Part shown: positions 1-64,000 of the stretch, piece after piece | How positions within the stretch are numbered: the stretch's first letter is position 1 | Layout: the number at the start of each line of letters is the position of its first letter | From: Oscillospiraceae bacterium | Lineage (GTDB): Bacteria; Bacillota; Clostridia; Lachnospirales; Lachnospiraceae | Assembly: GCA_963617415.1 (NCBI GenBank) | Contig: CAVEOK010000007.1 | Location: 11,692 to 75,691, forward strand | Reading direction: 5' to 3' | DNA length: 64,000 nucleotides | Translations under genes and position numbers: made by a program | Notes under the pieces: generated by a model | Told to the model about the DNA's origin: nothing | What the model saw: the letters and a program-made list of their open reading frames with translations, nothing else | Database searches by the model: none

Positions 1-53
1 CCGGTGACCTATTCATTACGAGTGAATCGCTCTACCTACTGAGCCATATCGGC
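1..53 (-). tRNA. tRNA-Thr (anticodon CGU), 5' portion only; the 3' part lies beyond the window start
   Basis: The reverse complement reads GCCGATA-TG-GCTC-AGTAGGTA-GAGC-G-ATTCA-CTCGTAA-TGAAT-AGGTC-ACCGG. This gives the acceptor 5' strand, D arm, anticodon arm (loop CU-CGU-AA) and the start of the T arm. Confidence 0.85.
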
Positions 54-138
54 TGATAATTCCCTTGTCGCGAAATTACTTAGCTATTATATACAGTTTT
101 ATTTGCGAATGCAAGGAGAATTTTATATAGTAAGAATT

Positions 139-894
139 ATGAAGAAGTTTGAGATAAGTGCGAATTTATTAAAATGGATAGCCCTGAGCACGATGCTGAT
201 CGATCATTTTGGAGCCTGTATCTGGCTTTATCTTGCTAAATCGGGATTGATGAGCTTTCAGGATCAGGCCTTTTCTGTTCCTTATTATATGCTGAGAGGA
301 ATCGGAAGGCTGGCCTTTCCCCTTTTTATTTTTTTGTTGGCGGAAGGCTTTTATTATACGAAAAGCAGAAAGAAGTACATGATCCGTTTGGCGATTTTTG
401 CCTTTCTTTCGGAGATTCCCTTTGATCTGGCTTTGTTTTTGACAAATCCACAGATCAGCTCCGGGCAGATTATGACCTGGGCGCATCAGAATGTTTATTT
501 TACTTTGCTTTTGGGCTTTGTCGCCATGCTGCTGATCGATCAAATAGAAAAGCAGGATTGGCGGAAGGAAGCTGAAGTTTTGTGTATGATCGGAGCGGTG
601 GCTTTGCCGGCTGCTTTGGCTCAGCTGATTCACACAGACTATGGTGCGATCGGCGTTACGGCGATTGCGGCGGCCTGGATCCTTCGGAAAAAAAGGGGCG
701 GCATGACAGAACTGATAGGAATTATTTTTATTCTAACCTTCAGTTCTTCCTTGGAGGCCTTGGCACTTTTTGATTTGCCTTTGATTGCGGCTTATCGGGG
801 AAAGCAGGGGAAAAAGGGCAATCGCTGGTTTTTCTATGCCTTTTATCCCATTCATTTGTTCCTGCTTTTTCTTTTGCGTATGCTTCTCTTTTAG
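139..894 (+). CDS. TraX family membrane protein
   Basis: ORF 103-894. The likely ATG is at 139 (MKKFEISANLLKWIALSTMLIDHFG, a TraX-like N-terminus). The profile is polytopic and hydrophobic. Confidence 0.8.
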   Translation: MKKFEISANLLKWIALSTMLIDHFGACIWLYLAKSGLMSFQDQAFSVPYYMLRGIGRLAFPLFIFLLAEGFYYTKSRKKYMIRLAIFAFLSEIPFDLALFLTNPQISSGQIMTWAHQNVYFTLLLGFVAMLLIDQIEKQDWRKEAEVLCMIGAVALPAALAQLIHTDYGAIGVTAIAAAWILRKKRGGMTELIGIIFILTFSSSLEALALFDLPLIAAYRGKQGKKGNRWFFYAFYPIHLFLLFLLRMLLF

Positions 895-1003
895 AAAATG
901 GCTTATGAAAAGTAAGGATGAAAAGCAAAGAAAATGGCGGAAGAAGGAAGCTGCTTGTAGAGTCAGGAATTGTATGCAGGTAATGCATGGATAAGAAAAG
1001 CAT

Positions 1004-1624
1004 ATGATTATGAATAAGGAAAGAAGAGGCATTCTTCTGATCCGGAAAGGAGAGCTTTCGGGAGAGGCGAGCAGGCTGGAAAAGGAAAGAATGCTGGACC
1101 ATGTCTTTGGAGGTTATGGCCTGCTGTCGGAAAAAGAAAAAAAGAGACCGGTGATCGGAAAAGGAGAAAGGGGAAAGCCTTATCTGCCGGACTATCCCAT
1201 GCTGGACTTTAATTATACGGACTGCAGATACGGAAGCGCCCTTTTGCTGATGGAAGGAAAATGCGGGATCGACATGGAGGGGCCTAGAAAAATTTCCGAA
1301 GCCCTGATCAGAAGACTGCCTCTGGAGGAACAGGAATTCCTAAAGGAAAAGCCGGAGGAAAAAAGAGAAGAGAAGCTTCTCCGCCTTTGGACCTGCAAGG
1401 AGGCTTATGTGAAGATGACGGGAGAGGGGCTTTCGAAGGAAGCTGTCGAAAGATCCTTTGCTGAACCGGTCAGAAGCATGCTGGGAAAGGAAGAGGCAGG
1501 CATAAGGATGGAGGAGTACGGATGCAGCCTTTATCAGAAGTGCTTTGGCACAGGCGTGATCCTGACTGTATGCAGCCGAAAAGAAGGCGCCTTTGACATT
1601 GAATTTTGGCAGAAATTAGGTTAA
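1004..1624 (+). CDS. 4'-phosphopantetheinyl transferase (Sfp-type)
   Basis: GIDME block and WTCKEAYVKMTGEGL motif, both typical of the PPTase superfamily. Confidence 0.75.
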   Translation: MIMNKERRGILLIRKGELSGEASRLEKERMLDHVFGGYGLLSEKEKKRPVIGKGERGKPYLPDYPMLDFNYTDCRYGSALLLMEGKCGIDMEGPRKISEALIRRLPLEEQEFLKEKPEEKREEKLLRLWTCKEAYVKMTGEGLSKEAVERSFAEPVRSMLGKEEAGIRMEEYGCSLYQKCFGTGVILTVCSRKEGAFDIEFWQKLG

Positions 1625-1636
1625 AATCATACGGAT

Positions 1637-2281
1637 ATGGCAAAAAGAAATTACCAAAAGGAAATGGAAAAAATTATCTCTGCGGAAGAGGAGAGGGGGC
1701 ATGTTCCGAGTCTGCTTTTGCACAGCTGCTGTGCCCCCTGTTCCAGTGCGGTTTTAGAGAAGCTGACAGACCATTTCCGAATCACGATTTTATACTACAA
1801 TCCTAATATTTCTCCCCAGGAGGAATATGAGAAAAGAGTAAAAGAGCTGAAGCATCTCCTGGAGGAGCTGCCCCAGAAGTATCCGGTCAGACTGATCGAG
1901 GGTAAATATGAGCCCGCGCAGTTCTATGAGGCGGTGAAGGGACTGGAGCAGATTCCGGAAGGAGGAGAGCGCTGCTTTGCCTGCTATCGTCTGAGACTGG
2001 AAGAGGCAGCAGCCTATGCAGCGAAGCTGGGAAGCGATTATTTTACAACAACACTAACCATTTCCCCTTTAAAGAATACGGTAAAATTGAATGAAATCGG
2101 GGAAGAGCTTGCGGAAAAATACGGAGTAAGCTGCCTGCCTTCCGACTTTAAGAAAAAGGACGGCTACAAGAGATCAATCGAGCTTTCTGCAGAATACGGC
2201 CTTTACCGGCAGGATTTTTGCGGATGCGTATTTTCAAAAAAGGAAGCGGAGCAAAGAAGAGAGAGGAAAGAAAATGGCTGA
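1637..2281 (+). CDS. queH: epoxyqueuosine reductase QueH (DUF208)
   Basis: LLLHSCCAPCSS cysteine motif, later CFACY and FCGC motifs, and a length of about 210 aa. Confidence 0.85.
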   Translation: MAKRNYQKEMEKIISAEEERGHVPSLLLHSCCAPCSSAVLEKLTDHFRITILYYNPNISPQEEYEKRVKELKHLLEELPQKYPVRLIEGKYEPAQFYEAVKGLEQIPEGGERCFACYRLRLEEAAAYAAKLGSDYFTTTLTISPLKNTVKLNEIGEELAEKYGVSCLPSDFKKKDGYKRSIELSAEYGLYRQDFCGCVFSKKEAEQRRERKENG

Positions 2282-4025
2282 GGATTTTAGAAGCAAAATT
2301 TTTGCAATGATGGATCATATGGAAAAGAACGGCGGTAAGATCACTGCAAATGTAGACGGCGAGGAAGTTGAAGCAAATACAGCAGAAGAGCAGCTGGCTC
2401 TTTTTATGATGCAGAGAGAGCAGGAAGCAGAGGCAAAGGCCAAGGAGGAAGAAGAGGCACTTGCAGCAAAGCTTGCGGAAGAAAAAGGAGCTGAGCCGGT
2501 AGAGGAAGAAGAAAAAGAAATGACAGATGAAGAAATCTTCCGTCAGAACGCTATTCATCATCATACAGGGGAAGCGGCTGCAGTGGGATCTGAGGAAAAG
2601 GAGTCAGAGGAGACAGAGGAGCCGGAGAAGAAGGCGAACCTTTGGGGCGGCAGATTTACAAAGCCGACAGAAAAGAAGGTATATGACTTTAATGCTTCCA
2701 TTCTTTTTGATCAGAGATTGTATTATCAGGATATTCTCGGATCCATGGCACACGCATCCATGCTGGGCAAGGTTGGCGTTCTGACCAAGGAAGAGAGTGA
2801 TTCTATCGTTCATACACTGGCAGAGATTCAGGAAGAAATTTCAGAGGGGAAGCTGCAGATCACGGATGCTTATGAGGATATTCACAGCTTCGTGGAGGCA
2901 CAGCTGATCGAGCGTCTTGGAGATACAGGCAAGAAGGTTCATACGGGACGAAGCAGAAATGATCAGGTTGCCCTTGATATGAGAATGTACATCAGAGGAG
3001 AGATTCTGGAGACAGATCATCTTCTTTTGAATCTCCTGGATGTGCTGTATGATCTGATGAAGGAAAATCTGGATACCATTATGCCGGGCTTTACCCATCT
3101 GCAGAAGGCACAGCCGACAACGCTGGCACATCATCTGGGTGCTTATTTTGAGATGTTTAAGAGAGACCGCAGCCGGATGGAGGACACCTATCACAGAATG
3201 AACTATTGTCCCCTCGGATCCGGTGCTTTTGCCGGAACGACTTATCCGCTGGATCGTTCCTATACAGCAAAGATGCTGGGCTTTTATGGTCCGACTTTGA
3301 ACAGTATGGATGGCGTTTCGGACAGGGATTATCTGATCGATTTCCTGTCTGCTCTGGCTGAGATCATGATGCATCTGAGCAGATTCTCAGAAGAGGTGAT
3401 CCTTTGGAATTCCAATGAATACCGCTTTATCGAGATTGATGATGCTTATAGTACGGGAAGTTCCATCATGCCGCAGAAAAAGAACCCGGATATTGCCGAG
3501 CTGGTAAGAGGAAAGACCGGACGAGTTTATGGCGCACTGATGTCTCTCCTGACAACGATGAAAGGCATTCCGCTTGCCTATAATAAAGATATGCAGGAGG
3601 ACAAGGAGATTGCCTTTGATGCCATTGATACGGTGAAGATCTGTCTGGAGCTTTTTGCAGATATGATGAAGACCATGAAGTTCAATAAGGATCGCATGAA
3701 AAAGAGTGCGGCGGGCGGCTTTACCAATGCGACAGATGCAGCAGATTATCTGGTTGGAAAGGGTGTGCCTTTCCGTGATGCCCATGGTATTATCGGTCGT
3801 CTGGTTCTCTACGGAATCGAGCAGGATAAGGCAATCGATGAGATGAGCCTGGAGGAGCTGAAGGCCATCAGTGATGTTTTTGAAGAGGATGTATATGATG
3901 CTATTTCCATGGAAACCTGTGTAAGCAAGCGTCTTACGGTAGGTGCACCCGGAAAAGAGGCCATGGAAGCTGTTCTGATGGAATACAGCTCTTATCTGGA
4001 TCGGGATTGGCAGGATGAAATCTGA
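2274..4025 (+). CDS. argH: argininosuccinate lyase with a ~120-aa acidic N-terminal extension
   Basis: The canonical ArgH sequence runs from LWGGRFTKP (nt 2640) onward, with GSSIMPQKKNPD and other fumarate-lyase signatures. The frame is open back to the ATG at 2274. Confidence 0.9.
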   Translation: MAEDFRSKIFAMMDHMEKNGGKITANVDGEEVEANTAEEQLALFMMQREQEAEAKAKEEEEALAAKLAEEKGAEPVEEEEKEMTDEEIFRQNAIHHHTGEAAAVGSEEKESEETEEPEKKANLWGGRFTKPTEKKVYDFNASILFDQRLYYQDILGSMAHASMLGKVGVLTKEESDSIVHTLAEIQEEISEGKLQITDAYEDIHSFVEAQLIERLGDTGKKVHTGRSRNDQVALDMRMYIRGEILETDHLLLNLLDVLYDLMKENLDTIMPGFTHLQKAQPTTLAHHLGAYFEMFKRDRSRMEDTYHRMNYCPLGSGAFAGTTYPLDRSYTAKMLGFYGPTLNSMDGVSDRDYLIDFLSALAEIMMHLSRFSEEVILWNSNEYRFIEIDDAYSTGSSIMPQKKNPDIAELVRGKTGRVYGALMSLLTTMKGIPLAYNKDMQEDKEIAFDAIDTVKICLELFADMMKTMKFNKDRMKKSAAGGFTNATDAADYLVGKGVPFRDAHGIIGRLVLYGIEQDKAIDEMSLEELKAISDVFEEDVYDAISMETCVSKRLTVGAPGKEAMEAVLMEYSSYLDRDWQDEI

Positions 4026-4050
4026 TACAGCCTTTCTTTGAAATTTTCTC

Positions 4051-4079
4051 TTGCAATTTCAAAACAATCAGAGTAGTAT
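4051..4079 (+). promoter_or_regulatory. candidate sigma-A promoter for asd
   Basis: TTGCAA (4051-4056), a 17-nt spacer, then TAGTAT (4074-4079). It is followed by a leader hairpin CCTCGC...GCGAGG (4089-4116). Confidence 0.4.
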
Positions 4080-4169
4080 GTAGGAGTGCCTCGCAGAAAG
4101 ACAGATGTCCGCGAGGAAACGACATAACGAGACGAAGAGAAAACGAAGAGCGTAAAGGAGAAAAGCATC

Positions 4170-5258
4170 ATGAGTGAGAAGTTAAAAGTTGGTATCCTCG
4201 GCGGAACTGGAATGGTAGGACAGAGATTTATTTCCCTTCTGAATAACCACCCCTGGTTTGAAGTAACCACAATTGCAGCTTCTGCAAGATCTGCCGGCAA
4301 GACTTACGAGGAGTGCGTAGGCTCCAAATGGAAGATGGACAATGAGATTCCGGAAGGAGTAAAGAATATCGTCGTACAGGATCTGCATGATATCGACAAG
4401 GTTTCTGCTGATGTTGATTTTGTTTTTTCTGCAGTAGATATGACAAAGGATGAGATCAAGGCCTTTGAGGATGCTTATGCAAAGACGGAGACACCGGTTG
4501 TATCCAACAACAGTGCACATCGCTGGACACCGGATGTACCTATGGTCGTACCGGAGATCAATCCGGAGCATTATGAGATCATCCCTTACCAGAGAAAGAG
4601 ACTGGGAACCAGCAAGGGCTTTGTAGCAGTAAAGCCGAACTGCTCCATCCAGAGCTATACACCGGCACTGCATGCATGGAAGGAATTTGGCGTAAAGGAA
4701 GTTGTTGTAACGACCTATCAGGCAATCTCCGGAGCAGGAAAGACCTTTAAGGACTGGCCGGAAATGATTGGAAATATCATTCCCTATATCGGCGGTGAGG
4801 AAGAGAAGAGTGAGCAGGAGCCGCTTCGTCTCTGGGGTCACATCGAAAATGGCCAGATCGTGAAGGCTGAGAATGGTCCGATCATTACCTCCCAGTGCAT
4901 CCGTGTTCCGGTTTTAAACGGACATACGGCAGCAGCCTTTGTTAACTTTGAGCAGAAGGTAAGCAAGGAAGAGCTGATCCAGAAGCTGGTTGAATTCAAG
5001 GGCCTGCCCCAGGAGAGAAATCTTCCTTCAGCTCCCAAGCAGTTCATTCAGTATCTGGAGGAGGACAACCGTCCTCAGGTTCAGCTGGATGTCAACTATG
5101 AGAATGGAATGGGTGTTTCCATCGGACGTCTGAGAGAAGATAAGCTTTTCGATTATAAATTTGTAGGACTTTCACATAATACCGTTCGAGGTGCAGCAGG
5201 CGGAGCAATCCTTTCAGCAGAAGCCTTAACCTCTCTCGGCTATATTGAAAAGAAATAA
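4170..5258 (+). CDS. asd: aspartate-semialdehyde dehydrogenase
   Basis: GILGGTGMVGQRF Rossmann N-terminus, a CSIQ active-site Cys context, and full-length similarity to Asd of the Gram-positive/archaeal type. Confidence 0.9.
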   Translation: MSEKLKVGILGGTGMVGQRFISLLNNHPWFEVTTIAASARSAGKTYEECVGSKWKMDNEIPEGVKNIVVQDLHDIDKVSADVDFVFSAVDMTKDEIKAFEDAYAKTETPVVSNNSAHRWTPDVPMVVPEINPEHYEIIPYQRKRLGTSKGFVAVKPNCSIQSYTPALHAWKEFGVKEVVVTTYQAISGAGKTFKDWPEMIGNIIPYIGGEEEKSEQEPLRLWGHIENGQIVKAENGPIITSQCIRVPVLNGHTAAAFVNFEQKVSKEELIQKLVEFKGLPQERNLPSAPKQFIQYLEEDNRPQVQLDVNYENGMGVSIGRLREDKLFDYKFVGLSHNTVRGAAGGAILSAEALTSLGYIEKK

Positions 5259-5265
5259 GGATTGA

Positions 5266-7263
5266 ATGGGGAAAACAGTATTTATCGCGGAGAAGCCGTC
5301 TGTAGCGGATGCCTTCGCAAAAGCATTAAAACTGAATACAAAATCCCGTGACGGATATGTAGAGGGTGAAAATACCATTGTGACCTGGTGCTATGGGCAT
5401 CTGGTCACAATGAGCTATCCGGAGGTTTATGACGAGAAATATAAGAAGTGGAGGCTGGAAACCCTTCCCTTCATTCCGGAAACCTTTCTCTATGAAGTAA
5501 TTCCCAGTGCGGCAAAGCAGTTCAAGATCGTGTCCGGTCTTCTTAACAGAGAAGACGTGGATGCGATTTATGTATGTACGGACTCGGGACGAGAGGGAGA
5601 ATATATCTACCGTCTGGTGGATCAAATGGCAAAGGTCAGCGACAAAAAAGTTAAGAAAAGAGTCTGGATCGATTCCCAGACAGAAGAGGAGATCAGAAGA
5701 GGAATCCGGGAAGCAAAGCCGCTTTCCGAATATGACAATCTGTCTGATGCTGCCTATCTTCGGGCAAAGGAAGATTACCTCATGGGAATTAACTTTTCCA
5801 GACTGCTGACCCTAAAGTACGGAAATACGATTTCCAGTGTGAATCACAGCAAATATACAGTAATTTCTGTCGGCCGTGTCATGACCTGTGTTCTGGGTAT
5901 GATCGTCCGCAGGGAGAGAGAAATCCGTTCCTTTGTAAAGACGCCTTTCTATCGCATTCTGGCCCAGATTGATCTGGGGAGCGGACAGATGGAGGGAGAA
6001 TGGAGAGCCGTAGAGGGCTCGAGATACTATGCTTCTCCGGATCTTTACAAGGAAAACGGCTTCAAGGAAAGGGCGGCAGCCCAGGCGGCGATGGATTCTA
6101 TTGGTATGGAATTCCCGTTGGATTCTGTAGTGACAGAAATTTCCAGAAAAAAAGAAAAGAAAAATCCACCCTTATTATTCAATCTGGCAGAGATCCAGAA
6201 TGAATGCTCAAAGCGCTTTAAGATTTCCCCGGATGAAACCTTATCCTGTATCCAGACCCTGTATGAAAGAAAACTGGTTACCTATCCCAGAACGGATGCC
6301 CGAGTCCTCTCGACTGCCGTAGCCAAGGAAATCAGCCGCAATATCAGCGGACTTTTGGGCTATGCACCGGTGAGAGGCTATGCACAGAAAATTCTGGATG
6401 AGAAGGCCTATCAGGGCTTGGAAAAGACAAGATATGTCAATGATAAACAGATTACAGACCACTATGCCATTATTCCGACAGGCCAGGGACTGGGTGCAAT
6501 CAAGGGGCTGAATGAACGGCTTTTTCAGGTTTATGACCTGATCGTCAGACGTTTCCTGAGCATCTTTTATCCGGCTGCGGAATACCGAAAGGCACAGGTA
6601 ACGGTACAGACAGGCAGTGAGAAATTTTTCTCTTCCTTCCGTATGCTTTCCAAGGCAGGTTATCTGGAGGTTATGGGAGGTGCAGATAAGGAGAAAAGTG
6701 ATCCGGCCATTCTCGAACGGGTGGAAAAGCTGAAAAAGGGAGAGCACTTGCCCATTGAGAGCATGTGCCTGAAGGAGGGGGAAACCTCACCGCCCAAGCG
6801 CTATAATTCCGGCTCCATTATTCTGACCATGGAAAATGCGGGTCAGTTTATAGAGGATGAAGAACTTCGCGCCCAGATCAAAGGTGCCGGGATCGGAACT
6901 TCTGCGACCAGGGCAGAGATTCTGAAAAAGCTGGTTAATATCAAATATATCAGCTTGAACAGCAAAACCCAGATTCTTTCTACAACACACCTGGGAGAAA
7001 TGGTGTATGATGTAGTAGCAGGATCCATTCGCTCCCTGCTGAATCCGGATCTGACTGCCAGCTGGGAAAAGGGACTTTCCTATGTGGCGGAAGGAAAGAT
7101 TACTTCTGAAGAATATATGCAGAAGCTGGATCGCTTTATTTCCGACCGGACAAGAGGCGTGATGGGACTGAACAACCAGTATCAGATGCGGCAGGCCTTT
7201 CTGAACAGCGCCCAGTATTATAAGCAGCCGAAGGCACCTGCAAAAAAGACTAAGAATTCATAA
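5266..7263 (+). CDS. topB: DNA topoisomerase III (type IA)
   Basis: Toprim N-terminus (VFIAEKPSVA, TDSGREGE) and the active-site region LVTYPRTDARVL. Confidence 0.9.
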   Translation: MGKTVFIAEKPSVADAFAKALKLNTKSRDGYVEGENTIVTWCYGHLVTMSYPEVYDEKYKKWRLETLPFIPETFLYEVIPSAAKQFKIVSGLLNREDVDAIYVCTDSGREGEYIYRLVDQMAKVSDKKVKKRVWIDSQTEEEIRRGIREAKPLSEYDNLSDAAYLRAKEDYLMGINFSRLLTLKYGNTISSVNHSKYTVISVGRVMTCVLGMIVRREREIRSFVKTPFYRILAQIDLGSGQMEGEWRAVEGSRYYASPDLYKENGFKERAAAQAAMDSIGMEFPLDSVVTEISRKKEKKNPPLLFNLAEIQNECSKRFKISPDETLSCIQTLYERKLVTYPRTDARVLSTAVAKEISRNISGLLGYAPVRGYAQKILDEKAYQGLEKTRYVNDKQITDHYAIIPTGQGLGAIKGLNERLFQVYDLIVRRFLSIFYPAAEYRKAQVTVQTGSEKFFSSFRMLSKAGYLEVMGGADKEKSDPAILERVEKLKKGEHLPIESMCLKEGETSPPKRYNSGSIILTMENAGQFIEDEELRAQIKGAGIGTSATRAEILKKLVNIKYISLNSKTQILSTTHLGEMVYDVVAGSIRSLLNPDLTASWEKGLSYVAEGKITSEEYMQKLDRFISDRTRGVMGLNNQYQMRQAFLNSAQYYKQPKAPAKKTKNS

Positions 7264-7296
7264 GAACATAAGAAGAATAGGTCAAGGAGAAAAGTC

Positions 7297-8064
7297 ATGA
7301 CAAAAGAAGAAGTATTAAAATATTCCTCGACACCGCTCAGTCTGGGATCCAATCCGATCCCGCCGACAGCGCATCGTTTTATAAACCGCGAGCATCTCTA
7401 TATTATTTACAAGACAGATTGGGATGCCTTGAGAAAGTTCGTTCCGGAGCCTTTGGAGCTTCTGGATGAGCCACTGGTTCGTTTTGAAATGATGCGGATG
7501 CCGATCGCAACCGGATACGGTGATTATACCGAGTGCGGACAGGCGATTCCGGTTGTCTGCAATGGAGTAGAGGGAGAATATCTCCATCAGATGTATCTGG
7601 ACAATTTCGAGGCAATGGCCAGCGGAAGAGAAGCACATGCTTATCCGAAAAAGCCCGGACATCCGGAATTTTATATCGATGACAATACGGTTGTGGGAAC
7701 TTTGGATTATGGCAGAAGTCATCCTTTCCGGATTGCAAATGCAACCATGACCTACAAATATTATCCTCTGGATGAGCAGGAGGCCCTGCGTCAGATGACA
7801 GAGCCTACCTATATGCTGAAGCTTCTGCCCGGTTATGATGAAAGCAAGGGACCGAGAATTGCAGAGCTGATCGTAGCGCAGACAGATCCGAAGGATGTGG
7901 AGATCATTGAAGCCTGGACGGGAGATGCAAGACTGCAGCTTTTTGATCATGTGAAATGCCCGATGAACGATCTTCCGGTGAGAGAAATCGTATCCTGCAG
8001 TCATATTAAGTGCAATCTGACACTGGGCTTCCCAAAGGTTGTATACGATTATCTTCAGAAATAA
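7297..8064 (+). CDS. acetoacetate decarboxylase family protein
   Basis: ~255 aa with an ADC-family N-terminal region (FINREHLYIIYKTDWDALRKFVPEPLE) and a conserved Lys context later in the sequence. Confidence 0.75.
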   Translation: MTKEEVLKYSSTPLSLGSNPIPPTAHRFINREHLYIIYKTDWDALRKFVPEPLELLDEPLVRFEMMRMPIATGYGDYTECGQAIPVVCNGVEGEYLHQMYLDNFEAMASGREAHAYPKKPGHPEFYIDDNTVVGTLDYGRSHPFRIANATMTYKYYPLDEQEALRQMTEPTYMLKLLPGYDESKGPRIAELIVAQTDPKDVEIIEAWTGDARLQLFDHVKCPMNDLPVREIVSCSHIKCNLTLGFPKVVYDYLQK

Positions 8065-8152
8065 GAAAAGTTAGACATCCCGGAAGATGTGTTTTATAAT
8101 GAGGACAGTAATTGTTAAAAAACTATCGGGATAAAAACGGAGGTAGAAGAAA

Positions 8153-8593
8153 ATGAAAATTGCAATTGGATGTGATCCGAACGCTCAGCAGGCAAAGGAA
8201 GAACTGATCGAGTTCATCAATGCAAAAGGATACGGCGAGGTTACGGATTTCGGAAGCGATGATCCGATCTATGCAAATGTAGCAGTTGCCGTAGGAGAGG
8301 CAGTTGCAGCAGGAGAATATGACAGAGGAATCCTGATCTGCGGTACAGGACTTGGTGTTTCCATCGCTGTTAATAAGGTAAAGGGTGCATATGGAGCACT
8401 TTTGGACAATATCTATTCTGCAAAGCGTGCCCGTCTTTCCAATGACGCCAATGTTGCCTGCCTGGGTGCTTTTACAACAGGCAATAAGCTGAGAGAAGAG
8501 CTGGTTGATGCTTTCCTTACAAATGAATTTGTACCGGGATGCTCTTCCCAGCCGAAGGTAGATGCTTTCCGCAAGTATGAGGCTGAGCATTAA
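8153..8593 (+). CDS. rpiB: RpiB/LacA/LacB family sugar-phosphate isomerase
   Basis: MKIAIGCD start, ILICGTGLGVSIAVNK motif, ~146 aa. Confidence 0.85.
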   Translation: MKIAIGCDPNAQQAKEELIEFINAKGYGEVTDFGSDDPIYANVAVAVGEAVAAGEYDRGILICGTGLGVSIAVNKVKGAYGALLDNIYSAKRARLSNDANVACLGAFTTGNKLREELVDAFLTNEFVPGCSSQPKVDAFRKYEAEH

Positions 8594-8660
8594 GAAAAAG
8601 CCCGAATAAGGCAAAAACTGTAAATGATATAGACTGATACAGAAAAAATAAGAGCAAAAG

Positions 8661-8702
8661 AAAAACCAGTTCCGGAAAGTAAAATTTTCAGAACTGGTTT
8701 TT
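8661..8702. terminator. bidirectional intrinsic terminator between convergent genes
   Basis: AAAAACCAGTTC ... GAACTGGTTTTT hairpin flanked by an A-run and a T-run. An adjacent 18-bp perfect palindrome ATGTAATAGGAAATTCTG/CAGAATTTCCTATTACAT lies at 8704-8740. Confidence 0.75.
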
Positions 8703-8761
8703 ATGTAATAGGAAATTCTGTCAGAATTTCCTATTACATAAGAAGCTTCGCATAGAGAGGA

Positions 8762-9070
8762 TTAATCCTCATGGTAATTATCCTGGCTTTTGAAGATGGC
8801 GAAAACCTTTTGCAGGGTTTCTTCATCCACCTGTTCATAGGTGGCATAGTCTTCTTCCGGATGCTCGACAATTTCGAAGATAATAAAATCCTCATCATCG
8901 GAGTCGACATTCGGATAAAGGACGCAGTAAAAACGATCCTTGTATTCGATGGTATCCAGATATTCGAAATCGACTTCGTTTCCATCTTCATCGGTAAGGG
9001 TAATCAGCTCTACCTCCTGAATCTGCGGAGCTTGGCTTTTGTTTTTCTTTTTTTTCTTGGATCTGCTCAT
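8762..9070 (-). CDS. DUF1292 domain protein
   Basis: ITLTDEDGNEVDFEYLDTIEYKDRFYCVLYP pattern with an acidic C-terminal half. Confidence 0.75.
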   Translation of the reverse strand: MSRSKKKKKNKSQAPQIQEVELITLTDEDGNEVDFEYLDTIEYKDRFYCVLYPNVDSDDEDFIIFEIVEHPEEDYATYEQVDEETLQKVFAIFKSQDNYHED

Positions 9071-9210
9071 ATCATATCTCCCTTAGGTGTTATATATAAG
9101 GATTATACCCTTTTAGAAAGAAAAAGGACAGGGATTTCCATAATATGGTAGAATGAAGGGAGAGAGCAGTAAAACAGATAAGAAGTGCTTTCATAGAAGG
9201 AGAATGATTT

Positions 9211-10128
9211 ATGAATACAAATTGGGTGAGAAGTAATCTCAAGGCAAGAGCTAAGGTCGCTTTCAGGAGAAATTATTGGCTTTGTGTTCTTGCGGCAATC
9301 ATAGGTGTGATCCTGGGAGGAGGATCCGGCCGATCAGTATCAAGCGGCAGCGGCAGTGGAATCGAGAATATTTATTTTGATGGATCAGGAAATTTGAATA
9401 TTGATCTGAGTCCGCATATTCTGGCTGGCGTTTTGATGGCTTTATGTGGCGCCCTGATCATAGCGCTGATATTGAATATTTTTGTATTTCAGCCGATTTA
9501 TACCGGTGTCAGCCGTTTCTTCCTGGTTAATACCGGAGAGAAGGCAAGACTGGGTGAGATTTGGTATGCCTTTAAAAACGGCAATTATTGGAATGTCGTA
9601 AAAACAAAGTTCCTGACAGATCTTTTCCTCTTTCTTTGGACCTGCCTTTTTATTGTACCGGGTATCATCAAGCTTTATTCTTATCGTATGGTACCTTACA
9701 TTCTGGCGGAGAATCCCCAGATGTCGAGCAGGGAGATCATCGATCGTTCCAGAAAGATGATGGATGGCAATAAGTGGAAGGCCTTTGTCTTGGATGTTTC
9801 CTTTATCGGCTGGTATTTCCTCAGTGCCATTACACTGGGAATCGTAGGTATTTTCTATACCTCTCCTTATATCATGGCAACCAATGCCGAGCTTTATCTG
9901 GCAATTTCCGGAAAAGGCGGAGTAAATAAGGACAGTTTCTTCGATGCTTCCAATGGAGGAGGTAGTACAGAGCCTCATTATCAGGAGGATTATGCATCAC
10001 AGGGAAGTCTCTTCAATGATTTTAAGGAAGAGGAAAAGGATGCCGGTCTCGATGATATTAGTGATGATTACTTTCATCAGGAAGATTCTAACCATAGCGG
10101 CACAAAGCTGAATGGAAAAGAACTATAG
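9211..10128 (+). CDS. DUF975 family integral membrane protein
   Basis: N-terminus SNLKARAKVAFRRNYW and several TM segments typical of DUF975. The C-terminal tail is acidic. Confidence 0.7.
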   Translation: MNTNWVRSNLKARAKVAFRRNYWLCVLAAIIGVILGGGSGRSVSSGSGSGIENIYFDGSGNLNIDLSPHILAGVLMALCGALIIALILNIFVFQPIYTGVSRFFLVNTGEKARLGEIWYAFKNGNYWNVVKTKFLTDLFLFLWTCLFIVPGIIKLYSYRMVPYILAENPQMSSREIIDRSRKMMDGNKWKAFVLDVSFIGWYFLSAITLGIVGIFYTSPYIMATNAELYLAISGKGGVNKDSFFDASNGGGSTEPHYQEDYASQGSLFNDFKEEEKDAGLDDISDDYFHQEDSNHSGTKLNGKEL

Positions 10129-10195
10129 AAAGCTAATTTTGTTAGTTGACAAATTTATATATGCGTGGTAACTTTTAGAAAACAATAAATATCAG

Positions 10196-10482
10196 ATAAA
10201 ACCGATGATCGAGAGAAGTAGGCATGATGAAATGCGCACAGAGAGCTGCAGATGGTGGGATTGCAGCGGCAGGGAATATGCTGAATGGACTCGTGAGGGC
10301 AGATTGAACGCTGTATGATATGGCAAGTAGGTACTGACGGAATCCAACCGTTAATATGGAACGCACATGATGGTGTGCGATAGAGTGGCCGATTGATTCG
10401 GCAATATGGGTGGCACCGCAGAAGGTTATAGCTTCTGTCCCAGGATTTTGCAATATGCAGATCCGGGACAGGAGCTTTTTTT
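10196..10482 (+). promoter_or_regulatory. T-box riboswitch leader, specifier UGG (Trp)
   Basis: K-turn GAUGA (10204-10208) with a 3' partner UGAGG. AGUA in the 5' half of the specifier loop. AGAGAG bulge (10240-10245). Distal GGUG (10254-10257). The 3' half of the specifier loop is GAA-UGG-A (10283-10289), laid out like glyQS GAA-GGC-A. T-box motif AAUAUGGGUGGCACCGCAGAAGG (10403-10425). Terminator hairpin 10430-10476 followed by U7. An upstream TTGACA lies at 10146. Confidence 0.85.
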
Positions 10483-10608
10483 ATCGTATAGGACTTCGTT
10501 CCTATACGATAAAAAGCTCCGCAGGGATCGCACTGCGGCGGATAGGAATTGTGTCGCTAGAGCGACCCGCCGCAGGCGGAGAATCCTGCGAGCAGGATTC
10601 TTTTTTTT
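10483..10608 (+). promoter_or_regulatory. second, non-T-box transcription attenuator / structured leader with its own intrinsic terminator
   Basis: 11-bp hairpin ATCGTATAGGA/TCCTATACGAT (10483-10510). 9-bp helix CTGCGGCGG/CCGCCGCAG (10533-10541 / 10567-10575) enclosing hairpin GTCGC-TAGA-GCGAC. Terminator GAATCCTG-CGAG-CAGGATTC (10581-10600) followed by T8. The 5' segment GCTCCGCAGGGAT (10516-10528) can pair imperfectly with the terminator's 5' arm. Confidence 0.55.
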
Positions 10609-10626
10609 ATCGCATAGGAGGAAAAG

Positions 10627-11721
10627 ATGAAACTGGAAAATTATGAAGTACATTTACCGAGCTATTCTATTGGAAATAGCATTTATGACAAGATCGGACC
10701 TGTCTGTGAATCTTATGGCAGAACAGTATTGATCATTGGCGGAAAAAGGGCCTTGGATGCAGCGCTGGATAAAATTTCGGCAGCAGTAGAGAAGACAAAT
10801 CTGGAGATTATCGGCACAGAGCTTTACGGAAAGGACTGTACCTTCGAAGGAGTTGAAAAGCTGCGGGCACTGCCCTCCTATCAGGAGGCAGATATGGTTT
10901 TCGGTGTTGGAGGAGGCAAGGCTCTGGATACGGTAAAATGTCTCTGTATTACGGATGACAAGCCGGTCTTTACCTTCCCGACTATTGCCTCAAACTGTGC
11001 AGCCTGCACAGCGGTATCCATTATGTATAAGGAGGATGGCAGCTTCCTGATGCCGGATTTCTATGTTCGTCCGGCTATGCATGCCTTTATTGATACGGAG
11101 ATCATCGCCAAGGCACCTGCCTGCTATATGTGGGCTGGAATTGGTGATACCTATGCCAAATTTTATGAGGCAACTATTTCTTCCCGTGATGAGAGACTGG
11201 AGCATTTTACGGCAGTGGGTCTTGCAGTTTCCAAAATGTGTCTGGATCCGCTTCTTGACTACGGAGAAAAGGGCTTTTCGGATCACCAAAAGGGTATTTC
11301 TTCTTATGAAGTGGAACAGCTGATTCTGGCAATTGTTGTTACTACTGGTATTGCATCCATCTTCCTGACAAAGGATTTTACGCCGGATTATAACAGCGGC
11401 TTGGCGCATGCAGTGTTTTATGCCCTGACCTCTTATCCAATCATTGAGGAAAAGCATCTGCACGGAGAGGTTGTAGGATTTGGTGTTCTTTTGGCTCTGC
11501 TTGTTGATGGACAGACAGAAGAATTTGAAAAGATCTATCAGCTGAATAAGGCAATTAAACTGCCGGTTTCTCTTGAAGAAATTGAAATTTCAAAGGAGCA
11601 GTGGGAGGAAACCATAAAGCTGATTCCGCAGATGTCCGACATCGCACATTATCCTTATGCAGTTACACCTCAGATGCTGGCAGATGCCATGCAGGCACTT
11701 GAGAAAAGAAATAGGAGCTGA
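10627..11721 (+). CDS. glycerol-dehydrogenase-like (GldA / iron-ADH / DHQS-like superfamily) oxidoreductase
   Basis: GGGKALDTVK nucleotide-binding block. Candidate metal ligands at GIGDTYAKFYE (Asp), LAHAVFY (His) and HLHGEVVGFG (His). Confidence 0.75.
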   Translation: MKLENYEVHLPSYSIGNSIYDKIGPVCESYGRTVLIIGGKRALDAALDKISAAVEKTNLEIIGTELYGKDCTFEGVEKLRALPSYQEADMVFGVGGGKALDTVKCLCITDDKPVFTFPTIASNCAACTAVSIMYKEDGSFLMPDFYVRPAMHAFIDTEIIAKAPACYMWAGIGDTYAKFYEATISSRDERLEHFTAVGLAVSKMCLDPLLDYGEKGFSDHQKGISSYEVEQLILAIVVTTGIASIFLTKDFTPDYNSGLAHAVFYALTSYPIIEEKHLHGEVVGFGVLLALLVDGQTEEFEKIYQLNKAIKLPVSLEEIEISKEQWEETIKLIPQMSDIAHYPYAVTPQMLADAMQALEKRNRS

Positions 11722-11726
11722 TCAAT

Positions 11727-12899
11727 ATGAACAAACAAGGAAAAACAAAATCTCTTATTCTGGGGGTTGCCTTTATCTGGTTTACCACTCACTTTGGAGG
11801 CGGTTTCGCATCCGGCGCTCAGATTTATACCTACTATGTAAAATACGGAATTTACTGCCTTTTTATGCCGGCGTTGGCTATGCTTTATAATGCGGTATTT
11901 TTTGCATATTGCCTTCGCTTTGCCCGTAAGCATGAGGTTTATGATTACCGTTCTTACAACAATGCATTTTATGGCAGATTTGCCCCGATCTTTTCCAATC
12001 TTTTTGAGCTGCTTTATCTCTGTGTGATGTGTGTTGCCCCGGCAGTGGCTTTTGCTACCGGAGGCGCGACCTTAAGCACTCTGACGGGAATGCCTTATCT
12101 GCTTTGCACCCTGATCATTGGTCTCTTTATTTTTCTTGTAGCGATTTTTGGTACGGATCTGGTTCGAAAGGTTGCAACCGTATTGTCAGTCTGCATTATT
12201 GCAGGACTTTTGATCGTGTATATTCCTAATATCATCAGTGGCTCCTCTGCAATTGCGCAGAGCATACAGGAGATGAGTGCACAGCCGGCACCCTTTGGAA
12301 AGGCACTTTATGCAGCCTTCCTCTACGGTACCTTCCAGCTTTCGAATGTAGCAGTTTTTGTGCAGCATGCAAAATCCTTTGAAAAGCCCAATGAGGCCAT
12401 AAAGAGTATGGGAATCGGCTGGATCATCAATGCCCTGCTCATGATCATGGTTGTGCTGGGTCTGCTTTCCGTTAGTTCTGATCCGGAGATTGCCCAGCAG
12501 AGCATTCCGACTCTTTTCATGGTACAAAACGGAGTAGGAAAAGCGCTTCTGACGCCCTTGATCTCCATCCTGATCATTCTTGGCGCGGTTTCTACGGCAG
12601 TCAATATGGTGGCGGCTATGGTAAAGCGTGTTGACAGCGGTATGGATCAGCTTGCTTTGGCAAAGAAGAAGACTGAAAGGGAAGAAAAAGATAAGGAAAA
12701 AAAGATCACTTCCCGCCAGATTCTGATTGCCTTGATCTGCTGTATTGTTGATTTTGGAATTGCCCAGTTCGGTCTGCTGACTCTGATCCAAAAGGCATAT
12801 AGTGCTCTGGCTTATCTGGCTATTCCGGTCATCCTGATTCCCTATATCATTCACATGATCGCAACACGTTTTGATACAAAGAAAGTTAAGAATCTGTAA
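11727..12899 (+). CDS. polytopic membrane protein, YkvI-like putative transporter
   Basis: About 11 hydrophobic segments. The N-terminus FIWFTTHFGGGFASGAQ resembles the YkvI/COG3949 family. It starts 6 nt after the upstream gene. Confidence 0.55.
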   Translation: MNKQGKTKSLILGVAFIWFTTHFGGGFASGAQIYTYYVKYGIYCLFMPALAMLYNAVFFAYCLRFARKHEVYDYRSYNNAFYGRFAPIFSNLFELLYLCVMCVAPAVAFATGGATLSTLTGMPYLLCTLIIGLFIFLVAIFGTDLVRKVATVLSVCIIAGLLIVYIPNIISGSSAIAQSIQEMSAQPAPFGKALYAAFLYGTFQLSNVAVFVQHAKSFEKPNEAIKSMGIGWIINALLMIMVVLGLLSVSSDPEIAQQSIPTLFMVQNGVGKALLTPLISILIILGAVSTAVNMVAAMVKRVDSGMDQLALAKKKTEREEKDKEKKITSRQILIALICCIVDFGIAQFGLLTLIQKAYSALAYLAIPVILIPYIIHMIATRFDTKKVKNL

Positions 12900-13056
12900 A
12901 TCCTAAGTCGAATAGCTGGAAATTCCTTCGCAAAGTCATTATACTGTTATGGAGTATCTTTTATGGAGTAGGAAATTTGTTCCTATATAAAAGGTACTCC
13001 ATAAAAATTTGTAAGGGGAATTTATCTCCATTGCAATAGAATATAAGGAAGAGAAT

Positions 13057-13800
13057 ATGGCGAACAATCAGCATTTTAGAATAAACGGAATACAGAGGAG
13101 CGGCGGGAAAAGAAGACAGGGGACGCTCAAGGGAAAAAGAGCAAGAGAAAGGAAAACCAATCATCCCCTTTATATTATCCTGAACCGCTACGGCAGATGG
13201 ATCATTATCGGTATTTTGATTCTGATCGTGTTGGTCTTTATGATTTCTGCTTTTAGCAGCAGCCACAAAAAAACAGTTCTGATGAGAAGAGGCTATGTAG
13301 CTTTGGACCAGGATGTTCTGCAGTGGAAGAACCTGGTACATCAGTATGCCAAGGAAAACGGTATCGAGACCTATGAGGAATATCTTCTGGCCATTATCGA
13401 GGTGGAAACCGGCGGAACCATGTCTGCCGATGTTATGCAGTCCAGTGAATCACAGGGACTTCTGGTAAATTCTTTAAATGAAGAAGAATCCATTAAGCAG
13501 GGCTGTCTTTATTTTGCAGCTTTAATTGTAAAGGCAAAAGAGGCAGGCTGCGATATGAATACAGTTGTGCAGGCCTATAATTATGGATCGGATTTTATTG
13601 ATTATGTAAAAGCCAATGGAGATGGTGTCTACAGCATCAAGCTGGCAGAGCAATTTGCCTATGAAAAATCAGGCGGAGCAACGGCTGATGTAACTCTGCC
13701 GATCGGCTATCAGGCAAATGGCGGCTGGCGTTATAAATTTGGCAATATGTTCTATGTCTTTGAGGTAAACCGGTATGTTGAGCATCAGCTGACGCTTTGA
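13057..13800 (+). CDS. membrane-anchored lysozyme-like (CwlT-type lysozyme family) protein
   Basis: Basic N-terminus, one TM segment, then LLAIIEVETGGTMSADVMQSSES, typical of the Lysozyme_like family. Confidence 0.7.
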   Translation: MANNQHFRINGIQRSGGKRRQGTLKGKRARERKTNHPLYIILNRYGRWIIIGILILIVLVFMISAFSSSHKKTVLMRRGYVALDQDVLQWKNLVHQYAKENGIETYEEYLLAIIEVETGGTMSADVMQSSESQGLLVNSLNEEESIKQGCLYFAALIVKAKEAGCDMNTVVQAYNYGSDFIDYVKANGDGVYSIKLAEQFAYEKSGGATADVTLPIGYQANGGWRYKFGNMFYVFEVNRYVEHQLTL

Positions 13801-13812
13801 TAGGAGGAAGAG

Positions 13813-14682
13813 ATGATTCAGGATATCGCACCGCGGGAGCTGAGGATTGAATATGAGGAAAAGACGCCAAAGGAATCCGATCTGGTCTGCGTTTTTTCCG
13901 GCAGAGAGATCCTGATCCGGATAGAGGAGGATGGCATTTCCCTGCCTAGCTTAGGAGAGCTGCAGCCTTTAGGGGGAGAGCTTCGCTATCTTCTGTCGAC
14001 TGCAGAGATCGAAGGAGCCATAGGGCAGCGTTTTTTCCTTTATCAGGGAGAAGAAAGACCGGAGATAGAAGGTTACTCCTATCAGGAAATTCGCAGGATC
14101 AGAGGGAAAAAGCCGGAAGAGCTGGCTTTTGCCCTGGCGACGGCTTATCATTTATCTGTCTGGTATAGAAATAATCGTTTTTGCGGCCGCTGTGGTCACA
14201 AAATGATCCATGATCAGCAGGAGCGTATGGTAAAATGTCCTTCCTGCGGAAATATGGTCTATCCCAAGCTCATGCCGGCGGTAATTGTGGGAGTGACAAG
14301 AGGCGATAAGATACTGGTCAGTCGTTATGCCGGAAGAGCTTATAAGGGATATGCTCTGATCGCAGGCTTTTGTGAGATTGGAGAGAGCTTCGAACAGACC
14401 GTCAGGAGAGAGGTCATGGAAGAGGTTGGCCTTAAGGTAAAAGCGATTCGTTATTATAAGAGTCAGCCATGGGGCTTTGATCAGGATCTTCTGGCCGGTT
14501 TTTTCTGTGAAGCAGTCGGAGATCCGACCATTCATATGGATGAAAATGAGCTGTCCTATGCAGAGTGGATTTCACGGGAAGAAATGGAAAAGACGATGCA
14601 TGATCAGGTTTCCCTTACCGGAGAGATGATGGAATATTTTCGTTTGGGAAAGCTGGAAGCTGTAAAGCCGAATAGGCCATAA
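13813..14682 (+). CDS. nudC: NAD(+) diphosphatase (NADH pyrophosphatase), Nudix
   Basis: Zinc ribbon CGRCGHKMIHDQQERMVKCPSCG followed by the Nudix box GFCEIGESFEQTVRREVMEEVG. Confidence 0.85.
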   Translation: MIQDIAPRELRIEYEEKTPKESDLVCVFSGREILIRIEEDGISLPSLGELQPLGGELRYLLSTAEIEGAIGQRFFLYQGEERPEIEGYSYQEIRRIRGKKPEELAFALATAYHLSVWYRNNRFCGRCGHKMIHDQQERMVKCPSCGNMVYPKLMPAVIVGVTRGDKILVSRYAGRAYKGYALIAGFCEIGESFEQTVRREVMEEVGLKVKAIRYYKSQPWGFDQDLLAGFFCEAVGDPTIHMDENELSYAEWISREEMEKTMHDQVSLTGEMMEYFRLGKLEAVKPNRP

Positions 14683-14694
14683 GAGGATGATGGT

Positions 14695-15900
14695 ATGGGA
14701 GATACAGAAGAAAAAAGGGAAGAGGAAGTCATTGTAGAGGCTTCTGCGATCAAAGAAGAAAAGCTGCCGGACTTTCATTCTGTTGAAGTGAAAAATCCGA
14801 AAAGCGAAAGAGTGCTGAGGCTGGAAAAGGAGATTCGCTCCAGACACGGTGAGGAGGTCTTTCGAAACAAGAGACTGCAGATCGAGCAGGATTATGTTTC
14901 GAAGATGTTAGAATCCATTGAGAAAAGCCTGAAGAATGAAAAGGACGCCCAAAGGCAGAATGATCTTTTTGAGGAAAGAATCCGGACAGATGTCTACCGT
15001 ATGCACGGACTCAGTCAGGACAAGCTGCAGGGCATGAGTGAGAGAAGGATTGCCTGGATTCAGGGAACTGCCTTTGCTCTTTTTTTCCTTTCCTGCGTTA
15101 TGGTGATTTTATGCGGAGCGATCCATGGTTTCGGTGATTCCCTGACCCTTTTTGCAGCCTTTTTTACGGCGATCGAGGGAACATTGCTGACCAATGGAAA
15201 GAGACGGTTCAAGGTGGTCAGCGGACTGATCGGATTTTTGTATTTGATTCTTTTCCCGATCATCCTTTTTATGTTTGTCTGCAGGGAAGAAAACTTTGCC
15301 CAGTATGATTTTCTGCTGTCTGTTTTCTCTATTGCGGGACTTGCCATTCTGGTTGTCGGTTCGGTTTCTTACTTTATGTATAATCCTTATCAGGAGGATG
15401 CGAGAGCACTGAAGCAGGCAAACCGCTATCTGAAGAAGATGGAAAAGGCAGCTTCTTCTGATGTAAGACTGAGAGAGAAGAGCCTGGAGAAAGAAAAGAA
15501 ACAGGAAGAAAAGGAAGCAGAGAAGGAACGCAGACAGAAGGAAAAAGCGGCCGAGAAGGAACGCAGGCAGCAGGAAAAGGCGGCTGAGAAGGAAAAGAAG
15601 CGCCAGGAAAAGGAAGCTGCGAAGGAAGAGAAGAAAGCTGAAAAGGAGAAGCAGAAGACTGCAGAACAAGTGGAAGAGATCTTCGAGGAGATACAGCCTG
15701 AAGCGGAGAAGAGTGCAGACGAGGCTTCAGTAGAAGAAGCGATTAGCGAGAAATCAGATAAGGCGGGAAGCGAAGAGACAGAATCCGAACCGGAGGAAAA
15801 AGCCGAATCAGATCATACAGAGGAGTCTAATGATGTATCTAAGGCTGATCCGTCATCCGAAAAGGTATTGGATGCTGAGTTTGTGCAGATAGAGGATTAA
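14695..15900 (+). CDS. hypothetical membrane protein with a Lys/Glu-rich repeat tail
   Basis: Central TM cluster (about 4 segments). The C-terminal half has 11-aa repeats AEKERRQKEKA encoded by 33-nt tandem repeats (15517-15615). Confidence 0.6.
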   Translation: MGDTEEKREEEVIVEASAIKEEKLPDFHSVEVKNPKSERVLRLEKEIRSRHGEEVFRNKRLQIEQDYVSKMLESIEKSLKNEKDAQRQNDLFEERIRTDVYRMHGLSQDKLQGMSERRIAWIQGTAFALFFLSCVMVILCGAIHGFGDSLTLFAAFFTAIEGTLLTNGKRRFKVVSGLIGFLYLILFPIILFMFVCREENFAQYDFLLSVFSIAGLAILVVGSVSYFMYNPYQEDARALKQANRYLKKMEKAASSDVRLREKSLEKEKKQEEKEAEKERRQKEKAAEKERRQQEKAAEKEKKRQEKEAAKEEKKAEKEKQKTAEQVEEIFEEIQPEAEKSADEASVEEAISEKSDKAGSEETESEPEEKAESDHTEESNDVSKADPSSEKVLDAEFVQIED

Positions 15901-15925
15901 GAAAAAAACAAGTAGGTGAGTGTCT

Positions 15926-17095
15926 ATGGGAAATATACTCGATTATCTTGATTGGAGGGGAGATATTCCACTTTCCCTGATTCCTTTCGGAAGAGTGGAT
16001 GCCCTGATTTTGTCCGTGCTTTCCTATGTAAAGCTGGAGGGAATCGTGCCTCAGCCTGGTCAGGGAGAGATTAGCTTAGAAGAAGCGGCAGAGGCTTTTT
16101 TTGCCTGCCACAGTGAGAAGGAGCTGAAAGAGGACAAGACCTTTACGAATTTTGCACCGGAGGTACTTAGAAAAGCGGCGGCATCGGCTCGTTTTGGAAA
16201 AAGTATTCTCCGGAATTTTTGCAATCATGTAGATCTGGAGCATGAGCTGCAGTTTTCGGCCATGGAGATTTTGACAGAGGATGGCGTATCCTTTCTTTCC
16301 TACAAGGGGACAGATGATACTATTATTGGCTGGAAGGAGGATTTTAATATCAGCTACCGGACGGTTCCGGCAGATGAGGAGGCAGTTGCTTATCTAAATT
16401 TCGTTCATGCAAATACGAAAGGGAAAATCCGTTTGGGCGGACATTCCAAGGGTGCACATCTTGCCCTTTATGCGGCGGCCTTTTGTAGGGAAGACATCAG
16501 AGATCGGATTACGGAAATCTATGAAAATGATGGTCCGGGCTTTAATTGGGAGATGCTGGAGAACTGCGATCGGGAAAGGCTGAAGCCTCTGATTTACAGA
16601 GTGATTCCGCAGACGGCGATCATTGGAAGTCTCCTTTATCATTTGAAGGAGGCGGATATTGTCCGAAGCGATGAAAAGGGTCTGATGCAGCATAATCCGA
16701 TTTCCTGGCAGATCATGGGCGGCGATTTTGTGACAGAGGAAAGCTGCAGCAAAAAAGGAAAAATCTTTGAGGAGACCTTCAATACCTGGATTGTGTCTGT
16801 TGGAGAAGAGGATAGAAAAGGCTTTATTGATGACATGTTTTCCGTATTGCAGGCGCCGGGCTTTACCACGATCAAGGAGGTCAGACAGGCAGGCCCCAAG
16901 GATTCAAAGATTATGTGGGAGCGGCTTCAGAGAATTGATCCCAGAAGCAGAATGATCATTGAAAAACTAATTCTGATATTTATCGGTAATTGGGCCATAG
17001 CAGGTGTGAAAAAGGAAAAGAAAGCACAAGGGAAGAAGGCAGCAAAAACAAGGAAAAAGAAAGGGAGTATAGAAAAAAATGAAACTAAATTATAA
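15926..17095 (+). CDS. DUF2974 (Mbeg1-like) alpha/beta-hydrolase family protein
   Basis: N-terminus NILDYLDWRGDI and a lipase-like GHSKGAHLALYAA nucleophile elbow. The ATG at 15926 is preceded by AGGTGAG. Confidence 0.7.
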   Translation: MGNILDYLDWRGDIPLSLIPFGRVDALILSVLSYVKLEGIVPQPGQGEISLEEAAEAFFACHSEKELKEDKTFTNFAPEVLRKAAASARFGKSILRNFCNHVDLEHELQFSAMEILTEDGVSFLSYKGTDDTIIGWKEDFNISYRTVPADEEAVAYLNFVHANTKGKIRLGGHSKGAHLALYAAAFCREDIRDRITEIYENDGPGFNWEMLENCDRERLKPLIYRVIPQTAIIGSLLYHLKEADIVRSDEKGLMQHNPISWQIMGGDFVTEESCSKKGKIFEETFNTWIVSVGEEDRKGFIDDMFSVLQAPGFTTIKEVRQAGPKDSKIMWERLQRIDPRSRMIIEKLILIFIGNWAIAGVKKEKKAQGKKAAKTRKKKGSIEKNETKL

Positions 17096-17513
17096 GGAAT
17101 TATATGAAGAAACAGCCTTAAATAAGGAAAATATCGAGGCCTACGCAAAAGAAATGCAGGGCTTTGAGAAGATGACAGAAGAAGAAAAAAAGAAATTCTA
17201 TGCGAAGGGCGTTTATTTCTGTGCACACCTTCCCATGCCGGAAAAGGAGAAAGAGCGTGCGGTTGCCACGGATATTCTGAATCATATCCTGCATCAGGTA
17301 GGAGACAGGGCAGCCTCCCAGGCTCTGATGTCTGTTCTGATCGGAATAGGGATCATTGCCATGAATGAGCTGCGGATGGAAAAGGGACAGCCGGTTCGGA
17401 ACCAGGAGATCTATATTTATGTAGATCCCCGGCAGCTGGAGGCGGTAAATGATGCCAGAAGAAAGCTTTTTATGGTTCCTGAAGATCCGCAAAGCAGTGA
17501 TTTAAATAAATAA
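17079..17513 (+). CDS. hypothetical protein
   Basis: 144-aa ORF with an AAGGGAG RBS upstream. It overlaps the preceding gene by 17 nt. No family recognised. Confidence 0.45.
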   Translation: MKLNYKELYEETALNKENIEAYAKEMQGFEKMTEEEKKKFYAKGVYFCAHLPMPEKEKERAVATDILNHILHQVGDRAASQALMSVLIGIGIIAMNELRMEKGQPVRNQEIYIYVDPRQLEAVNDARRKLFMVPEDPQSSDLNK

Positions 17514-17961
17514 CCTGAGAAACAGCAATGAGAATGCTGCGGAGCATTCTGTTTTCAAGAGGAGCTGACTTGTCATAGGGCAGGGGCTCTTCTTTTTTTG
17601 TATCAAACATATAGCTCAAAAGGGATTCAAGCTCATCACAGAAAAAGTTGTAGGCGGTCTCTGCATCGCAGCTTTTCTTCTGCATTTCGAACATATCAGC
17701 AATGTGTTCCATGGAAAGAACCTGCTTGGCAATGACCATGAAAAGAAGGGAAGCAATCTGTTCCTCGTTGTATCTTTTTTTGATGGGACGGTCAATATAG
17801 CCATGCTTGACATAGTTGCTGATCATGGAAGAGGTGATGCTGATATCCCCCAGAGGGGCGACGGCCTGATTGATATATTCAATGGTTTGCTCCAGATAAA
17901 GTCCGATGGTAGGAATCTCCTGATATCTGGGCATGTGGAATTGATCTATCTTATGGTTCAT
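17470..17961 (-). CDS. DUF1836 domain protein
   Basis: MPRYQEIPTIGLYLEQTIEYIN...ITSSMISNYVKHGYI is typical of DUF1836. The preferred start is ATG at 17961, preceded by GGAG. It is divergent from degV, as is common for this family. Confidence 0.7.
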   Translation of the reverse strand: MNHKIDQFHMPRYQEIPTIGLYLEQTIEYINQAVAPLGDISITSSMISNYVKHGYIDRPIKKRYNEEQIASLLFMVIAKQVLSMEHIADMFEMQKKSCDAETAYNFFCDELESLLSYMFDTKKEEPLPYDKSAPLENRMLRSILIAVSQVIYLNHCFADLQEP

Positions 17962-18108
17962 AAAACGTTCTCCTTTATATGAATGTATTTTACATCGGTT
18001 TTTAAAAAACCGCAAGATAAGTATTTAATATCTTGACATAGGGAAAAGGGAGGTATATGATTAACGCATAAAGAGTTTTTGAAAAACCGATGAAAGGATA
18101 TGTGAAAT

Positions 18109-18942
18109 ATGAAATATAAGATCGTAGCAGATTCCTCTGCAGACAGAAAGAGTCTTGATTCAGAAGCCTTTACCGCGGTGCCCTTGCATATTATCGTCGG
18201 TGAACAGAGCTTTACGGATGATGAGAACATTGATACAGACCAGATGCAGGAAGCCTTGGATCAGTGCAAAAAGCCTACAACCTCCTCCTGCCCCAGCCCG
18301 GGAGACTGGCTGGATGCCTTTGGAGATGCAGATTTGGTATTCTGTGTTGCCATGACGAGTGCACTTTCAGGAAGCTACGCTTCCGCCTGCACGGCAAAGC
18401 ATATCTATGAAGAAGAATATCCGGATCGCAAGGTTTATGTATTTGATTCTCTTACGACAGGCCCGGAAATGGCCCTTGTCATTGATAAGCTTGAGGAGCT
18501 TCTGGCAGAAGGCAAAGGGGCAGAAGAGGTGATCAGCGAGCTGGAAAGCTATCGGAAGAGAACTCACCTTACTTTTATGATGTCCTCTATCAAAAATATG
18601 GCAAAGAACGGCCGTGTAAGCAGTCTTCTGGCAAAAGGAATCAGCCTTGCCAGTATCCGTCTGGCATGTGAAGCCAGTGAGGAAGGCAAGCTTTCCCTCC
18701 GGGATAAATGCAGAGGTCAGAAGAAAGCCTTGGAGAAGATGTTCAGCTTCATGAAGGAAAGAGGCTATAAGGGAGGAAAGGTTATTATTTCCTATCATTT
18801 AAATCATGATGCAGCCAAGCAGATGAAGGAAAAGATTCAGTCACTTTTTCCTGCAGCTAAGGTGGAAATCCATAAGGCCGGTGCCCTTTGCAGCTATTAT
18901 GCAGAAAAGGGTGCGATCCTGATCGGATATGAAACCCTGTAA
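18109..18942 (+). CDS. DegV family fatty-acid-binding protein
   Basis: MKYKIVADSSAD start, SSCPSPGDW and SGSY motifs. A TTGACA-17-TATGAT promoter lies at 18034-18062. Confidence 0.85.
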   Translation: MKYKIVADSSADRKSLDSEAFTAVPLHIIVGEQSFTDDENIDTDQMQEALDQCKKPTTSSCPSPGDWLDAFGDADLVFCVAMTSALSGSYASACTAKHIYEEEYPDRKVYVFDSLTTGPEMALVIDKLEELLAEGKGAEEVISELESYRKRTHLTFMMSSIKNMAKNGRVSSLLAKGISLASIRLACEASEEGKLSLRDKCRGQKKALEKMFSFMKERGYKGGKVIISYHLNHDAAKQMKEKIQSLFPAAKVEIHKAGALCSYYAEKGAILIGYETL

Positions 18943-18972
18943 GAAAAATAAAAATCAAACAAAGTCCAAAAG

Positions 18973-19011
18973 AAAAAGACGGGAAACGCATCTGACGTTT
19001 CTCGTCTTTTT
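18973..19011 (+). terminator. intrinsic terminator after degV
   Basis: AAAAAGACGGGAAACG ... CGTTTCTCGTCTTTTT hairpin plus a T-run. Confidence 0.75.
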
Positions 19012-19074
19012 ACTAAACAGGGTGGGGGCATTATGGTAAAATAAATAGAAAATGAAAGAAAGGCGGACCTTTTA

Positions 19075-21093
19075 ATGAAATATGAAAGACTGTTTCAGCC
19101 CATTCGTATCAGAGGCATGGAACTTCAAAACCGCATTATGATGCCGGCGATGCACCATCTTTATACCGAGAATGGGCATTGTACCCAGCGTTTTACAGAA
19201 TATTACAAGAGAAGAGCAGAGGGTGGAGCCGGTTTGATCGTGGTTGGCTCCTGCCGCTTTGATGAATATGGTGCTAAGGACAATTCCATGTCCCTGGCGG
19301 ATGAGTCTACAGTGGAGGGCTGGCAGGCGTTTATGCAGGAGATGCATAAGACAGAATGCAAGGTGGCTGTTCAGCTTTATCATGCAGGCCGCTATATGCC
19401 GGAGAGGGATGTTCCCTGCGGAAAGCCGGCCTTATCTCCTTCCGCGACCTTTTGTCCCTATACAAGAGAAACGGCACCGTCAATGAGCCATGAGCAGATC
19501 AAGGAAGTAATTGTTAAATATGCCGAGGGAGCAGAAAGAGCAAAAAGAGCCGGCTTTGATGCAGTTGAGATTGGCTGTAATTCCGGTTACCTTCTGAATC
19601 AGTTCCTCTCACCGATCACCAATCTGAGAGAGGATGAATATGGCGGAAGCTGGGAGAACAGAGTGCGTATGCCTCTGGAGGTGATTCGTGCCGTAAGAGA
19701 AGCGGTCGGAGACTATCCCATCATCCTTCGCCTGGGTGGAAATGATCTGGTACCGGAGTCCTGTACCAATGCAGAAATTTCTGATTTTGCAGCACTGGCA
19801 GAAAAAGCAGGAGTAGATCTTTTTAACGTAACGGGAGGCTGGCATCAGAGCCGGGTGCCTCAGATCACGGGAGATCTTCCGGCAGGCGGCTTTTCCTATC
19901 TGGCAGAAGGCATCAAGGCCAAGGTTTCTGTACCGGTATCTGCTTCGAATCGTGTGAATGATCCTTTGCTTGCAGAGAAGATTCTGGCTATGGAGCAGGC
20001 AGATATGGTTGCCATGGGAAGAGCCCTGCTTGCAGATCCGGAACTCCCAAAGAAAGCAAAGAGCGGAAGAAGAGCCCAGATCAGACCCTGTATGGGCTGC
20101 AACCAGGGATGCCTTGCCAATACCTTTTTTGACCGTCCGATTGAATGTCTGGTCAATCCCATATGCGGCAGGGAACTTAGCATTCTGGAAGAGAAAGTCA
20201 GGGAGAGAAAGAAAATCCTGGTCATTGGCGGAGGTCCGGCAGGTATGGAATGTGCCTATCGTGCGGCGAAAAGAGGGCATGCAGTTGTCTTAAGGGAAAA
20301 GGCCGACCGTCTGGGCGGACAGCTCCTTCTGGCAGCCAAAACGACAGCACATCAGGATTTCGAAAGACTGATCGCTTATTATGAGCTTGCACTTGATCTG
20401 GCAGGAGTAGATGTAGAACTGTCATGTGAGGATGCTTTGGAGAATGCGGGAGACTTTGATCAGATCGTTCTTGCAATCGGAGGAAAGGGAGCAGATTTCC
20501 GGATTTCGTCAGACGACAGCGTCCAGTTTATGACGGTGGAGGAGATGCTGACAGAAGAAAAAATTCCCGGCAAGGATGTTGTTATTGTTGGGGCAAGCTT
20601 TGTAACGGCATCTGCGGCAGAGACCCTGGCCAGACGAAGCTCTATTTCGGAAGAGCAGCTCTACCACCTGTCCGCATTTGAGGCAGAAACACCGGAAAAG
20701 ATCAGGACACTGTTAAATTCCAGCTCCAGAAGAATTACGATCGTTGATCGTTTGAAGAAGATCGGCATTGGCTTTGAGTCCGGCGTAGGCTGGCCCTGCA
20801 TGTCAGAGCTGGGAAGACTCCATGTGAAGAAGCTGCCGAGAACAGAAATCAAGAAGATTGAAAATGGCATGGTATTTGCCCTTTCTGAGGACAGAGAAGG
20901 AAAGCAGACAGAGCTTCAGATTAAATGCGACAGCCTGATCTTCAGCCCGGGTGCCCATCCCCAGCCGGAGTATGCTGCACTTGTAAAGAATGCCTGTCCA
21001 AAGGCAGAGATCTTCGAGCTGGGCAATTGCAAGAAAACAGGGAAGGCGATCGATGCGATCAGAGAGGGCTGTATCTTAGGCTGCAGCCTATAA
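19075..21093 (+). CDS. OYE-type NADH:flavin oxidoreductase fused to an FAD/NAD(P)-binding domain (2,4-dienoyl-CoA reductase / 2-enoate reductase / BaiH-like)
   Basis: N-terminal TIM-barrel OYE motifs (QLYHAGR, GFDAVEI), a CMGCNQGC Fe-S motif, then a VIGGGPAGMECA Rossmann fold. Confidence 0.85.
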   Translation: MKYERLFQPIRIRGMELQNRIMMPAMHHLYTENGHCTQRFTEYYKRRAEGGAGLIVVGSCRFDEYGAKDNSMSLADESTVEGWQAFMQEMHKTECKVAVQLYHAGRYMPERDVPCGKPALSPSATFCPYTRETAPSMSHEQIKEVIVKYAEGAERAKRAGFDAVEIGCNSGYLLNQFLSPITNLREDEYGGSWENRVRMPLEVIRAVREAVGDYPIILRLGGNDLVPESCTNAEISDFAALAEKAGVDLFNVTGGWHQSRVPQITGDLPAGGFSYLAEGIKAKVSVPVSASNRVNDPLLAEKILAMEQADMVAMGRALLADPELPKKAKSGRRAQIRPCMGCNQGCLANTFFDRPIECLVNPICGRELSILEEKVRERKKILVIGGGPAGMECAYRAAKRGHAVVLREKADRLGGQLLLAAKTTAHQDFERLIAYYELALDLAGVDVELSCEDALENAGDFDQIVLAIGGKGADFRISSDDSVQFMTVEEMLTEEKIPGKDVVIVGASFVTASAAETLARRSSISEEQLYHLSAFEAETPEKIRTLLNSSSRRITIVDRLKKIGIGFESGVGWPCMSELGRLHVKKLPRTEIKKIENGMVFALSEDREGKQTELQIKCDSLIFSPGAHPQPEYAALVKNACPKAEIFELGNCKKTGKAIDAIREGCILGCSL

Positions 21094-21119
21094 AATAGGG
21101 AAAAAGAAGGAGAGAGATT

Positions 21120-22163
21120 ATGGATTCCATGGATATGAATTTCTTAAGAAAGCTGCCGACACCGGCAGAGGTGAAGGCACAGTATCCGGTCACCGGAAAA
21201 ATCGAAAGGATCAAGGAAGAAAGAGATGAGGTCATCAGAAAAATCTTTACCGGAGAGGATAAGAGACTTTTGATGATCATCGGTCCCTGTTCGGCGGACA
21301 ATGAGGATGCCGTGCTGGATTATATGACCAGACTGAGAAAGGTGGCAGACAGGATTGAGGACAGGATTTTTATTGTTCCGAGAATCTATACCAACAAGCC
21401 CCGTACGGTAGGCAAGGGCTATAAGGGCATGCTCCATCAGCCGGATCCGGAGAAGGGAACGGATATGCTCAAGGGAATCCTTTCTATCCGTCATATGCAT
21501 GCAAGAGCGATCGAGGAGACCGAATTTACCTGTGCGGATGAGATGCTTTATCCGGAAAACCACAGATATTTATCGGATCTGCTTTCCTATGTTGCAGTGG
21601 GAGCCAGATCCTCTGAGGACCAGCAGCACAGACTGACGGCCAGTGGCGTTGGCATTCCGGTGGGCATGAAAAACCCGACAGGAGGAGATCTTTCTGTAAT
21701 GATGAATTCCATTGTTGCGGCACAGGCAGCGACGACCTTCCTCTACAGAGGATGGGAGGTACAGACCCCGGGTAATCCTCTGACTCATGCCATTTTGCGC
21801 GGCTATGTAGATAATTTCGGCAGAAATATTCCTAACTACCATTATGAGGATCTGAAAGCAGTTTCTGAGCTTTATGGAGAAAGAGAGCTGGCCAATCCGG
21901 GCGTAATTGTTGACTGCAACCATTCCAATTCCGGAAAACGTTTTATGGAGCAGATTCGGATCAGTCAGGATGTGATTCACAGCTGCCGTGTTTCCGAGGA
22001 TATTCGGGGACTGGTAAAGGGCCTTATGATCGAGAGCTATATCGAGGACGGCAACCAGAGCGAGCATGAGCATGTTTATGGAAAATCCATTACCGATCCC
22101 TGCCTGGGCTGGGAGAAGACAGAACGTCTTTTGTATGAGCTGGCGGATCAGTGGACGATTTAG
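21120..22163 (+). CDS. 3-deoxy-7-phosphoheptulonate (DAHP) synthase, class I
   Basis: LPTPAEVKAQYP, LMIIGPCS, KPRT and DCNHSNS motifs. Confidence 0.9.
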   Translation: MDSMDMNFLRKLPTPAEVKAQYPVTGKIERIKEERDEVIRKIFTGEDKRLLMIIGPCSADNEDAVLDYMTRLRKVADRIEDRIFIVPRIYTNKPRTVGKGYKGMLHQPDPEKGTDMLKGILSIRHMHARAIEETEFTCADEMLYPENHRYLSDLLSYVAVGARSSEDQQHRLTASGVGIPVGMKNPTGGDLSVMMNSIVAAQAATTFLYRGWEVQTPGNPLTHAILRGYVDNFGRNIPNYHYEDLKAVSELYGERELANPGVIVDCNHSNSGKRFMEQIRISQDVIHSCRVSEDIRGLVKGLMIESYIEDGNQSEHEHVYGKSITDPCLGWEKTERLLYELADQWTI

Positions 22164-22177
22164 GATAAGAGAAGAAA

Positions 22178-22834
22178 ATGCTTTACGATAAGGATATCAG
22201 AGAACCGCTTTTTGATTATCTGGAGGAACGTTACGGGAAGGTCCGGATCCTGCAGGAAAAGAGAACAGGCCGCTCCAGAGCGGATGTGATCATGGTAACA
22301 GAGCAGGGTCTTTATGGGCTGGAAATAAAAAGTGATGCGGATACCTATACCCGCCTGGAATCTCAGGTGGCAGATTATGACCGCTATTTTGATTATAATT
22401 TTGTGGTAGCCGGTTCCAGACATGGACAGCATGTCGAAGAGCATGTGCCGCCGCACTGGGGAATCATTACGGTAGAAGAGAGCGGGGAGAAAAAAGAGGC
22501 GGATTTTTATCTTCTCCGGGATGCAAAGCCCAATCCTAATCTGGATATTTATGAAAAGATCACGATTCTCTGGAGACCGGAGGTCGCCCGTATTCAGGAG
22601 AAAAACGGTCTTTACAAATATGCCGGCAAGAGCAAGCGCTATGTGATGGATTATGTGATCGAAGCTTTGCCGGAGGAGGTCCTTTGGCCTCAGGTTTACG
22701 AGGAGCTGTTTGAAAGAGATTATACGGCAATCCGGGAGCAGATCAACGCCTACAGGGCTGAGCACGGCCAGAAAGCAAGGCGAAGAAGAAAATACCGCAG
22801 AAGGAAAAGTGGAAAAGGAAGAAGGGAGACTTAA
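22178..22834 (+). CDS. PD-(D/E)xK-like protein resembling the family annotated as sce7726
   Basis: N-terminus MLYDKDIREPLFDYLEERYGKVRILQEKRTGRSRADVIMV...GLEIKSD, giving a D...E-x-K nuclease-like core. The C-terminal tail is strongly basic (RRRRKYRRRKSGKGRR). Confidence 0.55.
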   Translation: MLYDKDIREPLFDYLEERYGKVRILQEKRTGRSRADVIMVTEQGLYGLEIKSDADTYTRLESQVADYDRYFDYNFVVAGSRHGQHVEEHVPPHWGIITVEESGEKKEADFYLLRDAKPNPNLDIYEKITILWRPEVARIQEKNGLYKYAGKSKRYVMDYVIEALPEEVLWPQVYEELFERDYTAIREQINAYRAEHGQKARRRRKYRRRKSGKGRRET

Positions 22835-22838
22835 AGTT

Positions 22839-23162
22839 ATGATGAAGCATGTATCTGTTTTTAAGCTGAAAGAGGAGTACAGAAAAGAGGAGCTGATCGA
22901 GGAGATTGCAGCGCATCTGAAGAAAATTCCGGAGGATGTACCAGAGATCATATCAAGTGAAATCGGGGTAAAGCCTTTTCCTATGCCGACAGCAAGCCCG
23001 GACGGACATGTAGAATTTTATGATCTGATCCAGATCATCGGCTTTGAAGATGAAAAGGGCAGCATGGCCTATCCGGCAAGCAAGGGACATCAGGATTTTC
23101 TTGCTTGGTCTTCGGACTATTTTGAAAAGGTGATCGGGATTGATTATCCTTTGGGAGAATAA
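22839..23162 (+). CDS. Dabb (stress-responsive alpha/beta barrel) family protein
   Basis: MMKHVSVFKLK start and HQDF motif, ~107 aa. The ATG at 22839 comes right after the upstream stop. Confidence 0.7.
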   Translation: MMKHVSVFKLKEEYRKEELIEEIAAHLKKIPEDVPEIISSEIGVKPFPMPTASPDGHVEFYDLIQIIGFEDEKGSMAYPASKGHQDFLAWSSDYFEKVIGIDYPLGE

Positions 23163-23210
23163 AAGGCTTGAGATAAAAGGATAAAAAAGAATACATAAAG
23201 AAGAATGAAT

Positions 23211-23292
23211 AAAGGCGGGAGCTTCTGCCCAAAATCAAAAACCCTTAGAAAGTGTGTTTTTGATCTGGCAGAAGCTCCCGCCTTTTGTTTTT
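23211..23292. terminator. long palindromic bidirectional terminator (copy 1 of a repeat family)
   Basis: Outer arms GGCGGGAGCTTCTGCC / GGCAGAAGCTCCCGCC. Inner arms ATCAAAAAC / GTTTTTGAT. Flanked by an A-run and a T-run. It lies between convergent Dabb and tyrS genes. Confidence 0.7.
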
Positions 23293-23309
23293 ATGTAAGG
23301 ATGCCTTCC

Positions 23310-24533
23310 TTATTCAACAGTTACCTTGTGGTAAACCTTCTTACCCTTCTTGATCACAATGCCGGCCTTAACCGCATCCAGTGTTACAACTGCATTTGGA
23401 TCGGTTACCTTTTCATCATCAAGGGCGACACCATTCTGCTGCATGAGGCGGCGGCCTTCGCTGTTGGTCTTGATCAGTCCGCATTTGGACAGCATATCAA
23501 TCACACGGATAGAGTCGTCTGTGAAATCTGCCTCACTCAGAGTGGTGGAAGGCATATTTGCGGCATCCATATTACCGGAGAAGAGGGAAGAAGCTGTATC
23601 TTGAGCCTTCTTTGCTTCATCCTCTCCGTGTACCATGCTGGTAAGCTCGTAAGCCAGAATCTTCTTGGCCTCGTTCAGCTGGGAGCCTTCCCACTTATCC
23701 ATCTCGTCGATCTGCTCGAGAGGAAGGAAGGTCATCATACGCAGGAATTTCAGGACATCTGCGTCATCTACATTTCTCCAGTACTGGTAGAAATCATAGG
23801 GGCTTGTCTTGTCCGGATCAAGCCATACGGCACCGCCGGCTGTCTTGCCCATCTTGGTACCATCATGCTTCAGCAGAAGATTGATGGTCATAGCACCTGC
23901 ATCCTTGCCCAGTTTCTTGCGGATCAGTTCGGTACCGGCCAGCATATTGGACCACTGGTCGTCACCGCCGAACTCGAGGTTGCAGCCGTAATCCTGGTAG
24001 AGCTTGAGGAAATCATAGCCCTGCATCAGCATATAGGAAAATTCAAGGAAGGAAAGTCCTTTTTCCATGCGGTTGACATAAGCGCGGGCTCTGAGCATTT
24101 CATTTACAGAAAAGTGAGCGCCGATATCCCGCATAAAATCAAGGAAGTTCAAATCCCTGAGCCAGTCTGCATTATTTACGATCTGAGCCTTTCCTTCACC
24201 GAATTCGATAAAGCGGCTCATCTGTTTTTTGAAGCATTCTACATTATGATCAATGGTTTCAACAGTCATCATGGAGCGCATGTCGCTTCTTCCGGACGGA
24301 TCACCAATCATTGCGGTACCGCCGCCGACAAGAGCAATCGGGCGGTTGCCTGCCATCTGAAGACGCTTCATCAAGGTCAAAGCCATAAAATGACCGACAT
24401 GAAGAGAATCTGCGGTCGGATCAAAGCCGATATAAAAGGTTGCCTTTCCGTTATTAACAAGGTCGCTGATCAGCTCTTCGTCTGTTACCTGTGCGATCAG
24501 GCCTCTTGCCTTCAGTTCTTCGTAAATTCCCAT
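23310..24533 (-). CDS. tyrS: tyrosine--tRNA ligase
   Basis: HVGH (as LHVGHF) and KMGKT class-I signatures. C-terminal S4-like domain. Confidence 0.95.
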   Translation of the reverse strand: MGIYEELKARGLIAQVTDEELISDLVNNGKATFYIGFDPTADSLHVGHFMALTLMKRLQMAGNRPIALVGGGTAMIGDPSGRSDMRSMMTVETIDHNVECFKKQMSRFIEFGEGKAQIVNNADWLRDLNFLDFMRDIGAHFSVNEMLRARAYVNRMEKGLSFLEFSYMLMQGYDFLKLYQDYGCNLEFGGDDQWSNMLAGTELIRKKLGKDAGAMTINLLLKHDGTKMGKTAGGAVWLDPDKTSPYDFYQYWRNVDDADVLKFLRMMTFLPLEQIDEMDKWEGSQLNEAKKILAYELTSMVHGEDEAKKAQDTASSLFSGNMDAANMPSTTLSEADFTDDSIRVIDMLSKCGLIKTNSEGRRLMQQNGVALDDEKVTDPNAVVTLDAVKAGIVIKKGKKVYHKVTVE

Positions 24534-24585
24534 TTTAAAAATCCTCCTCTTATTTTGGGACAGTACCCTCCCAAAAAGCCCTAAA

Positions 24586-24615
24586 ATTATAGCATGCAGC
24601 AGACTTTCCGGTCAA
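24586..24615 (-). promoter_or_regulatory. candidate proximal tyrS promoter (P2)
   Basis: On the minus strand: TTGACC (24615-24610), an 18-nt spacer, then TATAAT (24591-24586). Confidence 0.5.
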
Positions 24616-24645
24616 GAAATCTGGGGCCTTTGCCTCTCTTTTGCG

Positions 24646-24761
24646 AAAAAAAGCACCAGATAAGGATATTGCATCTTATCTGGTGCTGAAATTCAGTCCC
24701 ATCCGGCTACATAAAGTGCCTTGCCCGGCAGCATATGGCTGCCAACCGATGTCTTAAATTG
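24646..24761 (-). ncRNA. candidate ~115-nt small RNA or terminated leader upstream of tyrS
   Basis: On the minus strand: TTGCAT (24796-24791), 17 nt, then TGgTACAAT (-10 at 24773-24768). A GGCAGC-CATAT-GCTGCC hairpin follows. The terminator is AGCACCAGATAAG-ATGCAATATC-CTTATCTGGTGCT plus T7, ending near 24646. Confidence 0.4.
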
Positions 24762-24912
24762 TTACCGATTGTACCATCTTATGAGGGATTATGCAAGGCA
24801 AGAAAAAATGAATCAGAAAATGCGAGAAAGGTATAGGCCTGCTGAGAAGACATAGTGTATAATCTTTTTTGTGCAATTAGTGGAAAGGAGAGAATGCTCC
24901 TAAGGATATTTT

Positions 24913-25581
24913 ATGAATACAATGAAGAATTATCAGGCAATTTTAATCGATCTGGACGGAACTGTTATTGATTCTGGTCCGGGCATCATGGAATCCGTTC
25001 AATATGCGTTAAATAAGATGGGCTATGGCCCTGCTGATCCGGAGACACTGCGTAAATTTGTAGGGCCATCCCTGATGGACTCCTTTACCCATCTCTATGG
25101 GATGAGCAGGGAGGATGCGGAGCAGGCAACAGCCTATTACCGGGAGGTTTATTCCACGGGAAATATGTTCCATTTTGACCTTTATGAGGGAATAGAGGAC
25201 TGTCTGAAGGCCTTGCATGAGGCAGGGAAAAGATTGATCTTGGTGACCTCGAAGCCGCATGTTTATGCGGAACGTATCCTGGAAAAGAGCAAAATGGACC
25301 GCTATTTTGAATATCAGACAGGACCGGAGCTAAGTGATGCCAGCTCCCAGAAGGTAAGGCTGATCGAGAAGGCAATTTCGGAATGCGGATTAAAAAAAGA
25401 AGAGACGATTATGGTTGGGGATACCCATTTTGATATTGATGGAGCGGTTCAGGCCGGAATCGATTCGGTAGGCGTTACCTATGGCTATGGCAGAGGCGAA
25501 GAGCTGGCAGAGGCAGGAGCAAGCTATCTGGTAGATTCGCCGGAGGCGCTTAGCGAACTGCTGAGAAAAGCGACACGGTAA
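24913..25581 (+). CDS. HAD-superfamily hydrolase (phosphoglycolate-phosphatase-like)
   Basis: LIDLDGTVIDS motif I, VTSK motif II, and GDTHFDIDGA motif IV. Confidence 0.8.
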   Translation: MNTMKNYQAILIDLDGTVIDSGPGIMESVQYALNKMGYGPADPETLRKFVGPSLMDSFTHLYGMSREDAEQATAYYREVYSTGNMFHFDLYEGIEDCLKALHEAGKRLILVTSKPHVYAERILEKSKMDRYFEYQTGPELSDASSQKVRLIEKAISECGLKKEETIMVGDTHFDIDGAVQAGIDSVGVTYGYGRGEELAEAGASYLVDSPEALSELLRKATR

Positions 25582-25613
25582 ATATATAAGTGAATAAGAA
25601 GGGCAGGAGAAAA

Positions 25614-25898
25614 ATGGCAGAAGAAAGAGAAGAGGATATCCTCATTAAGATGAATCTGGAAGATGGGAGAGCGGTGGATTGTGAGATCATCGTGATCTTT
25701 GAAGCAAACGGAAAGGAATATTTTGCTTTGGAGCCCCAGAGTGATTACTTTGATGAGGGCACGGTCTGGATCTATGAAAATGCAAATCCGGACTGGGTGG
25801 AAGAGGATGACATTGAACTGATCGTTCCGGAGGATGATGAGGAATATGTCAATGCAGTCAATGCCTTCTATGAATGGGCGGATGAATACGAAGAATAA
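25614..25898 (+). CDS. DUF1292 domain protein (second copy)
   Basis: LEDGRAVDCEIIVIFEANGKEYFALEP pattern with an acidic tail. The ATG at 25614 is preceded by GGCAGGAG. Confidence 0.7.
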   Translation: MAEEREEDILIKMNLEDGRAVDCEIIVIFEANGKEYFALEPQSDYFDEGTVWIYENANPDWVEEDDIELIVPEDDEEYVNAVNAFYEWADEYEE

Positions 25899-25916
25899 AG
25901 CAAGGGAGGCTTCCCT

Positions 25917-26882
25917 ATGGTAAAAGAGTTCACGCAGGCAATGCGGAAGGAAATCGGAAAGATTTATATCGGTAAGGAAAAGCAGATCGGTCTGATGCTG
26001 GCATCGATTCTATGTGGAGGACATGTTCTGCTGGACGATCTGCCGGGAAGCGGAAAGACCACTCTGGTAAAAACGATGTCAAAGGCGCTTGGCTGTGACT
26101 ATCACCGAATTCAGTTTACGCCGGATCTTTTGCCTTCTGATGTCATTGGCAATACTGTTTTTGATCAGAGAACTGCCTCCTTCCGTCAGATCAGGGGACC
26201 GGTTTTTACCAATATTCTTCTGGCGGATGAAATCAACCGGGCAATTCCCAGAACCCAGTCCGCTCTGTTGGAGGCGATGGAGGAGGGACAGGTAACGATC
26301 GATGATCAGTGTCTGAAGCTGCCCCAGCCTTTTTTGGTTCTGGCAACCCAAAATCCGGTGGAGCAGGAAAGTACCTTTGCCCTTCCGGCGGCTCAGCTGG
26401 ATCGTTTTATGATGAAACTGACATTGGGCTATCCAACAAAGGAAGAAGAAGAAAAAATGCTGGAGACCCTGGGAGAGGAAAGGAATTTTGACTGCATTGA
26501 GGCAGTCAGTTCTCCTGAGGAGCTGCTTTCCTTGAGAGAAGAGGTAAAGTCAGTTTATAGCAGTGAAGCGATCCGGTCTTACATTGTGGATCTGGTCCAG
26601 GCCACAAGAGAAAGAAAGAGCTTTGCAGCAGGGGCATCTCCCCGTTCCAGCCGAAGTCTTTATCAGGCATCAAAGGCATTGGCGGCAATGGATGGCAGAG
26701 ACTATGTCCTGCCGGAGGATGTCAGGAGCCTGGTGCTTCCTCTTATGTCCCATAGAGTCTTGCTTTCGGATGAGTCTTATTATGAAGGACGAAGCACGGA
26801 GGCAGAGCTGAAGGATATTGTGGACAGCATTCCGGTGCCGCCGTCAAAGGAAAAGATGATTCATGAAGCAGAAGGAAAGTAA
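25917..26882 (+). CDS. MoxR-family AAA+ ATPase
   Basis: Walker A GLPGSGKT, Walker B LLADEINR, and FLVLATQNP. Confidence 0.9.
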   Translation: MVKEFTQAMRKEIGKIYIGKEKQIGLMLASILCGGHVLLDDLPGSGKTTLVKTMSKALGCDYHRIQFTPDLLPSDVIGNTVFDQRTASFRQIRGPVFTNILLADEINRAIPRTQSALLEAMEEGQVTIDDQCLKLPQPFLVLATQNPVEQESTFALPAAQLDRFMMKLTLGYPTKEEEEKMLETLGEERNFDCIEAVSSPEELLSLREEVKSVYSSEAIRSYIVDLVQATRERKSFAAGASPRSSRSLYQASKALAAMDGRDYVLPEDVRSLVLPLMSHRVLLSDESYYEGRSTEAELKDIVDSIPVPPSKEKMIHEAEGK

Positions 26883-28083
26883 TTGGGCAACAAAAGGAGG
26901 CATTCTTATCCTGATCCTTTTGATTCCGGCGGCTTCTTATTTCCGGATGCCTTATCTCAGAATTTTTTTGATTCTCTTGCTTTTCCTTTGCCTTGCTTCC
27001 ATGCTTTGGGCAGGCAAAGCCCTGTCCGCTGTTGATGTATCGGTAGAAGGAAGAGGAAAAGCAGACAGAGCGGCCCTTTTCCCGGGAGGAAAAACGGAGC
27101 TGGAGATCAGGATGAAGAATCAGAGCCTTCTGCCTATTGTATGGCTGAAGCTTTTTCTTCCAAGCGGAGAAAAAAAGCTGCTGGCTTTTACAGACGGAGG
27201 AGAAGAGCAGGCCTTTGCCTGGATCATGCCCGGACAGGAGATTTCTTATCAGCAGGAAATTCAGGCGCTGCGAAGAGGTGTTTTTGCACCAGATAGGATA
27301 GAGATCAGCACAGGAGACGGATTTGGTTTAAAGGAAAGCAAAAGATCCTTTCAGCCAAAGAGCCTGCCGCGTATTGTGGTTTTTCCGCTGCTTTTTCCGG
27401 TTCAGCCCAGGCTGCTGATTCGTAAAATGAACGAATTGGAGGAGGCAAGAAGCGGTATTTACAAGGATCCGACCCTGATTCGGACAGTACGTGATTATGA
27501 ATTGCATGACAATGCAAAGGATATTAACTGGAGGCAGCTTGCAAGAGAAGGAAAGCTGAGTGTCAATGTCAGGGAAGAGGAGGACTATCGAAGGTTGAGT
27601 CTTTTTCTGGATCTGGAGAGCTTTGTTTATGAAGAGGAAAGCTTTGATGCAGACGGAACCCTGCGAAAGAAGAGGCTCCTTGAGGAAGAAGGAATGGAAA
27701 GGATGCTGTCTCTTGCAGGCTCTTTGATCAGAGCCTTTTCTGAAAAGGATATTCGCTGTAGCTTGGTGATTCCATCTTATGCAGAAAAAGAGAGTCGCCT
27801 TCTTTTGGCCGGAAAAAGAGAAAGAAGGGCAGATGCCATGCTTACGGCTCTGGCTGAAATAGACTATCGGGGAGAAGAAACAGAGCTTCCATTAAAAGAG
27901 CTGGCAGAAAAAAGGCATGCACTGGGGCCGGTCTTTTTTATCGCTGCAAAAGAAAGCTGTAGATCAGAAGCATTGAAGAAAGAGAAGAGACTTTCGCTCT
28001 ATTTCCTTTTGCGGGAGACAGAGGAAGAAAAACAGGATAGGAGAGAAATCGCCTGGAGGGAGGTGATCTGCCATGAATCGTAA
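26863..28083 (+). CDS. DUF58 domain protein
   Basis: N-terminal TM pair, then the DYELHDNAKDINWRQLAREGKL motif typical of DUF58. It overlaps the MoxR gene by 20 nt. Confidence 0.8.
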   Translation: MKQKESNWATKGGILILILLIPAASYFRMPYLRIFLILLLFLCLASMLWAGKALSAVDVSVEGRGKADRAALFPGGKTELEIRMKNQSLLPIVWLKLFLPSGEKKLLAFTDGGEEQAFAWIMPGQEISYQQEIQALRRGVFAPDRIEISTGDGFGLKESKRSFQPKSLPRIVVFPLLFPVQPRLLIRKMNELEEARSGIYKDPTLIRTVRDYELHDNAKDINWRQLAREGKLSVNVREEEDYRRLSLFLDLESFVYEEESFDADGTLRKKRLLEEEGMERMLSLAGSLIRAFSEKDIRCSLVIPSYAEKESRLLLAGKRERRADAMLTALAEIDYRGEETELPLKELAEKRHALGPVFFIAAKESCRSEALKKEKRLSLYFLLRETEEEKQDRREIAWREVICHES

Positions 28084-29338
28084 AAGCGACTATCTGGCTG
28101 GATTATCCCTGATCTTATCGGTTCTGTCTGTTTATGCCCTGCTTTTCGCCTTGGAGCCGGTTACTTATAGCTATAAGAGTATCAGCTTAAAGCTTATACC
28201 CATGATGCTCTTGCTGGCAGCAGCCTTTTTACTAGACAGATGGCTGCTTACCCATAGGGTAAATCTGACCCTCTTTCTGGCTTTGCAGATTCTCTTTATG
28301 GCAGCAGCAGCCCGCTTGTTTTTCTATGTCCTGCATATGGATCCGATCAAGCCTGGCAAAGTGCTTTTCTTTTGTATTTTTTATACCATTCTGTTTCTGA
28401 TCGCCGTTTATATTGCTTATTTTCCGGTGAGAATGCCGGTTATACTGGGCTGCTTTGATGTGATGGCCTTTTTGCTGATCGTCAGCTTGGCAATTAGCAG
28501 GCAGGAGCCGACTTCTTTATTGCTTCAGACAACAGAGCTATGCCTTTTTTCCATGATTCTGTCTTTGCTTACACTGATCCAGATGAGAACAGAGCAGATC
28601 GCGGAGCATGGGGGCATTGTCGGCTCCTCACTTGCTGGGAAGATGACCATGCTTCTTTTCCTCCTGATCCTTGCTGCTTTGGCCCTGCTTTTTGCGGCTC
28701 TTTCCAAAAGCGGAAGCTATCTGGCCGGAAGGACAGCGAAGGATGCCATTTGGGGAGGCCTTGGAGGAATAGGAGGACTTGCTTCTTTTCTCTATCAGAA
28801 GAGCGAAGCTTTTTTCATCTGGCTTTTTCGTTTTCTGCATGTGGAAATGCCGCAGACTGCAGCGGAATCAGCGGATTCTGTGGTAGCTGCGACGGCTTCG
28901 GCAACGGAAAGCGGCAAATTGGAGCTTCCTTTCTGGATCAGACCGCTGGGAGTCGGACTTCTTCTTTTTGGACTTGCCTTTTTCCTTTTCAGGATCAGGC
29001 ATATTCATTTTGAAAGGACTGAGGAAGGGGAAGAAAAAAGAAAAAAGAGTGTGCAGAAAAGCGGAAGCAGCGGAGCTTATTACAAGGGACTTCTTGCACA
29101 GCTGCTTTCCGGGATTCATTTTCGAATAGAGTGCCGGAAAAAGAAAAATACACCGGAGGGAAGGTATCTTCTGATCGAAAGAGCCTATCGGAAGTCTGAT
29201 CCGAGGCAGATGTCTCAGAGCGGCCCGGAATATCTTCGGATGCTGGCAGAAAAGGAAGAAGATCAGGAAAAGGCAGAAGACTTTTTGCGGCTGGCAGATC
29301 TTCTGGAAAAGTCCCTCTATGACCGGAGGGAAAAATAA
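28073..29338 (+). CDS. polytopic membrane protein with a DUF4129-like C-terminal region
   Basis: About 8 TM segments. The C-terminal soluble part (PEYLRMLAEK...FLRLADLLEKSLYDRRE) resembles DUF4129. It is the third gene of the MoxR-DUF58 unit and overlaps the previous gene by 11 nt. Confidence 0.5.
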   Translation: MNRKSDYLAGLSLILSVLSVYALLFALEPVTYSYKSISLKLIPMMLLLAAAFLLDRWLLTHRVNLTLFLALQILFMAAAARLFFYVLHMDPIKPGKVLFFCIFYTILFLIAVYIAYFPVRMPVILGCFDVMAFLLIVSLAISRQEPTSLLLQTTELCLFSMILSLLTLIQMRTEQIAEHGGIVGSSLAGKMTMLLFLLILAALALLFAALSKSGSYLAGRTAKDAIWGGLGGIGGLASFLYQKSEAFFIWLFRFLHVEMPQTAAESADSVVAATASATESGKLELPFWIRPLGVGLLLFGLAFFLFRIRHIHFERTEEGEEKRKKSVQKSGSSGAYYKGLLAQLLSGIHFRIECRKKKNTPEGRYLLIERAYRKSDPRQMSQSGPEYLRMLAEKEEDQEKAEDFLRLADLLEKSLYDRREK

Positions 29339-29349
29339 AGCGATTAAAT

Positions 29350-29450
29350 AAGGGACTGTCGCACTAACGTAATTCATGCAAAATGAGGATATAAGATATG
29401 TTGTAAATAACCACATTTTGTTTGAATAGTATTAGTGCGACAGTCCCCTT
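29350..29450. repeat. perfect 16-bp inverted repeat with a 64-nt AT-rich spacer
   Basis: GGGACTGTCGCACTAA (29352-29367) and TTAGTGCGACAGTCCC (29432-47), between convergent genes. Confidence 0.8.
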
Positions 29451-29504
29451 TATAAAGTAAGTATATGAACTATAAAAGAGGTATAAATACAAGGTGTATT
29501 TTTA

Positions 29505-29846
29505 TCAGTCTTTAAAAGCATCCAGATTATCCAGAATCTTTCCGCCGATCTGGCAGGCAGGGCAGATGCAGTATTTTGCGCCATCTTCCTTTGCCTTCTT
29601 TGCAGAAGCATTCATATTTTTTGCACCCTCTTCTCCAAAGATCTGGATTCCGGCTTCAGATCCGGTTAAATCGATCAGTTCGTCAATCAGAGTAACGCTG
29701 TCCTTCAAGGATGCGATCAGGGCAGAGGCTGCATCTGCGTCATCCGGAGCAGAGAGCCATTTGTCGGCAGCTGCCTTCAGATTCGGATTGCAGGAGCCTG
29801 CTTCTGTAAGTTCTTTTACACTTGTCATTAATTCTTCTTTTGTCAT
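29505..29846 (-). CDS. hypothetical small acidic protein with a C-terminal CxCPAC motif
   Basis: 113-aa ORF ending ...AKYCICPACQIGGKILDNLDAFKD. Family not recognised. Confidence 0.5.
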   Translation of the reverse strand: MTKEELMTSVKELTEAGSCNPNLKAAADKWLSAPDDADAASALIASLKDSVTLIDELIDLTGSEAGIQIFGEEGAKNMNASAKKAKEDGAKYCICPACQIGGKILDNLDAFKD

Positions 29847-30209
29847 GATTTTATGACCTCCCTTTCATTTTTCAGCATATCTGCATAGTATCAGAGAAAG
29901 GCTAATAGAATAAGTATAAGTATTCTTAGCTTCTCATCTTGCAAAGCTATGATATTGTTGTGTGTAAACAGTTACATTATATCATTTCATTGATGAGAAG
30001 GGGAATGAGCAGAAAGAAAAATTTATTGCTGTGAAGGGAGTGTAGCCTAAGCGCTTGCAAGCAGGATTCTTTTATGTTTTTTCGAAGAATAGTGTGATAA
30101 AATCAATAAGTTAGGGAACTGGTGATTAAATCAGCAATTTCCTAGAGTCGTATGAGACAGAAAAGAGGTTGCTGTTCACTTTGTTTACAGTAACAGGGAT
30201 AGGTAAGAT

Positions 30210-30875
30210 ATGGCATATTTTCCAATGTTTATCAATATAGAGGAAGAAGACTGTCTTTTGATCGGAGGCGGCAGGGTTGCCTTGAGAAAGCTGGAGTATT
30301 TACAGGATTTCGGCGCCAGGGTTACGGTCCTTGCAAAGGAAGTCCTTCCCGAAATCAGGAAAAAACCGAATATTCGTCTTATAGAAAAAAGCTATGAGGA
30401 GGCAGATATTCTTCTGGAGGATTACCTGCTGGTCATTCTGGCGACGGATGACGGTGCTTTTAACCGGCAGATCACAAGGCTTTGCAGGGAAAAAAGAATT
30501 CCGGTCAATGTTGTTGATCAGCCAAAGGAATGCAGCTTTATCCTGCCGGCCTATCTGAAGGAGGAGAATCTTCTGGCTGCCTTTTCTACGGGTGGGGATA
30601 GTCCCGTCGTGGCTCAGTATCTGAAGGAAAAGAACAGGTCTCTTCTTACCCCCTGGCTGGGCAGACTGACAAGCTATCTGGGCAGTCTTCGTCCCAAGGT
30701 GAAGGAAGCTCTTCAGACTATGGAAGAGAGAAAGGCCCTTTATCAAAAGGTGCTTGATACCGGATTAAAGGAAAAAAGGCTTCTTTCTTTGGAGGAGGCT
30801 CTGAAAGCATGTGCGGAAGAGATGCAGACAGGAGAAAGGCAGGAAAAGCATGAAGCTTCTGATGGTGGGAATTGA
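30210..30875 (+). CDS. precorrin-2 dehydrogenase / sirohydrochlorin ferrochelatase (siroheme synthase N-terminal-domain type)
   Basis: MAYFPMFINIEEEDCLLIGGGRVALRK Rossmann start, typical of the SirC / CysG-N / Met8 family. Confidence 0.85.
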   Translation: MAYFPMFINIEEEDCLLIGGGRVALRKLEYLQDFGARVTVLAKEVLPEIRKKPNIRLIEKSYEEADILLEDYLLVILATDDGAFNRQITRLCREKRIPVNVVDQPKECSFILPAYLKEENLLAAFSTGGDSPVVAQYLKEKNRSLLTPWLGRLTSYLGSLRPKVKEALQTMEERKALYQKVLDTGLKEKRLLSLEEALKACAEEMQTGERQEKHEASDGGN

Positions 30876-32076
30876 TTATGAAAAAGCACCTCTTGATATC
30901 AGAGCAGCTTTTTCCTTTCAAAAAAAAGAAACAGTGGTGGCTTTGGAAGGGCTGATGGACAAAGAGCAGATCGCGGGATCCCTCTTGCTTTCCACCTGCA
31001 ACAGAACAGAATTATACCTGTCGGCAGAAGAGGACTTTTGCCAGCCGGAGAGCCTTTTCTGTGAGCTGGCAGGACTGGAAGAAGAGAAATATAAGGCATA
31101 TATGATCTGCAGGGAGGGAGAGATGCTGGTAGATCATCTCTTTCAGCTTTCCTGCGGCATGAAATCCCGGGTATTTGGAGAGGATCAGATCATTTCCCAG
31201 ATCAGGGAAGCCCTGGAACTGGCAAGGGAAGCAAAAGCAACCGACTATTTCCTGGAAAAGCTTTTCCTGGCAGCAATTACGGTAGGAAAAAAGGTCAGAT
31301 CCTCTGTCAGACTGACCTCTGTGAAAAGCTCTGTGGTAAGCAGCATGATCGAGCTTTTGGAGAAAGAATATGAAGATTTCTCTTCTTTTCGCTGCATGGT
31401 GATCGGCAATGGCGAGATTGGCCGTTTGGCGGCAAAAAGCTTAAAGGAAAAGGGGGCAGAGGTTCTGGTGACGGTTCGGAATTATAAGACCAGACAGGTT
31501 GAAATTCCGGAGGGCTGCAGGATCATTGGCTATAAAGAACGCTATGAGCAAATGGCGGACTATGATCTGATTCTGAGTGCCACGAGAAGCCCTCATTATA
31601 CCCTGACCTATGAAGAGGGAAGAAAGCTCTTTCAGGATGGGAAAAGGCGGATTTTGGTTGATCTTGCGGTACCGAGGGATATTGAAGAAAAGCTAGCCGA
31701 GATCGAGGGTATTTGTTTATATGACATTGACCAGATCGGGAATCCGGGAAAAGAAGAGGATGATCAGGCTCTTCTTCAGGCCATGGAACTGATCGAGGAG
31801 CAGAAGAAGCTCCTTCAGCAGGAGCTGAATGTTCGTGGTTATGTGGATAAGGTGGAACTGATCAGTCAAAACGGTGGAGAACTCACCTACAGGAGAGCAG
31901 AGAAGGAGCTTATGGCTGCTCTGGAGAAGCAGGACGAGGCCTTACTTCATGCTGCAGTCGGACAGGCGGCAAAAAAGACATTGTCTGCCGTGATCTTCAG
32001 TCTGAAGAAGGTTCTCTCCCAGGAAGAATGGGAGGCTTGTGTAGAAGAGCTGGAGGAGAAGCTGGAAGCTTTTTAA
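30850..32076 (+). CDS. hemA: glutamyl-tRNA reductase
   Basis: MKLLMVGIDYEKAPLDIRAAFSF start, STCNRTELY active-site Cys, and a GNGEIG NADPH site. It overlaps the upstream gene by 26 nt. Confidence 0.9.
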   Translation: MKLLMVGIDYEKAPLDIRAAFSFQKKETVVALEGLMDKEQIAGSLLLSTCNRTELYLSAEEDFCQPESLFCELAGLEEEKYKAYMICREGEMLVDHLFQLSCGMKSRVFGEDQIISQIREALELAREAKATDYFLEKLFLAAITVGKKVRSSVRLTSVKSSVVSSMIELLEKEYEDFSSFRCMVIGNGEIGRLAAKSLKEKGAEVLVTVRNYKTRQVEIPEGCRIIGYKERYEQMADYDLILSATRSPHYTLTYEEGRKLFQDGKRRILVDLAVPRDIEEKLAEIEGICLYDIDQIGNPGKEEDDQALLQAMELIEEQKKLLQQELNVRGYVDKVELISQNGGELTYRRAEKELMAALEKQDEALLHAAVGQAAKKTLSAVIFSLKKVLSQEEWEACVEELEEKLEAF

Positions 32077-32098
32077 CTCATTTCGGAAGGAAAGACGG

Positions 32099-33028
32099 AT
32101 GAAAAAGAAAATTCGTGTCGGCAGCAGGGAAAGCAGACTTGCAGTTGCCCAAACAGAAGAAATTCTGGAGAAGGTCAGAGCCTTTCATCCGGAGCTGGAA
32201 ATCGAATTGGTTACCATGAAAACGACGGGAGACAGGATTCTGGACCGGAATCTGGATCAGATCGGAGGCAAGGGCCTTTTTGTAAAGGAATTGGATAAGG
32301 CTCTGTTGGAAGGCCGGGTGGATCTGACTATCCACAGTCTGAAGGACCTGCCCATGGAGCAGGCGGAGGAGCTGCCCATTATCGGTTATTCCCAGAGAAG
32401 GGATCCGCGTGATGTCATGATCCTGAGAGAAAAGAGCATGAGGACTGAGGAGATCCGGCTGATCGGAAGCTCCAGCAATAGGAGGAGGCTGCAGCTGCAA
32501 AGACTCTATCCTCAGGCTGAATTTCGGGGAATACGTGGAAATGTGCAGACCAGACTCAAAAAGCTGGCGGAGGAGGGCTATGATGCAACCATCCTGGCCA
32601 TGGCCGGTTTATCCCGTCTGGGAATGGAGCATCTGGCAGACCGGATCTTTTCGGTAGAAGAAGTCATTCCGGCAGCAGGTCAGGGAATCCTTGTTTTTCA
32701 GGGAAGAAGGGGCGAGGATTATTCCTTCCTGCAGGAGGCCTGTGATGAGGCATCAAAATATGCAGCCCTGGCAGAAAGAGCCTTTGTAAGGAAGCTGGAT
32801 GGAGGCTGTTCCTCTCCGGTTGCGGCCTATGCCGAAATCAAAGGAAAGAAAATCCTGCTGAGGGGGCTCTATTACGATGAGGCTGAGGAAGACTATATCA
32901 TCGGGAAAAAGGAAGGCAATGTCGATGAGGCCGGGAAACTTGGCTTAGCTCTTGCAGCAGAATTAAAGGAAAGCTATGCCCGGAAAAAAGGGCGGCAGGG
33001 AAGAAAAGAGGAAAAAGAAGGCAGATGA
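32099..33028 (+). CDS. hemC: hydroxymethylbilane synthase (porphobilinogen deaminase)
   Basis: IRVGSRESRLAVAQT, HSLKDLP, and LDGGCSSPVAAYA (cofactor-binding Cys). Confidence 0.95.
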   Translation: MKKKIRVGSRESRLAVAQTEEILEKVRAFHPELEIELVTMKTTGDRILDRNLDQIGGKGLFVKELDKALLEGRVDLTIHSLKDLPMEQAEELPIIGYSQRRDPRDVMILREKSMRTEEIRLIGSSSNRRRLQLQRLYPQAEFRGIRGNVQTRLKKLAEEGYDATILAMAGLSRLGMEHLADRIFSVEEVIPAAGQGILVFQGRRGEDYSFLQEACDEASKYAALAERAFVRKLDGGCSSPVAAYAEIKGKKILLRGLYYDEAEEDYIIGKKEGNVDEAGKLGLALAAELKESYARKKGRQGRKEEKEGR

Positions 33029-34566
33029 AAGAGGAAAAAAAGGGAAAGGTATGGCTGGTAGGGGCCGGTCCGGGAGACGGTGGACTTCTCACGGAAAAGG
33101 CCCTTGCTCTGATCGGACTTGCAGATACAATCGTATATGATGCCTTGATTTCCTTAGAGATCATTGCCTCTCTTCCCCCGGAGGCTGAGCTGATCGATGT
33201 GGGAAAAAGAGCAGGCCGCCATCCGGTGCCTCAGGAAGAAATTAACCGGATTTTGTGCGAAAAGGCAAAGGAAGGGAAAAAGGTGCTTCGCCTGAAGGGA
33301 GGAGATCCCTTTGTATTCGGCAGAGGCGGAGAGGAGCTTGCTCTTTTGGTAAAGGAGCAGATTCCCTTCGAGATTGTGCCCGGAATCAGCTCGGCAGTTG
33401 CGGTTCCTGCCTATAACGGTATTCCGGTCACCCACCGGGATTACAGTTCTTCCTTTCATGTGATCACCGGACACAAGAAGAAGGACGGCAGCCTGGATAT
33501 TGATTTTGAAGCTCTGGTCAGGCTGAAGGCAAGCCTGGTCTTTCTGATGGGCTTATCCGAGCTGGAAACGATCTGCCGAAAGTTACTGGAAGGCGGGATG
33601 GATCCGGATATGCCATGTGCAATTTTAGAAAAGGGCACGACAGCGGAGCAGAGAAGGGTGCGGGCAAGCCTGTCCGCTTTAAAAGAAGCTGCGGATAAAG
33701 CAGGGCTGCAGGGGCCTGCCATTATCATTGTGGGAAGGGTCTGCCAGCTGGAAGAGAACTTTTCCTGGTATGAAAAAAAGCCCCTTTTTGGCAGACAGAT
33801 CTTAAATACCAGACCAAGACAGGCAAGTGCAGAGCTTAGCAGAAGACTGCGGCATCTTGGAGCTCAGGTGATTGCATATCCGACGATTGAAACAGAGCCC
33901 TTGTCTTCTTTTGAGGAAGACTATCAGGAGATGAGAAGGGAAAAGCGGCCGCTTTGCCTGGCTTTTACCTCCTCCCGGGGTGTAGAATATTTCTTTGCAG
34001 AGCTGAGAAGAAGGGGACATGATCTGAGAGAGCTTCTGGGAAAAAAGAAGCTGTCCTTTGCCGTGATCGGCGAGGCGACAGGCAGAAGTCTGCAGGCCTA
34101 TGGAATCTTTGCGGATTATATGCCAAAAAGCTACTCGGCAGAGGCCCTTGGCAGGCTTTTGGCAGAAAAGATCCCCAAGGACGGGATGGTATATCTTTAC
34201 CGGGCCAGGGAGGGATCGCAGAAGATCATAGAGGTTTTTGAGGAAGCGGGTATAGCATACAGGGATGTTCCGGTTTATCAGACCCTTTACAGAAAAAGAG
34301 ATCAGGTCGGAGAGAAAATTTATCAGGCCCTTGCAGAAGGTAGAATTCATGCAGTGACCTTTACCAGTGCTTCTACGGTAGAGGGCTTTGTAAGATGCTT
34401 TGAGGGACTGGACTTTGGCAGTCTTTTGGCTTTTTGTATCGGAGAGCAGACAGCCGAAAGAGCAAGGCAGTACGGCTTTCAGATCAGGTTTGCAAAAGAG
34501 GCTACGATGGACAGCCTGTCAGACTGCATTTTAGCGCAGTATGAGTCTAAGCTCCAACTAGGTTAA
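33025..34566 (+). CDS. bifunctional uroporphyrinogen-III C-methyltransferase / uroporphyrinogen-III synthase
   Basis: N-terminal SUMT motifs (VWLVGAGPGDGGLLT, LKGGDPFVFGRGGEE). The C-terminal ~250 aa are HemD-like. Confidence 0.9.
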   Translation: MKEEKKGKVWLVGAGPGDGGLLTEKALALIGLADTIVYDALISLEIIASLPPEAELIDVGKRAGRHPVPQEEINRILCEKAKEGKKVLRLKGGDPFVFGRGGEELALLVKEQIPFEIVPGISSAVAVPAYNGIPVTHRDYSSSFHVITGHKKKDGSLDIDFEALVRLKASLVFLMGLSELETICRKLLEGGMDPDMPCAILEKGTTAEQRRVRASLSALKEAADKAGLQGPAIIIVGRVCQLEENFSWYEKKPLFGRQILNTRPRQASAELSRRLRHLGAQVIAYPTIETEPLSSFEEDYQEMRREKRPLCLAFTSSRGVEYFFAELRRRGHDLRELLGKKKLSFAVIGEATGRSLQAYGIFADYMPKSYSAEALGRLLAEKIPKDGMVYLYRAREGSQKIIEVFEEAGIAYRDVPVYQTLYRKRDQVGEKIYQALAEGRIHAVTFTSASTVEGFVRCFEGLDFGSLLAFCIGEQTAERARQYGFQIRFAKEATMDSLSDCILAQYESKLQLG

Positions 34567-34651
34567 ACGCTCCGAGAGAGTCTTGACAGGAGCTGTTTTA
34601 ATATATGCAAAATATATGCAAACCCGGCAAAAAGAAGATGGGAGATAAGAA

Positions 34652-35635
34652 ATGAATTTGATAGAAAGACCCAGAAGACTCAGAACGAGTCCTCTGTTAC
34701 GCCAGATGGTAAGAGAAACAAGGGTATCGGCAGACAGTCTGATCTATCCTATTTTTGCAGAAGAAGGAGAGAACATTAAGGAAGAAATCTCGGCTATGCC
34801 GGGACAGTACCGCTACAGTCCGGACCGGATCAGAGAAGAGCTGGACCGGATCAGTGATGCGGGAGTAAAGAGCATTCTGCTCTTTGGCATTCCTAAGCAG
34901 AAGGATGAGATCGGAAGCTCTGCATGGGATCAGGAAGGCATTGTACAGGAGACCCTTCGTTATATCAAAAAGGAATATCCGCATCTTTTTTGTATTACCG
35001 ATGTCTGTATGTGTGAATATACCTCCCATGGCCACTGCGGCATTCTTTGTGACCATGGAGTTGATAATGACAAGACTTTGGAAGTTCTTAGCAGGACAGC
35101 CCTTTCTCATGTGCAGGCCGGTGCGGATATGGTGGCTCCCTCTGATATGATGGATGGAAGAATTGCCGCCATTAGAGCAGTTTTGGATGAGCATGCCTAT
35201 ACAAATACTCCTATCATGTCCTATGCGGTCAAATATGCATCCTCCTTCTACGGCCCCTTCCGGACAGCGGCGGATTCGGCGCCGGCCTTTGGAGACCGAA
35301 AGGGCTATCAGATGGATTACCATAACCGGAAGGAGGCGCTCAAGGAAGCACTTCTGGATGACCGGGAGGGAGCAGATATTCTGATGGTAAAGCCGGCCCT
35401 TTCCTATCTGGATATTGTAAGGGAGGTTTCAAATCAGACCAATAAGCCCCTTGCAACCTATAGTGTCAGCGGCGAGTATGCTATGATCAAGGCAGCTGCT
35501 ATGGCAGGTTATATTGATGAGAAGGCAATTGTATGTGAATCGGCGATTTCCATGTATCGTGCAGGCGCAGATCTGCTGATCACTTATTACGCAAAGGAGC
35601 TTGCACAGTATATCAAAGAAGGATACATCGGATAA
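34652..35635 (+). CDS. hemB: porphobilinogen synthase (ALA dehydratase)
   Basis: RPRRLR start, cysteine-rich Zn site CMCEYTSHGHCG, and active-site Lys regions. Confidence 0.95.
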   Translation: MNLIERPRRLRTSPLLRQMVRETRVSADSLIYPIFAEEGENIKEEISAMPGQYRYSPDRIREELDRISDAGVKSILLFGIPKQKDEIGSSAWDQEGIVQETLRYIKKEYPHLFCITDVCMCEYTSHGHCGILCDHGVDNDKTLEVLSRTALSHVQAGADMVAPSDMMDGRIAAIRAVLDEHAYTNTPIMSYAVKYASSFYGPFRTAADSAPAFGDRKGYQMDYHNRKEALKEALLDDREGADILMVKPALSYLDIVREVSNQTNKPLATYSVSGEYAMIKAAAMAGYIDEKAIVCESAISMYRAGADLLITYYAKELAQYIKEGYIG

Positions 35636-36921
35636 TGAAAAGAGACAGATCAGAAGAATTATTTAAGAGAGCAGTTCAGGTGATACCGGGCGGTGTCAAC
35701 AGTCCGGTCAGAGCCTTTGGCCCGGTGGGTGGAAAGCCGGTTTTTATTGAGAAAGCCAATGGACAGTATCTTTATGATACGGATGGCAATCAATACACCG
35801 ACTATATCGGTTCCTGGGGACCGATGATACTGGGACATAATGATGAGAGAGTCGTGGAAGCGATCAGAAAGCAGCTAGAACAAGGCGTCAGCTATGGGGC
35901 GACAACGGAGCTGGAAGTCGAAATGGCAGAGCTTATGTGCAGCTTGGTGCCTTCTCTGGAAATGGTCAGAATGGTAAATTCCGGAACAGAAGCGGTTATG
36001 AGTGCGATCAGGACGGCTCGTGGCTTTACCGGTAAAAATAAGGTGATAAAGTTCGAAGGATGTTATCATGGCCATTCAGATGGGCTTTTGGTAAAGGCCG
36101 GAAGCGGCGTCATGACATCCGGCGTGCCCAGCAGTGCCGGCATCAGTCCGAATTGTGTGAAGGATACCTTAAGTGCCGTATATAATGACCTGAAAAGTGT
36201 AAAGAGACTCTTTGAAGAAAATAAGAATGAGATTGCCTGCCTGGTTGTAGAACCGGTTGCAGCCAATATGGGCGTTGTGCTTCCGGAGAAAGGCTTTTTG
36301 CAGGGCTTAAGAGAGCTTTGCGATAAAGAAGGCGCTCTTTTGATCTTTGACGAGGTGATCACAGGTTTTCGCCTTGCCCTGGGAGGCGCTTCCGAATACT
36401 TTAATGTAAGGCCGGATCTTCTTACCTATGGCAAGATCATAGGCGGCGGTCTGCCGGTCGGTGCTTACGGCGGAAGAAAGGATGTTATGCAGGTAGTGGC
36501 TCCTTCGGGACCTGTCTATCAGGCCGGTACCTTAAGCGGTAATCCCCTGGCAATGGCAGCAGGAATCAGCCAGCTGCAGATTCTGGAGAAGAATCCGCAG
36601 ATCTATGATGACTTAGAGAAGCTGGGAGAGCAGTTCAGACAGGGAGCGAAAAAGGCAGCAGCTTCTGCCGGAATTTCCTGTCAGGTTACAGGAATTGCTT
36701 CTTTATCCTGCATCTACTTTGCAGAAGAGCCGGTTCGGGATTATGAAAGCGCAAACCGTTCGGACACGGAAAAATTTGCAGTCTACTATCAGAAAATGCT
36801 GGAAAAGGGCAATTATTTCGGACCAAGTCAGTTTGAATCCGTCTTCCTTTCTGCGGCACATACAGAGGCAGATATTGAGAAGACGCTTGCAGATATGCAG
36901 AAGGTAATGAAAGCGTTCTAA
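35635..36921 (+). CDS. hemL: glutamate-1-semialdehyde 2,1-aminomutase
   Basis: IPGGVNSPVRAF, FDEVITGFR and YGKIIGGGLP (PLP Lys). Confidence 0.95.
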   Translation: MKRDRSEELFKRAVQVIPGGVNSPVRAFGPVGGKPVFIEKANGQYLYDTDGNQYTDYIGSWGPMILGHNDERVVEAIRKQLEQGVSYGATTELEVEMAELMCSLVPSLEMVRMVNSGTEAVMSAIRTARGFTGKNKVIKFEGCYHGHSDGLLVKAGSGVMTSGVPSSAGISPNCVKDTLSAVYNDLKSVKRLFEENKNEIACLVVEPVAANMGVVLPEKGFLQGLRELCDKEGALLIFDEVITGFRLALGGASEYFNVRPDLLTYGKIIGGGLPVGAYGGRKDVMQVVAPSGPVYQAGTLSGNPLAMAAGISQLQILEKNPQIYDDLEKLGEQFRQGAKKAAASAGISCQVTGIASLSCIYFAEEPVRDYESANRSDTEKFAVYYQKMLEKGNYFGPSQFESVFLSAAHTEADIEKTLADMQKVMKAF

Positions 36922-37004
36922 GGGAATTTCTAAGGAAATATTGATAAAAATGCTCCGCGGGCGGAGAATGCTATTAAGTGGAAAGATAAGCATTTTGGTG
37001 AAGA

Positions 37005-37619
37005 ATGATGACAGAAGAAAGCAGAAAAAGGCTGGAGAAGCAGATTCAGTTTATTTTGGAAATTGACAATGAGAAGAATATCTTCCGACAGACCTCTCTG
37101 ACCGGAAGGATCCGGAAGGAAAACGATGCGGAGCATGCCTGGCATATGGCGATTATGACCTATCTGCTCCGGGAATATGCCAATGAGCCCTTTGATCTGG
37201 CGCATACCATGATGATGTGTCTGATTCATGATATCGTAGAGATTGATGCTGGTGATACCTATGCCTATGATGAGGAAAATAAGAAATCACAGAAGGAAAG
37301 AGAAGAGAAGGCGGCAGAAAGAATCTTCAGCATTCTTCCGGAGGATCAGAAAAAAGAAATCTATGATCTTTTCGAAGAATTCGAAGCAAATGAAACGGCA
37401 GAGGCCCGCTTTGCCCATGCAATGGACAATTTCCAGCCTCTCCTGCTCAATGATTTCAACGACGGAGGAGACTGGCAGGAGCATCAGGTGACAAGAAAGC
37501 AGGTAGACGGCAGACAGAGCGGAAGCCTTGCCGGCTCAAAGGTCATTTATGAAAAGACCATGGAAATCCTGGATAAGCATGAAGCAGCAGGACATTTCAG
37601 GAAAGAGGAAGAGAGTTAA
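37005..37619 (+). CDS. HD-domain phosphohydrolase (YfbR-like 5'-nucleotidase family)
   Basis: ENDAEHAWHMA and LIHDIVEIDAGD motifs (H...HD...D). Confidence 0.8.
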   Translation: MMTEESRKRLEKQIQFILEIDNEKNIFRQTSLTGRIRKENDAEHAWHMAIMTYLLREYANEPFDLAHTMMMCLIHDIVEIDAGDTYAYDEENKKSQKEREEKAAERIFSILPEDQKKEIYDLFEEFEANETAEARFAHAMDNFQPLLLNDFNDGGDWQEHQVTRKQVDGRQSGSLAGSKVIYEKTMEILDKHEAAGHFRKEEES

Positions 37620-37675
37620 GGAAAAGCTCAAAGATTTGCAAGCGAGTCTTGACAGAGAAAAAGAGAGGAAAAGAG

Positions 37676-39211
37676 ATGAAGAAAAGAGCAGTGGTTCTGC
37701 TTTTGGCAGGACTTATGGCTTTGTCTTTGACAGCATGCGGTTCCAAGAAAACCCAGCCGGTCAAGGCAGGTGAAGAAAGCCAGAGCCAGCAGACAGATAC
37801 AAGCGAAGAAAGCAATATGGCAGACAGCGACAGCAGCACAGTCAGTCAGTCAGCTTCCTCCTATGTGACCCTGATGCCGGATGTGACAGAGGATATGACC
37901 AAGGCTTCTTATTGGAGCAGTCTGCAGGATCAAAATACCGGAGGAGATATTCCGTCTTCAACAGAGCAGCTGGCGACAAGCGAAGAAATTGAAGCTATGA
38001 ATCAGGCAATGCTCTCAGACAGTGATACAGCCATGTATGATCTGGAAAATTATTCACAGGATCTGTCTTCTCTGGCTTCTTCCTTAAGCAGTCAGGCACA
38101 GTCGGATCTTTCTGCTTATGCAGGCTCCTATTACGATGAAAGCGGAGCGGTCATTACCCAGGATACGATCAGCAGTATCTGTTCTAATATCAGCGGAATG
38201 AGCACAGGTGCTTCCCTTCAGTATGCAGTTTGCGTAAAGCGATCGGAACTGAAGTGCTGGCCTACGAGTAAGATTATCACAGATGAAGCAGGTGATACGA
38301 ATTTTGACTATAGCGTAGCTTCCTTTGTTCGTGTGAATGAGCCTGCTCTTGTGCTGGGAAGCTCGGCAGACGGTGCCTTCTATTATCTGGTAACCTATAC
38401 CTATAAGGGATGGGTAGCCAAGGATGCAGTGGCAATCTGTTCTTCTGCAGAGGAATGGAAGAATGCATGGCAGATGGATGAATCCTCCATGGCACTTGTA
38501 ACAAGTGATAAGCTTTATATGGAAACATCCAATGTGGACAGTGCATCCTCACAGCTTCTTTTAACCATGGGAACCCAGCTGGAGATCGCTACGGACAGCG
38601 GCAGAGCGGATACGATCGGAAATAGAAATGCAGCACAGAACCTGGTTGTTTATATTCCGACCAGAACAGAAAGCGGCTCTTATCAGAAGACAAAGGCTCT
38701 GATCTCACAAAGCGATTTGAACGAAGGCAATGTCAGTATCGGATTTTTGCCTATGACAACTGAAAATATTTTGAAGCAGAGCTTTAAATATCTGGGTGAC
38801 TGCTATGGCTGGGGAGGTATGCTGAACTCTGTAGACTGCTCCGGACTGGCAAGGGATGTCTACGCCTGCTTTGGCCTCATGATGCCGAGAGACAGCTCCA
38901 AACAGGCGGCTACACCGGCATTTTCCTATGATGTCAGCGGAAGCGGCAATCAGGATAAGAAAGCTGATCTGGATAAGGTTCCTGCAGGCTCTCTGGTTTA
39001 TTTCCCGGGACATGAAATGATCTACCTGGGCAAGGTAAATGATCACTATTATGTCATCAGTGCTGTCAGTACGATCAATCCGACAGACGGCGGATCCGGC
39101 AGGATCAGAAGCGTGGTGATCTCTACCTTGGATGGAACCATGCGGGGAAGCGGGAACTCCTGGTTGGGTGATCTGACGAGTATTCAGATTCCTTATAAGA
39201 CAGCGGAGTAG
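37676..39211 (+). CDS. lipoprotein with a C-terminal NlpC/P60 peptidoglycan endopeptidase domain
   Basis: Signal peptide with lipobox (LSLTAC) from the ATG at 37676, a Ser-rich linker, then an NlpC/P60 core GWGGMLNSVDCSGLARDVY...GHEMIYLG. Confidence 0.8.
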   Translation: MKKRAVVLLLAGLMALSLTACGSKKTQPVKAGEESQSQQTDTSEESNMADSDSSTVSQSASSYVTLMPDVTEDMTKASYWSSLQDQNTGGDIPSSTEQLATSEEIEAMNQAMLSDSDTAMYDLENYSQDLSSLASSLSSQAQSDLSAYAGSYYDESGAVITQDTISSICSNISGMSTGASLQYAVCVKRSELKCWPTSKIITDEAGDTNFDYSVASFVRVNEPALVLGSSADGAFYYLVTYTYKGWVAKDAVAICSSAEEWKNAWQMDESSMALVTSDKLYMETSNVDSASSQLLLTMGTQLEIATDSGRADTIGNRNAAQNLVVYIPTRTESGSYQKTKALISQSDLNEGNVSIGFLPMTTENILKQSFKYLGDCYGWGGMLNSVDCSGLARDVYACFGLMMPRDSSKQAATPAFSYDVSGSGNQDKKADLDKVPAGSLVYFPGHEMIYLGKVNDHYYVISAVSTINPTDGGSGRIRSVVISTLDGTMRGSGNSWLGDLTSIQIPYKTAE

Positions 39212-39281
39212 GCTAAACGCTGGCCGGTTAAATTATAAATCCGGTATGCATTCAAATGAAAATGAAGGGGGAGGGATCGGT

Positions 39282-40181
39282 ATGCCCAGTGAAGTTTCTG
39301 TGCGCTGCCTACTGGCTTCAGCACGGTATGGCAGTTTTACGAAGGCGGCAGAGGAATTATATATGACCCGGCAGGCAGTGAGCCAACAGATTGCTGCTCT
39401 GGAACGGGAGCTTAATGCAAAGCTCTTTGACCGTACCACAGCAAAGGTCATACCCACGCCAGTAGGCGAGTTGTACATCAGCTTTTTTAGCGACTTGCTT
39501 CGCCAGTGGGAAGAGGTACAAGGCAAGGCGGAATCCATCCTTCATCAGCAGGGTGAGACCATCCGTATCGGCTGCCTTTATGCTACCGATCTGGGTGATC
39601 GGCTACTGGAAAAGGTGGAAGAGGGACGAGCCCGGGGACATCGTTTTGATATTATCTGGGAGCGCCGGGAGGCACATGAACTGCTGACACAATTATTGGA
39701 AGGAAAACAGGATATTATATTTGTGTTCGATCAAACCGTGTTAAGCTCTGCAAAATCGGATTCTCTGGACTATTTTGACTTTGACCGATCACAGGGAGTC
39801 ATTGCCGTTCGCAAGAATCATCCGCTTGTGCACCCTGGTGCAAGCGCGAAGGATTTTGAACAGGAGCCTTGCTATCTTGCCGAGGGAATGCAGCCGGGAA
39901 TGCAGACGAAAGCTGATTTCCTGCGGGATTTTGCCCAATGCGGCCTAAATTTTACCAATGTCCAGGTACTGCCAAACCGTGAATCTGTTCAGACTATGGT
40001 CGAGTCAGGACATGGTATTACCACTTGTACTGATATGGAGCGCTTCATTCATTACCCGAATATTATCAGCTATCCGATCGGTCGCTTTCAGGAGATATAT
40101 TGCGTTTGGCGCAAAAACGAAAGACGTCCTCACATTCAGGCTTTCCTTGCCCTTCTTCGGGAAGATTATGATTCCCAATAA
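39282..40181 (+). CDS. LysR-family transcriptional regulator
   Basis: wHTH: YGSFTKAAEELYMTRQAVSQQIAALERELNAKLFDR. The preferred ATG at 39282 is preceded by GGGGGAGGG. Confidence 0.9.
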   Translation: MPSEVSVRCLLASARYGSFTKAAEELYMTRQAVSQQIAALERELNAKLFDRTTAKVIPTPVGELYISFFSDLLRQWEEVQGKAESILHQQGETIRIGCLYATDLGDRLLEKVEEGRARGHRFDIIWERREAHELLTQLLEGKQDIIFVFDQTVLSSAKSDSLDYFDFDRSQGVIAVRKNHPLVHPGASAKDFEQEPCYLAEGMQPGMQTKADFLRDFAQCGLNFTNVQVLPNRESVQTMVESGHGITTCTDMERFIHYPNIISYPIGRFQEIYCVWRKNERRPHIQAFLALLREDYDSQ

Positions 40182-40217
40182 CTGAAATAGAATAGCAAAT
40201 TGAATAACAAATGATAG

Positions 40218-40261
40218 AAAAGATTGACAAGCCGAATATTTCCGGTCTTGTCAATCTTTTT
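40218..40261. terminator. intrinsic (bidirectional-type) terminator after the LysR gene
   Basis: AAAAGATTGACAAG ... CTTGTCAATCTTTT hairpin with A and T flanks. Confidence 0.75.
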
Positions 40262-40339
40262 GTTTACAAGAGCATGAAAAAGGCTTGCTTGTTAAGCTGC
40301 CGAGGAGATGTTATAACAAAAGTGCACAAAGGAGCGCTC

Positions 40340-40354
40340 TTATTGCAAGAATAA
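40340..40354. promoter_or_regulatory. candidate LysR-type operator (T-N11-A palindrome)
   Basis: TTATT-GCAAG-AATAA perfect dyad about 45 nt upstream of the permease start. Confidence 0.35.
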
Positions 40355-40396
40355 CATAAGCATATTCCACAAAAAATGGAAAAGGAGGGAAAAGAA

Positions 40397-41737
40397 ATGA
40401 CAGGTATCGCAGCATCTGCTATTGCGGTTATCCTTGGTATAGTAGTATTCATCATTTTAGCCTATAAAGGAATGTCCCCCATTTTGGCTTCGCTTGTTGC
40501 GGCAGTAATCATAGGTTTTACTTGTGAAGGCGGTGTGAAAAACGCCATTTTCAATACCTTTATGCCTCAGGCGGTTGACTTTATGAGTATGGTATTGCTC
40601 CTGATCGTTGTAGGAGGGCTATTGGCGGCAGTGTTGGAGATCACAGGCACAACAGATTCCTTGGCAAATGGTATTATTTGTCTCTTAGGTGAACGGTCTA
40701 TCCCGGTTATTGTTTTTGTTATGACCGGACTCTTGTGTTTTCTGGGTGTCGGTTCCTACCAGTTCATTGTTGCGCCTCTGGCACTTGGCCTTCTGCAAAA
40801 GGCAAATGTCCCCCGTAATGTGGGGCTGATCGCCATGATGGTCGGTGCAAACGCGGTTACCTATTGTTTGCCAGGTACATCAGTTACGCCGAACCTGATG
40901 CCCACTACGATCCTTGGAACAAATATTTACGCCGGAGCAGTTCCCGGCATGGTTGCTTTTGTTCTCGCCACAGTTCTCGGTTTGGCCTATGTATATTGGA
41001 TGATGCGTAACTATGCAAAGCAAGGCGTGGGCTTTGAGCAGAGTGCGGCAGTTATTTCTGAGCCGCCTGGAGGCGCAGCTCCGATAAACAATGAGAAGCC
41101 TATGCCTCCCTTCTGGACAGCGGTCGTTACGATTATTCTGCTGTTTGGTCTGTGTTTCCTCTTCACCATGGTTCCGGACATCAGACTGGACGCTACGCAA
41201 GCCGTTATCATGGCACAGCTGCTGGCTGCATTGTGGGCTTTCGTGATCAATTTCAAGTACATGAATAAAGCTACTATGTTGAAGGATCTCTCAAACGGCA
41301 CGCTTGCAGTTATTCCACTGATCGTCATGCTAGGCTTTATTTCCGGTTTTGGTGCAGTAGCACAGAGCACAGCTGCTTTTTCTGCTTTGCTTGGCAGCCT
41401 CTTGTCTATGCATATCAATCCTTATCTGCTCACTTTCATCGGCGTTGCAGTGCTGGCTGGCTGTATGGGCAACGGAACCGGCGCACTGGTTCTCGTATTG
41501 AACGTGCTTTATCCCACCTTAGCGGCATCCAATGCCAATATGGGAGCTGTCCATCGTATCGCCACTACCACAGCATCTACTCTGGATTCACTGCCCCATT
41601 GTACAAATGTGTGTGTTTCTATGCAGGTATTTGGCATGAACCATAAGCAAAGCTATAAGCAGGTCTTTATCGGTACCGTTGTCATTCCTCTTATCTATGC
41701 CGGTGTCACCACCTTGCTTAGCATGCTAATCTATTAA
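40397..41737 (+). CDS. GntP-like / ion-transporter-superfamily anion permease
   Basis: About 12 TM segments, with a C-terminal HRIATTTASTLDSLPH block resembling GntP-family permeases. The ATG at 40397 is preceded by AAGGAGGG. Confidence 0.6.
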   Translation: MTGIAASAIAVILGIVVFIILAYKGMSPILASLVAAVIIGFTCEGGVKNAIFNTFMPQAVDFMSMVLLLIVVGGLLAAVLEITGTTDSLANGIICLLGERSIPVIVFVMTGLLCFLGVGSYQFIVAPLALGLLQKANVPRNVGLIAMMVGANAVTYCLPGTSVTPNLMPTTILGTNIYAGAVPGMVAFVLATVLGLAYVYWMMRNYAKQGVGFEQSAAVISEPPGGAAPINNEKPMPPFWTAVVTIILLFGLCFLFTMVPDIRLDATQAVIMAQLLAALWAFVINFKYMNKATMLKDLSNGTLAVIPLIVMLGFISGFGAVAQSTAAFSALLGSLLSMHINPYLLTFIGVAVLAGCMGNGTGALVLVLNVLYPTLAASNANMGAVHRIATTTASTLDSLPHCTNVCVSMQVFGMNHKQSYKQVFIGTVVIPLIYAGVTTLLSMLIY

Positions 41738-41763
41738 TTTTCTTAGAAAGGAGCATTCATAAT

Positions 41764-42498
41764 ATGAAGATCACAGGACTTTCTCTGGAGGAGATGGTCT
41801 CGCGCTGGGAGGATCGGCGCGAAATTCAAAATCTGATGGGACGTTATACTTACTCTCTTCTTCTCAAGCAAGAGAAAGATATTTTTGACACATTCTGGTG
41901 CAAAAAAGCCGAGAAGCCAACGCTGGGGCTGAATGACGGCTGGTATATCGGCTATGATGATGTACGCGGCTATTACGACGCTTTGCATCGCAAGACGCTT
42001 TTGCGTACCAAGCTCATCATGCAGGATTTTGCCGATCAGGCGGAGGGCAAGACAGAGGACGAACTCTACGGCTGCGGCGTGCTGGATCATAAGCCCTTGG
42101 GCAACCAGATCGTTGAGATAGCCGCTGACGGACAGACGGCCAAGGGCTTCTGGTATGTGGTAGGCAAGCAGGATGAATATGGTGTATCCGGCCCCTTGTC
42201 TTACTGGACCTTCGGTATGTTCGGTGTGGATTTTGTCTGGGAGGACGGTGAATGGCGCATCTGGCATCTGACTTATGTGGAAGATGTTCACACCCCTTGC
42301 GGCGAAAACTGGGCATCACCGGCCAAGGAACGTCAGGCGAATCCCATCTACGCGCCAATGGCAGAATTCGAGATGCCAAAGCCAACGGAGCAGGCTTGCC
42401 TTCGCACATTGTACAATCCGGCAAGAACATTTACCCGCAGCCTGCCGCTGCCGGAGGCATATACAACCTTTGCTGATACCTTCAGCTATGGTCGATAA
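41764..42498 (+). CDS. NTF2-fold / SnoaL-like protein, paralogue 1 (244 aa)
   Basis: IVEIAADGQTAKGFWY ... WEDGEWRIWHLTY core typical of SnoaL_4-type NTF2 domains. About 80 aa of C-terminal extension. Confidence 0.7.
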   Translation: MKITGLSLEEMVSRWEDRREIQNLMGRYTYSLLLKQEKDIFDTFWCKKAEKPTLGLNDGWYIGYDDVRGYYDALHRKTLLRTKLIMQDFADQAEGKTEDELYGCGVLDHKPLGNQIVEIAADGQTAKGFWYVVGKQDEYGVSGPLSYWTFGMFGVDFVWEDGEWRIWHLTYVEDVHTPCGENWASPAKERQANPIYAPMAEFEMPKPTEQACLRTLYNPARTFTRSLPLPEAYTTFADTFSYGR

Positions 42499-42512
42499 GG
42501 AGGGATCACACA

Positions 42513-43217
42513 ATGAGCAATTATGAAGAAAAAGAAACCATGTGGCGCGTCTGGGCGGTGGAGCAGATCAAAGATTTGATGAGCCGTCGGGCAATGTATT
42601 CCGCCAACGAGGAGCGCGCACGGGAATTGGATGAACTTTGGGTCAGCCAGCCCGCCCATCAGGCTACAGCATCCTTTGGCCGAAACTATGGCTATTATGT
42701 TGGGCTGGACGAAATCCGCAGCTACTATGTGGACGCGCATCAGAAGCGTATTGATTCACTAAATGGTACAGGGTATATGGAGTGCCATCCGGTTTGCTCT
42801 CCCTACGTTCAGTTGTCCGATGATGGGCAAAGCGCACGTGGACTCTGGTACTCCATCGGGCAGGAAACTTACCCTGACGAAAATGGTCGCAGCCGGGGAC
42901 TCTGGGTCAATGATAAGATTGCAGCTGATTTTCTATTAGAAGAGGATGGTTGGAAGATCTGGCATCTGATCCTATCCAATGACGTGTGGCATGAGGCCGG
43001 TACAGCAATCACGGAAATGCCGGATAAGATTCCGGAAGAAATGGATTGGATACGCAAAGAATTTGGTAAGCCGACCATTTCCATGACCGTGCATAATCCG
43101 CTCTATCTCTGGTGCGATGATTATCCCACGATCCCACCGCGTTACAAGAAGATTAACGCAGAGAACAGTTATGGACCTGAAGGTCATCCTAATTACAGCA
43201 AGGAGGTACAGTCATGA
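42513..43217 (+). CDS. NTF2-fold / SnoaL-like protein, paralogue 2 (234 aa)
   Basis: YVQLSDDGQSARGLWY ... EEDGWKIWHLIL core. It starts 14 nt after paralogue 1. Confidence 0.7.
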   Translation: MSNYEEKETMWRVWAVEQIKDLMSRRAMYSANEERARELDELWVSQPAHQATASFGRNYGYYVGLDEIRSYYVDAHQKRIDSLNGTGYMECHPVCSPYVQLSDDGQSARGLWYSIGQETYPDENGRSRGLWVNDKIAADFLLEEDGWKIWHLILSNDVWHEAGTAITEMPDKIPEEMDWIRKEFGKPTISMTVHNPLYLWCDDYPTIPPRYKKINAENSYGPEGHPNYSKEVQS

Positions 43218-43957
43218 ATCGAGATCTTCCTTTGTCCCAGCGTGTGACCCGCGCCGCTGACAGCTGTGAGCTGGAGCGAGTGCTGGCTACACATAATTAT
43301 CTGCATGCCGCAAGCCGGTCCAGTGAAGAATGGTCTACCGTCTGGTCAAAACGGGATGACACATCCTGGGCACACTTTTTTGGCCGGATGAGGGGATATG
43401 CTTCCGTCTGGATGGGCAGTGTAGTAGACTACGACCAGCAGTGCATCGAAAATTATCGAGAGGTCGAGGCAAACTATCCGGAAGTTGCCGGTATGGATTA
43501 TCGGCCCCTGTTCAATAATGCCATGCATACCCTGACCAATGGTATCATCGAGGTAGCGGACGACGGTGAAAGCGCCCGTGCATCCTATCTGACGCCCGGC
43601 CTCTTGTACAGCTTTCTGAATGATGACAAAAAGCCTTGGGGGGCAATGCTCTGGGAGCGTTATGGCATGGACTTTATCAAGGAAAATGGTGAATGGAAGT
43701 TCCTGCACTATCAGGTTTGCCCGGAGTTCTTTGCGCTCTATGACATTTTCAACCCGGCTGAGCTGAAATACCATAACCTGAAAGAGGGCATCCCCGATCC
43801 GCCACAATCCGCTCCGAGATATGTTGAAGATCCGGGACCACTGCACAAGGAATGTGATCCGCTGCAGCCGGTGCAGAACACCTGCCCGCCGCCTCTGCCT
43901 TATGCAAAACTAGATAACCATAACACTTATACGCAGTGCGACTGCTACGACGATTGA
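43214..43957 (+). CDS. NTF2-fold / SnoaL-like protein, paralogue 3 (247 aa)
   Basis: IIEVADDGESARASYL ... KENGEWKFLHYQV core. ATGA overlap with paralogue 2. Cys/Pro-rich acidic tail (CPPPLPYAKLDNHNTYTQCDCYDD). Confidence 0.7.
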   Translation: MNRDLPLSQRVTRAADSCELERVLATHNYLHAASRSSEEWSTVWSKRDDTSWAHFFGRMRGYASVWMGSVVDYDQQCIENYREVEANYPEVAGMDYRPLFNNAMHTLTNGIIEVADDGESARASYLTPGLLYSFLNDDKKPWGAMLWERYGMDFIKENGEWKFLHYQVCPEFFALYDIFNPAELKYHNLKEGIPDPPQSAPRYVEDPGPLHKECDPLQPVQNTCPPPLPYAKLDNHNTYTQCDCYDD

Positions 43958-43966
43958 GGTGAGATT

Positions 43967-44317
43967 ATGATTTCAATTAAAGAAATGACACAGAACTGCT
44001 TTTTGCCGGAAGGCATCTATCATCTGAATATCCTTGCTCCAAAGGGAACGCCTGAGCACATCATTGAGTTCAAATTGGAGCACGGCATCTATCAGGCAAA
44101 AATTCAGACGGAGCATGGTCCCCAAGAGGCCAAGCACCTGCATTTGGGAGATAAGTCTGTTTCCTGGCAGCAGATGGGTGGCACGCCCGGTACAGAGCTC
44201 TTTCAATATGACATGGAGATCTTCCCCGGCGGCTTCCTGATGGGAAAATGCTACCGCATTGACGTTCCCGAGGACGAAGCACCGGCTAGTCCAGTTATCG
44301 GAGAACCCGAGGAATAA
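43967..44317 (+). CDS. hypothetical 116-aa protein, last gene of the NTF2 module
   Basis: Starts 9 nt after paralogue 3. Family not recognised. Confidence 0.5.
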   Translation: MISIKEMTQNCFLPEGIYHLNILAPKGTPEHIIEFKLEHGIYQAKIQTEHGPQEAKHLHLGDKSVSWQQMGGTPGTELFQYDMEIFPGGFLMGKCYRIDVPEDEAPASPVIGEPEE

Positions 44318-44437
44318 ATAAAATTCACTTTTGCCTTTTGGGGATTGTACCTCTACCTAGGCTAATGCTTAGAGGAGTGGGATTTCTTCAACTTAGTTAA
44401 AAGTGATTACAATTAGAGTAATGTATGGCTATACCAC

Positions 44438-44594
44438 AAAAGGCAAGATGTTCTGCTCAAGATCAAAAACCGTTAGGAGAACCTCAGTGCTTAGCAAGAG
44501 GTGCATGGTACATGCGCCTCGAGCTTAGCATCTGCTAGGTTCTCCTTCGAGCGAGAGCGTGTTTTTGATCTGGCAGAATCATTCTTGCCTTTTT
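44438..44594. repeat. composite palindromic element (copy 2, with a nested ~80-nt insert)
   Basis: Outer arms AAAAGGCAAGATGTTCTGC / GGCAGAATCATTCTTGCCTTTTT. Cores at 44451-44476 and 44557-44578 match 23223-23248 (23/26) and 23252-23273 (21/22). Nested hairpins AGGAGAACCT/AGGTTCTCCT and GAGGTGCATG/CATGCGCCTC. Confidence 0.75.
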
Positions 44595-44734
44595 ATATTA
44601 GTTTTAAGTTGTCACGACGAGAGCCTCGCAAATCGCCATAGATTTACTCGCGTCGGAGCCGTGCTTCCGTAACATAAATTTACTAACTGAAGAAAAGCCT
44701 ATGTAATGTAGGGTGGCAAAATAGCTTGTCATGC

Positions 44735-45388
44735 CTACATATAAGTCAAATCCGGTGATATCTTGAAAGGTGCACCGGTTTTTTCTTTGATTTCCTCAAT
44801 GCTGACTCCTTCTCGATGCTCGAGCAGGGTAAGTCCCTCTGTCTTAGAGACTTCAAAAAAAGCAAGTTCAGTAACGATATACTTTACAACGCCGATTCCG
44901 GTCAGGGGCAGGGTGCAGCTTTCCAGAATCTTGGGCTTTCCGTCTTTGGTACAGTGATCAGTTGCAATGATAACATCCTCAATGCCCGAAACCAGATCCA
45001 TGGCGCCGCCCATGCCGGGATAGCTGCCGGGTCTTGCCCAGTTTGCAAGATCTCCGTATTGGGAAACCTCGAAGCAGCCAAGGACTGTCGCATGAAGCTT
45101 TCCGGTTCGGATCATGCCGAAGGAGGTACAGATGTCAAAAACACTGGCACCGGAAACCGTGCGGATGGAATTGCCGCCGGCATCAAAGTAGGGTGCCTCT
45201 GGCTCCAGACCAGCATAAATCTCGCCGACACCCAGGATACCATTCTCCGACTGGATGACAACATTGTCGGTAATATAATTAGAAACCAAGGTGGGAATGC
45301 CTACGCCCAGATTGATCACGTCTCCGTCATGAAACCAGGAGGCGATTTTTTTTGCAATAAACTGTCTGTTTTCCTGTGTTGTGCTCAT
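44735..45388 (-). CDS. 3-oxoacid / acetate CoA-transferase subunit B
   Basis: INLGVGIPT and SENGILGVG motifs, ~217 aa. Confidence 0.9.
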   Translation of the reverse strand: MSTTQENRQFIAKKIASWFHDGDVINLGVGIPTLVSNYITDNVVIQSENGILGVGEIYAGLEPEAPYFDAGGNSIRTVSGASVFDICTSFGMIRTGKLHATVLGCFEVSQYGDLANWARPGSYPGMGGAMDLVSGIEDVIIATDHCTKDGKPKILESCTLPLTGIGVVKYIVTELAFFEVSKTEGLTLLEHREGVSIEEIKEKTGAPFKISPDLTYM

Positions 45389-45400
45389 AGCGGCCTCCTT

Positions 45401-46069
45401 TTATGCGTCCTGAAACTGATCCAGAATCATATCAACAAATACGCCCGGTGTGATTACATTCTCAGCTGCGATTTCATCGATTTCGACAAAATGATCTGCC
45501 TGAACGATGGTTTTGTCACCAGCCATGGCAATGATAGGATTACTGTTGCGGGCAGTTCCTCTGTAGGTAAGGTTGCCGTAGTGATCTGCGGTCGCGGCAC
45601 GAACCAGGGAAATATCTGCCCGAAGGGCAGTTTCCAGCATATATTCCTGTCCGTTAATGATCTCTGTTTTCTGGCCATGCTGGGCAACGGTGCCAAGTCC
45701 TGTTTTGACCATAACGCCGCCTAAGCCGACGCCGCCTGCACGAATCCGTTCAGCGATGGTGCCCATGGGACAGAATTCTACTTCGATTTTGCCGGAAGCC
45801 ATAAGCTCCAGATTTTTCGGAATATTACCGGCATGGGCGATGATAATCTTATCAAAAATACCCATATGATAAAGCTCGGCAGCGCTGGCATCCAGGGCAA
45901 TATTGGTAAGATGCTTTGCTCCGCTTTCTACAAGTGCCTGAAAAAGCATATTGGGACAGCCATGGAAGGCAAAGCCGCCGGTCATTATGGTTTGTCCGTC
46001 ATGAAATTCCTTGATGATATCTTCTTTGGTATAAAGCTTACTGATCAAATTTTTCCCCTCTTTTCTCAA
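45401..46069 (-). CDS. 3-oxoacid / acetate CoA-transferase subunit A
   Basis: DGQTIMTGGF, CPMGTIAERIRAGG and YRGTARNSNP motifs. Confidence 0.9.
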   Translation of the reverse strand: MRKEGKNLISKLYTKEDIIKEFHDGQTIMTGGFAFHGCPNMLFQALVESGAKHLTNIALDASAAELYHMGIFDKIIIAHAGNIPKNLELMASGKIEVEFCPMGTIAERIRAGGVGLGGVMVKTGLGTVAQHGQKTEIINGQEYMLETALRADISLVRAATADHYGNLTYRGTARNSNPIIAMAGDKTIVQADHFVEIDEIAAENVITPGVFVDMILDQFQDA

Positions 46070-46125
46070 TTTTTCTGCTTTGCATTATAGCATAGACAAT
46101 TTAGAGAAGGATAGAGGAATAGGCC

Positions 46126-46677
46126 TTATTTTTCCCGCAGATAGTCCAGCCAGTTGACGCTGTCGATGGGATAGCTCTTTGGATTTTTGATCCAGATCAG
46201 GATCAGCTGCATAATGCCGCCGGAATAGAAGGCGGCCTTCATTTCATTACTCTCTTTTGCATCGGGCTGATGCACTTCCAGAAAAAGAAAAACGTTATGA
46301 CGGACAGCTTCTGAAAAAATCTCCATCATGGAGGGGAGAAGCTGACTGTTCTTTAGATTTTTGACCAGCTGGGGATGGCTTTCAAAAAAAGCGATCAGCT
46401 GATGGAAAATCTGATCGTTATAGGGCTCTTCCTTATCTTTGTCTTCAGAGGAATATTCCGGCAGGGCAGCGATGAATTCATCCCGCATTTCCTGAATAAA
46501 GAAGGCCAGAAAATCGTATTTGTCCTGAAAATGGTTGTAAAAGGTAGCCCGGCGGATTTCAGCCTCCTGGCAAAGCTGCTGCACGCTAATGTCCTCAAAA
46601 CGCTTCTTCTCCAGCAGATCCAGAAAGGCTTTTTTTAGACTGCGAAGGGTCTTGCTTGTTCTTAAATCACTCATCAA
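46126..46677 (-). CDS. TetR/AcrR-family transcriptional regulator
   Basis: N-terminal HTH: FEDISVQQLCQEAEIRRATFYNHFQDKYD. Confidence 0.85.
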   Translation of the reverse strand: MMSDLRTSKTLRSLKKAFLDLLEKKRFEDISVQQLCQEAEIRRATFYNHFQDKYDFLAFFIQEMRDEFIAALPEYSSEDKDKEEPYNDQIFHQLIAFFESHPQLVKNLKNSQLLPSMMEIFSEAVRHNVFLFLEVHQPDAKESNEMKAAFYSGGIMQLILIWIKNPKSYPIDSVNWLDYLREK

Positions 46678-46797
46678 AATCTCGTTTCCGCTGTTCTTTG
46701 CAGGACAGCAAAGTTTTTGCTACTTCGGCAGATCATATGGATTTGCAAGGGTTTTATCCCTGCATGAATAGCTTAAGAATAGACAATATTGGTCATA

Positions 46798-46815
46798 ATG
46801 TCAAATAATTGACAT
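46798..46815. promoter_or_regulatory. candidate TetR operator in the divergent promoter region
   Basis: Perfect dyad ATGTCAA-ATAA-TTGACAT between the TetR gene and the MMPL gene. Confidence 0.35.
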
Positions 46816-46911
46816 CTGATAAATACTGTACCTTGAAGTCACTTTTCCGCAATTTTATAGTAGCAGGGTGTTTTAGAAAAATGCTGAGTAAGTTTTGACA
46901 AGGAGAGTGTT

Positions 46912-48951
46912 ATGAAAGAGAAATTTTTTGAGTGGGTGATCAGACTCCGCTTTCCGATTCTGGCTTTTTTTATTCTTGCTGCAATTTCGGGAGCCTTTGC
47001 AAGAGGAATGGTAGGAGTCAATTATGATATGAATGACTATCTTCCAGAGGATTCCCCTTCCACAGTAGCATTGGATAAGATGGAGGCAGAGTTTGACGGA
47101 GCAATTCCCAATGCAAGAGTGGCAATTAAGGATGTAAGCTATGCACAGGCACTTGCCTGCAAGGAGAAGCTGGAAGCAATCGATGGGGTAGAGTCAGTCA
47201 GCTGGCTGGATGACATCAATTACCTCAACAGTCCCCTTGAGGCTTTAGATGAAGAAGATGTGGAAAGCTATTATAAGGATACTGTAGCTTTATATACCGT
47301 AACCATCGAGGAGGATCATATCAATGACGCCGTGCCGGCAATCAGAGAGCTGATCGGGGATGACAATGCCATGACAGGCAGTGCAGTCAGTACGGCAGTT
47401 GCAACCACTAGTACAGTCAATGAAGTGAAAAAAATCTCTGTCATTGCGGTTCTGCTTGTCTTTCTGATCTTAATCCTGACAACCGGCTCCTGGCTGGAAC
47501 CGGTGATCGTTCTTTTTGGAATCGGTGTTGCAGTGATGATCAATTCCGGCTCCAATCTGATCTTCGGAGAGATTTCCTTCGTTACCAATGCAGCGGGAAA
47601 TATATTGCAGCTGGCGGTTTCCCTGGATTATTCCATCTTCCTGATCCATCGTTTTCAAGAATTGAATGCAGAATATCATGATCCGAAGAAGGCGATGAAG
47701 CTGGCCCTCTGCAGATCAACCGCATCGATTCTGTCCAGCGGACTGACAACGGTAATTGGGTTTTTGGCACTGCTCTTTATGCGCTTTCAGATTGGTCCGG
47801 ATCTGGGAAGGGCTCTTGCAAAGGGAATCAGTATCAGTCTCTTGACGGTATTCCTTTTTATGCCGGGTGTGATCCTGATCAGCTATAAAGGAATTGAAAA
47901 GACGAAGCACAAGCCCTTCCTACCGTCATTTGAAAAATTCGGAAAGTTGGTAAGCAGGATAAGCATCCCTCTGGCCATTGTTTTTTGCATTATTATGATT
48001 CCGGCCTTCTATTTGAGTAATCAGAATAGCTTTTATTACGGATCTTCCCATATTTTTGCTGCCGGAACGCAGTATGGAGATGATACAGCTTTTATCGAGG
48101 ATACCTTTGGAATTAAGGATACCTATGTCCTGATGGTGCCGAAAGGAGATAATAAGTCGGAAAGAGCCCTGTGTGAAGAATTGGATGAGATGGATTCTAT
48201 TATTTCCATTACTTCTCTTACAGAAATACTGGGGCCGGGCATTCCGACAGAGATTCTCCCGGACAGCATTCTGGAAAAGCTACAAAGTGACAATTACGAC
48301 AGGATGGTCATCTCTGTGAGTGAAGCTTACGAAGGAGATGAGACTTTTGCTTTGGTAGAAAAGATCCGTTCTCTTGCAAAGAGTTATTATGGGGAGGAGT
48401 ATTATCTGGCAGGTCAGGGCGTAAGTACCTATGATCTGATGGATACGATCACAGCCGATATGTTCAAGGTCAATCTGGTTGCGATCGGAGCCGTTTTCCT
48501 GGTTTTGATTCTGACCATGCGCAAGCTGATCACACCGGTTGTTCTGGTATTGACGATTGAAACGGCAATCTGGATCAATCTGACCATTCCCTATCTGCAG
48601 CAGAAACCGCTTTTCTATATTGCCTATCTGATCATCAGCTCGGTTCAGCTGGGTGCGACCGTGGATTACGCAATCCTCTTCTCGGAACGTTATAAGGAAA
48701 GCAGGCAAAGTCTGGGCAAGAAGGAGAGCATTGTAGAAAGTATTTCGAAGACGACGATTTCCATGCTGACCTCCGGTCTGACAATGACTATCGTCGGCTT
48801 CTTGCTGGGTGTGATCTCAACGCATGGACTTTTGTCCCAGCTGGGGTATCTTCTGGGAAAGGGAACCATCTGTTCTTTGATCAGTGTTCTGTTTGTTTTG
48901 CCGGGAATGCTTTATTTGACAGATCGGAAAAGAGCAAACAAAAAGAGTTGA
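46912..48951 (+). CDS. MMPL / RND-superfamily membrane transporter
   Basis: Two bundles of about 6 TM segments separated by large extracytoplasmic domains, 679 aa, typical MMPL architecture. Confidence 0.8.
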   Translation: MKEKFFEWVIRLRFPILAFFILAAISGAFARGMVGVNYDMNDYLPEDSPSTVALDKMEAEFDGAIPNARVAIKDVSYAQALACKEKLEAIDGVESVSWLDDINYLNSPLEALDEEDVESYYKDTVALYTVTIEEDHINDAVPAIRELIGDDNAMTGSAVSTAVATTSTVNEVKKISVIAVLLVFLILILTTGSWLEPVIVLFGIGVAVMINSGSNLIFGEISFVTNAAGNILQLAVSLDYSIFLIHRFQELNAEYHDPKKAMKLALCRSTASILSSGLTTVIGFLALLFMRFQIGPDLGRALAKGISISLLTVFLFMPGVILISYKGIEKTKHKPFLPSFEKFGKLVSRISIPLAIVFCIIMIPAFYLSNQNSFYYGSSHIFAAGTQYGDDTAFIEDTFGIKDTYVLMVPKGDNKSERALCEELDEMDSIISITSLTEILGPGIPTEILPDSILEKLQSDNYDRMVISVSEAYEGDETFALVEKIRSLAKSYYGEEYYLAGQGVSTYDLMDTITADMFKVNLVAIGAVFLVLILTMRKLITPVVLVLTIETAIWINLTIPYLQQKPLFYIAYLIISSVQLGATVDYAILFSERYKESRQSLGKKESIVESISKTTISMLTSGLTMTIVGFLLGVISTHGLLSQLGYLLGKGTICSLISVLFVLPGMLYLTDRKRANKKS

Positions 48952-48975
48952 CTTTTATGAGCATGATGGTATAAT
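48948..48975 (+). promoter_or_regulatory. candidate promoter for the sulfur-assimilation cluster
   Basis: TTGACT (48948-48953), 16 nt, then an extended -10 TGgTATAAT (48967-48975). Confidence 0.45.
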
Positions 48976-49049
48976 CAAAAGAAATTCGAGTAAACCTACA
49001 GAAATGGTAGGATAAACAGGAAACAAAGCGAAAGACCAAGGAAGACAGC

Positions 49050-50009
49050 ATGAAGTATGACTTACTGATCGTCGGCAGCGGTCCGGCCGGACTTAGCGCA
49101 GCGGTATACGGAAAAAGAGCAAATCTGAAGCTGGCAGTTGTGGAAAAAGAGTATGAAGGAAGCGGCCAGATTGCAGAAAGCGGAAAAGTGGATAACTATT
49201 TAGGCCTTCAGGGGATAAGCGGCTATGATCTTGGTGAAAAATTCCGGGAGCATGCTATAAGTCTGGGAACAGAATTCCTTGAGAAAGAAGTGAACCGGCT
49301 GGAAGTCCTCTATGAAGAGGATGGTCAGAAGGTGAAGGGCTATCGGCTGACCTTTAGTGATCAGACAAGTGCAGAAAGCAGAGCAGTGATCTATGCGGCG
49401 GGAGCCTACCCCAGACGGTCGCAGATCAAGGGAGAGGAACTTTACAGCGGAAAGGGAGTTTCCTACTGCGCAATCTGTGACGGTGCTTTTTGCAGAGGAA
49501 AAAATGCCGCTGTTCTGGGCGGAGGAGACAGTGCTTTGGATGATGCCCTTTATCTTTCCGAAAATGCCGAAAAGGTTTATCTGATCCATAGGAGAGACAG
49601 CTTCCGCGGAGCCGAGAGCAGCCTGGAACTGGTAAAGAGCAGGGAGAATATCGAGTTGATCCTGAAGGAAAGCGTAGAGGAATTTCTCGGAGAGAAGAAG
49701 CTGTCGGCGATTCGTCTTGGCAGCGGAAGAATTCTGGAGGTCAGCGGAGCCTTTGTTGCCTATGGCTCATTACCCCAGAACGAGCCGGTCAAAGGATTGG
49801 TTCAGCTGGATCCGGCAGGATATATCCTGGCTCCGGAATCCGGAGAAGCGCTAAAAGCTTTATCCGGAGAAATACTTGAAGGATTTTATGCAGCGGGAGA
49901 TATCAGGAGCAAGAAGCTTCGTCAGCTGGTAACGGCTGTTTCAGACGGAGCGAATGCAGCGACAGCCGCTGCTGACTATATCAAGCAAAAAGGAAGCACG
50001 AAAGAATGA
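49050..50009 (+). CDS. thioredoxin-disulfide reductase-like flavoprotein
   Basis: GSGPAGLSAA FAD site, redox-active CAICDG, and a second GGGDSALDDA Rossmann fold. Confidence 0.85.
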   Translation: MKYDLLIVGSGPAGLSAAVYGKRANLKLAVVEKEYEGSGQIAESGKVDNYLGLQGISGYDLGEKFREHAISLGTEFLEKEVNRLEVLYEEDGQKVKGYRLTFSDQTSAESRAVIYAAGAYPRRSQIKGEELYSGKGVSYCAICDGAFCRGKNAAVLGGGDSALDDALYLSENAEKVYLIHRRDSFRGAESSLELVKSRENIELILKESVEEFLGEKKLSAIRLGSGRILEVSGAFVAYGSLPQNEPVKGLVQLDPAGYILAPESGEALKALSGEILEGFYAAGDIRSKKLRQLVTAVSDGANAATAAADYIKQKGSTKE

Positions 50010-51238
50010 GATTCAATACGAGCCTGCTTCATGCGGGATTGGAAAAAGAAAACAGAGGAGCGACCCTTACGCCTATTTATCAGAATTCCGCCTTTGAACA
50101 GGAAAGTGCAGCAGATCTGGAAGGGATTTTTGAAAACAAAAGGCCGGGCTACTGCTACAGCAGGGTTGGCAATCCGACAGTTGCTGCTTTTGAAAATCGG
50201 ATCAGCAGGCTGGAGGGCGGAATTGCTTCCATTGCCTGTGCCTCCGGTATGGCGGCTCTGACCAACGCCTGTCTTGGCATTCTGCAGAGCGGAGATGAGA
50301 TTGTCGCTTCCTCCAGTCTTTACGGAGGCAGCATAGATCTCTTTCATGACATAGAAGCCTTCGGCATTAAAACAAGCTATGTAAAATCCAATGATTTTGA
50401 AGGCTTTGAGAAGGCAATTAATGAGCATACCAGACTGATCTTTGCGGAAACCATCGGAAATCCCTGTCTGGATGTGACAGATATCAAGGCTTTGGCAGAG
50501 CTTGCACATAGACATGGACTGCCATTGATCATCGACAATACAACGGCAACAAATTATCTGATCCGGCCGATTGAGCAGGGAGCGGATATTGTAATTAATT
50601 CCTCTTCCAAATATATCAATGGAAGCAGCAATTCCATCAGCGGCATTCTGACGGACAGCGGCCACTTTAAATGGAACTTTGAACGTTATCCGGGACTGAA
50701 GGATTACAGAAAGTTCGGACCGATGGCTTATATCGCCAAGCTGAGGAACAGTCTTTTTCGAAATATGGGAGCCTGTCTGGCACCCATGAATGCCTATCTG
50801 AATCTGATCGGTCTGGAAACTTTGGGACTTCGTATGGAGAGGCAGTGCCGGAATGCATTGGATCTTGCAGAGTGGCTGGAAAAGAGCTATCCGGAGCTGA
50901 AGGTCAATTATCCGGGGCTGGAAAGCAGTCCCTGGCATGAGATCGCGGAAAAAGAGCTGCAGAATGGATACGGAGCAATCCTTACCATAAGGGCAGGAAG
51001 CAAGGAAAAGGCCTTTGCTCTGATTGACCGCTTGAAGCTTCCTTACACCCTTTCAAATGTAGGGGATACGAAGACTCTGGTCCTTCATCCGGCTTCTACC
51101 ATCAGCCTTCATAGTACAGAGAAGGAAAAGGAGGATGCCGGAGTCTATGGGGATCTGATCCGGGTCAGCGTCGGAATAGAAGATCTGGAGGATTTGAAGG
51201 AAGATTTTGCTCAGGCAATTCAAGGGCTGGATGCTTAA
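50006..51238 (+). CDS. O-acetylhomoserine sulfhydrylase-type PLP enzyme (MetY/Cys-Met metabolism family)
   Basis: YSRVGNPT and SSSKYINGS (PLP Lys). ATGA overlap with the upstream gene. Confidence 0.85.
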   Translation: MRFNTSLLHAGLEKENRGATLTPIYQNSAFEQESAADLEGIFENKRPGYCYSRVGNPTVAAFENRISRLEGGIASIACASGMAALTNACLGILQSGDEIVASSSLYGGSIDLFHDIEAFGIKTSYVKSNDFEGFEKAINEHTRLIFAETIGNPCLDVTDIKALAELAHRHGLPLIIDNTTATNYLIRPIEQGADIVINSSSKYINGSSNSISGILTDSGHFKWNFERYPGLKDYRKFGPMAYIAKLRNSLFRNMGACLAPMNAYLNLIGLETLGLRMERQCRNALDLAEWLEKSYPELKVNYPGLESSPWHEIAEKELQNGYGAILTIRAGSKEKAFALIDRLKLPYTLSNVGDTKTLVLHPASTISLHSTEKEKEDAGVYGDLIRVSVGIEDLEDLKEDFAQAIQGLDA

Positions 51239-51278
51239 GAAAGTAAAGCAATTTAGGTAAAGGTATAAGGTAATAAAG

Positions 51279-52154
51279 ATGGCAGGAAAAATTGATTATT
51301 CGGCATTAAAAAAGGGCGGTTTCATGAGGCAGAAGCAGAAGGGCTGCTTTTCCTTAAGACTGGCTGTAGTCGGAGGCAATCTGACCGCTGAGAATATTAA
51401 GACAGTGGCAGAGGTTGCAGAAAAATACGGAGAGGGCTATGTGCATATGACCTCCCGTCAGGGAATCGAGATTCCCTTCATTCATGTAGAGGATATTGAT
51501 GAGGTGAAGGCGGCGCTGGCTGCGGGAGGCGTCAATACAGGTGTCTGCGGTCCCAGAGTCAGAACCATTACCGCCTGTCAGGGAGCGGAGATCTGCCCCA
51601 GCGGATGTATCGATACCTATACCCTGGCCAAGGAGCTGAATGAGCGTTATTTCGGAAGAGAGCTGCCCCATAAATTTAAATTCGGCGTAACAGGATGCCA
51701 GAATAACTGTCTGAAGGCAGAGGAGAATGACGTCGGCATTAAGGGCGGTATGGCAGTTTCCTGTAAGGAAGAGGACTGCATTTCCTGCGGCGTCTGTATC
51801 AAGGCCTGTCGGGAGGGTGCACTTCGCATGGAGGATGGAAAGGTACTTCTGGATCCGTCCAAATGCAATCATTGTGCCCGCTGTGTAAAGAGCTGTCCGA
51901 CAGATGCCTGGGTTGGAAAACCCGGATACATTGTTTCTTTCGGAGGAACTTTTGGCAACCATATCTACAAGGGCGAGGAAATCGTTCCTTTGATTCCAGA
52001 TAAGGAAACGCTTTTCCGCGTGACGGATGCAGCAATTGAATTTTTTGAAGAAAATGCCAATCCGAGCGAGCGCTTCCGGAAGACCTTAGAGAGGATCGGA
52101 ACGGAAGGCTTAAAAGAAAAAATCTGGAAGGCTTATGAAGGCAAAGAAGAATAG
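51279..52154 (+). CDS. small siroheme-type sulfite/nitrite reductase fused to a 2x[4Fe-4S] ferredoxin domain
   Basis: Siroheme/Fe-S coupling cysteines CQGAEICPSG (C-x5-C) and GCQNNC (C-x3-C). Ferredoxin motifs CISCGVCIKAC and CNHCARCVKSCP. Confidence 0.8.
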   Translation: MAGKIDYSALKKGGFMRQKQKGCFSLRLAVVGGNLTAENIKTVAEVAEKYGEGYVHMTSRQGIEIPFIHVEDIDEVKAALAAGGVNTGVCGPRVRTITACQGAEICPSGCIDTYTLAKELNERYFGRELPHKFKFGVTGCQNNCLKAEENDVGIKGGMAVSCKEEDCISCGVCIKACREGALRMEDGKVLLDPSKCNHCARCVKSCPTDAWVGKPGYIVSFGGTFGNHIYKGEEIVPLIPDKETLFRVTDAAIEFFEENANPSERFRKTLERIGTEGLKEKIWKAYEGKEE

Positions 52155-52195
52155 GAAAGAATAGAAAAGAAAATCGCAGGCAAAGGAGAAGAAAA

Positions 52196-52441
52196 ATGGC
52201 AGAGATTACATTTGATGATCAGGTAGATATTACAGATAAGGTTTGCCCCCTTACCTTTGTAAAGGCAAAGGTAGCAATCGAAGAGCTGGAGGACGGAGAG
52301 GTTCTTGCCATCCGTATGAATGACGGAGAGCCGGTACAGAATGTACCCAGAAGCATGAAGGAGGAAGGACATAAGATCCTGAAGCTGGAAGATAATGAGG
52401 ATGGAACCTACACACTTTATGTAAGAAAGGTGGAAGAATAG
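52196..52441 (+). CDS. TusA-like sulfurtransferase
   Basis: DITDKVCPLTFVKAK conserved Cys-Pro motif, 81 aa. Confidence 0.85.
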   Translation: MAEITFDDQVDITDKVCPLTFVKAKVAIEELEDGEVLAIRMNDGEPVQNVPRSMKEEGHKILKLEDNEDGTYTLYVRKVEE

Positions 52442-52764
52442 TGGCTGCACGTATTTCAAAGAATGATTTTGAGGAAAAGGTACTGAAAAGCCAGCTTCCG
52501 GTCATTGTGGATTTTTATTCGGATTCCTGCGTTGCCTGCAAGAAGCTGGCACCGGTTCTGGGAGATCTGGAGGATAATTATGAGGACAAGCTTCTTGTTT
52601 ATAAGCTGAATACCAATTTTGACGGAGAGCTGGCAGAAGAATATGAGGTAACAGCAAATCCGACCCTGATTCTCTTTCTTGAGGGAGAAGAAAAGGCGAG
52701 AAGAGTAGGCCCGGCAAAGCCGGCAGAGCTTGAAGCCTGGCTTAAGGATGCGATCGGAGAATAA
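52441..52764 (+). CDS. thioredoxin-fold protein with an atypical CVAC active site
   Basis: VIVDFYSDSCVACKKLAP replaces the canonical WCGPC. GTG start sharing one nt with the TusA stop (TAGTG). AAAGGTGGA RBS. Confidence 0.75.
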   Translation: MAARISKNDFEEKVLKSQLPVIVDFYSDSCVACKKLAPVLGDLEDNYEDKLLVYKLNTNFDGELAEEYEVTANPTLILFLEGEEKARRVGPAKPAELEAWLKDAIGE

Positions 52765-52851
52765 GCAGAGAAAAAGTGCCGGATCACCGGCGCAAGGAAT
52801 GACAGAAGAGGCTGCCAAATTCGAAAAAGGCAGAGAAAAGAGGAGAAAAAG

Positions 52852-53058
52852 ATGATCATTACAGTAGCAGGAGAGAAGAAGGAAGTAAAGGAAGGACTGA
52901 GCTTACCGGAGCTGATCGAGCAGGAAAATGTAGAAATGCCGGAGTATGTAACGGTAACGATCAATGATGAATTTGTTCCGACAGAGGAGAAGGCAACAAG
53001 AGTATTAAAGGAAGGCGATACCGTTGAATTCCTTTATTTCATGGGAGGTGGATGCTAA
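52852..53058 (+). CDS. ThiS/MoaD-family sulfur-carrier protein with a capped C-terminus (…GGGC)
   Basis: 68 aa, beta-grasp-like pattern, ending FLYFMGGGC. The di-Gly is followed by one Cys before the stop. Confidence 0.8.
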   Translation: MIITVAGEKKEVKEGLSLPELIEQENVEMPEYVTVTINDEFVPTEEKATRVLKEGDTVEFLYFMGGGC

Positions 53059-53891
53059 TGGCATTGACAGATGAGCAGATTGAACGCTATTCCAGACATA
53101 TTATATTAAAAGAAATCGGTGCGAAGGGCCAGAAAAAGCTCTTAAATGCCAAGGTTTTGATCATTGGAGCCGGCGGATTGGGAGCACCTGCAGCTATGTA
53201 TCTTGCGGCAGCAGGCGTGGGTACCATCGGTATTGTAGATGCAGATGAGGTGGATCTTTCCAATCTGCAGCGTCAGATCATTCATTCGACAGCAGATATC
53301 GGGAAGGCAAAGGTCAAATCAGCCAAGGAAACCATCAATGACATGAATCCGGATGTAGAGGTGAAGACTTATCGTCTTTTTGTGGATTCTACTAATATCC
53401 AGGAGCTGATCCGTGAGTATGACTTTATCATAGACGGAACCGACAACTTCCCGGCAAAATTTCTGATCAATGATGCCTGTGTTATCGAGAAGAAGCCCTT
53501 CTCCCATGCAGGAATTATTCGCTTCAAGGGACAGCTGATGACCTATGTTCCGGGAGAAGGCCCCTGCTACCGCTGTGTATTCAAGAATCCGCCGCCCAAG
53601 GATGCAGTACCTACCTGCAAGCAGGCAGGTGTAATCGGCGCTATGGGAGGTATCATCGGTTCTCTGCAGGCCTTAGAGGCAATTAAGTATATTACGGGTG
53701 TGGGTGATCTTTTGACCGGTAATCTGATGACCTTTGATGCCATTGATATGAATTTCCATAAGATCAAGCTGCCCAAGGCATCCTGCAATTGTCCGGTCTG
53801 CGGTGAGCATCCGACGATTTTGGTCCCCTTTGATTATGAGCAGGAGGTATGCGAAGAAACCGCTTCCCGCTTTGAAGCACCGCGTTCATGA
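53052..53891 (+). CDS. ThiF/MoeB/HesA-family E1-like adenylyltransferase
   Basis: RYSRHIILKEIG, IIGAGGLGAP and DGTDNF motifs. Zn cysteines CYRC and CNCPVC. Overlaps the carrier gene by 7 nt. Confidence 0.9.
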   Translation: MLMALTDEQIERYSRHIILKEIGAKGQKKLLNAKVLIIGAGGLGAPAAMYLAAAGVGTIGIVDADEVDLSNLQRQIIHSTADIGKAKVKSAKETINDMNPDVEVKTYRLFVDSTNIQELIREYDFIIDGTDNFPAKFLINDACVIEKKPFSHAGIIRFKGQLMTYVPGEGPCYRCVFKNPPPKDAVPTCKQAGVIGAMGGIIGSLQALEAIKYITGVGDLLTGNLMTFDAIDMNFHKIKLPKASCNCPVCGEHPTILVPFDYEQEVCEETASRFEAPRS

Positions 53892-54331
53892 GGTTAGCTA
53901 TGGGAATTATCAGAATGGACTATCATCTTTATGATGATGTGGTAAAATATGCAAAAGAACATCTTCCGGAGGAAGCCTGCGGTCTGATCGCAGGCGAGGA
54001 AGGAGAGGAGGGCAGGCTGATCAAAAAGGTCTATTATCTGACCAATACCGATCATGCAGAAGATCATTTCAGCATGGATCCGGCAGAACAGCTTGCGGCA
54101 ATTAAGGATATGAGAGCAAATGGCCTAAAGCCTCTGGGCAACTGGCATTCTCATCCGGAATCCCCTTCCAGACCGTCTGTGGAGGACATTAAGCTTGCCT
54201 ATGATCCCAAAGCCAGCTATATGATTTTATCCCTGATGGCAGACAATCCGGTTTTTCATTCTTTCCATATTGAAAAAGGAGAGGTTACTAAGGAAGATCT
54301 TAGAATCTACTCTGAGGAATATTATTACTAG
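53888..54331 (+). CDS. JAMM/MPN+ (Mov34) metalloprotease
   Basis: EACG Glu and an exact JAMM motif HSHPESPSRPSVED (HxHx7Sx2D). ATGA overlap with the E1 gene. Confidence 0.9.
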   Translation: MRLAMGIIRMDYHLYDDVVKYAKEHLPEEACGLIAGEEGEEGRLIKKVYYLTNTDHAEDHFSMDPAEQLAAIKDMRANGLKPLGNWHSHPESPSRPSVEDIKLAYDPKASYMILSLMADNPVFHSFHIEKGEVTKEDLRIYSEEYYY

Positions 54332-54400
54332 GGATATGCTGATTTGGACAGTGTATCCTTAGCAGCCCTAAGTAAATGCTGATGGGAATAAGGTGAAACA

Positions 54401-55534
54401 ATGGCGGTAAATCAAAAAAGACTGGTCAGCCGGTTTATAGAGCTTACAAAAATCGATTCTCTGTCATTTTCCGAAAGGAAGATGGCAGATTATTTAATGC
54501 AGAAGGGAAAAGAGCTGGGCATTTCCTTCAAGGAGGATGATGCGGCAGAGAAGATCGGCGGCAATGCCGGCAATCTTTATGCTTTCGTTGAGGGAAGCAT
54601 GGAAGATGCGAAAAATCTTCTTTTTATGGCACATATGGATACGGTTGTTCCGGGCATTGGCAAAAAGGCTGTGATCCATGAGGATGGAAGGATCAGCTCA
54701 GACGGAAGCACTGTTCTCGGTGCAGATGATGCAGCTGCAATTGCCGTGATTCTGGAGGCTTATCAGGAGATAAAGGAGGAAGGACTTCCTCATCATCATC
54801 TGAGTTTTCTTTTTCCGGCGGCAGAGGAAGCCTATACGGAGGGCATGTCTGCCTTTGATCTGGAGCTTTTGCCGAAGATTGACCGGGCCTATGTACCGGA
54901 CTGCAGTGACTGCCAGGGAACTTATTCTGCCTGTGAGCCGACTCTGCTTTCTTTTGAAATCAGCATCTATGGAAGGGCAGCGCATGCAGGATTTGATCCG
55001 GAAAAGGGAATTCACAGCATTGCGGCAGCAGCTGCAGCTATCAGCCGGCTGAAGCAGGGACATGTCAATGACTATACGACACTGAATATCGGTATGATCG
55101 AGGGTGGAAGTGCCAAAAATATCGTGCCGGAAAAATGCAGTGTGAAGGGTGAAATTCGCTGCAGCATTCATGAAGAAGCGTTGGCTCTCTACGAGAAAAT
55201 GCTTTCTCTTTTTCAGGAGGAGGCTGAGAAGGTTGGCGGAAGGGCGGAAGGCCGGATGAAGATTCACCTGACGGCTTACCGGGTAGAAGAGGATGAGGAA
55301 GGTCTGCTTGCCCTAAAGGAAGCACTGGAGGCCCAGAAACTGGAGCTTTTGCCCAAGGAATCCTTCGGGGGAAGTGACAACAATGTCCTGAGAAGAAAGG
55401 GCATCAAGGGACTCTGTATTGCCAATGCCATGCATGAGATCCATACGACTGGGGAATACAGCAGCATAGAGGAGCTTGTGCAGGAAACAGAGATTGTAAA
55501 ATATCTGATGACGCATGAAAAGCAGCTTCTCTAA
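54401..55534 (+). CDS. M20/M25/M40-family metallopeptidase (peptidase-T / ArgE-like)
   Basis: FMAHMDTV and GADDAAAIA metal-site motifs, and HAG in the dimerisation-domain region. Confidence 0.8.
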   Translation: MAVNQKRLVSRFIELTKIDSLSFSERKMADYLMQKGKELGISFKEDDAAEKIGGNAGNLYAFVEGSMEDAKNLLFMAHMDTVVPGIGKKAVIHEDGRISSDGSTVLGADDAAAIAVILEAYQEIKEEGLPHHHLSFLFPAAEEAYTEGMSAFDLELLPKIDRAYVPDCSDCQGTYSACEPTLLSFEISIYGRAAHAGFDPEKGIHSIAAAAAAISRLKQGHVNDYTTLNIGMIEGGSAKNIVPEKCSVKGEIRCSIHEEALALYEKMLSLFQEEAEKVGGRAEGRMKIHLTAYRVEEDEEGLLALKEALEAQKLELLPKESFGGSDNNVLRRKGIKGLCIANAMHEIHTTGEYSSIEELVQETEIVKYLMTHEKQLL

Positions 55535-55564
55535 AAGAAGACAGACTGTCCTGCAGAGATTCTT

Positions 55565-56578
55565 TTAGGAAAGCTTCAGAAGATGCTTTTCAATCTCTGC
55601 CTGATTCAGATCCTCGCCAATGACGATTAAAACCTCTTGTCCCTTTGTGACTTCTTTCAGACTGAAATCCTGCCTGCTTGCATTTAGCTGCAGATAGTGA
55701 TTGTCGGGAAGAGAGAAAAAGCCTTTTATACGAATGACATTTCCACAGGAAGCATCAGAAAAGATGCTTTCTGTGCTTTTTTTTATCGTATAGGAAACTT
55801 CGTTTCTATGAGTTTTTTCGCTTAAGGCATCCATATCGGACATTTCGTCTGCGATCAGAGTGAGATGGGGGCAGTTTTCCTTCATAAAGAAAAGAGAAGT
55901 GTAGTCTGATCGTTCACTTAAGGGCAGCTTCCTGTAATCTGCATAGGAATAACCGCAGGAAAGCAGCTTCTGCCAGTCTTCTTCTGTAAGAAGAGACCAG
56001 TCCTTGTCAAAGAGGATGGGAGAAATTGCTTTTTTGCATTGAAAGTCCTGCATAGAAGCTTCTAGAGCAGAGAGGGTAGAGGCAAGTTCTTCCGGGGAAG
56101 CAAGCTGGGTACGGCTCAAAACAATCGCACCGGCAGATGCAGCTTGGGAGACCAGCATATAAGAGGATGCATCCGACAGGGGCGTATGCAGTCTGGCATC
56201 CAGAAGGGTAATGACATTTCCGATTTTATACCAGCGATCAAGCGGCTCCTCATGCAGAAGATCGAAGAATTCATCAACATCATAAATGCCGGAAGGCTCT
56301 ACAATGATTCTGTTATAGCCCAGCATAGCCATGGAGATCAGCTTGCTGCGAAGCCTTCTTTGATGATCTGCCGGACTGTTTCCGCCAATGACCATTTCCA
56401 GGTCACAGCCTGCCTCTTCCAGATCCTGCAGGATCATCAGATCGATATTGATGGCACCGTAATCACTTTCGATAATACCGATGCGCTGCTCCTCCTTCAG
56501 AAGTTGTTTGGCATATTTTTGAATAAAGCTTGTCTTGCCGGCACCCAGAAAGCCGGTAATCAGGTCAATCTTGATCAT
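55565..56578 (-). CDS. CobW/COG0523-like P-loop GTPase lacking the CxCC motif
   Basis: ITGFLGAGKTSF Walker A, VEPSG switch, and a CobW_C-like C-terminus (VIRIKGFF). GCDLEM sits where GCICC is expected. Confidence 0.75.
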   Translation of the reverse strand: MIKIDLITGFLGAGKTSFIQKYAKQLLKEEQRIGIIESDYGAINIDLMILQDLEEAGCDLEMVIGGNSPADHQRRLRSKLISMAMLGYNRIIVEPSGIYDVDEFFDLLHEEPLDRWYKIGNVITLLDARLHTPLSDASSYMLVSQAASAGAIVLSRTQLASPEELASTLSALEASMQDFQCKKAISPILFDKDWSLLTEEDWQKLLSCGYSYADYRKLPLSERSDYTSLFFMKENCPHLTLIADEMSDMDALSEKTHRNEVSYTIKKSTESIFSDASCGNVIRIKGFFSLPDNHYLQLNASRQDFSLKEVTKGQEVLIVIGEDLNQAEIEKHLLKLS

Positions 56579-56587
56579 ATTTTCTCC

Positions 56588-57568
56588 TTAAATCCATCCC
56601 AGACTTTTCAGCAGCCAGAGCCAGAAGGTAAGGCTGAAGGCACAGCCAAAGGTGGTAAGCATGACTGCAGCTGAGGTCAAAACACCGTCATGTCCCATGT
56701 TTTTGGCCATGACATAACAGCTTACGGTAGAAGCGGAACCGGACATAACCAAAAGAGCTACCAGTTCCTGATTGCGGAAGCCCAGCAAAGCACCAAAGGG
56801 CAGGAAGATGGCACTTAAGCCAAAGAGCTTGATCAGGGCAGCGACCAGAGCAGGAATCGCATCCTTTTTCATCTCGGAAAAGCGAACCGAAGCGCCCATT
56901 GCCATCAGTCCCAGAGGTGTTGCAAGAACAGCAACATTGTGGATCGTAGAGGACAGAACCGAGGGAAGGGGGATTCGGAGTACAGACCAGATAAGACCGA
57001 ATAAAATACCCAGAATGATCGGATTTGTGATAATTCCGATAAGGGTCTTTTTGGCAAGTGCTGCCTTTTCTTTGCCGGAGGAAAGAGCATGCGAAGAAGA
57101 AGCTTCGGCATTTGCACTGAGTGTTAGGATAATGACAGCAGCTGCATTGTAAAGAGGAACACTTCCCAGAATCATAAGGGAAGCCATGCTGCTGTTTCCG
57201 TCTCCGTAGATGGCTTGGATAAAGGCAAGTCCCAAAATGGCAGCAGAACTGCGATAGCTGACCTGAATGAACTCTCCCCTTTTCCCTTTGTCCTTTAGCA
57301 GGAGAAAGGAAATGACTGTGATCAGCAGAATGGAGATCAGGGTTGCGATAAAGCAGAAGAGAACGAATTTTCCGTTCCAGGCAGCGGCAAAGTCTTGAAC
57401 TGCCAGATCCTGAAAAAGAAGGACAGGCAGGGCAATCTTGAAAACAAAGCTGTTGAGTGAATTGGTAAAGCTTTCTCCCATGATGCCGGTCTTATGAAAA
57501 AAGAGCCCAAGCAGCATGGTGAAAAAGATTGGCATGGTTGCATTTAAACTAAAAATCAGATTTTCCAT
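56588..57568 (-). CDS. AEC (auxin efflux carrier) family permease
   Basis: About 10 TM segments. The N-terminus LNATMPIFFTMLLGLF is typical of the AEC family. Confidence 0.8.
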   Translation of the reverse strand: MENLIFSLNATMPIFFTMLLGLFFHKTGIMGESFTNSLNSFVFKIALPVLLFQDLAVQDFAAAWNGKFVLFCFIATLISILLITVISFLLLKDKGKRGEFIQVSYRSSAAILGLAFIQAIYGDGNSSMASLMILGSVPLYNAAAVIILTLSANAEASSSHALSSGKEKAALAKKTLIGIITNPIILGILFGLIWSVLRIPLPSVLSSTIHNVAVLATPLGLMAMGASVRFSEMKKDAIPALVAALIKLFGLSAIFLPFGALLGFRNQELVALLVMSGSASTVSCYVMAKNMGHDGVLTSAAVMLTTFGCAFSLTFWLWLLKSLGWI

Positions 57569-57653
57569 AATGCACCCATTATAAGCAGTTTCTCTTCTTT
57601 TTACAAATAAAGTGCATATGGAAAGAAGAAGTCTCTTGTGCTAAACTCATCCT

Positions 57654-58061
57654 ATGAAAAATTTAGAAGAAAGCAGAAAATATTTTGCAAATGACCGCTA
57701 TGCAACTGAGCTGACGGGCATTATAATTGATGAGGTTCGGGAGGACTATGCAAAATGCAGCATGGAAATCCGCCCGCAGCACTTGAATGCAAACGGTTTT
57801 GTGATGGGTGGAGCGATCTTTACCCTGGCTGATTTTGCATTTGCGGCTGCATCGAACACAGAAGAGAGAAATAGCGTTTCCCTGTCCAGCACGATTGAAT
57901 ATTTCCGTCCGGCAAAGGGCAGTGCCCTCTATGCCGAGGCTGTCTGCAAAAAAGGAGGAAGACAGGTCGGATTTTATGAGATTACAGTGACAGACGAGGA
58001 AGGAAAGAAGATCGCACAGGTGAATACCAGCGGATTCTTTTCTGCCGGAAGCAAGGAGTGA
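57654..58061 (+). CDS. PaaI-family hotdog-fold thioesterase
   Basis: NANGFVMGGAIFTLADFAF motif, 135 aa. Confidence 0.8.
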   Translation: MKNLEESRKYFANDRYATELTGIIIDEVREDYAKCSMEIRPQHLNANGFVMGGAIFTLADFAFAAASNTEERNSVSLSSTIEYFRPAKGSALYAEAVCKKGGRQVGFYEITVTDEEGKKIAQVNTSGFFSAGSKE

Positions 58062-59425
58062 GTATGAATATTATTGTTGTGGGCTGTGGAAAGGTAGGCG
58101 GAAGTGTTGCCGGACAGCTCAGTGATGAGGATCATAATATTACAGTCATTGACATCAATCCCAAGACGATTGAATCTATTTCCATCAAATATGATGTGAT
58201 CGGCATGATCGGCAATGCCGGCAGTGCCAAGGTAATGAAGCAGGCAGGAATTGAACATGCGGATCTGCTTCTGGCCCTGACCGGAGATGATGAGCTGAAC
58301 CTGCTCTGCTGTCTCTTTGGCCGTACCCTTGGTAAATGCAAGACCGTTGCCCGGATCAAGAATCCGATCTATGAGGATGAGATCGGCGTTCTGCAGGAGG
58401 AGCTGGGACTGGCCATGATCGTCAATTCCGAGCGTCTGGCCGCTCAGGAGGTTGCCAGAGTGGTTCGTTTTCCGGCAGCCCAGAGGGTGGATACCTTCAA
58501 TAAGGGCCGAGTGGAGCTTCTGCGCTACCGAATTCCGGCGGAATCCAAATTTGACGGATGCTCGGTTGCAGATATGAACCAAAAATATCATCTGGATGCC
58601 CTGATCTGTGCGGTTGAGCAGGCAGACGGCAATGTTGTTATTCCGAATGGTGATTTTATTCTTCATTCCAAGGATGTGATTTCCTTTGCCACAGCACCGA
58701 ACAGGGAAAATCAGCTCATGCAGATCTTCGGTATCGGCAAGACCAGAACCAACAGCTGTATGATCGTTGGCGGAGGCGGGATTGCCTATTATCTGGCCAA
58801 GCAGCTGATGCAGATGGGCATCAGCGTCACCATCATAGAAAAAAATAAGGAGCGTTGTCAGCATCTGGCGGATCAGCTGGAGGGCGCCGTTATTATTTAC
58901 GGAGACGCGATCGATGAGTCTATTTTGGAAGAGGAAGGCCTTGCCCAGACAGACAGCTTTGCAGCCCTGACCAATATGGATGAGACCAATATTATCCTGA
59001 CACTTTTCGCTCAGAAGAAAACCAGAGCAAAGCTGATCACCAAGGTGCATTCCCTGAATATCGACAGTGTTCTTGGCAATATGGATCTGGATACGGTTGT
59101 CTGCCCGAAGAATGTCGTTGCGGATATGGTTTCCCAGTATGTAAGGGCAATGAGCAATTCCGTGGGAAGTAATGTAGAGACCCTCTATCATCTGATCAAT
59201 AATAAGGTTGAGGCACTGGAATTTATTATCAAGGCCAACTGCCTGATGATCGGAAAGCCCCTGATGGAGCTGAATCTGAAGGAAGGCGTGATTATTGCCT
59301 CTATCTGCCGCGGCCGGCAGGTTATTATTCCCAACGGTAAAAGTGTGATCCGGGAGGGAGACAGCGTGATCGTTGTAACAACCAGACGCGGTGTAAATGA
59401 TATTGTGGATATATTGGATATTTAA
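58058..59425 (+). CDS. trkA: Trk potassium-uptake protein TrkA (two RCK units)
   Basis: IIVVGCGKVG and MIVGGGGIAY Rossmann repeats. ATGA-type overlap with the upstream gene. Confidence 0.9.
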   Translation: MSMNIIVVGCGKVGGSVAGQLSDEDHNITVIDINPKTIESISIKYDVIGMIGNAGSAKVMKQAGIEHADLLLALTGDDELNLLCCLFGRTLGKCKTVARIKNPIYEDEIGVLQEELGLAMIVNSERLAAQEVARVVRFPAAQRVDTFNKGRVELLRYRIPAESKFDGCSVADMNQKYHLDALICAVEQADGNVVIPNGDFILHSKDVISFATAPNRENQLMQIFGIGKTRTNSCMIVGGGGIAYYLAKQLMQMGISVTIIEKNKERCQHLADQLEGAVIIYGDAIDESILEEEGLAQTDSFAALTNMDETNIILTLFAQKKTRAKLITKVHSLNIDSVLGNMDLDTVVCPKNVVADMVSQYVRAMSNSVGSNVETLYHLINNKVEALEFIIKANCLMIGKPLMELNLKEGVIIASICRGRQVIIPNGKSVIREGDSVIVVTTRRGVNDIVDILDI

Positions 59426-59442
59426 GAGGAGAGGTCTTTCAG

Positions 59443-60882
59443 ATGAATCGTAGAGCGATTGCACGTGTTACGGGACTTGTCCTGATCATAGAAGCGGTTT
59501 TGCTGCTGCTGCCCTTGCTGGTGTCCTTTATCTACGGAGAAGGGGATACCATCAAAGCCTTTTTGATAAGCATAGGCATCACCCTTTTGGCTGGTATTAT
59601 CCTGTCGGCTCTGTCAGGAAAATCAACAACCTTTTATGCGAAGGAGGGCCTGGTTACCGTCGCCCTAAGCTGGGTTATGATCAGCCTTTTCGGAGCCCTT
59701 CCTTTTGTGATCGAGGGAGCGATCCCGAATTATATTGATGCGGTTTTTGAGGTGATTTCCGGCTTTACAACAACAGGATCCAGTATCCTGACGGACGTAG
59801 AGGCTCTGTCTCACGGACTTTTGTTTTGGAGAAGCTTTACCAACTGGATTGGCGGCATGGGTGTTCTTGTCTTTATGCTGGCGATCCTGCCCAGGGATAA
59901 AGCCTACAATATGCATCTCATGCGGGCAGAGAGTCCGGGCCCCCAGGTAGACAAGCTGGTTCCCAGAGTCCGCAAATCAGCAGAGATTCTTTATGAGATT
60001 TATTTTGGAATTACGGTCGGAGGCATTATTCTCCTGATTCTGGCCGGTATGCCTGTTTTTGATGCTTTTTGTCTCAGCTTCAGCTCAGCCGGAACAGGCG
60101 GCTTTGGTATTTTGAACAGCAGTATCGGCTCCTACACGACCTTGCAGCAGCTGATTCTGACCGTCTTTATGCTGGCCTGCGGGGTGAATTTTAACCTTTA
60201 TTATCTGATTCTGGTCAAACAGGCCAGAAGTGCTTTTCGGTCAGAAGAGCTTCGGGTTTATATTGGGATCATACTTGGAGCCGCTGCATTGATCACCATT
60301 GATATTCATTCCTTATACAATAGCTGGCTTTATGCCGGAAAGGATGCCCTGGTACAGGTTGCATCCATTATCACGACGACAGGCTTTGCCTCCACGGATT
60401 TTAATCTCTGGCCCACCCTGTCAAAGACCATACTGGTTCTTTTGATGTTCTGCGGCGGCTGTGCCTCCAGTACGGCAGGCGGAATCAAGGTCAGCCGTCT
60501 GGTCATCGGCTATAAGCTAGTCAAGAAGGAGGTCAAAACCTTCATTCACCCCAGAAGCGTTCGTTCCATCAGTATGGACGGCAATGTACTGGGAGAGAGC
60601 GTAACCAGAGGCGTTTGCGTATATTATGTAATTTATGCGATGATTTTCCTGGTCTCCATGTTTTTGATCGCCTTTAATGAATTGGATATGGAAACAACCT
60701 TCACTTCGGTTGCAACCTGCTTCAATAATGTAGGACCGGGACTCAGTCTGGTGGGACCGACCGGTAATTTTGCTTCTTTATCCTACCTGAGCAAGATTGT
60801 TCTCGGTATTGATATGCTGGCAGGAAGACTGGAGATCTTCCCCATGATCGTGCTTCTTTTCCCAAGAGCCTGGAAACACTAA
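59443..60882 (+). CDS. trkH: TrkH-family potassium transporter
   Basis: Repeated pore-loop motifs (SGFTTTGSS, SSAGTGGF, TTTGFAS, SSTAGGIK). Confidence 0.9.
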   Translation: MNRRAIARVTGLVLIIEAVLLLLPLLVSFIYGEGDTIKAFLISIGITLLAGIILSALSGKSTTFYAKEGLVTVALSWVMISLFGALPFVIEGAIPNYIDAVFEVISGFTTTGSSILTDVEALSHGLLFWRSFTNWIGGMGVLVFMLAILPRDKAYNMHLMRAESPGPQVDKLVPRVRKSAEILYEIYFGITVGGIILLILAGMPVFDAFCLSFSSAGTGGFGILNSSIGSYTTLQQLILTVFMLACGVNFNLYYLILVKQARSAFRSEELRVYIGIILGAAALITIDIHSLYNSWLYAGKDALVQVASIITTTGFASTDFNLWPTLSKTILVLLMFCGGCASSTAGGIKVSRLVIGYKLVKKEVKTFIHPRSVRSISMDGNVLGESVTRGVCVYYVIYAMIFLVSMFLIAFNELDMETTFTSVATCFNNVGPGLSLVGPTGNFASLSYLSKIVLGIDMLAGRLEIFPMIVLLFPRAWKH

Positions 60883-60964
60883 GCATTGAGAAATATCTTT
60901 ATTTGTTATATGATTAAGAAATGATAACTGCACATGTACAGCAGAAAAGAAAGGAAAGCCTACT

Positions 60965-61681
60965 ATGGAAATCATGGACCTGAAAAATGAGCTGACAAAG
61001 AACAGCTATCCGGGAAGAGGAATTGTTGTTGGAAAATCTGCAGACGGAAAGAAAGCCGTAACTGCCTACTTTATTATGGGCAGAAGTGTAAACAGCCGTA
61101 ATCGCGTTTTTGTTGAGGACGGGGAAGGCATTCGTACACAGGCTTTTGATGAATCCAAGCTCAGTGATCCCAGCCTGATCATCTATGCACCGGTACGTGT
61201 ACTGGGTGCCAATACGATCGTAACAAACGGCGATCAGACAGATACGATTTTTGATGGCGTGGACGAGGGACTGACCTTTGAGCAGAGCCTTCTGACCCGT
61301 GAGTTTGAGCCGGACGGCCCCAACTATACCCCTCGTATTTCTGCAATCATGCATGTGGAGAATGCGGCATACGATTATTCCATGTCTATTCTCAAGAGCG
61401 ACAACGGAAATCCGGATGCCTGCCTGAGATTTACGTATGCTTATGCAGCTCCTCTGGCGGGAGAGGGACATTTTATTCATACCTATATGCATGACGGAAA
61501 TCCCCTGCCCAGCTTTGAGGGAGAGCCGAAGAGGGTTGCGATCGAGGCAGAAGACATTGACAGCTTTGCAGATGGCATCTGGAATGCACTCAATGAAGAA
61601 AATAAGGTTTCCCTTTTTGTCAGATTTATCGATATCGAAACGGGCAAATACGAAACAAGAATCATCAACAAAAACAAATAA
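60965..61681 (+). CDS. purO: IMP cyclohydrolase, PurO-like
   Basis: NSYPGRGIVVGKSADGKKAVTAYFIMGRS N-terminus typical of the archaeal-type IMP cyclohydrolase family. Adjacent to an AICARFT-only PurH. Confidence 0.8.
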   Translation: MEIMDLKNELTKNSYPGRGIVVGKSADGKKAVTAYFIMGRSVNSRNRVFVEDGEGIRTQAFDESKLSDPSLIIYAPVRVLGANTIVTNGDQTDTIFDGVDEGLTFEQSLLTREFEPDGPNYTPRISAIMHVENAAYDYSMSILKSDNGNPDACLRFTYAYAAPLAGEGHFIHTYMHDGNPLPSFEGEPKRVAIEAEDIDSFADGIWNALNEENKVSLFVRFIDIETGKYETRIINKNK

Positions 61682-61692
61682 GGAGAAAGAGC

Positions 61693-62871
61693 ATGAACGA
61701 ACTTGAATTAAAATATGGCTGCAATCCGAATCAGAAGCCTTCCCGTATCCTGATGCAGGATGGATCCGATCTGCCGGTAACGGTTCTGAACGGAAAGCCG
61801 GGATATATTAACTTTCTGGATGCTTTAAACGGCTGGCAGCTGGTAAAGGAACTGAAGAAGGCAACCGGACTTCCGGCAGCAACCTCCTTTAAGCATGTAT
61901 CTCCGGCAGGTGCTGCAGTCGGTCTTCCCCTTTCTGATACCTTGGCAAAGATTTACTGGGTAGATGACTTGGGTGAGCTTTCTCCTCTGGCATCTGCATA
62001 TGCAAGAGCAAGAGGCGCAGACAGAATGTCTTCCTTCGGCGATTTCATTTCCCTGTCTGATGTCTGTGATGTTTCCACTGCAAAGATCATCAAGAGAGAG
62101 GTTTCCGATGGTGTGATCGCACCGGGCTATGAGCCGGAAGCACTTGAGATCCTCAAGAGCAAGAAGAATGGCAATTACAATATCATTCAGATCGATCCAG
62201 ATTATGTACCGGCACCGGTTGAACAGAAGATGGTTTACGGTGTAACCTTTGAGCAGGGAAGAAATGAGCTGGACATTAACGAAGAGCTTCTTTCCAATGT
62301 GGTAACAGAGGAAAAGAACATTCCGGAGGATGCAAAAAGAGATCTGATGATCGCTTTGATCACTCTGAAGTATACCCAGTCCAATTCCGTAGCCTATGCT
62401 TATGACGGACAGGCAATCGGTATCGGAGCAGGACAGCAGTCCAGAGTACACTGTACAAGACTGGCAGGTTCAAAGGCTGACAACTGGATGCTTCGCCAGT
62501 GCCCGAAGGTAATGAACCTTCAGTTTGTAGATGGCCTTGGACGCGCTAACCGCGATAATGCGATCGATAATTATATTGGCGATGAATATATGGATGTTCT
62601 GGCTGACGGCAAGTGGGAGAAGATCTTCAAGGTTAAGCCGGAGGTCTTCACAGCAGAAGAGAAAGAAGCATGGATCAGTCAGTTTGACGGCATTTCCATT
62701 GGCTCAGATGCCTTCTTCCCCTTCAGTGACAATATCGAAAGAGCGAGAAAGAGCCGCGTGAAATATGTTGCACAGCCGGGCGGATCTGTAAGAGATCAGA
62801 TCGTGATCGATGCCTGCAATGAATATGGAATGGCAATGGCCTTCACAGGAATCCGTCTCTTCCATCACTAA
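61693..62871 (+). CDS. purH: AICAR formyltransferase (PurH transformylase domain only)
   Basis: LKYGCNPNQ start, SFKHVSPAGAA and IGIGAGQQSRV motifs. The N-terminal MGS-like cyclohydrolase domain is absent. Confidence 0.9.
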   Translation: MNELELKYGCNPNQKPSRILMQDGSDLPVTVLNGKPGYINFLDALNGWQLVKELKKATGLPAATSFKHVSPAGAAVGLPLSDTLAKIYWVDDLGELSPLASAYARARGADRMSSFGDFISLSDVCDVSTAKIIKREVSDGVIAPGYEPEALEILKSKKNGNYNIIQIDPDYVPAPVEQKMVYGVTFEQGRNELDINEELLSNVVTEEKNIPEDAKRDLMIALITLKYTQSNSVAYAYDGQAIGIGAGQQSRVHCTRLAGSKADNWMLRQCPKVMNLQFVDGLGRANRDNAIDNYIGDEYMDVLADGKWEKIFKVKPEVFTAEEKEAWISQFDGISIGSDAFFPFSDNIERARKSRVKYVAQPGGSVRDQIVIDACNEYGMAMAFTGIRLFHH

Positions 62872-62892
62872 GAAAAAGGAATCAAAAAGAAA

Positions 62893-63723
62893 ATGAATAC
62901 ATACGAAAAATTACAGCACTGCCTGAAACAGGTTCGGGAGCTTACGGATTTTGTCCCTAAGGTGGCTCTTGTACTGGGATCCGGTCTTGGCGACTATGCG
63001 AAGCAGATCAAGCCGGTTTGCGAAATTGACTATCATCAGATTGATGGTTTCCCGGTTTCAACAGCACCCGGTCATGCAGGAAAGTTTATTTTCGGATATT
63101 CAGATGATGTACCGGTCGTTCTTATGAACGGCCGTGTGCATTATTATGAGGGATATTCGATTCAGGATGTTGTTTTGCCGATTCGTCTCATGGGACTTCT
63201 GGGAGCAGAGGTCTTATTTTTGACAAATGCAACCGGCGGAATCAATAAATCTTATAATGTCGGCGATCTGATGCTGATCACGGGACAAATTTCTTCCTTT
63301 GTTCCCAATCCCCTTGTCGGTCCCAATATCGATGAGCTGGGCGTGCGTTTCCCAGATATGACAGAGGTTTATAAGAAGGATCTGCAGGAGATCATCCGTT
63401 CTGTGGCAAGAGAAAATCAGATTCCCCTGCAGGAGGGGGTTTATGTACAGACGACCGGTCCCAGCTATGAATCTCCGGAGGAGATCAATATGTTCCGCAT
63501 TCTGGGAGCAGATGCCGTCGGCATGAGTACGGTCGTAGAAGCCATCGCAGCAAATCATATGGGCATGCGGGTATGCGGTATTTCCTGTATTTCCAATAAG
63601 GCGGCAGGATTGAATGAGGAGCCCCTTACCCATGAGGAAATCAAGATTGCGGCAGATGCGGCAGCACCCAGATTTACAAAGCTTGTTACGGAATCAATTC
63701 AGAAAATTGCAGAGGCAATCTGA
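62893..63723 (+). CDS. purine-nucleoside phosphorylase (trimeric PNP family)
   Basis: LGSGLG, HAGKF, GPSYESPEE and GADAVGMSTV motifs. Confidence 0.9.
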   Translation: MNTYEKLQHCLKQVRELTDFVPKVALVLGSGLGDYAKQIKPVCEIDYHQIDGFPVSTAPGHAGKFIFGYSDDVPVVLMNGRVHYYEGYSIQDVVLPIRLMGLLGAEVLFLTNATGGINKSYNVGDLMLITGQISSFVPNPLVGPNIDELGVRFPDMTEVYKKDLQEIIRSVARENQIPLQEGVYVQTTGPSYESPEEINMFRILGADAVGMSTVVEAIAANHMGMRVCGISCISNKAAGLNEEPLTHEEIKIAADAAAPRFTKLVTESIQKIAEAI

Positions 63724-63746
63724 CAGCAGATAAAGAAGGAAATAAA

Positions 63747-64000
63747 ATGAATATCAGATTTTATAATGCAAGAATCCTGACCATGGATGACACCTTTGAC
63801 ATCCTGGAGGGAGAACTTTGGGTGAAAGGAAATAAAATTCGTTATATCGGTGACGGTAAGGATACGGAGCGGATCCTGAAAGAGGAAGAGGAAGGACGGA
63901 TCGAATGGGATCGGGAAATCGATGTCAAAAGAAATCTCCTGATGCCGGGATTTAAGGATGCGCATACCCATACAGCAATGACCTTCCTCCGTTCCTATGC
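63747..64000 (+). CDS. amidohydrolase-superfamily deaminase (MtaD/SAH-MTA deaminase-like), N-terminal fragment running off the window
   Basis: ATG at 63747 preceded by AAGGAAATAAA. The translation MNIRFYNARILTM...LLMPGFKDAHTHTAMTF contains the HxH metal motif. Confidence 0.7.
   Translation, partial: MNIRFYNARILTMDDTFDILEGELWVKGNKIRYIGDGKDTERILKEEEEGRIEWDREIDVKRNLLMPGFKDAHTHTAMTFLRSY

What the first reader, a model, noticed from the sequence alone, without database searches (positions are those of the whole stretch)
10196..12899. Trp-specific T-box controls a GldA-like dehydrogenase and a YkvI-like permease rather than trp or trpS genes
Stem I can be threaded base-for-base on the B. subtilis glyQS layout. 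The K-turn is GAUGA. The lower helix is CGAG/CUCG. The specifier loop 5' side is AGAAGUA and its 3' side is GAA-UGG-A. The upper helix is GGCAU/AUGCU. An AGAGAG bulge and a distal GGUG follow. This places UGG (Trp) in the specifier position. The antiterminator bulge reads UGGC (10411-10414), and its variable C would pair with a G73 discriminator, which bacterial tRNA-Trp carries. The regulated genes are a metal-dependent polyol/hydroxy-acid dehydrogenase-like protein and a putative transporter, separated by 6 nt. Induction by uncharged tRNA-Trp suggests they supply Trp. One possibility is uptake and oxidation of an indole hydroxy-acid or alcohol precursor, but that function is inference only.
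Basis: partly seen in the sequence, partly recalled or inferred. Interest (0 to 1): 0.6.

Follow-up and report, generated by a model that had tools for sequence, protein, structure and literature searches.

The report
Tryptophan T-box controlling dehydrogenase-permease operon
A genuine tryptophan-starvation RNA switch turns on a conserved two-gene unit (an unusual zinc dehydrogenase and a membrane permease) in gut Lachnospiraceae. Comparison with relatives suggests an undescribed route that makes tryptophan from an imported hydroxy-acid such as indole-lactate.

Summary
Rfam places a full-length T-box at 10196-10445 (113 bits, E 3e-24). The covariance alignment reads GAA-UGG-A-CUCG in the specifier loop and UGGC in the antiterminator bulge. 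The genome's tRNA-Trp(CCA) has G73. The genome's other UGG/UGGC T-box precedes trpE, which serves as an internal control.

The switch controls a 364-aa GldA-family Zn/NAD dehydrogenase and a 390-aa YkvI-like APC-type permease. These two genes are adjacent in 76 of 80 orthologous loci. Of 74 loci with enough upstream sequence, 49 carry a T-box. All 49 have UGG plus a purine, a covarying helix and UGGC.

The function is inferred. The dehydrogenase is not a true glycerol dehydrogenase: it scores below the curated cut-off and the Asp of GldA's STDAP motif is a Cys. Its wider clade sits beside amino-acid-type importers and aminotransferases. The clade is split by T-box specificity. Trp T-boxes precede the dehydrogenase plus a TrpXYZ-type ABC importer. 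Ile T-boxes precede the dehydrogenase, once together with a YkvI-like permease and IlvE. This pattern fits salvage by 2-hydroxy-acid to 2-oxo-acid to amino acid.

At least eight orthologous operons have swapped the T-box for a nitrogen-regulon, ANTAR-like leader. I found no literature describing this operon.

The parts
10146..10174 (+). Likely promoter: TTGACA (10146-10151), 17-nt spacer, TAACTT (10169-10174) preceded by TG
   Evidence: Read directly from the sequence. The consensus scan did not list it because the -10 hexamer matches only 3 of 6. This part is inferred.
10196..10445 (+). T-box leader: Stem I, Stem III and antiterminator
   Evidence: RF00230, 113.2 bits, E 2.9e-24, full model length.
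10286..10288 (+). Specifier codon UGG (Trp), followed by purine A at 10289 and the 3' strand of the basal helix, CUCG
   Evidence: cmscan alignment. The codon is invariant in all 50 aligned T-boxes while the helix covaries.
10411..10414 (+). T-box bulge UGGC, complementary to the G73-C-C-A end of tRNA-Trp
   Evidence: tRNA-Trp has G73.
10432..10482 (+). Intrinsic terminator of the T-box. The stem is 10432-10474, followed by C and U7. Its 5' arm is the 3' arm of the antiterminator.
   Evidence: Folds at -25.9 kcal/mol, z = -5.4. It is conserved in the orthologues.
10485..10612 (+). Inserted copy of a multi-copy repeat element of about 110-120 nt. It ends in a hairpin (10578-10600) followed by U8 (10601-10608).
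   Evidence: There are 19 further copies in the genome at 80-97% identity. The hairpin folds at -13.8 kcal/mol. The U-run is interrupted in the L006 and L007 copies.
10616..10621 (+). Ribosome-binding site AGGAGG for the dehydrogenase gene
   Evidence: Read from the sequence.
10627..11721 (+). 364-aa Zn/NAD dehydrogenase of a distinct GldA-related clade
   Evidence: Pfam Fe-ADH and Fe-ADH_2. NF006941 scores 196.8 bits, below its cut-off of 336. It is about 30% identical to E. coli GldA, with the metal ligands kept and the Asp of the STDAP motif replaced by Cys.
11727..12899 (+). 390-aa YkvI-like permease, a divergent member of the APC/LeuT-fold superfamily
   Evidence: It has no Pfam hit itself. 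JGI names a 95%-identical protein 'membrane protein YkvI'. Of 52 diverse relatives, 6 hit AA_permease_2, 3 hit Nramp and 1 hits SSF. It is adjacent to the dehydrogenase in 76 of 80 loci.

Best explanation
Shown by computation: this is a transcription-attenuating T-box riboswitch specific for tRNA-Trp. When uncharged tRNA-Trp pairs its CCA anticodon with UGG (10286-10288) and its G73-CCA end with UGGC (10411-10414), the antiterminator is stabilised. RNA polymerase then reads through the terminator at 10432-10482 into a translationally coupled two-gene operon.

Inferred from comparative genomics: the operon is a tryptophan-salvage module. The YkvI-like APC-type permease imports an indole 2-hydroxy-acid, most plausibly indole-3-lactate, which other gut bacteria release in quantity. 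The Zn/NAD(P) dehydrogenase oxidises it to indole-3-pyruvate. A housekeeping aminotransferase then makes tryptophan.

The dehydrogenase belongs to a clade whose branches match the amino acid of the T-box that controls them (Trp or Ile). It is paired with interchangeable importers: YkvI-like, TrpXYZ-type ABC, or SBF.

My odds for each layer: Trp T-box control 0.95; a role in acquiring Trp from an imported precursor 0.5; indole-3-lactate as that precursor about 0.35.
For: T-box identity and specificity. The UGG/UGGC T-box on trpE in the same genome is an internal control.

Conservation: 49 of 74 assessable orthologous loci have a T-box. All have GAA-UGG-R, a covarying helix and UGGC.

The dehydrogenase keeps the Zn ligands (D/H/H) and the GGGK motif but loses the Asp of GldA's STDAP motif (PTIASTDAP becomes PTIASNCAA). 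It scores below the GldA cut-off and also matches the YbdH-type oxidoreductase model.

Distant clade members:
- Trp T-box, then dehydrogenase, then PF04392 binding protein, permease and ATPase, in four genomes.
- Ile (AUC) T-box, then YkvI-like permease (28% identical to this one, E 5e-33), then IlvE (494 bits), then dehydrogenase.
- Ile T-box, then SBF symporter, then dehydrogenase.
- Class-I aminotransferase overlapping the start of the dehydrogenase gene.

In the tree, the Trp-linked dehydrogenases form one clade (98/98 support) that excludes the Ile-linked ones.

In two Enterocloster loci the T-box controls the dehydrogenase alone, so the enzyme is the core of the module.
Against: The window's operon contains no aminotransferase.

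The organism is a Trp prototroph on paper: trpE, G, C, F, B and A lie behind the other T-box and trpD lies elsewhere. Salvage is therefore not essential.

At least 8 orthologous operons sit instead behind a nitrogen-regulon leader. That is odd for a nitrogen-free substrate.

Known aromatic-lactate dehydrogenases belong to other folds.

The substrate chemistry is inferred only from gene context and from the match to a hydroxy-acid-type relative.

The repeat element's U8 hairpin between the T-box and the RBS may blunt induction in this strain.
Confidence: 0.5

Rival explanations
1. The permease is simply a tryptophan (or aromatic amino-acid) importer, as with other T-box-controlled transporters. 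The dehydrogenase has an accessory role that does not convert the imported molecule into Trp.
For: T-box-controlled amino-acid transporters are common (PMC2494555). In L173 a YkvI-like paralogue stands alone behind a Leu T-box with no dehydrogenase. Relatives of the family hit AA_permease_2.
Against: The dehydrogenase is the first gene of the operon. It is kept next to three unrelated importer types and next to aminotransferases. In Enterocloster it is T-box-controlled without any permease. Its phylogeny tracks the T-box amino acid.
Confidence: 0.2
2. The module runs in the catabolic direction. Trp is transaminated, keeping the nitrogen as glutamate. Indole-3-pyruvate is reduced by the dehydrogenase to indole-3-lactate, which the permease exports.
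For: Eight orthologous operons lie behind the leader that also precedes gdhA, glnA, asnA, purF and putrescine aminotransferase. The dehydrogenase reaction is reversible. Gut bacteria are known to make indole-lactate this way (PMC8556157, listed).
Against: A switch that fires when tRNA-Trp is uncharged would then destroy Trp exactly when it is scarce. Two thirds of the orthologues, and the TrpXYZ-linked clade, are under Trp T-boxes.
Confidence: 0.1
3. The dehydrogenase acts on a different Trp-related alcohol or polyol, for example indole-3-glycerol, tryptophol/indole-3-acetaldehyde or an amino-alcohol, and not on a 2-hydroxy-acid.
For: GldA-family enzymes typically oxidise vicinal diols and amino-alcohols (my own knowledge). 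An earlier unchecked scan note proposes indole-3-glycerol scavenging behind another Trp T-box (e1-4208268).
Against: Linkage of the clade to IlvE and to a class-I aminotransferase points to a 2-oxo-acid product. No kinase or trpA/trpB gene is linked to it here.
Confidence: 0.12
4. It is an ordinary glycerol dehydrogenase, and the T-box linkage has no functional meaning.
For: The best NCBIfam and PDB matches are glycerol dehydrogenases.
Against: It scores 196.8 bits against a cut-off of 336. The Asp of GldA's STDAP motif is replaced by a clade-wide Cys. The T-box linkage is kept in 49 loci and in a second family. No glycerol-catabolism genes are nearby.
Confidence: 0.03

Closest known systems
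Trp-specific T-box leaders, e.g. the Lactococcus lactis trp operon and Bacillus subtilis rtpA-ycbK (both cited in PMC2494555), and the trpE leader of this same genome
   Same: They share Stem I with a K-turn, S-turn, UGG specifier plus purine, AG bay and distal loop. They also share the T-box bulge that pairs with the tRNA-Trp acceptor end, and competing antiterminator and terminator structures.
   Different: The regulated genes are neither trp biosynthesis genes, trpS, anti-TRAP nor a known Trp transporter. They are a dehydrogenase and a YkvI-like permease. A repeat element is inserted between the terminator and the RBS.
T-box-controlled TrpXYZ-type ABC importers (COG2984 / PF04392 binding protein)
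   Same: Both are Trp T-box-controlled uptake modules. In four genomes of another family, the sister clade of this dehydrogenase is the first gene of such an operon.
   Different: This operon has no ABC components. Here the importer is a secondary carrier of the YkvI family.
Glycerol dehydrogenase GldA (PDB 5zxl, 1jq5)
   Same: The fold and length match. It has the NAD-binding GGGK motif and the Asp/His/His zinc ligands.
   Different: It is about 30% identical and scores below the family cut-off. STDAP becomes SNCAA (Asp to Cys). It has extra conserved motifs (AKxYE, DYNS) and an entirely different gene context.
Aromatic 2-hydroxy-acid dehydrogenases of gut bacteria: the Bifidobacterium aromatic lactate dehydrogenase (PMC8556157) and Clostridium sporogenes FldH (the latter from my own knowledge)
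   Same: The proposed reaction, interconversion of indole-3-lactate and indole-3-pyruvate, is the same.
   Different: Those enzymes belong to the LDH or D-2-hydroxyacid dehydrogenase folds. They work in the reductive, catabolic direction and are not T-box controlled.
ANTAR antitermination leaders (EutV, NasR, AmiR; PMC3369931). This applies to the leader that replaces the T-box in eight orthologous loci.
   Same: It is a mini-hairpin with a hexaloop carrying A at position 1 and G at position 4. It overlaps an intrinsic terminator and sits in front of nitrogen-metabolism genes. One ANTAR protein is found in 12 of 14 genomes.
   Different: Only one hairpin is visible, and in several leaders there is no room for a second. 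The described ANTAR target is a dual hexaloop.

Membership tests
T-box riboswitch (Rfam RF00230) | Covariance-model score at or above the gathering threshold over the full model | tested here: met
   113.2 bits against 93, model positions 1-219 of 219.
T-box riboswitch (Rfam RF00230) | Stem I with a K-turn, a specifier loop with S-turn (AGUA...GAA), a codon followed by a purine, an AG bay and a distal loop | tested here: met
   All are present at the coordinates given. All are conserved in 49 orthologues.
T-box riboswitch (Rfam RF00230) | Mutually exclusive antiterminator (with UGGN bulge) and intrinsic terminator | tested here: met
   The two structures share the strand at 10432-10442. They fold at -12.2 and -25.9 kcal/mol, and the terminator is followed by U7.
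Trp-specific T-box | Specifier UGG, and a bulge N that matches the discriminator of the genome's tRNA-Trp | tested here: met
   UGG at 10286-10288 and UGGC at 10411-10414. The tRNA-Trp has anticodon CCA and G73.
Trp-specific T-box | Read-through induced by uncharged tRNA-Trp or Trp starvation | not testable with these tools
No bench data exist.
Glycerol dehydrogenase GldA (NF006941 / NF047954) | Score at or above NCBI's curated cut-off | tested here: not met
   196.8 bits against 336, and 155.8 bits against 700.
Glycerol dehydrogenase GldA (NF006941 / NF047954) | Zinc ligands Asp/His/His and the NAD-binding glycine motif | tested here: met
   The aligned motifs GIGD, AHA, HGE and GGGK are present.
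Glycerol dehydrogenase GldA (NF006941 / NF047954) | Conserved Asp of the STDAP motif | tested here: not met
   It is Cys in this protein and in all 18 clade members aligned. That this Asp contacts the substrate in GldA is from my own memory of the 1jq5/1jqa work and was not checked here.
YkvI family (COG3949) / APC superfamily permease | Sequence membership | tested here: inconclusive
   There is no Pfam or NCBIfam model hit. JGI labels a 95%-identical protein YkvI. Of 52 relatives, 6 hit AA_permease_2, 3 Nramp and 1 SSF. The profile search against PDB gave only E 0.4 to an SSF carrier.
YkvI family (COG3949) / APC superfamily permease | LeuT-type fold | tested here: inconclusive
   The AlphaFold model is all-helical with about 12-13 helices, but its mean pLDDT is only 53. 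No fold search was run on it.
ANTAR target RNA (for the leader in the T-box-less orthologues) | Two tandem hexaloop hairpins (A1, G4), the second overlapping a terminator | tested here: not met
   One hexaloop hairpin with A1/G4 overlaps the terminator and covaries. No upstream partner hairpin is visible, and some leaders start too close to the promoter to hold one.

The most novel reading that the evidence does not exclude
A widespread, undescribed class of amino-acid salvage operons exists in gut and other anaerobic Firmicutes. A dedicated GldA-related Zn dehydrogenase clade oxidises imported 2-hydroxy-acids released by neighbouring microbes (indole-lactate, 2-hydroxy-3-methylvalerate and others) to the 2-oxo-acids. 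Aminotransferases then convert these into Trp, Ile and other amino acids. Each branch of the enzyme clade is gated by the T-box of the matching amino acid. Each is served by interchangeable importers: YkvI-like, TrpXYZ-type ABC, SBF, or polar-amino-acid ABC.
Probability: 0.4. Interest if true: 0.78.

Novelty: new variant of a known kind. Interest (0 to 1): 0.62.

Why it matters
T-box specifiers are among the few sequence features that state which amino acid a downstream gene serves. Here the specifier assigns a Trp-supply role to two gene families that have no characterised member. One is a GldA-related dehydrogenase clade. The other is the YkvI permease family, which has no Pfam model.

If the salvage reading is right, abundant gut Lachnospiraceae (Dorea, Mediterraneibacter, Blautia, Anaerobutyricum and others) can turn indole-lactate back into tryptophan. 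Indole-lactate is a host-active metabolite made by bifidobacteria and lactobacilli. That would be a new cross-feeding link, and a sink for an immunologically relevant molecule.

The idea is directly testable with a two-gene complementation in a laboratory E. coli trp mutant.

The comparison also uncovered a compact nitrogen-regulon antiterminator leader in the same bacterial family.

Tried and rejected
- Structure of the permease. AlphaFold2 on a 16-sequence alignment gave mean pLDDT 53, too poor for a fold search, so none was run. Sequence and profile searches of PDB gave nothing significant.
- Literature. Searches for YkvI with tryptophan, T-box with glycerol dehydrogenase, COG3949, T-box with Lachnospiraceae regulon, and T-box with indole-lactate found no description of this operon. 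Two T-box regulon papers do not mention it.
- Other known RNA families. Rfam at gathering level found none in 16 T-box-less loci.
- Pattern search for the short leader. Hits with one mismatch were mostly inside coding regions and no more frequent than the reversed-pattern control. A covariance model replaced this approach.
- A tandem T-box plus nitrogen leader. None was found in 73 sources.
- The long spacers after the T-box in other loci. They are heterogeneous GC-rich inserts and not a shared second riboswitch.
- Informative neighbours of the dehydrogenase in Enterocloster and Lacrimispora loci. The neighbours are unrelated genes.
- Considered and rejected: that the dehydrogenase is AroB-like (it hits GldA over its full length), and that the genome lacks trpD (trpD is present on C24).
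Full report
**1. The observation**

Rfam's covariance model places a complete T-box leader at window 10196-10445 on the + strand: 113.2 bits against a gathering score of 93, E 2.9e-24. The alignment puts GAA-UGG-A-CUCG on the 3' side of the specifier loop. The three bases aligned to the model's codon positions are UGG (10286-10288). They are followed by the usual purine and by CUCG, which pairs with CGAG at 10210-10213.

The antiterminator (-12.2 kcal/mol) and a strong terminator (stem 10432-10474, then C and U7; -25.9 kcal/mol, z = -5.4) share a strand.

The genome held for this window is 2.38 Mb in 103 contigs. It encodes one tRNA-Trp with anticodon CCA and discriminator G73, and CCA is not encoded. 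UGG therefore pairs with CCA, and UGGC pairs with G73-C-C-A.

A plausible promoter lies at 10146-10174, read from the sequence. The two ORFs are 10627-11721 and 11727-12899. The gap between them is 5 nt, not 6, and the second RBS lies inside the end of the first gene.

**2. Internal control**

The genome has only five T-box matches. One of them, on contig 58, also reads GAA-UGG-A with a UGGC bulge. It precedes trpE (TIGR00564, 535 bits), trpG, trpC, trpF, trpB (626 bits) and trpA (254 bits). trpD lies on another contig (406 bits).

The same specifier layout therefore controls the canonical trp operon in this organism. On paper the organism is a Trp prototroph. The other T-boxes read UUC (Phe) and AUC (Ile), both with UGGU, and one is unclear.

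**3. Conservation**

A scan of one genome per species returned 80 loci encoding dehydrogenase orthologues at 75-94% identity. They come mainly from gut Lachnospiraceae such as Dorea, Mediterraneibacter, Blautia, Anaerobutyricum, Coprococcus and Roseburia. Several MAG labels (Bacteroidaceae, Prevotella) look like binning errors.

The permease gene follows the dehydrogenase directly in 76 of the 80 loci. Of 74 loci with enough upstream sequence, 49 have a T-box within 400 nt. In all 50 T-boxes, counting the window, the loop reads GAA-UGG-R and the bulge reads UGGC. The basal helix changes in a compensatory way: CGAG/CUCG, GAAG/CUUC, AAAG/CUUU. That fixes the reading register independently of the model. 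No orthologous locus carries a T-box for another amino acid.

**4. The proteins**

The first protein hits Fe-ADH and Fe-ADH_2 and NCBI's glycerol dehydrogenase model over its full length. It scores only 196.8 bits against a cut-off of 336. It also matches the YbdH-type oxidoreductase model at 147 bits.

Its best solved relatives are glycerol dehydrogenases at about 30% identity. The zinc ligands and the GGGK motif are kept. GldA's PTIASTDAP is PTIASNCAA here. The Asp-to-Cys change, with further motifs (AKxYE, DYNS), is shared by every member of the wider clade I aligned. It is therefore an active-looking metal dehydrogenase, but not a member of the GldA equivalog.

The second protein has no Pfam, NCBIfam or PDB sequence match. 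JGI calls a 95%-identical protein 'membrane protein YkvI'. An exhaustive HMMER search finds only 726 representative clusters. Among 52 diverse full-length relatives, six hit AA_permease_2 (best E 2e-11), three hit Nramp and one hits SSF. These are all LeuT-fold carriers. The AlphaFold model was too poor to use.

**5. What the module does: evidence from more distant relatives**

A class-wide search of about 400 genomes found 18 further homologues at 37-48% identity. I fetched and annotated their surroundings.

- In four genomes of one family, a Trp T-box (GAA-UGG-A) precedes the dehydrogenase, a PF04392 binding protein, a permease and an ATPase. This is the TrpXYZ-type importer. A small cupin gene follows.
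- In another family, Ile T-boxes (AUC, UGGU) precede the dehydrogenase alone, or an SBF symporter plus the dehydrogenase.
- In a third family, an Ile T-box precedes a YkvI-like permease (28% identical to this one, E 5e-33), a branched-chain aminotransferase (IlvE, 494 bits against a cut-off of 307) and then the dehydrogenase. A Leu (CUA) T-box just upstream controls a second YkvI-like gene.
- In a Lachnospiraceae genome, a class-I aminotransferase overlaps the start of the dehydrogenase gene, and a membrane protein follows.
- Seven more homologues sit inside or next to operons that begin with an SBP_bac_3 (polar amino-acid ABC) binding protein.

A maximum-likelihood tree puts the Trp-linked enzymes (this clade plus the TrpXYZ-linked one) together with 98/98 support. 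The Ile-linked and ABC-embedded enzymes fall elsewhere. The sample is small.

An enzyme clade that recurs with importers and aminotransferases, and whose branches follow the T-box amino acid, is what a pathway of hydroxy-acid to oxo-acid to amino acid would look like. For the Trp branch the obvious substrate is indole-3-lactate.

This step is inference. No assay, transcript or structure supports it here. Earlier unchecked notes of this scan reached the same idea for LDH-family dehydrogenases linked to TrpXYZ. They also listed GldA-like plus TrpXYZ operons. I confirmed the latter arrangement independently in my own loci.

**6. Orthologues without a T-box**

Rfam finds no known RNA in 16 such loci. 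Eight of them share a short leader just downstream of a promoter, AGAUACAARGGCGUAU. Its 3' half is the 5' arm of a 13-bp terminator.

A covariance model of this leader finds the same element in 19 of 151 genomes of the family. It sits in front of:
- gdhA (749 bits);
- glnA (528 bits);
- a GS-III-like gene;
- asnA;
- purF;
- putrescine aminotransferase (this arrangement is also found in the window's own genome, contig 31);
- gcvT (read from its sequence only, not scanned);
- other genes.

The conserved core folds as a 4-bp hairpin with a hexaloop that has A at position 1 and G at position 4. Across 25 instances, 97% of cells pair. There are nine double-sided changes against 1.8 in shuffles (0 of 500 shuffles reach that). 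Twelve of 14 genomes tested encode exactly one ANTAR protein, about 190 aa where the frame is complete.

This matches the ANTAR target described in PMC3369931, except that only one hairpin is present. In these species the operon therefore belongs to the nitrogen regulon. That is not obviously explained by salvage of a nitrogen-free acid, and I leave it open. The reverse reaction would fit nitrogen control but not T-box control.

Other loci show operator-like palindromes or, in L039, a decayed T-box.

**7. The spacer**

The 128 nt between the T-box terminator and the RBS is one copy of a repeat family. There are 19 more copies in this genome at 80-97% identity. Its last hairpin plus U8 looks like a second terminator. 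The same hairpin in the two closest relatives has a broken U-run. It is probably not a designed second attenuator, but it may reduce expression in this strain.

**8. Verdict**

The T-box and its Trp specificity are as secure as computation allows. Control of a dehydrogenase-permease pair is real and conserved, and I found no description of it in the literature I could search. The salvage mechanism is the best-supported reading at about even odds, and it is cheaply testable.

Noticed in passing
Loci L014, L017, L022, L032, L046, L061, L072, L079 (just upstream of the dehydrogenase gene); own genome contig C31:14816-14867 (-); about 25 further loci L129-L153: A compact nitrogen-regulon leader. 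It is a 4-bp hairpin with hexaloop A-A-R-G-G-C (A1, G4) overlapping an intrinsic terminator. It sits right after promoters of gdhA, glnA, asnA, purF, putrescine aminotransferase, gcvT and others. It is ANTAR-like but has a single hairpin. One ANTAR protein is found per genome in 12 of 14 genomes.
   Followed up: yes
window 10485-10612: The spacer between the T-box terminator and the RBS is a copy of a repeat element of about 110-120 nt. There are 19 other copies in the genome at 80-97% identity. It ends in a hairpin plus U8 that resembles a terminator.
   Followed up: partly
L173:214-5624: Two adjacent T-box units in another Clostridia family. A Leu (CUA) T-box precedes a YkvI-like permease. 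An Ile (AUC) T-box precedes a YkvI-like permease, IlvE and the GldA-related dehydrogenase.
   Followed up: yes
L168, L170, L171, L174-L177: A third branch of the dehydrogenase clade lies beside an SBP_bac_3 (polar amino-acid ABC) binding-protein gene. In L168 the binding-protein and permease genes flank it. Its regulation is unknown.
   Followed up: partly
L039:about 3800-4000: A decayed T-box. Only a degenerate T-box sequence and the terminator remain upstream of the dehydrogenase orthologue.
   Followed up: no
L026 and L059 (Roseburia); L038 and L060: The regions upstream of the operon carry imperfect palindromes that look like protein operators, in place of an RNA leader.
   Followed up: no
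L006, L007, L011, L017, L018, L021, L025, L028, L046: MAGs labelled Bacteroidaceae, Prevotella, Parabacteroides, Eggerthellaceae and Tidjanibacter carry this Firmicutes-type operon at about 77-94% identity. These contigs are probably mis-binned.
   Followed up: no
Own genome, L003 (C4:14776-15032): This T-box scores below the gathering threshold (83.8 bits) and I could not assign its specifier with confidence.
   Followed up: no
L160:8494-8811: A small cupin protein ends the Trp T-box operon of dehydrogenase plus TrpXYZ-type importer.
   Followed up: no

Follow-up and report, generated by a model that had tools for sequence, protein, structure and literature searches.

Three tandem NTF2-fold paralogues in an Oscillospiraceae operon: a possible heterotrimeric eliminase with one catalytic subunit

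A 64,000 nt stretch of DNA from an Oscillospiraceae bacterium (GCA_963617415.1, CAVEOK010000007.1:11692-75691), here termed the window, carries a run of six genes on the plus strand that includes three consecutive NTF2/SnoaL_4 genes, termed A, B and C. This system is no local oddity but belongs to a large gene family. It is proposed, tentatively and at slightly less than even confidence, that the locus represents a LysR-controlled operon for uptake and transformation, with an organic-acid importer and a heterotrimeric eliminase in which one subunit is catalytic. A carboxylate-type secondary permease would import an organic acid under LysR control, and the substrate would be handled in the cell by a cofactor-independent NTF2-fold enzyme. 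This enzyme would consist of one A, one B and one C, arranged like the homotrimer of the lyase LdpA; each subunit would grip the next with its C-terminal arm.

The genes encode a LysR-family regulator of 299 amino acids (39282-40181, reading frame open from 39246), a permease of the ion-transporter superfamily of 446 amino acids (40397-41737, open from 40376), subunits A (41764-42498, 244 amino acids), B (42513-43217, 234 amino acids) and C (43214-43957, 247 amino acids), and a 116-amino-acid accessory protein (43967-44317). All six reading frames of the first-pass annotation are found when the window is translated, and the peptide blocks that it quoted are present in A, B and C. Its spacings are also read directly in the sequence: A and B are 14 nt apart, B and C overlap by an ATGA, and the accessory gene follows C after 9 nt. 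A GGAGG-like ribosome-binding site lies ahead of every start codon, and a terminator scan gives no terminator-like site between the genes except weak matches at chance level. Downstream, at 44438-44593, is a near-perfect hairpin of ∼155 nt with nested inverted repeats, followed by a T-run. The hairpin has a predicted RNA folding energy of -89.8 kcal/mol (z = -10.5), occurs once in the window, has no Rfam family match and likely forms the 3′ boundary or a bidirectional terminator of the unit. The adjacent CoA-transferase genes are not part of the trio system.

The regulator displays both LysR-type domains (Pfam HTH_1, 73.1 bits; LysR_substrate, 62.7 bits) and reaches no NCBIfam equivalog at its cutoff. 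The ATG at 39282 follows a GGAGGG ribosome-binding site, and the form usual in the database (85 contigs) has 299 amino acids. A LysR gene adjoins the trio in 19 of 76 related loci and is present in all of the close orthologous loci, L009-L011. After the LysR gene there is a terminator-like hairpin at 40221-40261 on the plus strand, read from the sequence as AGATTGACAAG...CTTGTCAATCT and a T-run. Its stem is kept in L009 and partly in L010, and its presence suggests that transcription of the permease and trio begins at a separate promoter.

A block at 40283-40317 on the plus strand is conserved in the window, L009 and L010, and from its motifs it represents a putative promoter and candidate regulator site. 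It consists of a dyad, GCTTG-N5-TAAGC (40283-40297), that overlaps a -35-like TTGTTA (40289-40294), followed after 17 nt by an extended -10, TGnTATAAC (40309-40317). The conserved stretch of the intergenic region in these three loci reads AAAAGGCTTGCTTGT[C/T]AAGC ... TGTTATAAC AAAAGTGCACAAAG. The block falls below the match rule of the promoter scan and is for this reason absent from its output. The first-pass annotation had pointed instead to a perfect TTATT-N5-AATAA dyad in the promoter region. This sequence (TTATT-GCAAG-AATAA, 40340-40354, plus strand) is indeed present and unique in the window, but it is not conserved in the L009 or L010 promoters. It sits 3′ of the conserved -10, probably in the 5′ leader, and when the whole window is shuffled, 10 of 100 versions contain at least one match. 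The dyad probably does not act as an operator and would lie outside the system.

All three NTF2 proteins score above the gathering cutoff of 24 bits for Pfam SnoaL_4 (PF13577), with 37.8, 44.1 and 26.4 bits for A, B and C, respectively. No NCBIfam model matches them, and the database names of trio proteins are absent, "hypothetical" or "NTF2 family protein". It had been thought that the three share only the NTF2 core and that each has its own extension of ∼80 amino acids. BLASTP does not bear this out: A and B are 27% identical over 231 columns (E = 1e-21), A and C 19% over 253 columns (E = 5e-11), and B and C 22% (E = 4e-6). As the homology runs along the entire length, the C-terminal extension is not individual to each protein. 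A P-x-P-Y-x-T...S/T-Y-G/T motif near the C terminus is common to all three, and in the A family the C-terminal T-F-S-Y-G motif is nearly invariant. In the AlphaFold2 model of C the extension displays little regular secondary structure.

In a sequence search of the PDB, LdpA is the only entry matched by the profiles of all three proteins, at ∼20% identity. A matches it with an E value of 3.7e-6 as a single sequence and 1.6e-8 as a profile, and the B profile matches LdpA alone (E = 3e-4). The AlphaFold2 model of C (pLDDT 91) is an alpha+beta cone that matches many NTF2 structures, and its Foldseek matches include LdpA (E = 6e-9), LinA, a putative scytalone dehydratase and BaiE.

The residues that correspond to the LdpA active site are distributed unequally among the subunits. 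In C, H105 aligns to the catalytic His97 of NaLdpA and E148 to Glu143, and both, together with H27, H31, R149 and Y150, are kept in 51 of 51 sequences. C also has an unusual invariant cluster of histidines (H27, H31, H54, H105 and H165). In the A family the His97 column holds Lys in 31, Arg in seven and His in two of 51 sequences, and the Glu143 column holds Gly in 47 of 51; A thus lacks the catalytic His and Glu. The catalytic set of B is partly degenerate, with His in 33 of 51 sequences in the first column (H92 in the window) and Gly in 27, Glu in 11 and Asp in six of 51 in the second (D134 in the window). Invariant residues are fewer in B than in either of the other two families. C is therefore the probable catalytic subunit, judged from residue conservation. 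It is hypothesized that only C would have a complete acid/base site, His105 and Glu148 surrounded by His27, His31, Arg149 and Tyr150, and that A and B would be degenerate paralogues with a scaffold role and possibly ligand-binding pockets. A has invariant polar residues of its own (N23, N57, K127 and D156), and with these it could be catalytic in some other way.

The trio is widely distributed. At least 548 A-type genes are found among species-representative genomes, mostly those of uncultured Oscillospiraceae and Clostridiales, often with several loci per genome, and rumen and termite-gut genomes are rich in the family as well. That the three genes should be conserved together elsewhere had been set beforehand as a test, and the A-B-C order is found in 78 of 85 loci, the remainder being mostly cut by contig ends. 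Among these 85 there is no locus with just one or two of the genes that does not end at a contig boundary. The modal junction is a -4 overlap (56 trios, own gene calling). Divergence of the A, B and C families is correlated across loci (r = 0.85-0.87); both this correlation and the conserved order would also follow from plain co-inheritance in an operon. Natural two-domain fusions occur, one of A with B (P0321) and one of a C-like with an A/B-like domain (P0339). A further fusion, P0374, resembles a sequencing frameshift, and some fusions may be of this kind.

A, B and C might instead be three separate homotrimeric enzymes for consecutive or parallel steps, for example isomerase, dehydratase and lyase, linked only by the pathway that they serve. 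Each family does have its own set of conserved residues, and the known relatives are homomeric. In addition, the Coprococcus locus L089 has a second NTF2 triple that is less diverged and in which every member retains the His, and the triple of locus L090 keeps it in two of three. On the other hand, A lacks both His and Glu and B varies at both positions, the gene order and overlapping stop and start codons persist across ∼40-50% sequence divergence, no one- or two-gene locus is seen away from a contig end, and the fusions exist. On this evidence separate enzymes are unlikely. The heteromer gains support from the arm-bearing LdpA homotrimer, the retention of the catalytic residues in C only and the two-domain fusions.

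The chemistry of the proposed heterotrimer would most likely be an elimination, a dehydration or related lyase step next to a carbonyl or phenol, that yields a product of the conjugated enone, enoate or quinone-methide type. The NTF2 fold supports isomerase, epoxide hydrolase and cyclase as well as eliminase chemistries, and the trio could be a ketosteroid-isomerase-like double-bond isomerase, an epoxide hydrolase or a cyclase. An isomerase would likewise supply an ene-reductase with substrate if it moved a double bond into a conjugated position. In the column of LdpA Asp40 there is Gly or Ala in C, Ala or Ser in B and Leu or Ile in A, in an N-terminal region where the alignment is weak. Since C shows no evident counterpart of the canonical Asp that pairs with the His, with low-confidence alignment at that place, the mechanism may differ from that of LdpA, LinA and BaiE, and the histidine cluster of C also agrees with a different chemistry. 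However, the nearest relatives by sequence and fold are all eliminases, which in Foldseek come ahead of every other NTF2 class, and the positions of the LdpA catalytic His and Glu are conserved exactly in C. An activity other than elimination is thus quite unlikely.

The commonest neighbor of the trio in 76 related loci is a flavin ene-reductase of the OYE type (OYE + Pyr_redox_2), found within three genes in 32 and directly adjacent in 24. FAD_binding_2 flavoproteins are present in eight related loci and SDRs in at least four; an SDR lies within the orthologous operon L011, and one is present in L090. Where an OYE-type or fumarate-reductase-type flavoenzyme is present it would reduce the elimination product, and an SDR could sometimes oxidize the substrate first. 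The operon described here has no ene-reductase; the window has a single ene-reductase, at a distance of 20 kb and with ∼30% identity to those linked to trios. A non-catalytic role of the trio, as a binding or scaffold complex that sequesters ligands, acts as a carrier or partners flavin reductases structurally, is very improbable: two of three subunits lack the catalytic residues, the trio often lies directly beside large flavoenzymes and a Rieske-oxygenase entry is found among the weak fold matches (rank 50), but the invariant polar site of C matches an enzyme active site, over half of the related loci, this window included, have no reductase nearby, and beta-subunit-type matches rank far below the eliminases.

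Concerning the substrate of the proposed eliminase, the importer provides a hint of a carboxylate. The first-pass annotation described a GntP-like carboxylate permease, and this assignment stands in part. The protein aligns end to end with Pfam GntP_permease at 29.3 bits (cutoff 22.5), but with NCBIfam TIGR00791 (gntP) it reaches only 23 bits, far below the cutoff of 292.75, and is therefore not a gluconate-transporter orthologue. By its sequence it appears to be a distant member of the transporter superfamily to which GntP belongs. Translation probably starts at the ATG at 40397, as this start has the better ribosome-binding site and gives the common database form of 446 amino acids. Homologues of the permease flank trios in seven loci, the homologue in L089 aligns at 29% identity and 99% coverage (E = 1e-64), and in L090 a TRAP DctPQM transporter takes the importer's place. 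Other loci have ABC binding proteins of the sugar or peptide type, so a carboxylate would not be family-wide.

The accessory protein had been included in the unit, and its gene does lie 9 nt after C, but it is a rare accessory and not a core part. It has no Pfam, NCBIfam or PDB sequence match, and a search among 5.8 billion proteins gives only 13 clusters. The AlphaFold2 model (pLDDT 86) predicts a small all-beta barrel of about nine strands. Its Foldseek matches are weak (best E = 3e-3) and consist of CRABP2/FABP-type barrels (TM ∼0.45 for CRABP2) and designed and Cap15 barrels (TM ∼0.6). The protein accompanies trios in L009, L064, L035 and L046. In L090 a 52%-identical homologue directly follows the TRAP DctQMP genes, with a LysR gene, an NTF2 triple and an SDR alongside. 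The beta-barrel might be an optional small-molecule-binding helper tied to carboxylate importers.

Full-text search of the literature gives no description of the trio system, and sequence and structure searches place it in no characterized complex or pathway, as had been anticipated; the nearest relatives are the LdpA lyases. A broader hypothesis, possible but on the doubtful side, is that an obligate heterotrimeric, cofactor-free NTF2 eliminase with one catalytic and two degenerate subunits, together with adjacent flavin ene-reductases, represents a widespread, multi-copy toolkit of uncultured gut and rumen Oscillospiraceae and Lachnospiraceae for phenolic, lignin/lignan or steroid-like substrates. 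The LdpA/LinA/BaiE class would then gain its first hetero-oligomeric enzyme, and the toolkit would reductively dehydroxylate or cleave phenolic acids from plants, dimers of the lignin or lignan type, or steroid-like carboxylates. To our knowledge, gut enzymes for such reactions on these compounds are still missing.

Of the known systems, the closest is LdpA (LsdE), the diarylpropane lyase of Novosphingobium aromaticivorans and Sphingobium sp. SYK-6 (PDB 8ABT, 8ABU, 8ABV and 8ABW), a homotrimer held by a C-terminal arm and with a catalytic His (PMC9942872). Among solved structures, sequence searches with A, B and C lead to LdpA alone, and it also ranks first among the fold matches of C. LdpA is likewise a cofactor-free protein of ∼250 amino acids with an NTF2 cone and long C-terminal arm, and its catalytic His and motif-II Glu align with the invariant H105 and E148. 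LdpA differs in being the product of a single gene of aerobic sphingomonads, and at ∼20% identity the Asp of its His-Asp dyad (His97-Asp40 in NaLdpA) and the Tyr and Gln of its specific motif-II Glu-Tyr-Gln triad are not recovered in C, where the Tyr165 column is Val in all sequences. The trio, in contrast, consists of three diverged paralogues, two of them without the catalytic pair, in strict anaerobes, and has no lignostilbene-pathway genes nearby.

More distant are LinA, the gamma-hexachlorocyclohexane dehydrochlorinase, and scytalone dehydratase, cofactor-free eliminases with the NTF2 cone that are homotrimers with a His-Asp dyad. Entries of this type (3S5C, 3A76, 5KVB and 3EF8) are among the top Foldseek matches of C, but these proteins are ∼150 amino acids long, are encoded by single genes, have no detectable sequence similarity to the trio and belong to another ecology. 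The NTF2-like beta subunits of Rieske ring-hydroxylating oxygenases (alpha3beta3) are structural and not catalytic. They provide a precedent for structural subunits in an NTF2-fold trimer and a possible analogy for A and B; however, they are identical copies that act with an oxygen-dependent alpha subunit; Rieske genes are absent here, and the matches by fold are weak.

The bile-acid 7-alpha-dehydratase BaiE (PDB 4LEH, 4L8P and 4L8O), a cofactor-free homotrimer, belongs to the same fold class and to gut Clostridia. It differs in its length of ∼168 amino acids, in having no C-terminal arm and in being only 12-15% identical at the fold level. A, B and C have no sequence match to BaiE chains, the window has none of the bai genes (baiB, CD, E, A, F, G, H and I), and the trio family is abundant in the rumen and termite gut, where bile acids are unexpected. 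Related trio loci do, however, bring together the enzyme families found in the bai operon (Clostridium scindens, C. hiranonis and C. hylemonae), namely a transporter, an SDR, an NTF2 eliminase and OYE/Pyr_redox_2 flavoenzymes, and in some cases a CoA-transferase. By analogy, this suggests that the trio loci share the oxidize-eliminate-reduce logic of the bai operon.

Six open reading frames make up the operon in the window, and the positions assigned to them by the first-pass annotation are borne out by the sequence: a LysR regulator gene (39282-40181), a permease gene (40397-41737), three tandem NTF2/SnoaL genes on the plus strand, termed here A, B and C (41764-42498, 42513-43217 and 43214-43957), and an open reading frame of 116 amino acids (43967-44317). 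The junctions it described are also exact; A and B are separated by 14 nt, B and C overlap by ATGA and 9 nt lie between C and the 116-amino-acid reading frame. The permease stop is 26 nt from A, and a GGAGG-type ribosome-binding site is found before every start. Starts at 39282 for the LysR gene and 40397 for the permease gene are the most likely because of their ribosome-binding sites and the commonest database forms (299 and 446 amino acids). Pfam recognises the regulator as LysR type and the permease as distantly GntP-like, and it assigns A, B and C to SnoaL_4 above the gathering score; the trio proteins and the 116-amino-acid protein are without an NCBIfam model. A hairpin with a T-run (40221-40261) is present 3′ of the LysR gene, and the permease and trio are therefore placed under their own promoter.

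The promoter region displays a TTATT-N5-AATAA dyad (40340-40354) that was considered as the LysR operator. This dyad is unique in the window, yet the orthologous promoters of L009 and L010, two related loci from other genomes, lack it, which leaves its role as an operator unsupported. A different dyad is conserved instead. It has the form GCTTG-N5-(C/T)AAGC, spans a −35-like TTGTTA and is found in the window as GCTTG-N5-TAAGC (40283-40297). Also conserved with the two promoters are an extended −10 motif, TGnTATAAC (40309-40317), and a third element, AAAAGTGCACAAAG. Transcription is predicted to start near 40323. As the site for LysR, the GCTTG dyad may be the stronger candidate.

The three NTF2/SnoaL proteins are diverged in sequence. 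By BLASTP of the window proteins, A and B are 27% identical over 231 columns (E 1e-21), A and C 19% identical over 253 columns (E 5e-11) and B and C 22% identical (E 4e-6). They had been thought to share a core only, each with an extension of its own, but this is wrong, since the alignments reach into the C-terminal ∼80 residues and a P-x-P-Y-x-T...S/T-Y-G/T motif common to all three families is found there. A, B and C are full-length paralogues that descend from an ancestor the size of the diarylpropane lyase LdpA (∼250 amino acids).

The three-gene array is conserved in hundreds of genomes of mostly uncultured Clostridia. A homologue 51% identical to A is found within an identical array in another organism, as are homologues at 43% and 39% identity. 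A scan with one genome per species detected at least 548 confirmed A-like genes; among the matches listed, nearly all are from uncultured Oscillospiraceae, Clostridiales or Lachnospiraceae of the human gut, rumen and termite gut, and several genomes carry three or more separate A-like loci. When stop-to-stop open reading frames of 85 loci were scored against HMMs of the three families, A, B and C were found in that order in 78, some with two sets; the exceptions are mostly arrays cut by contig ends, and one of them, L006, has all three genes according to database gene calls. The commonest junction at both trio boundaries is a 4-nt overlap (56 trios, codon-usage gene caller). In addition, the pairwise divergences of A, B and C are correlated across loci (r = 0.85-0.87). 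An exhaustive C-family profile search of 1.84 billion representatives gave 783 clusters (50% identity) at E ≤ 1e-3, 340 at ≤ 1e-10 and 93 at ≤ 1e-30; the family is a genuine one of modest size. The gene structure and co-conservation of the trio are virtually certain.

Other tandem NTF2 triples, more similar to LdpA, are found in L089 (2008-4091; 244, 221 and 216 amino acids) and L090 (356-2608; 262, 238 and 240 amino acids), and a histidine is retained at the catalytic position by two or all three of their members. Arrays of three such genes are therefore not confined to the canonical A-B-C family.

With single sequences and with profiles alike, the sole solved structures found by sequence for the three trio proteins are those of LdpA lyases (8ABT, 8ABU, 8ABV and 8ABW). 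LdpA is a cofactor-free NTF2-fold enzyme with a His-Asp dyad and a Glu-Tyr-Gln triad (PMC9942872). In a profile alignment to the Novosphingobium aromaticivorans enzyme, H105 of C falls on the catalytic His97, which when changed to Gln (H97Q) leaves that enzyme inactive, and E148 of C falls on Glu143. Joint alignment of 51 trios places histidine in the His97 column of every C (51/51) and of 33/51 B sequences, and A has mostly lysine (31) or arginine (7), with histidine in 2; the counterparts in the window are H92 of B and K110 of A. The Glu143 column is glutamate in all C sequences (51/51), mostly glycine in B (27, with E 11 and D 6) and glycine in 47 A sequences. Both alignments also show H27, H31, R149 and Y150 of C to be invariant, and one of them shows the same for H54 and H165; E113 is a further invariant residue of C. 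An Asp partner for the dyad was recovered at the aligned column of neither A, B nor C in the 51 trios, in a stretch that aligns poorly.

From these residue patterns, the simplest reading would be a trimer in which one subunit is catalytic and the other two are degenerate. Independent hints of such a physical complex come from naturally occurring two-domain proteins of the family. In P0321 a single chain reaches 254 bits with A and 250 bits with B, P0339 joins a C-like to an A/B-like domain, and P0326, P0376 and P0375 are further two-domain database proteins. P0374 looks like a frameshift artefact or read-through and is not taken as a true fusion. On balance, it is likely that A, B and C form a heteromer. 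If so, the trio would offer a case study of the evolution of a homotrimer into a heterotrimer that includes pseudo-enzyme subunits. In other phyla, single-domain relatives that bear signal peptides have both the H...ERYG pattern seen in C and the A-type TFSY tail, a combination that would be consistent with a homomeric ancestor. P0337, P0344, P0370 and P0388 are single-domain relatives with signal peptides and EF-hand-like N-terminal regions; they retain the H...ERYG pattern and are seemingly from Gram-negative bacteria, and in L007 (6649-8895) such relatives adjoin genes for a TonB-dependent receptor and a protein with EF-hands.

Within the clade of the window, L009, L010 and L011 define a conserved module of the LysR and permease genes and the A-B-C trio; the 116-amino-acid gene is present in L009 and not in L010. 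Convergent to the operon, on the minus strand, are genes for CoA-transferase subunits B (217 amino acids) and A (222 amino acids; 3-oxoacid/acetate type) and a TetR regulator (44735-46677). Between these genes and the operon is a gap of 417 nt that contains a large hairpin, and none of the 88 related loci has a homologue of the CoA-transferase or TetR genes or of the other flanking genes; they are neighbors and not parts of the system. The hairpin (44438-44593) is a near-perfect structure of ∼155 nt with nested inverted repeats, followed by a T-run, between the 116-amino-acid reading frame and the subunit B gene. Its RNA fold is −89.8 kcal/mol (z = −10.5), it is single copy in the window and neither it nor the rest of the region matches an Rfam family at E ≤ 0.1. 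A bidirectional terminator of large size is one possible identity for the hairpin, and a palindromic insertion is another. Elsewhere in the window, Pfam at E ≤ 1e-5 gives nothing for two long reading frames, one at 23205-24584 (459 amino acids, plus strand) and one at 57974-59464 (496 amino acids, minus strand); the latter overlaps a 455-amino-acid reading frame on the opposite strand, so that either of these two may be the true gene.

Neighbors within three genes of the trio were counted in 76 non-redundant loci. The most frequent is a flavoenzyme of ∼647 amino acids with OYE and Pyr_redox_2 domains (32/76 loci), which directly adjoins the trio in 24. LysR regulators are found in 19 loci, large lipoprotein-type solute-binding proteins in 15, PucR-type regulators in 12 and ABC ATPases in 11. 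FAD_binding_2 flavoproteins are present in 8, the window-type permease in 7, SDRs and BD-FAE-type esterases in 4 each and acetyl-CoA hydrolase/transferases in 3. An unannotated protein of ∼590 amino acids with a faint right-handed beta-helix signal occurs in 8 loci (e.g., L022, 12349-14127); one case of this family is a 469-amino-acid gene divergent from the trio in L001. The closest PDB relatives of the trio-linked OYE enzymes are 2-naphthoyl-CoA reductase and 2,4-dienoyl-CoA reductase, and those of the FAD_binding_2 proteins are soluble fumarate reductases and ketosteroid dehydrogenases. In L089, a Coprococcus locus very prevalent in the human gut, the order is LysR, hydrolase, a less diverged NTF2 triple, permease (29% identical to that of the window, E 1e-64), OYE reductase and a canonical A-B-C trio. 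L011, a close orthologue, has an SDR inserted between LysR and permease. The window has an ene-reductase of the same superfamily (OYE + Pyr_redox_2, 672 amino acids, 19075-21093), but no link to the trio as its missing partner can be made, as it lies 20 kb off and shares only ∼30% identity with the trio-linked enzymes, against ∼38% among those enzymes themselves. Location near flavin ene-reductases, transporters and one-component regulators, often with several copies per genome, is typical of a family with diversified substrates that transforms dietary or host small molecules.

As to the substrate, the 116-amino-acid protein provides a hint. It has only 13 database clusters and neither a family match (Pfam, NCBIfam) nor a PDB sequence match. 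Its model is a small all-beta barrel (pLDDT 86) with weak fold matches to FABP/CRABP-type, designed and Cap15 barrels. Homologues of 32-38% identity are found near trios in L035, L046 and L064. In L090, a 52%-identical homologue closes a TRAP DctQ-DctM-DctP operon, and this operon is divergent from the genes for a LysR regulator, the NTF2 triple and an SDR. GntP-like permeases and TRAP systems are both organic-anion importers, and this swap of importer while the barrel stays is the best evidence for a carboxylate substrate, which for the clade of the window has about an even chance, and for the barrel as a putative ligand-handling accessory. A plant phenolic or lignin-type acid is an unlikely choice for this clade at best. 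Bile acids are unlikely to be the substrate family-wide, as many loci are from rumen and termite-gut genomes; for the clade of the window they could still serve. Trio-family loci and the bai operon have the same kinds of enzymes (transporter, SDR, NTF2 eliminase and OYE-type reductases), a parallel that would support a logic of oxidise, eliminate, reduce. The window operon represents a minimal, cloneable version of the system, with regulator, importer, trio and beta-barrel, and identification of the substrate could assign genes to orphan gut biotransformations.

Bile-acid 7-dehydroxylation, lignin-dimer cleavage and the breakdown of pesticides all have key steps that cofactor-free NTF2-fold eliminases carry out. 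An AlphaFold2 model of C, built with an alignment of database homologues (pLDDT 91), has LdpA as its top match (E 6e-9), followed by LinA, a putative scytalone dehydratase and BaiE, and its predicted fold is that of the trimeric eliminase branch; LinA, BaiE and scytalone dehydratase are trimers. Elimination chemistry centered on C is about evenly poised for and against, and the composite best explanation, taken as a whole, falls a little short of that and is offered tentatively. To our knowledge, the cofactor-free eliminases of this fold are all homo-oligomers encoded by single genes, and we know of no characterised heteromeric enzyme of the LdpA/LinA/BaiE/scytalone dehydratase class. Full-text searches of the literature gave nothing relevant on NTF2/SnoaL trios, heterotrimers or gut ene-reductase partners. 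Fold and likely chemistry are of known kinds, and what is uncharacterised is an architecture of three paralogues with one putative catalytic subunit, together with its distribution and substrate. In its way of working the trio comes closest to LdpA, LinA, BaiE and scytalone dehydratase, and it is an orthologue of none: it is ∼20% identical to LdpA and does not retain the LdpA-specific triad, and it matches BaiE and LinA at the level of the fold only.

What the first reader, a model, noticed from the sequence alone, without database searches (positions are those of the whole stretch)
48948..54331. Protein-thiocarboxylate sulfur-assimilation cluster (HcyS/HcyF/HcyD/MetY-like) expanded with TrxR-like, TusA-like and atypical thioredoxin genes
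Eight co-directional, tightly packed genes have ATGA or 1-7-nt overlaps at four junctions. They encode a TrxB-like flavoprotein (CAICDG), a MetY-type O-acetylhomoserine sulfhydrylase, a small siroheme sulfite reductase-ferredoxin fusion, a TusA-like protein (Cys-Pro motif), a thioredoxin-fold protein, a ThiS-like carrier, a ThiF-like E1 and a JAMM protease with a perfect HxHx7Sx2D motif. The core set (carrier + E1 + JAMM + MetY + sulfite reductase) matches the protein-thiocarboxylate-dependent homocysteine/methionine route described biochemically for Wolinella succinogenes (HcyS, HcyF, HcyD, MetY). In that system the JAMM protease both uncaps the carrier and releases homocysteine. The TusA-like, Trx-like and TrxR-like genes are additions that suggest a persulfide-relay or reductive sulfur input. 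I am not aware that this has been characterised for that pathway.
Basis: partly seen in the sequence, partly recalled or inferred. Interest (0 to 1): 0.6.

Follow-up and report, generated by a model that had tools for sequence, protein, structure and literature searches.

The report
Carrier-protein homocysteine operon with dedicated thioredoxin
This gut or rumen Lachnospiraceae bacterium has a real eight-gene operon that most likely turns sulfite into the methionine precursor homocysteine on a small ubiquitin-like carrier protein; the pathway is already known, and the new parts are a built-in thioredoxin, often a thioredoxin reductase, and a probable sulfite supply from organosulfonates.

Summary
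Eight co-directional genes at 49050-54331 encode a TrxR-like protein, MetY, a small siroheme sulfite reductase with a ferredoxin insert, TusA, a thioredoxin (CVAC), a ThiS-like carrier ending GGG-C, an E1 without a rhodanese domain, and a JAMM protease. Four junctions overlap, a near-consensus promoter lies at 48948-48975, and no riboswitch was found.

The core reading as a Wolinella-type protein-thiocarboxylate homocysteine route is supported at domain level. TusA is not an addition: Iyer, Burroughs and Aravind (2006) already listed SirA/TusA as a constant member of this neighbourhood type.

The thioredoxin is the lineage-specific part. Its subfamily was confirmed at 326 stretches in species genomes, and in 76 of the 80 loci inspected it has TusA or SiR on one side and the carrier gene on the other. 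The other four are cut by contig ends. TrxR is adjacent in 39 of 80 and belongs to a clade that is enriched for the cluster but not exclusive to it.

This genome shows no APS or PAPS reductase. It does carry an HpsG/IslA-type sulfonate sulfite-lyase with an SsuABC importer. In a 201-genome sample, all four genomes with such a lyase also carry the cluster, and in some relatives the two are contiguous.

Verdict: a new variant of a known kind, of moderate interest.

The parts
48948..48975 (+). Sigma-70-type promoter, TTGACT-16 nt-TG-TATAAT, overlapping the stop of the upstream MMPL gene
   Evidence: 11 of 12 matches with an extended -10, the best site in 46000-56800. The sequence is conserved in same-genus loci L049 and L050.
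48995..49011 (+). Conserved 5'-UTR inverted repeat CCTAC-N7-GTAGG; a candidate operator or small hairpin, function unknown
   Evidence: identical arms in the window, L049 and L050. No Rfam match.
49050..50009 (+). TrxB-like NADPH thioredoxin-disulfide reductase (CAIC redox pair, HRRDSFRG NADPH motif)
   Evidence: TIGR01292 scores 282 bits against a cut-off of 343. It is a second TrxB in this genome; the other sits next to a canonical Trx on C42. In the tree it falls in a clade of 39 sequences, 37 of them cluster-linked.
50006..51238 (+). MetY-type PLP enzyme (O-acetylhomoserine sulfhydrylase family), a diverged third paralogue
   Evidence: Cys_Met_Meta_PP 379 bits; TIGR01326 450 bits against a cut-off of 495. 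The two other paralogues (C8, C5) score 624 and 580 bits. Against solved structures: 8sf5 375 bits, T. maritima MetY 7kb0 362 bits, Wolinella MetY 3ri6 313 bits.
51279..52154 (+). Small single-chain siroheme sulfite reductase with an inserted 2x[4Fe-4S] ferredoxin domain (Dsr-LP / Fsr-C / AsrC-like)
   Evidence: NIR_SIR_ferr + NIR_SIR + Fer4; the best solved relative is the C-terminal half of F420-dependent sulfite reductase (7np8, residues 342-609, E 1e-36). It is the only copy in the genome.
52196..52441 (+). TusA/SirA sulfur-relay protein with the conserved DITDxVCP Cys
   Evidence: TusA 75 bits. The motif is conserved in 19 orthologues. It lies directly downstream of SiR in both gene-order types, with overlap in some relatives.
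52441..52764 (+). Dedicated thioredoxin, active site S-C-V-A-C-K in place of W-C-G-P-C; its GTG start shares one base with the TusA stop
   Evidence: Thioredoxin 79 bits; TIGR01068 87 bits against a cut-off of 96.8. The subfamily motif V[DE]FYSDSC was confirmed at 326 stretches in species genomes. Neighbours in 80 loci: TusA-Trx-ThiS in 73, SiR-Trx-ThiS in 3, and one side cut off by a contig end in 4. The motif is C[VI][APTS]C, and CVAC is the commonest form (33 of 79).
52852..53058 (+). ThiS/MoaD-fold sulfur-carrier protein ending ...FLYFMGGG-C, i.e. capped
   Evidence: TIGR01683 61 bits (cut-off 37). All 76 orthologues end in an invariant GGG followed by 1-6 variable residues (C 34, SF 16, Q 7 and others). 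It is the only ThiS-like gene in the genome, and there is no true ThiG.
53052..53891 (+). ThiF/MoeB-type E1 adenylyltransferase without a rhodanese domain; two CxxC zinc motifs and the conserved loop Cys (PTCKQAGV)
   Evidence: ThiF 302 bits over residues 13-249 of 279. Best NCBIfam hits are MoeB and the SAMP-activating E1 UbaA. The 7-nt overlap with the carrier gene matches the median overlap seen in relatives.
53888..54331 (+). JAMM/JAB (M67) metalloprotease with an intact E...HxHx7Sx2D motif; the start is possibly at 53900
   Evidence: Prok-JAB 83 bits; desampylase model 71 bits. There are 5856 database homologues, mostly from Lachnospiraceae, one of which is named '[CysO sulfur-carrier protein]-S-L-cysteine hydrolase' by a source.
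30210..36921 (+). Siroheme and tetrapyrrole supply operon: sirC (cysG N-terminal domain), hemA, hemC, cobA-hemD, hemB, hemL. It provides the cofactor for the sulfite reductase and lies 12 kb upstream
   Evidence: In 37 of 80 relatives these genes sit directly next to the cluster.

Best explanation
The operon converts sulfite into homocysteine through a protein thiocarboxylate. It is a Lachnospiraceae version of the Wolinella HcyS/HcyF/HcyD/MetY/Sir route.

Shown by sequence and comparison:
- All parts are present and carry intact catalytic motifs.
- The carrier is always made with a 1-6 residue cap after GGG.
- TusA always accompanies the rhodanese-less E1.
- A dedicated thioredoxin is wedged between TusA and the carrier gene.
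- The cluster's MetY is a diverged third paralogue.
- The genome has MetA (O-acylhomoserine supply), CysK and a siroheme operon, but no ThiG.

Inferred mechanism:
1. The JAMM protease removes the C-terminal Cys to expose Gly-Gly.
2. The E1 adenylates the carrier.
3. The small siroheme reductase reduces sulfite, and the sulfur is handed to TusA Cys17 as a persulfide, or released as sulfide.
4. The sulfur attacks the acyl-adenylate. If TusA persulfide is the donor, an acyl-disulfide forms, and the C-V-A-C thioredoxin resolves it reductively to carrier-COSH. The adjacent NADPH-dependent TrxR recycles the thioredoxin.
5. MetY joins carrier-COSH to O-acetylhomoserine. After an S-to-N shift, the JAMM protease releases homocysteine.

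Sulfite source in this genome (inferred): cleavage of a C2 or C3 sulfonate (DHPS or isethionate) by the HpsG/IslA-type glycyl-radical lyase and SsuABC importer on contig C43. No APS or PAPS reductase was found. In many relatives the same module is fed by an adjacent CysTWA-AprAB-CysDN sulfate block instead.
For: Domains and motifs.

Published precedent for the neighbourhood, including SirA as a stand-in for rhodanese: PMC1779556. A thiocarboxylate carrier as the sulfur donor of Wolinella MetY: PMC8191291.

Synteny:
- 22 of 201 genomes in the family sample carry the JAMM gene.
- The order MetY-SiR-TusA-(Trx)-ThiS-E1-JAMM, or MetY-ThiS-E1-JAMM-SiR-TusA, holds in 20 family loci and 80 species loci.
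- All 76 carriers are capped.
- Of 80 thioredoxins, 76 sit beside the carrier gene with TusA or SiR on the other side. The other four are cut by contig ends.
- The TusA-Trx gap has a median of about 2 nt, and ThiS-E1 overlaps.

The cluster MetY scores below the TIGR01326 cut-off, whereas the two other paralogues are above it.

No true ThiG (27-bit partial hit). CysK and MetA are present. The siroheme operon is in the window.

Sulfite source:
- The GRE on C43 scores 1377 bits against the HpsG model (cut-off 1000). Its best solved relatives are IseG, HpsG and IslA, and it has an SsuA-family ABC system beside it.
- Only 4 of 201 family genomes have such a GRE, and all 4 carry the cluster. My own hypergeometric calculation gives P about 1.1e-4.
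- In G103 the order GRE-activase-SsuCAB-MetY...JAMM is contiguous. In a bioreactor contig GRE and activase follow JAMM directly, with sulfoquinovose genes just upstream of MetY. In Pseudobutyrivibrio ruminis DSM 9787 the order is GRE-activase-ABC importer-MetY...JAMM.
- No AprA, AprB, CysH or CysTW was found in this genome by tblastn, and the single PAPS_reduct hit is CysD.
Against: - Nothing biochemical was tested: not thiocarboxylate formation, not MetY's use of it, not the JAMM substrates.
- The window's MetY is more similar to sulfide-using MetYs (8sf5 and 7kb0, 375 and 362 bits) than to the Wolinella enzyme (3ri6, 313 bits). Sequence therefore gives no specific support for orthology with the thiocarboxylate-dependent enzyme.
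- 7 of the 20 family loci lack the thioredoxin, and half of the Trx-bearing loci lack an adjacent TrxR. These two parts cannot be essential to the chemistry.
- The TrxR clade also occurs in two genomes without the cluster, G117 and G161.
- The sulfonate lyase is on another contig here, and 18 of 22 cluster-bearing genomes have no such lyase. The sulfonate link is therefore facultative.
- Absence of an APS reductase rests on a 103-contig draft that is 98.75% complete.
- CysK is present, so free sulfide is presumably also used in this cell.
Confidence: 0.7

Rival explanations
1. The product is cysteine, or cysteine as well as homocysteine. On this view the MetY-type enzyme acts as an O-acetylserine/O-acetylhomoserine sulfhydrylase on the carrier thiocarboxylate, as in the CysO route of Mycobacterium.
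For: The best NCBIfam model is the bifunctional OAH/OAS subfamily TIGR01326, and several top models are bifunctional enzymes. One database source names a JAMM homologue '[CysO sulfur-carrier protein]-S-L-cysteine hydrolase'.
Against: The PLP enzyme belongs to the gamma-family (Cys_Met_Meta_PP), not the CysM/CysK fold used by the CysO route. The genome has a canonical CysK scoring above its cut-off and MetA to supply O-acylhomoserine. The E1 lacks the rhodanese domain of MoeZ.
Confidence: 0.1
2. Thioredoxin and TrxR are not part of sulfur transfer to the carrier. They serve general thiol maintenance or another reductive step. Candidates are keeping TusA, the E1 cysteines and the carrier's terminal Cys reduced, feeding electrons to sulfite or APS reduction, or reducing TusA persulfide to free sulfide.
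For: The thioredoxin is absent from 7 of 20 family loci. TrxR is absent from 41 of 80 loci and sits at variable positions. The TrxR clade includes members from genomes without the cluster. Some genomes have only one TrxB, and it lies next to or near the cluster (G009 and G155), which looks like a housekeeping enzyme.
Against: In 76 of 80 loci the thioredoxin sits directly upstream of the carrier gene with TusA or SiR before it. This holds whether the sulfate block, the sulfonate block or neither is adjacent, and it is often translationally coupled to TusA. A role specific to APS reductase is excluded here because this genome has no AprAB or CysH. TrxR keeps its CxxC pair, so it is not a TrxR-like ferredoxin-NADP reductase.
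Confidence: 0.25
3. The small sulfite reductase acts mainly to detoxify sulfite, like Fsr in methanogens. The carrier, E1 and JAMM genes would then serve another thiolation or protein-conjugation function (SAMP-like), with MetY using free sulfide.
For: The closest solved relative of the reductase is the sulfite-detoxifying Fsr. The E1 and JAMM genes score well against the archaeal SAMP-activating E1 and desampylase models. Two canonical MetY paralogues exist.
Against: MetY, SiR, TusA, carrier, E1 and JAMM stay together through two different gene orders and across many species loci. They are repeatedly fused to sulfate-assimilation, sulfonate-cleavage or siroheme genes. No E2- or E3-like genes or conjugation targets are linked. 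The cluster MetY is a distinct, diverged paralogue kept next to the carrier.
Confidence: 0.07

Closest known systems
Wolinella succinogenes HcyS/HcyF/HcyD/MetY/Sir protein-thiocarboxylate methionine pathway (Krishnamoorthy and Begley 2011, cited in PMC5764234; MetY structure 3ri6, Tran et al. 2011, cited in PMC8191291)
   Same: Both have a ThiS-fold carrier made with a C-terminal cap, a rhodanese-less ThiF-type E1, a JAMM protease, a MetY-family PLP enzyme and a siroheme sulfite reductase. SirA/TusA is present in the neighbourhood according to Iyer et al. 2006.
   Different: This cluster has a dedicated C-[VI]-x-C thioredoxin between TusA and the carrier gene, and a TrxB paralogue at the head of the operon. 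Its sulfite reductase is a 291-aa Dsr-LP/Fsr-C type with a ferredoxin insert. Its MetY is no closer to the Wolinella enzyme than to ordinary MetYs. There are no sulfate-activation genes in this operon. The Wolinella locus itself could not be fetched, so no gene-by-gene comparison was made.
[quoted passage not shown]
   Same: The component list is the same and includes low-GC Gram-positive bacteria. The prediction that SirA replaces the rhodanese domain is also the same. Relatives of this window carry the full sulfate block CysTWA-AprAB-CysDN directly upstream.
   Different: The paper's text does not mention thioredoxin (0 occurrences). It lists a 'pyridine disulfide oxidoreductase' only as a node in a context network. 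It does not describe a link to sulfonate lyases or sulfoquinovose genes.
Mycobacterium tuberculosis CysO / MoeZ / Mec+ / CysM cysteine pathway
   Same: Both use a carrier thiocarboxylate as the sulfide donor to a PLP enzyme, and a JAMM protease (Mec+) releases the amino acid.
   Different: That pathway uses CysM (tryptophan-synthase-beta fold) and an E1 with a fused rhodanese domain. This cluster uses a gamma-family MetY, a rhodanese-less E1 and TusA.
E. coli ThiS-ThiF-ThiI/IscS and eukaryotic Urm1-Uba4 sulfur transfer (acyl-disulfide intermediates resolved reductively)
   Same: These are the chemical precedent for the step proposed for the thioredoxin. A persulfide attacks the carrier acyl-adenylate, and the resulting acyl-disulfide must be reduced to give the thiocarboxylate. 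This comparison rests on my own knowledge of those systems.
   Different: In those systems the resolving thiol belongs to the E1 or to a rhodanese domain. Here a separate thioredoxin with its own reductase is proposed. That proposal is untested.

Membership tests
Protein-thiocarboxylate homocysteine pathway (HcyS/HcyF/HcyD/MetY/Sir; Iyer class 4e) | Small ThiS/MoaD-fold carrier with a C-terminal Gly-Gly, made with extra residues that need removal | tested here: met
   TIGR01683 scores 61 bits, above its cut-off of 37. The protein ends FMGGG-C. All 76 orthologues end GGG plus 1-6 variable residues.
Protein-thiocarboxylate homocysteine pathway (HcyS/HcyF/HcyD/MetY/Sir; Iyer class 4e) | ThiF/MoeB-type E1 adjacent to the carrier gene and lacking a rhodanese domain | tested here: met
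   The protein is 279 aa with only a ThiF domain, at residues 13-249. Its gene overlaps the carrier gene by 7 nt.
Protein-thiocarboxylate homocysteine pathway (HcyS/HcyF/HcyD/MetY/Sir; Iyer class 4e) | JAMM/JAB metalloprotease with an intact metal-binding motif | tested here: met
   Prok-JAB scores 83 bits. HSHPESPSRPSVED and the upstream Glu are visible in the translation.
Protein-thiocarboxylate homocysteine pathway (HcyS/HcyF/HcyD/MetY/Sir; Iyer class 4e) | MetY-type (gamma-family PLP) enzyme in the cluster, specifically related to the thiocarboxylate-using Wolinella MetY | tested here: inconclusive
   Family membership is clear (Cys_Met_Meta_PP, 379 bits). However, 3ri6 ranks seventh at 313 bits, behind 8sf5 and 7kb0. 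The protein is a diverged third paralogue.
Protein-thiocarboxylate homocysteine pathway (HcyS/HcyF/HcyD/MetY/Sir; Iyer class 4e) | Siroheme sulfite reductase and SirA/TusA in the same neighbourhood | tested here: met
   SiR immediately precedes TusA in both gene orders. Iyer et al. say SirA is always present.
Protein-thiocarboxylate homocysteine pathway (HcyS/HcyF/HcyD/MetY/Sir; Iyer class 4e) | Carrier-COSH is formed, MetY uses it, and the JAMM protease releases homocysteine | not testable with these tools
   This needs biochemistry only.
CysO/MoeZ/Mec+/CysM cysteine pathway | CysM/CysK-fold PLP enzyme in the cluster and an E1 with a fused rhodanese domain | tested here: not met
   The PLP enzyme is Cys_Met_Meta_PP and the E1 has no rhodanese domain. 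CysK is encoded elsewhere, at C4:4335-5234.
Thiamine thiazole ThiS/ThiF/ThiG system | ThiG (and ThiH or ThiO) present to use ThiS-COSH | tested here: not met
   The only ThiG hit in the genome is a 27-bit partial match to model positions 120-212. No thiamine genes lie in the cluster.
Canonical thioredoxin system (TrxA/TrxB) | WCGPC thioredoxin and a TrxB scoring above the equivalog cut-offs | tested here: not met
   The thioredoxin has SCVAC and scores 87 bits on TIGR01068 (cut-off 96.8). TrxR scores 282 bits on TIGR01292 (cut-off 343). TrxR does keep its CxxC pair and HRRxxFRG motif, so the proteins probably work like a Trx/TrxR pair. A canonical pair lies on C42.
HpsG/IslA-type glycyl-radical sulfonate sulfite-lyase (proposed sulfite source, contig C43, outside the window) | Score above the curated HpsG equivalog cut-off, a cognate activase and a sulfonate importer | tested here: met
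   NF048011 scores 1377 bits (cut-off 1000). The activase model NF048010 scores 384 bits (cut-off 430, so below it). SsuA_fam scores 193 bits (cut-off 163.5). The best solved relatives are 5ymr, 6lon and 7kq3. The substrate (DHPS or isethionate) was not resolved.

The most novel reading that the evidence does not exclude
In gut and rumen Lachnospiraceae (Agathobacter, Lachnospira, Pseudobutyrivibrio, Blautia and relatives), this operon is the assimilatory end of anaerobic organosulfonate use. On this reading, sulfite freed from DHPS or isethionate (and ultimately from dietary sulfoquinovose) by an HpsG/IslA-type glycyl-radical lyase is reduced on the small siroheme enzyme. The sulfur then passes as protein-bound sulfane sulfur through TusA and a dedicated thioredoxin/TrxR couple onto the carrier, so that methionine sulfur is made without releasing free sulfide. 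That would give primary fermenters a private use for sulfonate sulfur. These organisms are so far seen only as excreters of DHPS for Bilophila. It would also define a new thioredoxin-dependent step in thiocarboxylate formation.
Probability: 0.2. Interest if true: 0.65.

Novelty: new variant of a known kind. Interest (0 to 1): 0.4.

Why it matters
Price et al. (2018) noted that the thiocarboxylate route to methionine was missing from KEGG and MetaCyc in 2017 and that its proteins were mis-annotated in UniProt (PMC5764234). The sources behind name the protease only as 'M67 family metallopeptidase', 'proteasome lid subunit RPN8/RPN11' or a CysO hydrolase.

This survey shows that the thioredoxin-bearing form of the cluster was confirmed at 326 stretches in species genomes. 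Most are Lachnospiraceae, including abundant human-gut and rumen genera and several cultured strains. Metabolic reconstructions of these organisms should therefore include the route.

The dedicated thioredoxin, with an optional TrxR, gives a concrete and testable hypothesis for a point that is still unsettled: how sulfur reaches a rhodanese-less E1.

The strict co-occurrence with HpsG/IslA-type lyases, and in some genomes physical fusion with them and with sulfoquinovose genes, suggests that some primary fermenters assimilate sulfonate sulfur themselves. This bears on models of sulfoquinovose, DHPS and hydrogen sulfide cross-feeding in the gut.

Tried and rejected
- **Riboswitch or leader control.** Rfam at gathering thresholds over the window found only a T-box at 10196 and a tRNA. 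Rfam at E<=1 over 48700-49200 found nothing. Seven related loci gave only an unrelated T-box downstream of JAMM in L047. S-box control is rejected.
- **Thiamine role for the ThiS-like gene.** Rejected because the genome has no real ThiG.
- **TrxR as an exclusive, dedicated paralogue.** A first tree gave a clean clade of 37 cluster-linked sequences. Adding TrxBs from cluster-negative genomes placed two of them (G117, G161) inside the clade. The claim was weakened to 'enriched, not exclusive'.
- **Sulfate as the sulfite source in this genome.** CysD and CysN-CysC exist on C3, but they are followed by a CHR-type permease, a sulfotransferase-like gene and a TauE-like gene. Those three gene names are my own reading of the translations, not database hits. 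No AprA, AprB, CysH or CysTW was found. Sulfate therefore seems to go to PAPS rather than to sulfite here.
- **M20 peptidase downstream (54401-55534) as a ninth member.** It is conserved only in the two same-genus loci L049 and L050 and is not counted.
- **Direct comparison with the Wolinella locus.** Not possible. The papers PMC3089676 and PMC3176619 are not held.
- **Literature.** Searches combining TusA, thioredoxin, JAMM, sulfite reductase and thiocarboxylate returned nothing relevant.

Full report
**1. Observation**

The eight ORFs are present exactly as described, all on the + strand:
- TrxR-like, 49050-50009
- MetY, 50006-51238
- small sulfite reductase, 51279-52154
- TusA, 52196-52441
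- thioredoxin, 52441-52764 (GTG start)
- ThiS-like carrier, 52852-53058
- E1, 53052-53891
- JAMM protease, 53888-54331

Four junctions overlap, by 4, 1, 7 and 4 nt. Most JAMM homologues begin four residues later, so the last overlap is uncertain. Pfam and NCBIfam confirm every assignment.

A near-perfect extended -10 promoter (TTGACT-16-TG-TATAAT) sits at 48948-48975. No Rfam family matches the short leader.

**2. What the parts are**

- **TrxR-like protein.** It keeps the redox CxxC pair and the HRRxxFRG NADPH motif. It scores below the TrxB equivalog cut-off, 282 against 343 bits.
- **Thioredoxin.** It has S-C-V-A-C-K instead of W-C-G-P-C and is also below its cut-off, 87 against 96.8 bits.
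- **Second thioredoxin system.** The genome has a separate canonical Trx-TrxB pair on contig C42.
- **MetY.** The cluster copy is a third, diverged paralogue. It scores 450 bits on TIGR01326 (cut-off 495), while the copies on C8 and C5 score 624 and 580 bits.
- **Sulfite reductase.** It is a 291-aa single-chain enzyme. Its best solved relative is the C-terminal half of the methanogen F420-dependent sulfite reductase (7np8). That places it among the Dsr-LP/AsrC-like small sulfite reductases discussed in PMC3448663.
- **E1.** It has only a ThiF domain and no rhodanese domain.
- **Unique genes.** ThiS, JAMM, SiR and TusA are each the only copy in the 2.38-Mb genome.
- **Other pathway genes.** There is no true ThiG, so a thiamine role is excluded. 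CysK and MetA are present. A complete siroheme supply operon (sirC-hemA-hemC-cobA/hemD-hemB-hemL) lies at 30210-36921 in the same window.

**3. Conservation**

In a sample of 201 genomes (200 genera) from the same family, 22 carry the JAMM gene. I fetched 20 of these loci.
- 18 hold recognisable parts of the cluster. The other two hold only the JAMM hit.
- Two gene orders occur: MetY-SiR-TusA-(Trx)-ThiS-E1-JAMM and MetY-ThiS-E1-JAMM-SiR-TusA.
- SiR-TusA and ThiS-E1-JAMM therefore behave as two sub-modules.
- TusA is present in all 18 loci that hold cluster parts. The thioredoxin is missing from 7 of the 20.

A pattern search with an alignment of 12 cluster thioredoxins (V[DE]FYSDSC) confirmed 326 stretches in species-representative genomes. 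By record title they are almost all Lachnospiraceae: Agathobacter, Lachnospira, Lachnobacterium, Pseudobutyrivibrio, Blautia, Butyribacter, Roseburia and Coprococcus. Several are cultured strains.

In the 80 loci returned:
- The thioredoxin lies TusA-Trx-ThiS in 73 and SiR-Trx-ThiS in 3. In the other 4 a contig end removes one neighbour.
- Its motif is C-[VI]-[APTS]-C, and the window's CVAC is the commonest form (33 of 79).
- All 76 carriers end in an invariant GGG followed by 1-6 variable residues. A proteolytic uncapping step is therefore a fixed feature.
- The TusA-Trx and ThiS-E1 junctions are the tightest.

**4. TrxR**

TrxR is adjacent in 39 of 80 loci: 23 upstream of MetY as in this window, 11 directly after JAMM, and 5 elsewhere in the locus.

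A first tree gave a 100/100-supported clade of 37 cluster-linked sequences, separate from the C42-type TrxB. The family-wide search then showed many unlinked TrxBs of similar score. When ten of them were added, two from cluster-negative genomes (G117 and G161) fell inside the clade.

TrxR is therefore a recurrent, enriched partner, not an exclusive one.

**5. Where the sulfite comes from**

Many relatives have CysT-CysW-CysA-AprA-AprB-CysD-CysN directly upstream of MetY. CysD-type genes occur in 18 of 22 cluster-bearing genomes against 23 of 179 others. That count is my own.

This genome is different.
- It has CysD and CysN-CysC on C3, but followed by what I read from the translations as a CHR-type permease, a sulfotransferase-like gene and a TauE-like gene.
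- No AprA, AprB, CysH or CysTW was found.
- Contig C43 carries an SsuA-family ABC importer next to a glycyl-radical enzyme. That enzyme scores 1377 bits on the HpsG equivalog (cut-off 1000). Its best solved relatives are the isethionate and DHPS sulfite-lyases 5ymr, 6lon and 7kq3. An activase is adjacent.

Only 4 of the 201 family genomes have a GRE above that cut-off, and all four carry the cluster. The hypergeometric P is about 1.1e-4.

The two systems are physically linked in four settings:
- G103: GRE-activase-SsuCAB-MetY...JAMM.
- Pseudobutyrivibrio ruminis, including DSM 9787: GRE (1419 bits), activase, a sugar-type ABC importer, then MetY...JAMM-hemC-cobA.
- A bioreactor contig (L003/L004): sulfoquinovose transaldolase-pathway genes directly upstream of MetY, and GRE plus activase directly after JAMM.
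- L078 and L083: sulfoquinovose genes follow the cluster and the siroheme genes.

The sulfoquinovose papers I read mention neither ThiS, TusA nor homocysteine. Assimilatory use of isethionate-derived sulfite is an accepted idea in other bacteria (PMC11423573).

**6. Mechanism**

The best-supported model is the known thiocarboxylate route.
1. JAMM uncaps the carrier.
2. The E1 adenylates it.
3. Reduced sulfur from the siroheme enzyme is loaded to give carrier-COSH.
4. MetY joins carrier-COSH to O-acetylhomoserine.
5. JAMM releases homocysteine.

These steps are inferred from homology and synteny, not shown.

For the accessory genes, I favour TusA as the persulfide donor to the rhodanese-less E1. 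This prediction was already made in 2006. The thioredoxin would be the reductant that resolves the carrier-CO-S-S-TusA acyl-disulfide, or reduces TusA persulfide, and TrxR with NADPH would recycle it.

The fixed position of the thioredoxin gene between TusA and the carrier gene, whatever the sulfite source, argues for a role in this step. Its absence from several related clusters shows that it can be replaced, presumably by housekeeping thioredoxin.

**7. Comparison and novelty**

The pathway kind is known, from the Wolinella biochemistry and from Iyer class 4e. TusA is part of the archetype, not an addition.

Three things differ here:
- a dedicated non-canonical thioredoxin subfamily
- a frequently linked TrxB
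- the small Fsr-C-like reductase, together with the association with organosulfonate cleavage

The cluster MetY is not specifically closer to the Wolinella enzyme than to ordinary MetYs. Orthology at that level is therefore unproven.

Earlier notes of this scan describe very similar operons in other genomes and reached the same class. I treated them as leads only.

I file this as a new variant of a known kind, with moderate interest.

**8. Limits**

- No biochemistry and no transcript data were available.
- Gene absences rest on a 103-contig draft genome.
- The 80 loci were selected through the thioredoxin itself. They measure where that thioredoxin sits, not how often clusters contain it. The unbiased estimate comes from the family sample, where 11 of the 18 cluster-bearing loci fetched have a thioredoxin and 7 lack it; two further loci held only the JAMM gene.

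Noticed in passing
window 48995-49011: An inverted repeat, CCTAC-N7-GTAGG, lies in the 5' UTR between the promoter and the first gene. It is conserved in the two same-genus loci L049 and L050. More distant TrxR-first loci (L069, L083) show a TAGTAGGAAxACTAT-like element at the same place. This may be an operator for a protein regulator.
   Followed up: partly
G000 contig C43:8899-15105 (outside the window): An SsuA/SsuC/SsuB-type ABC importer, an HpsG/IslA-type glycyl-radical sulfonate sulfite-lyase and its activase lie together, preceded by an AraC-like response regulator. This fermenter carries no Dsr-type respiratory genes in the regions I examined.
   Followed up: yes
G000 contig C3:56697-62637 (outside the window): CysD and a CysN-CysC fusion are followed by a CHR-family permease, a sulfotransferase-like protein and a TauE/SafE-like permease. 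These last three names are my reading of the translations and were not searched. This looks like a module that makes and consumes PAPS for sulfation, not for sulfate assimilation.
   Followed up: partly
L001 9001-9432 and L002 6015-6446 (Pseudobutyrivibrio-like contigs): A JAMM gene 76% identical to the window's stands alone. It sits between sulfoquinovose-pathway genes (GH31 sulfoquinovosidase, transaldolase, reductase, isomerase, ROK) and siroheme genes, with no carrier, E1, SiR or TusA within the 8-9 kb of flank fetched.
   Followed up: no
L037 539-3343 (G173:C40): A second, divergent MetY / JAMM-like / E1-like trio (50%, 31% and 48% identity) lies 4 kb upstream of the main ThiS-E1-JAMM-TusA-SiR set on the same contig. 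Some genomes may therefore run two carrier systems.
   Followed up: no
L032 12827-13297; L064 and L067 after JAMM: A second, distant SiR-like gene (about 28% identity in L032) follows the JAMM gene in some relatives.
   Followed up: no
window 54401-55534: A PepT-like M20 peptidase lies directly downstream of JAMM, after a 69-nt gap. It is conserved only in the two closest relatives (L049, L050), so it is probably not part of the system.
   Followed up: partly
The genome search family sample: The only other genome of the same genus in the sample (G125) lacks the JAMM cluster but has CysD. The operon is therefore variable even within the genus.
   Followed up: no
L049, L050, L053, L057, L083 record titles: Several loci with a cluster that is Lachnospiraceae-like in gene order (thioredoxin 71-88% identical) come from bins labelled Bacteroidaceae, Prevotella or Parabacteroides. 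These are probably mis-binned or mislabelled MAGs.
   Followed up: no
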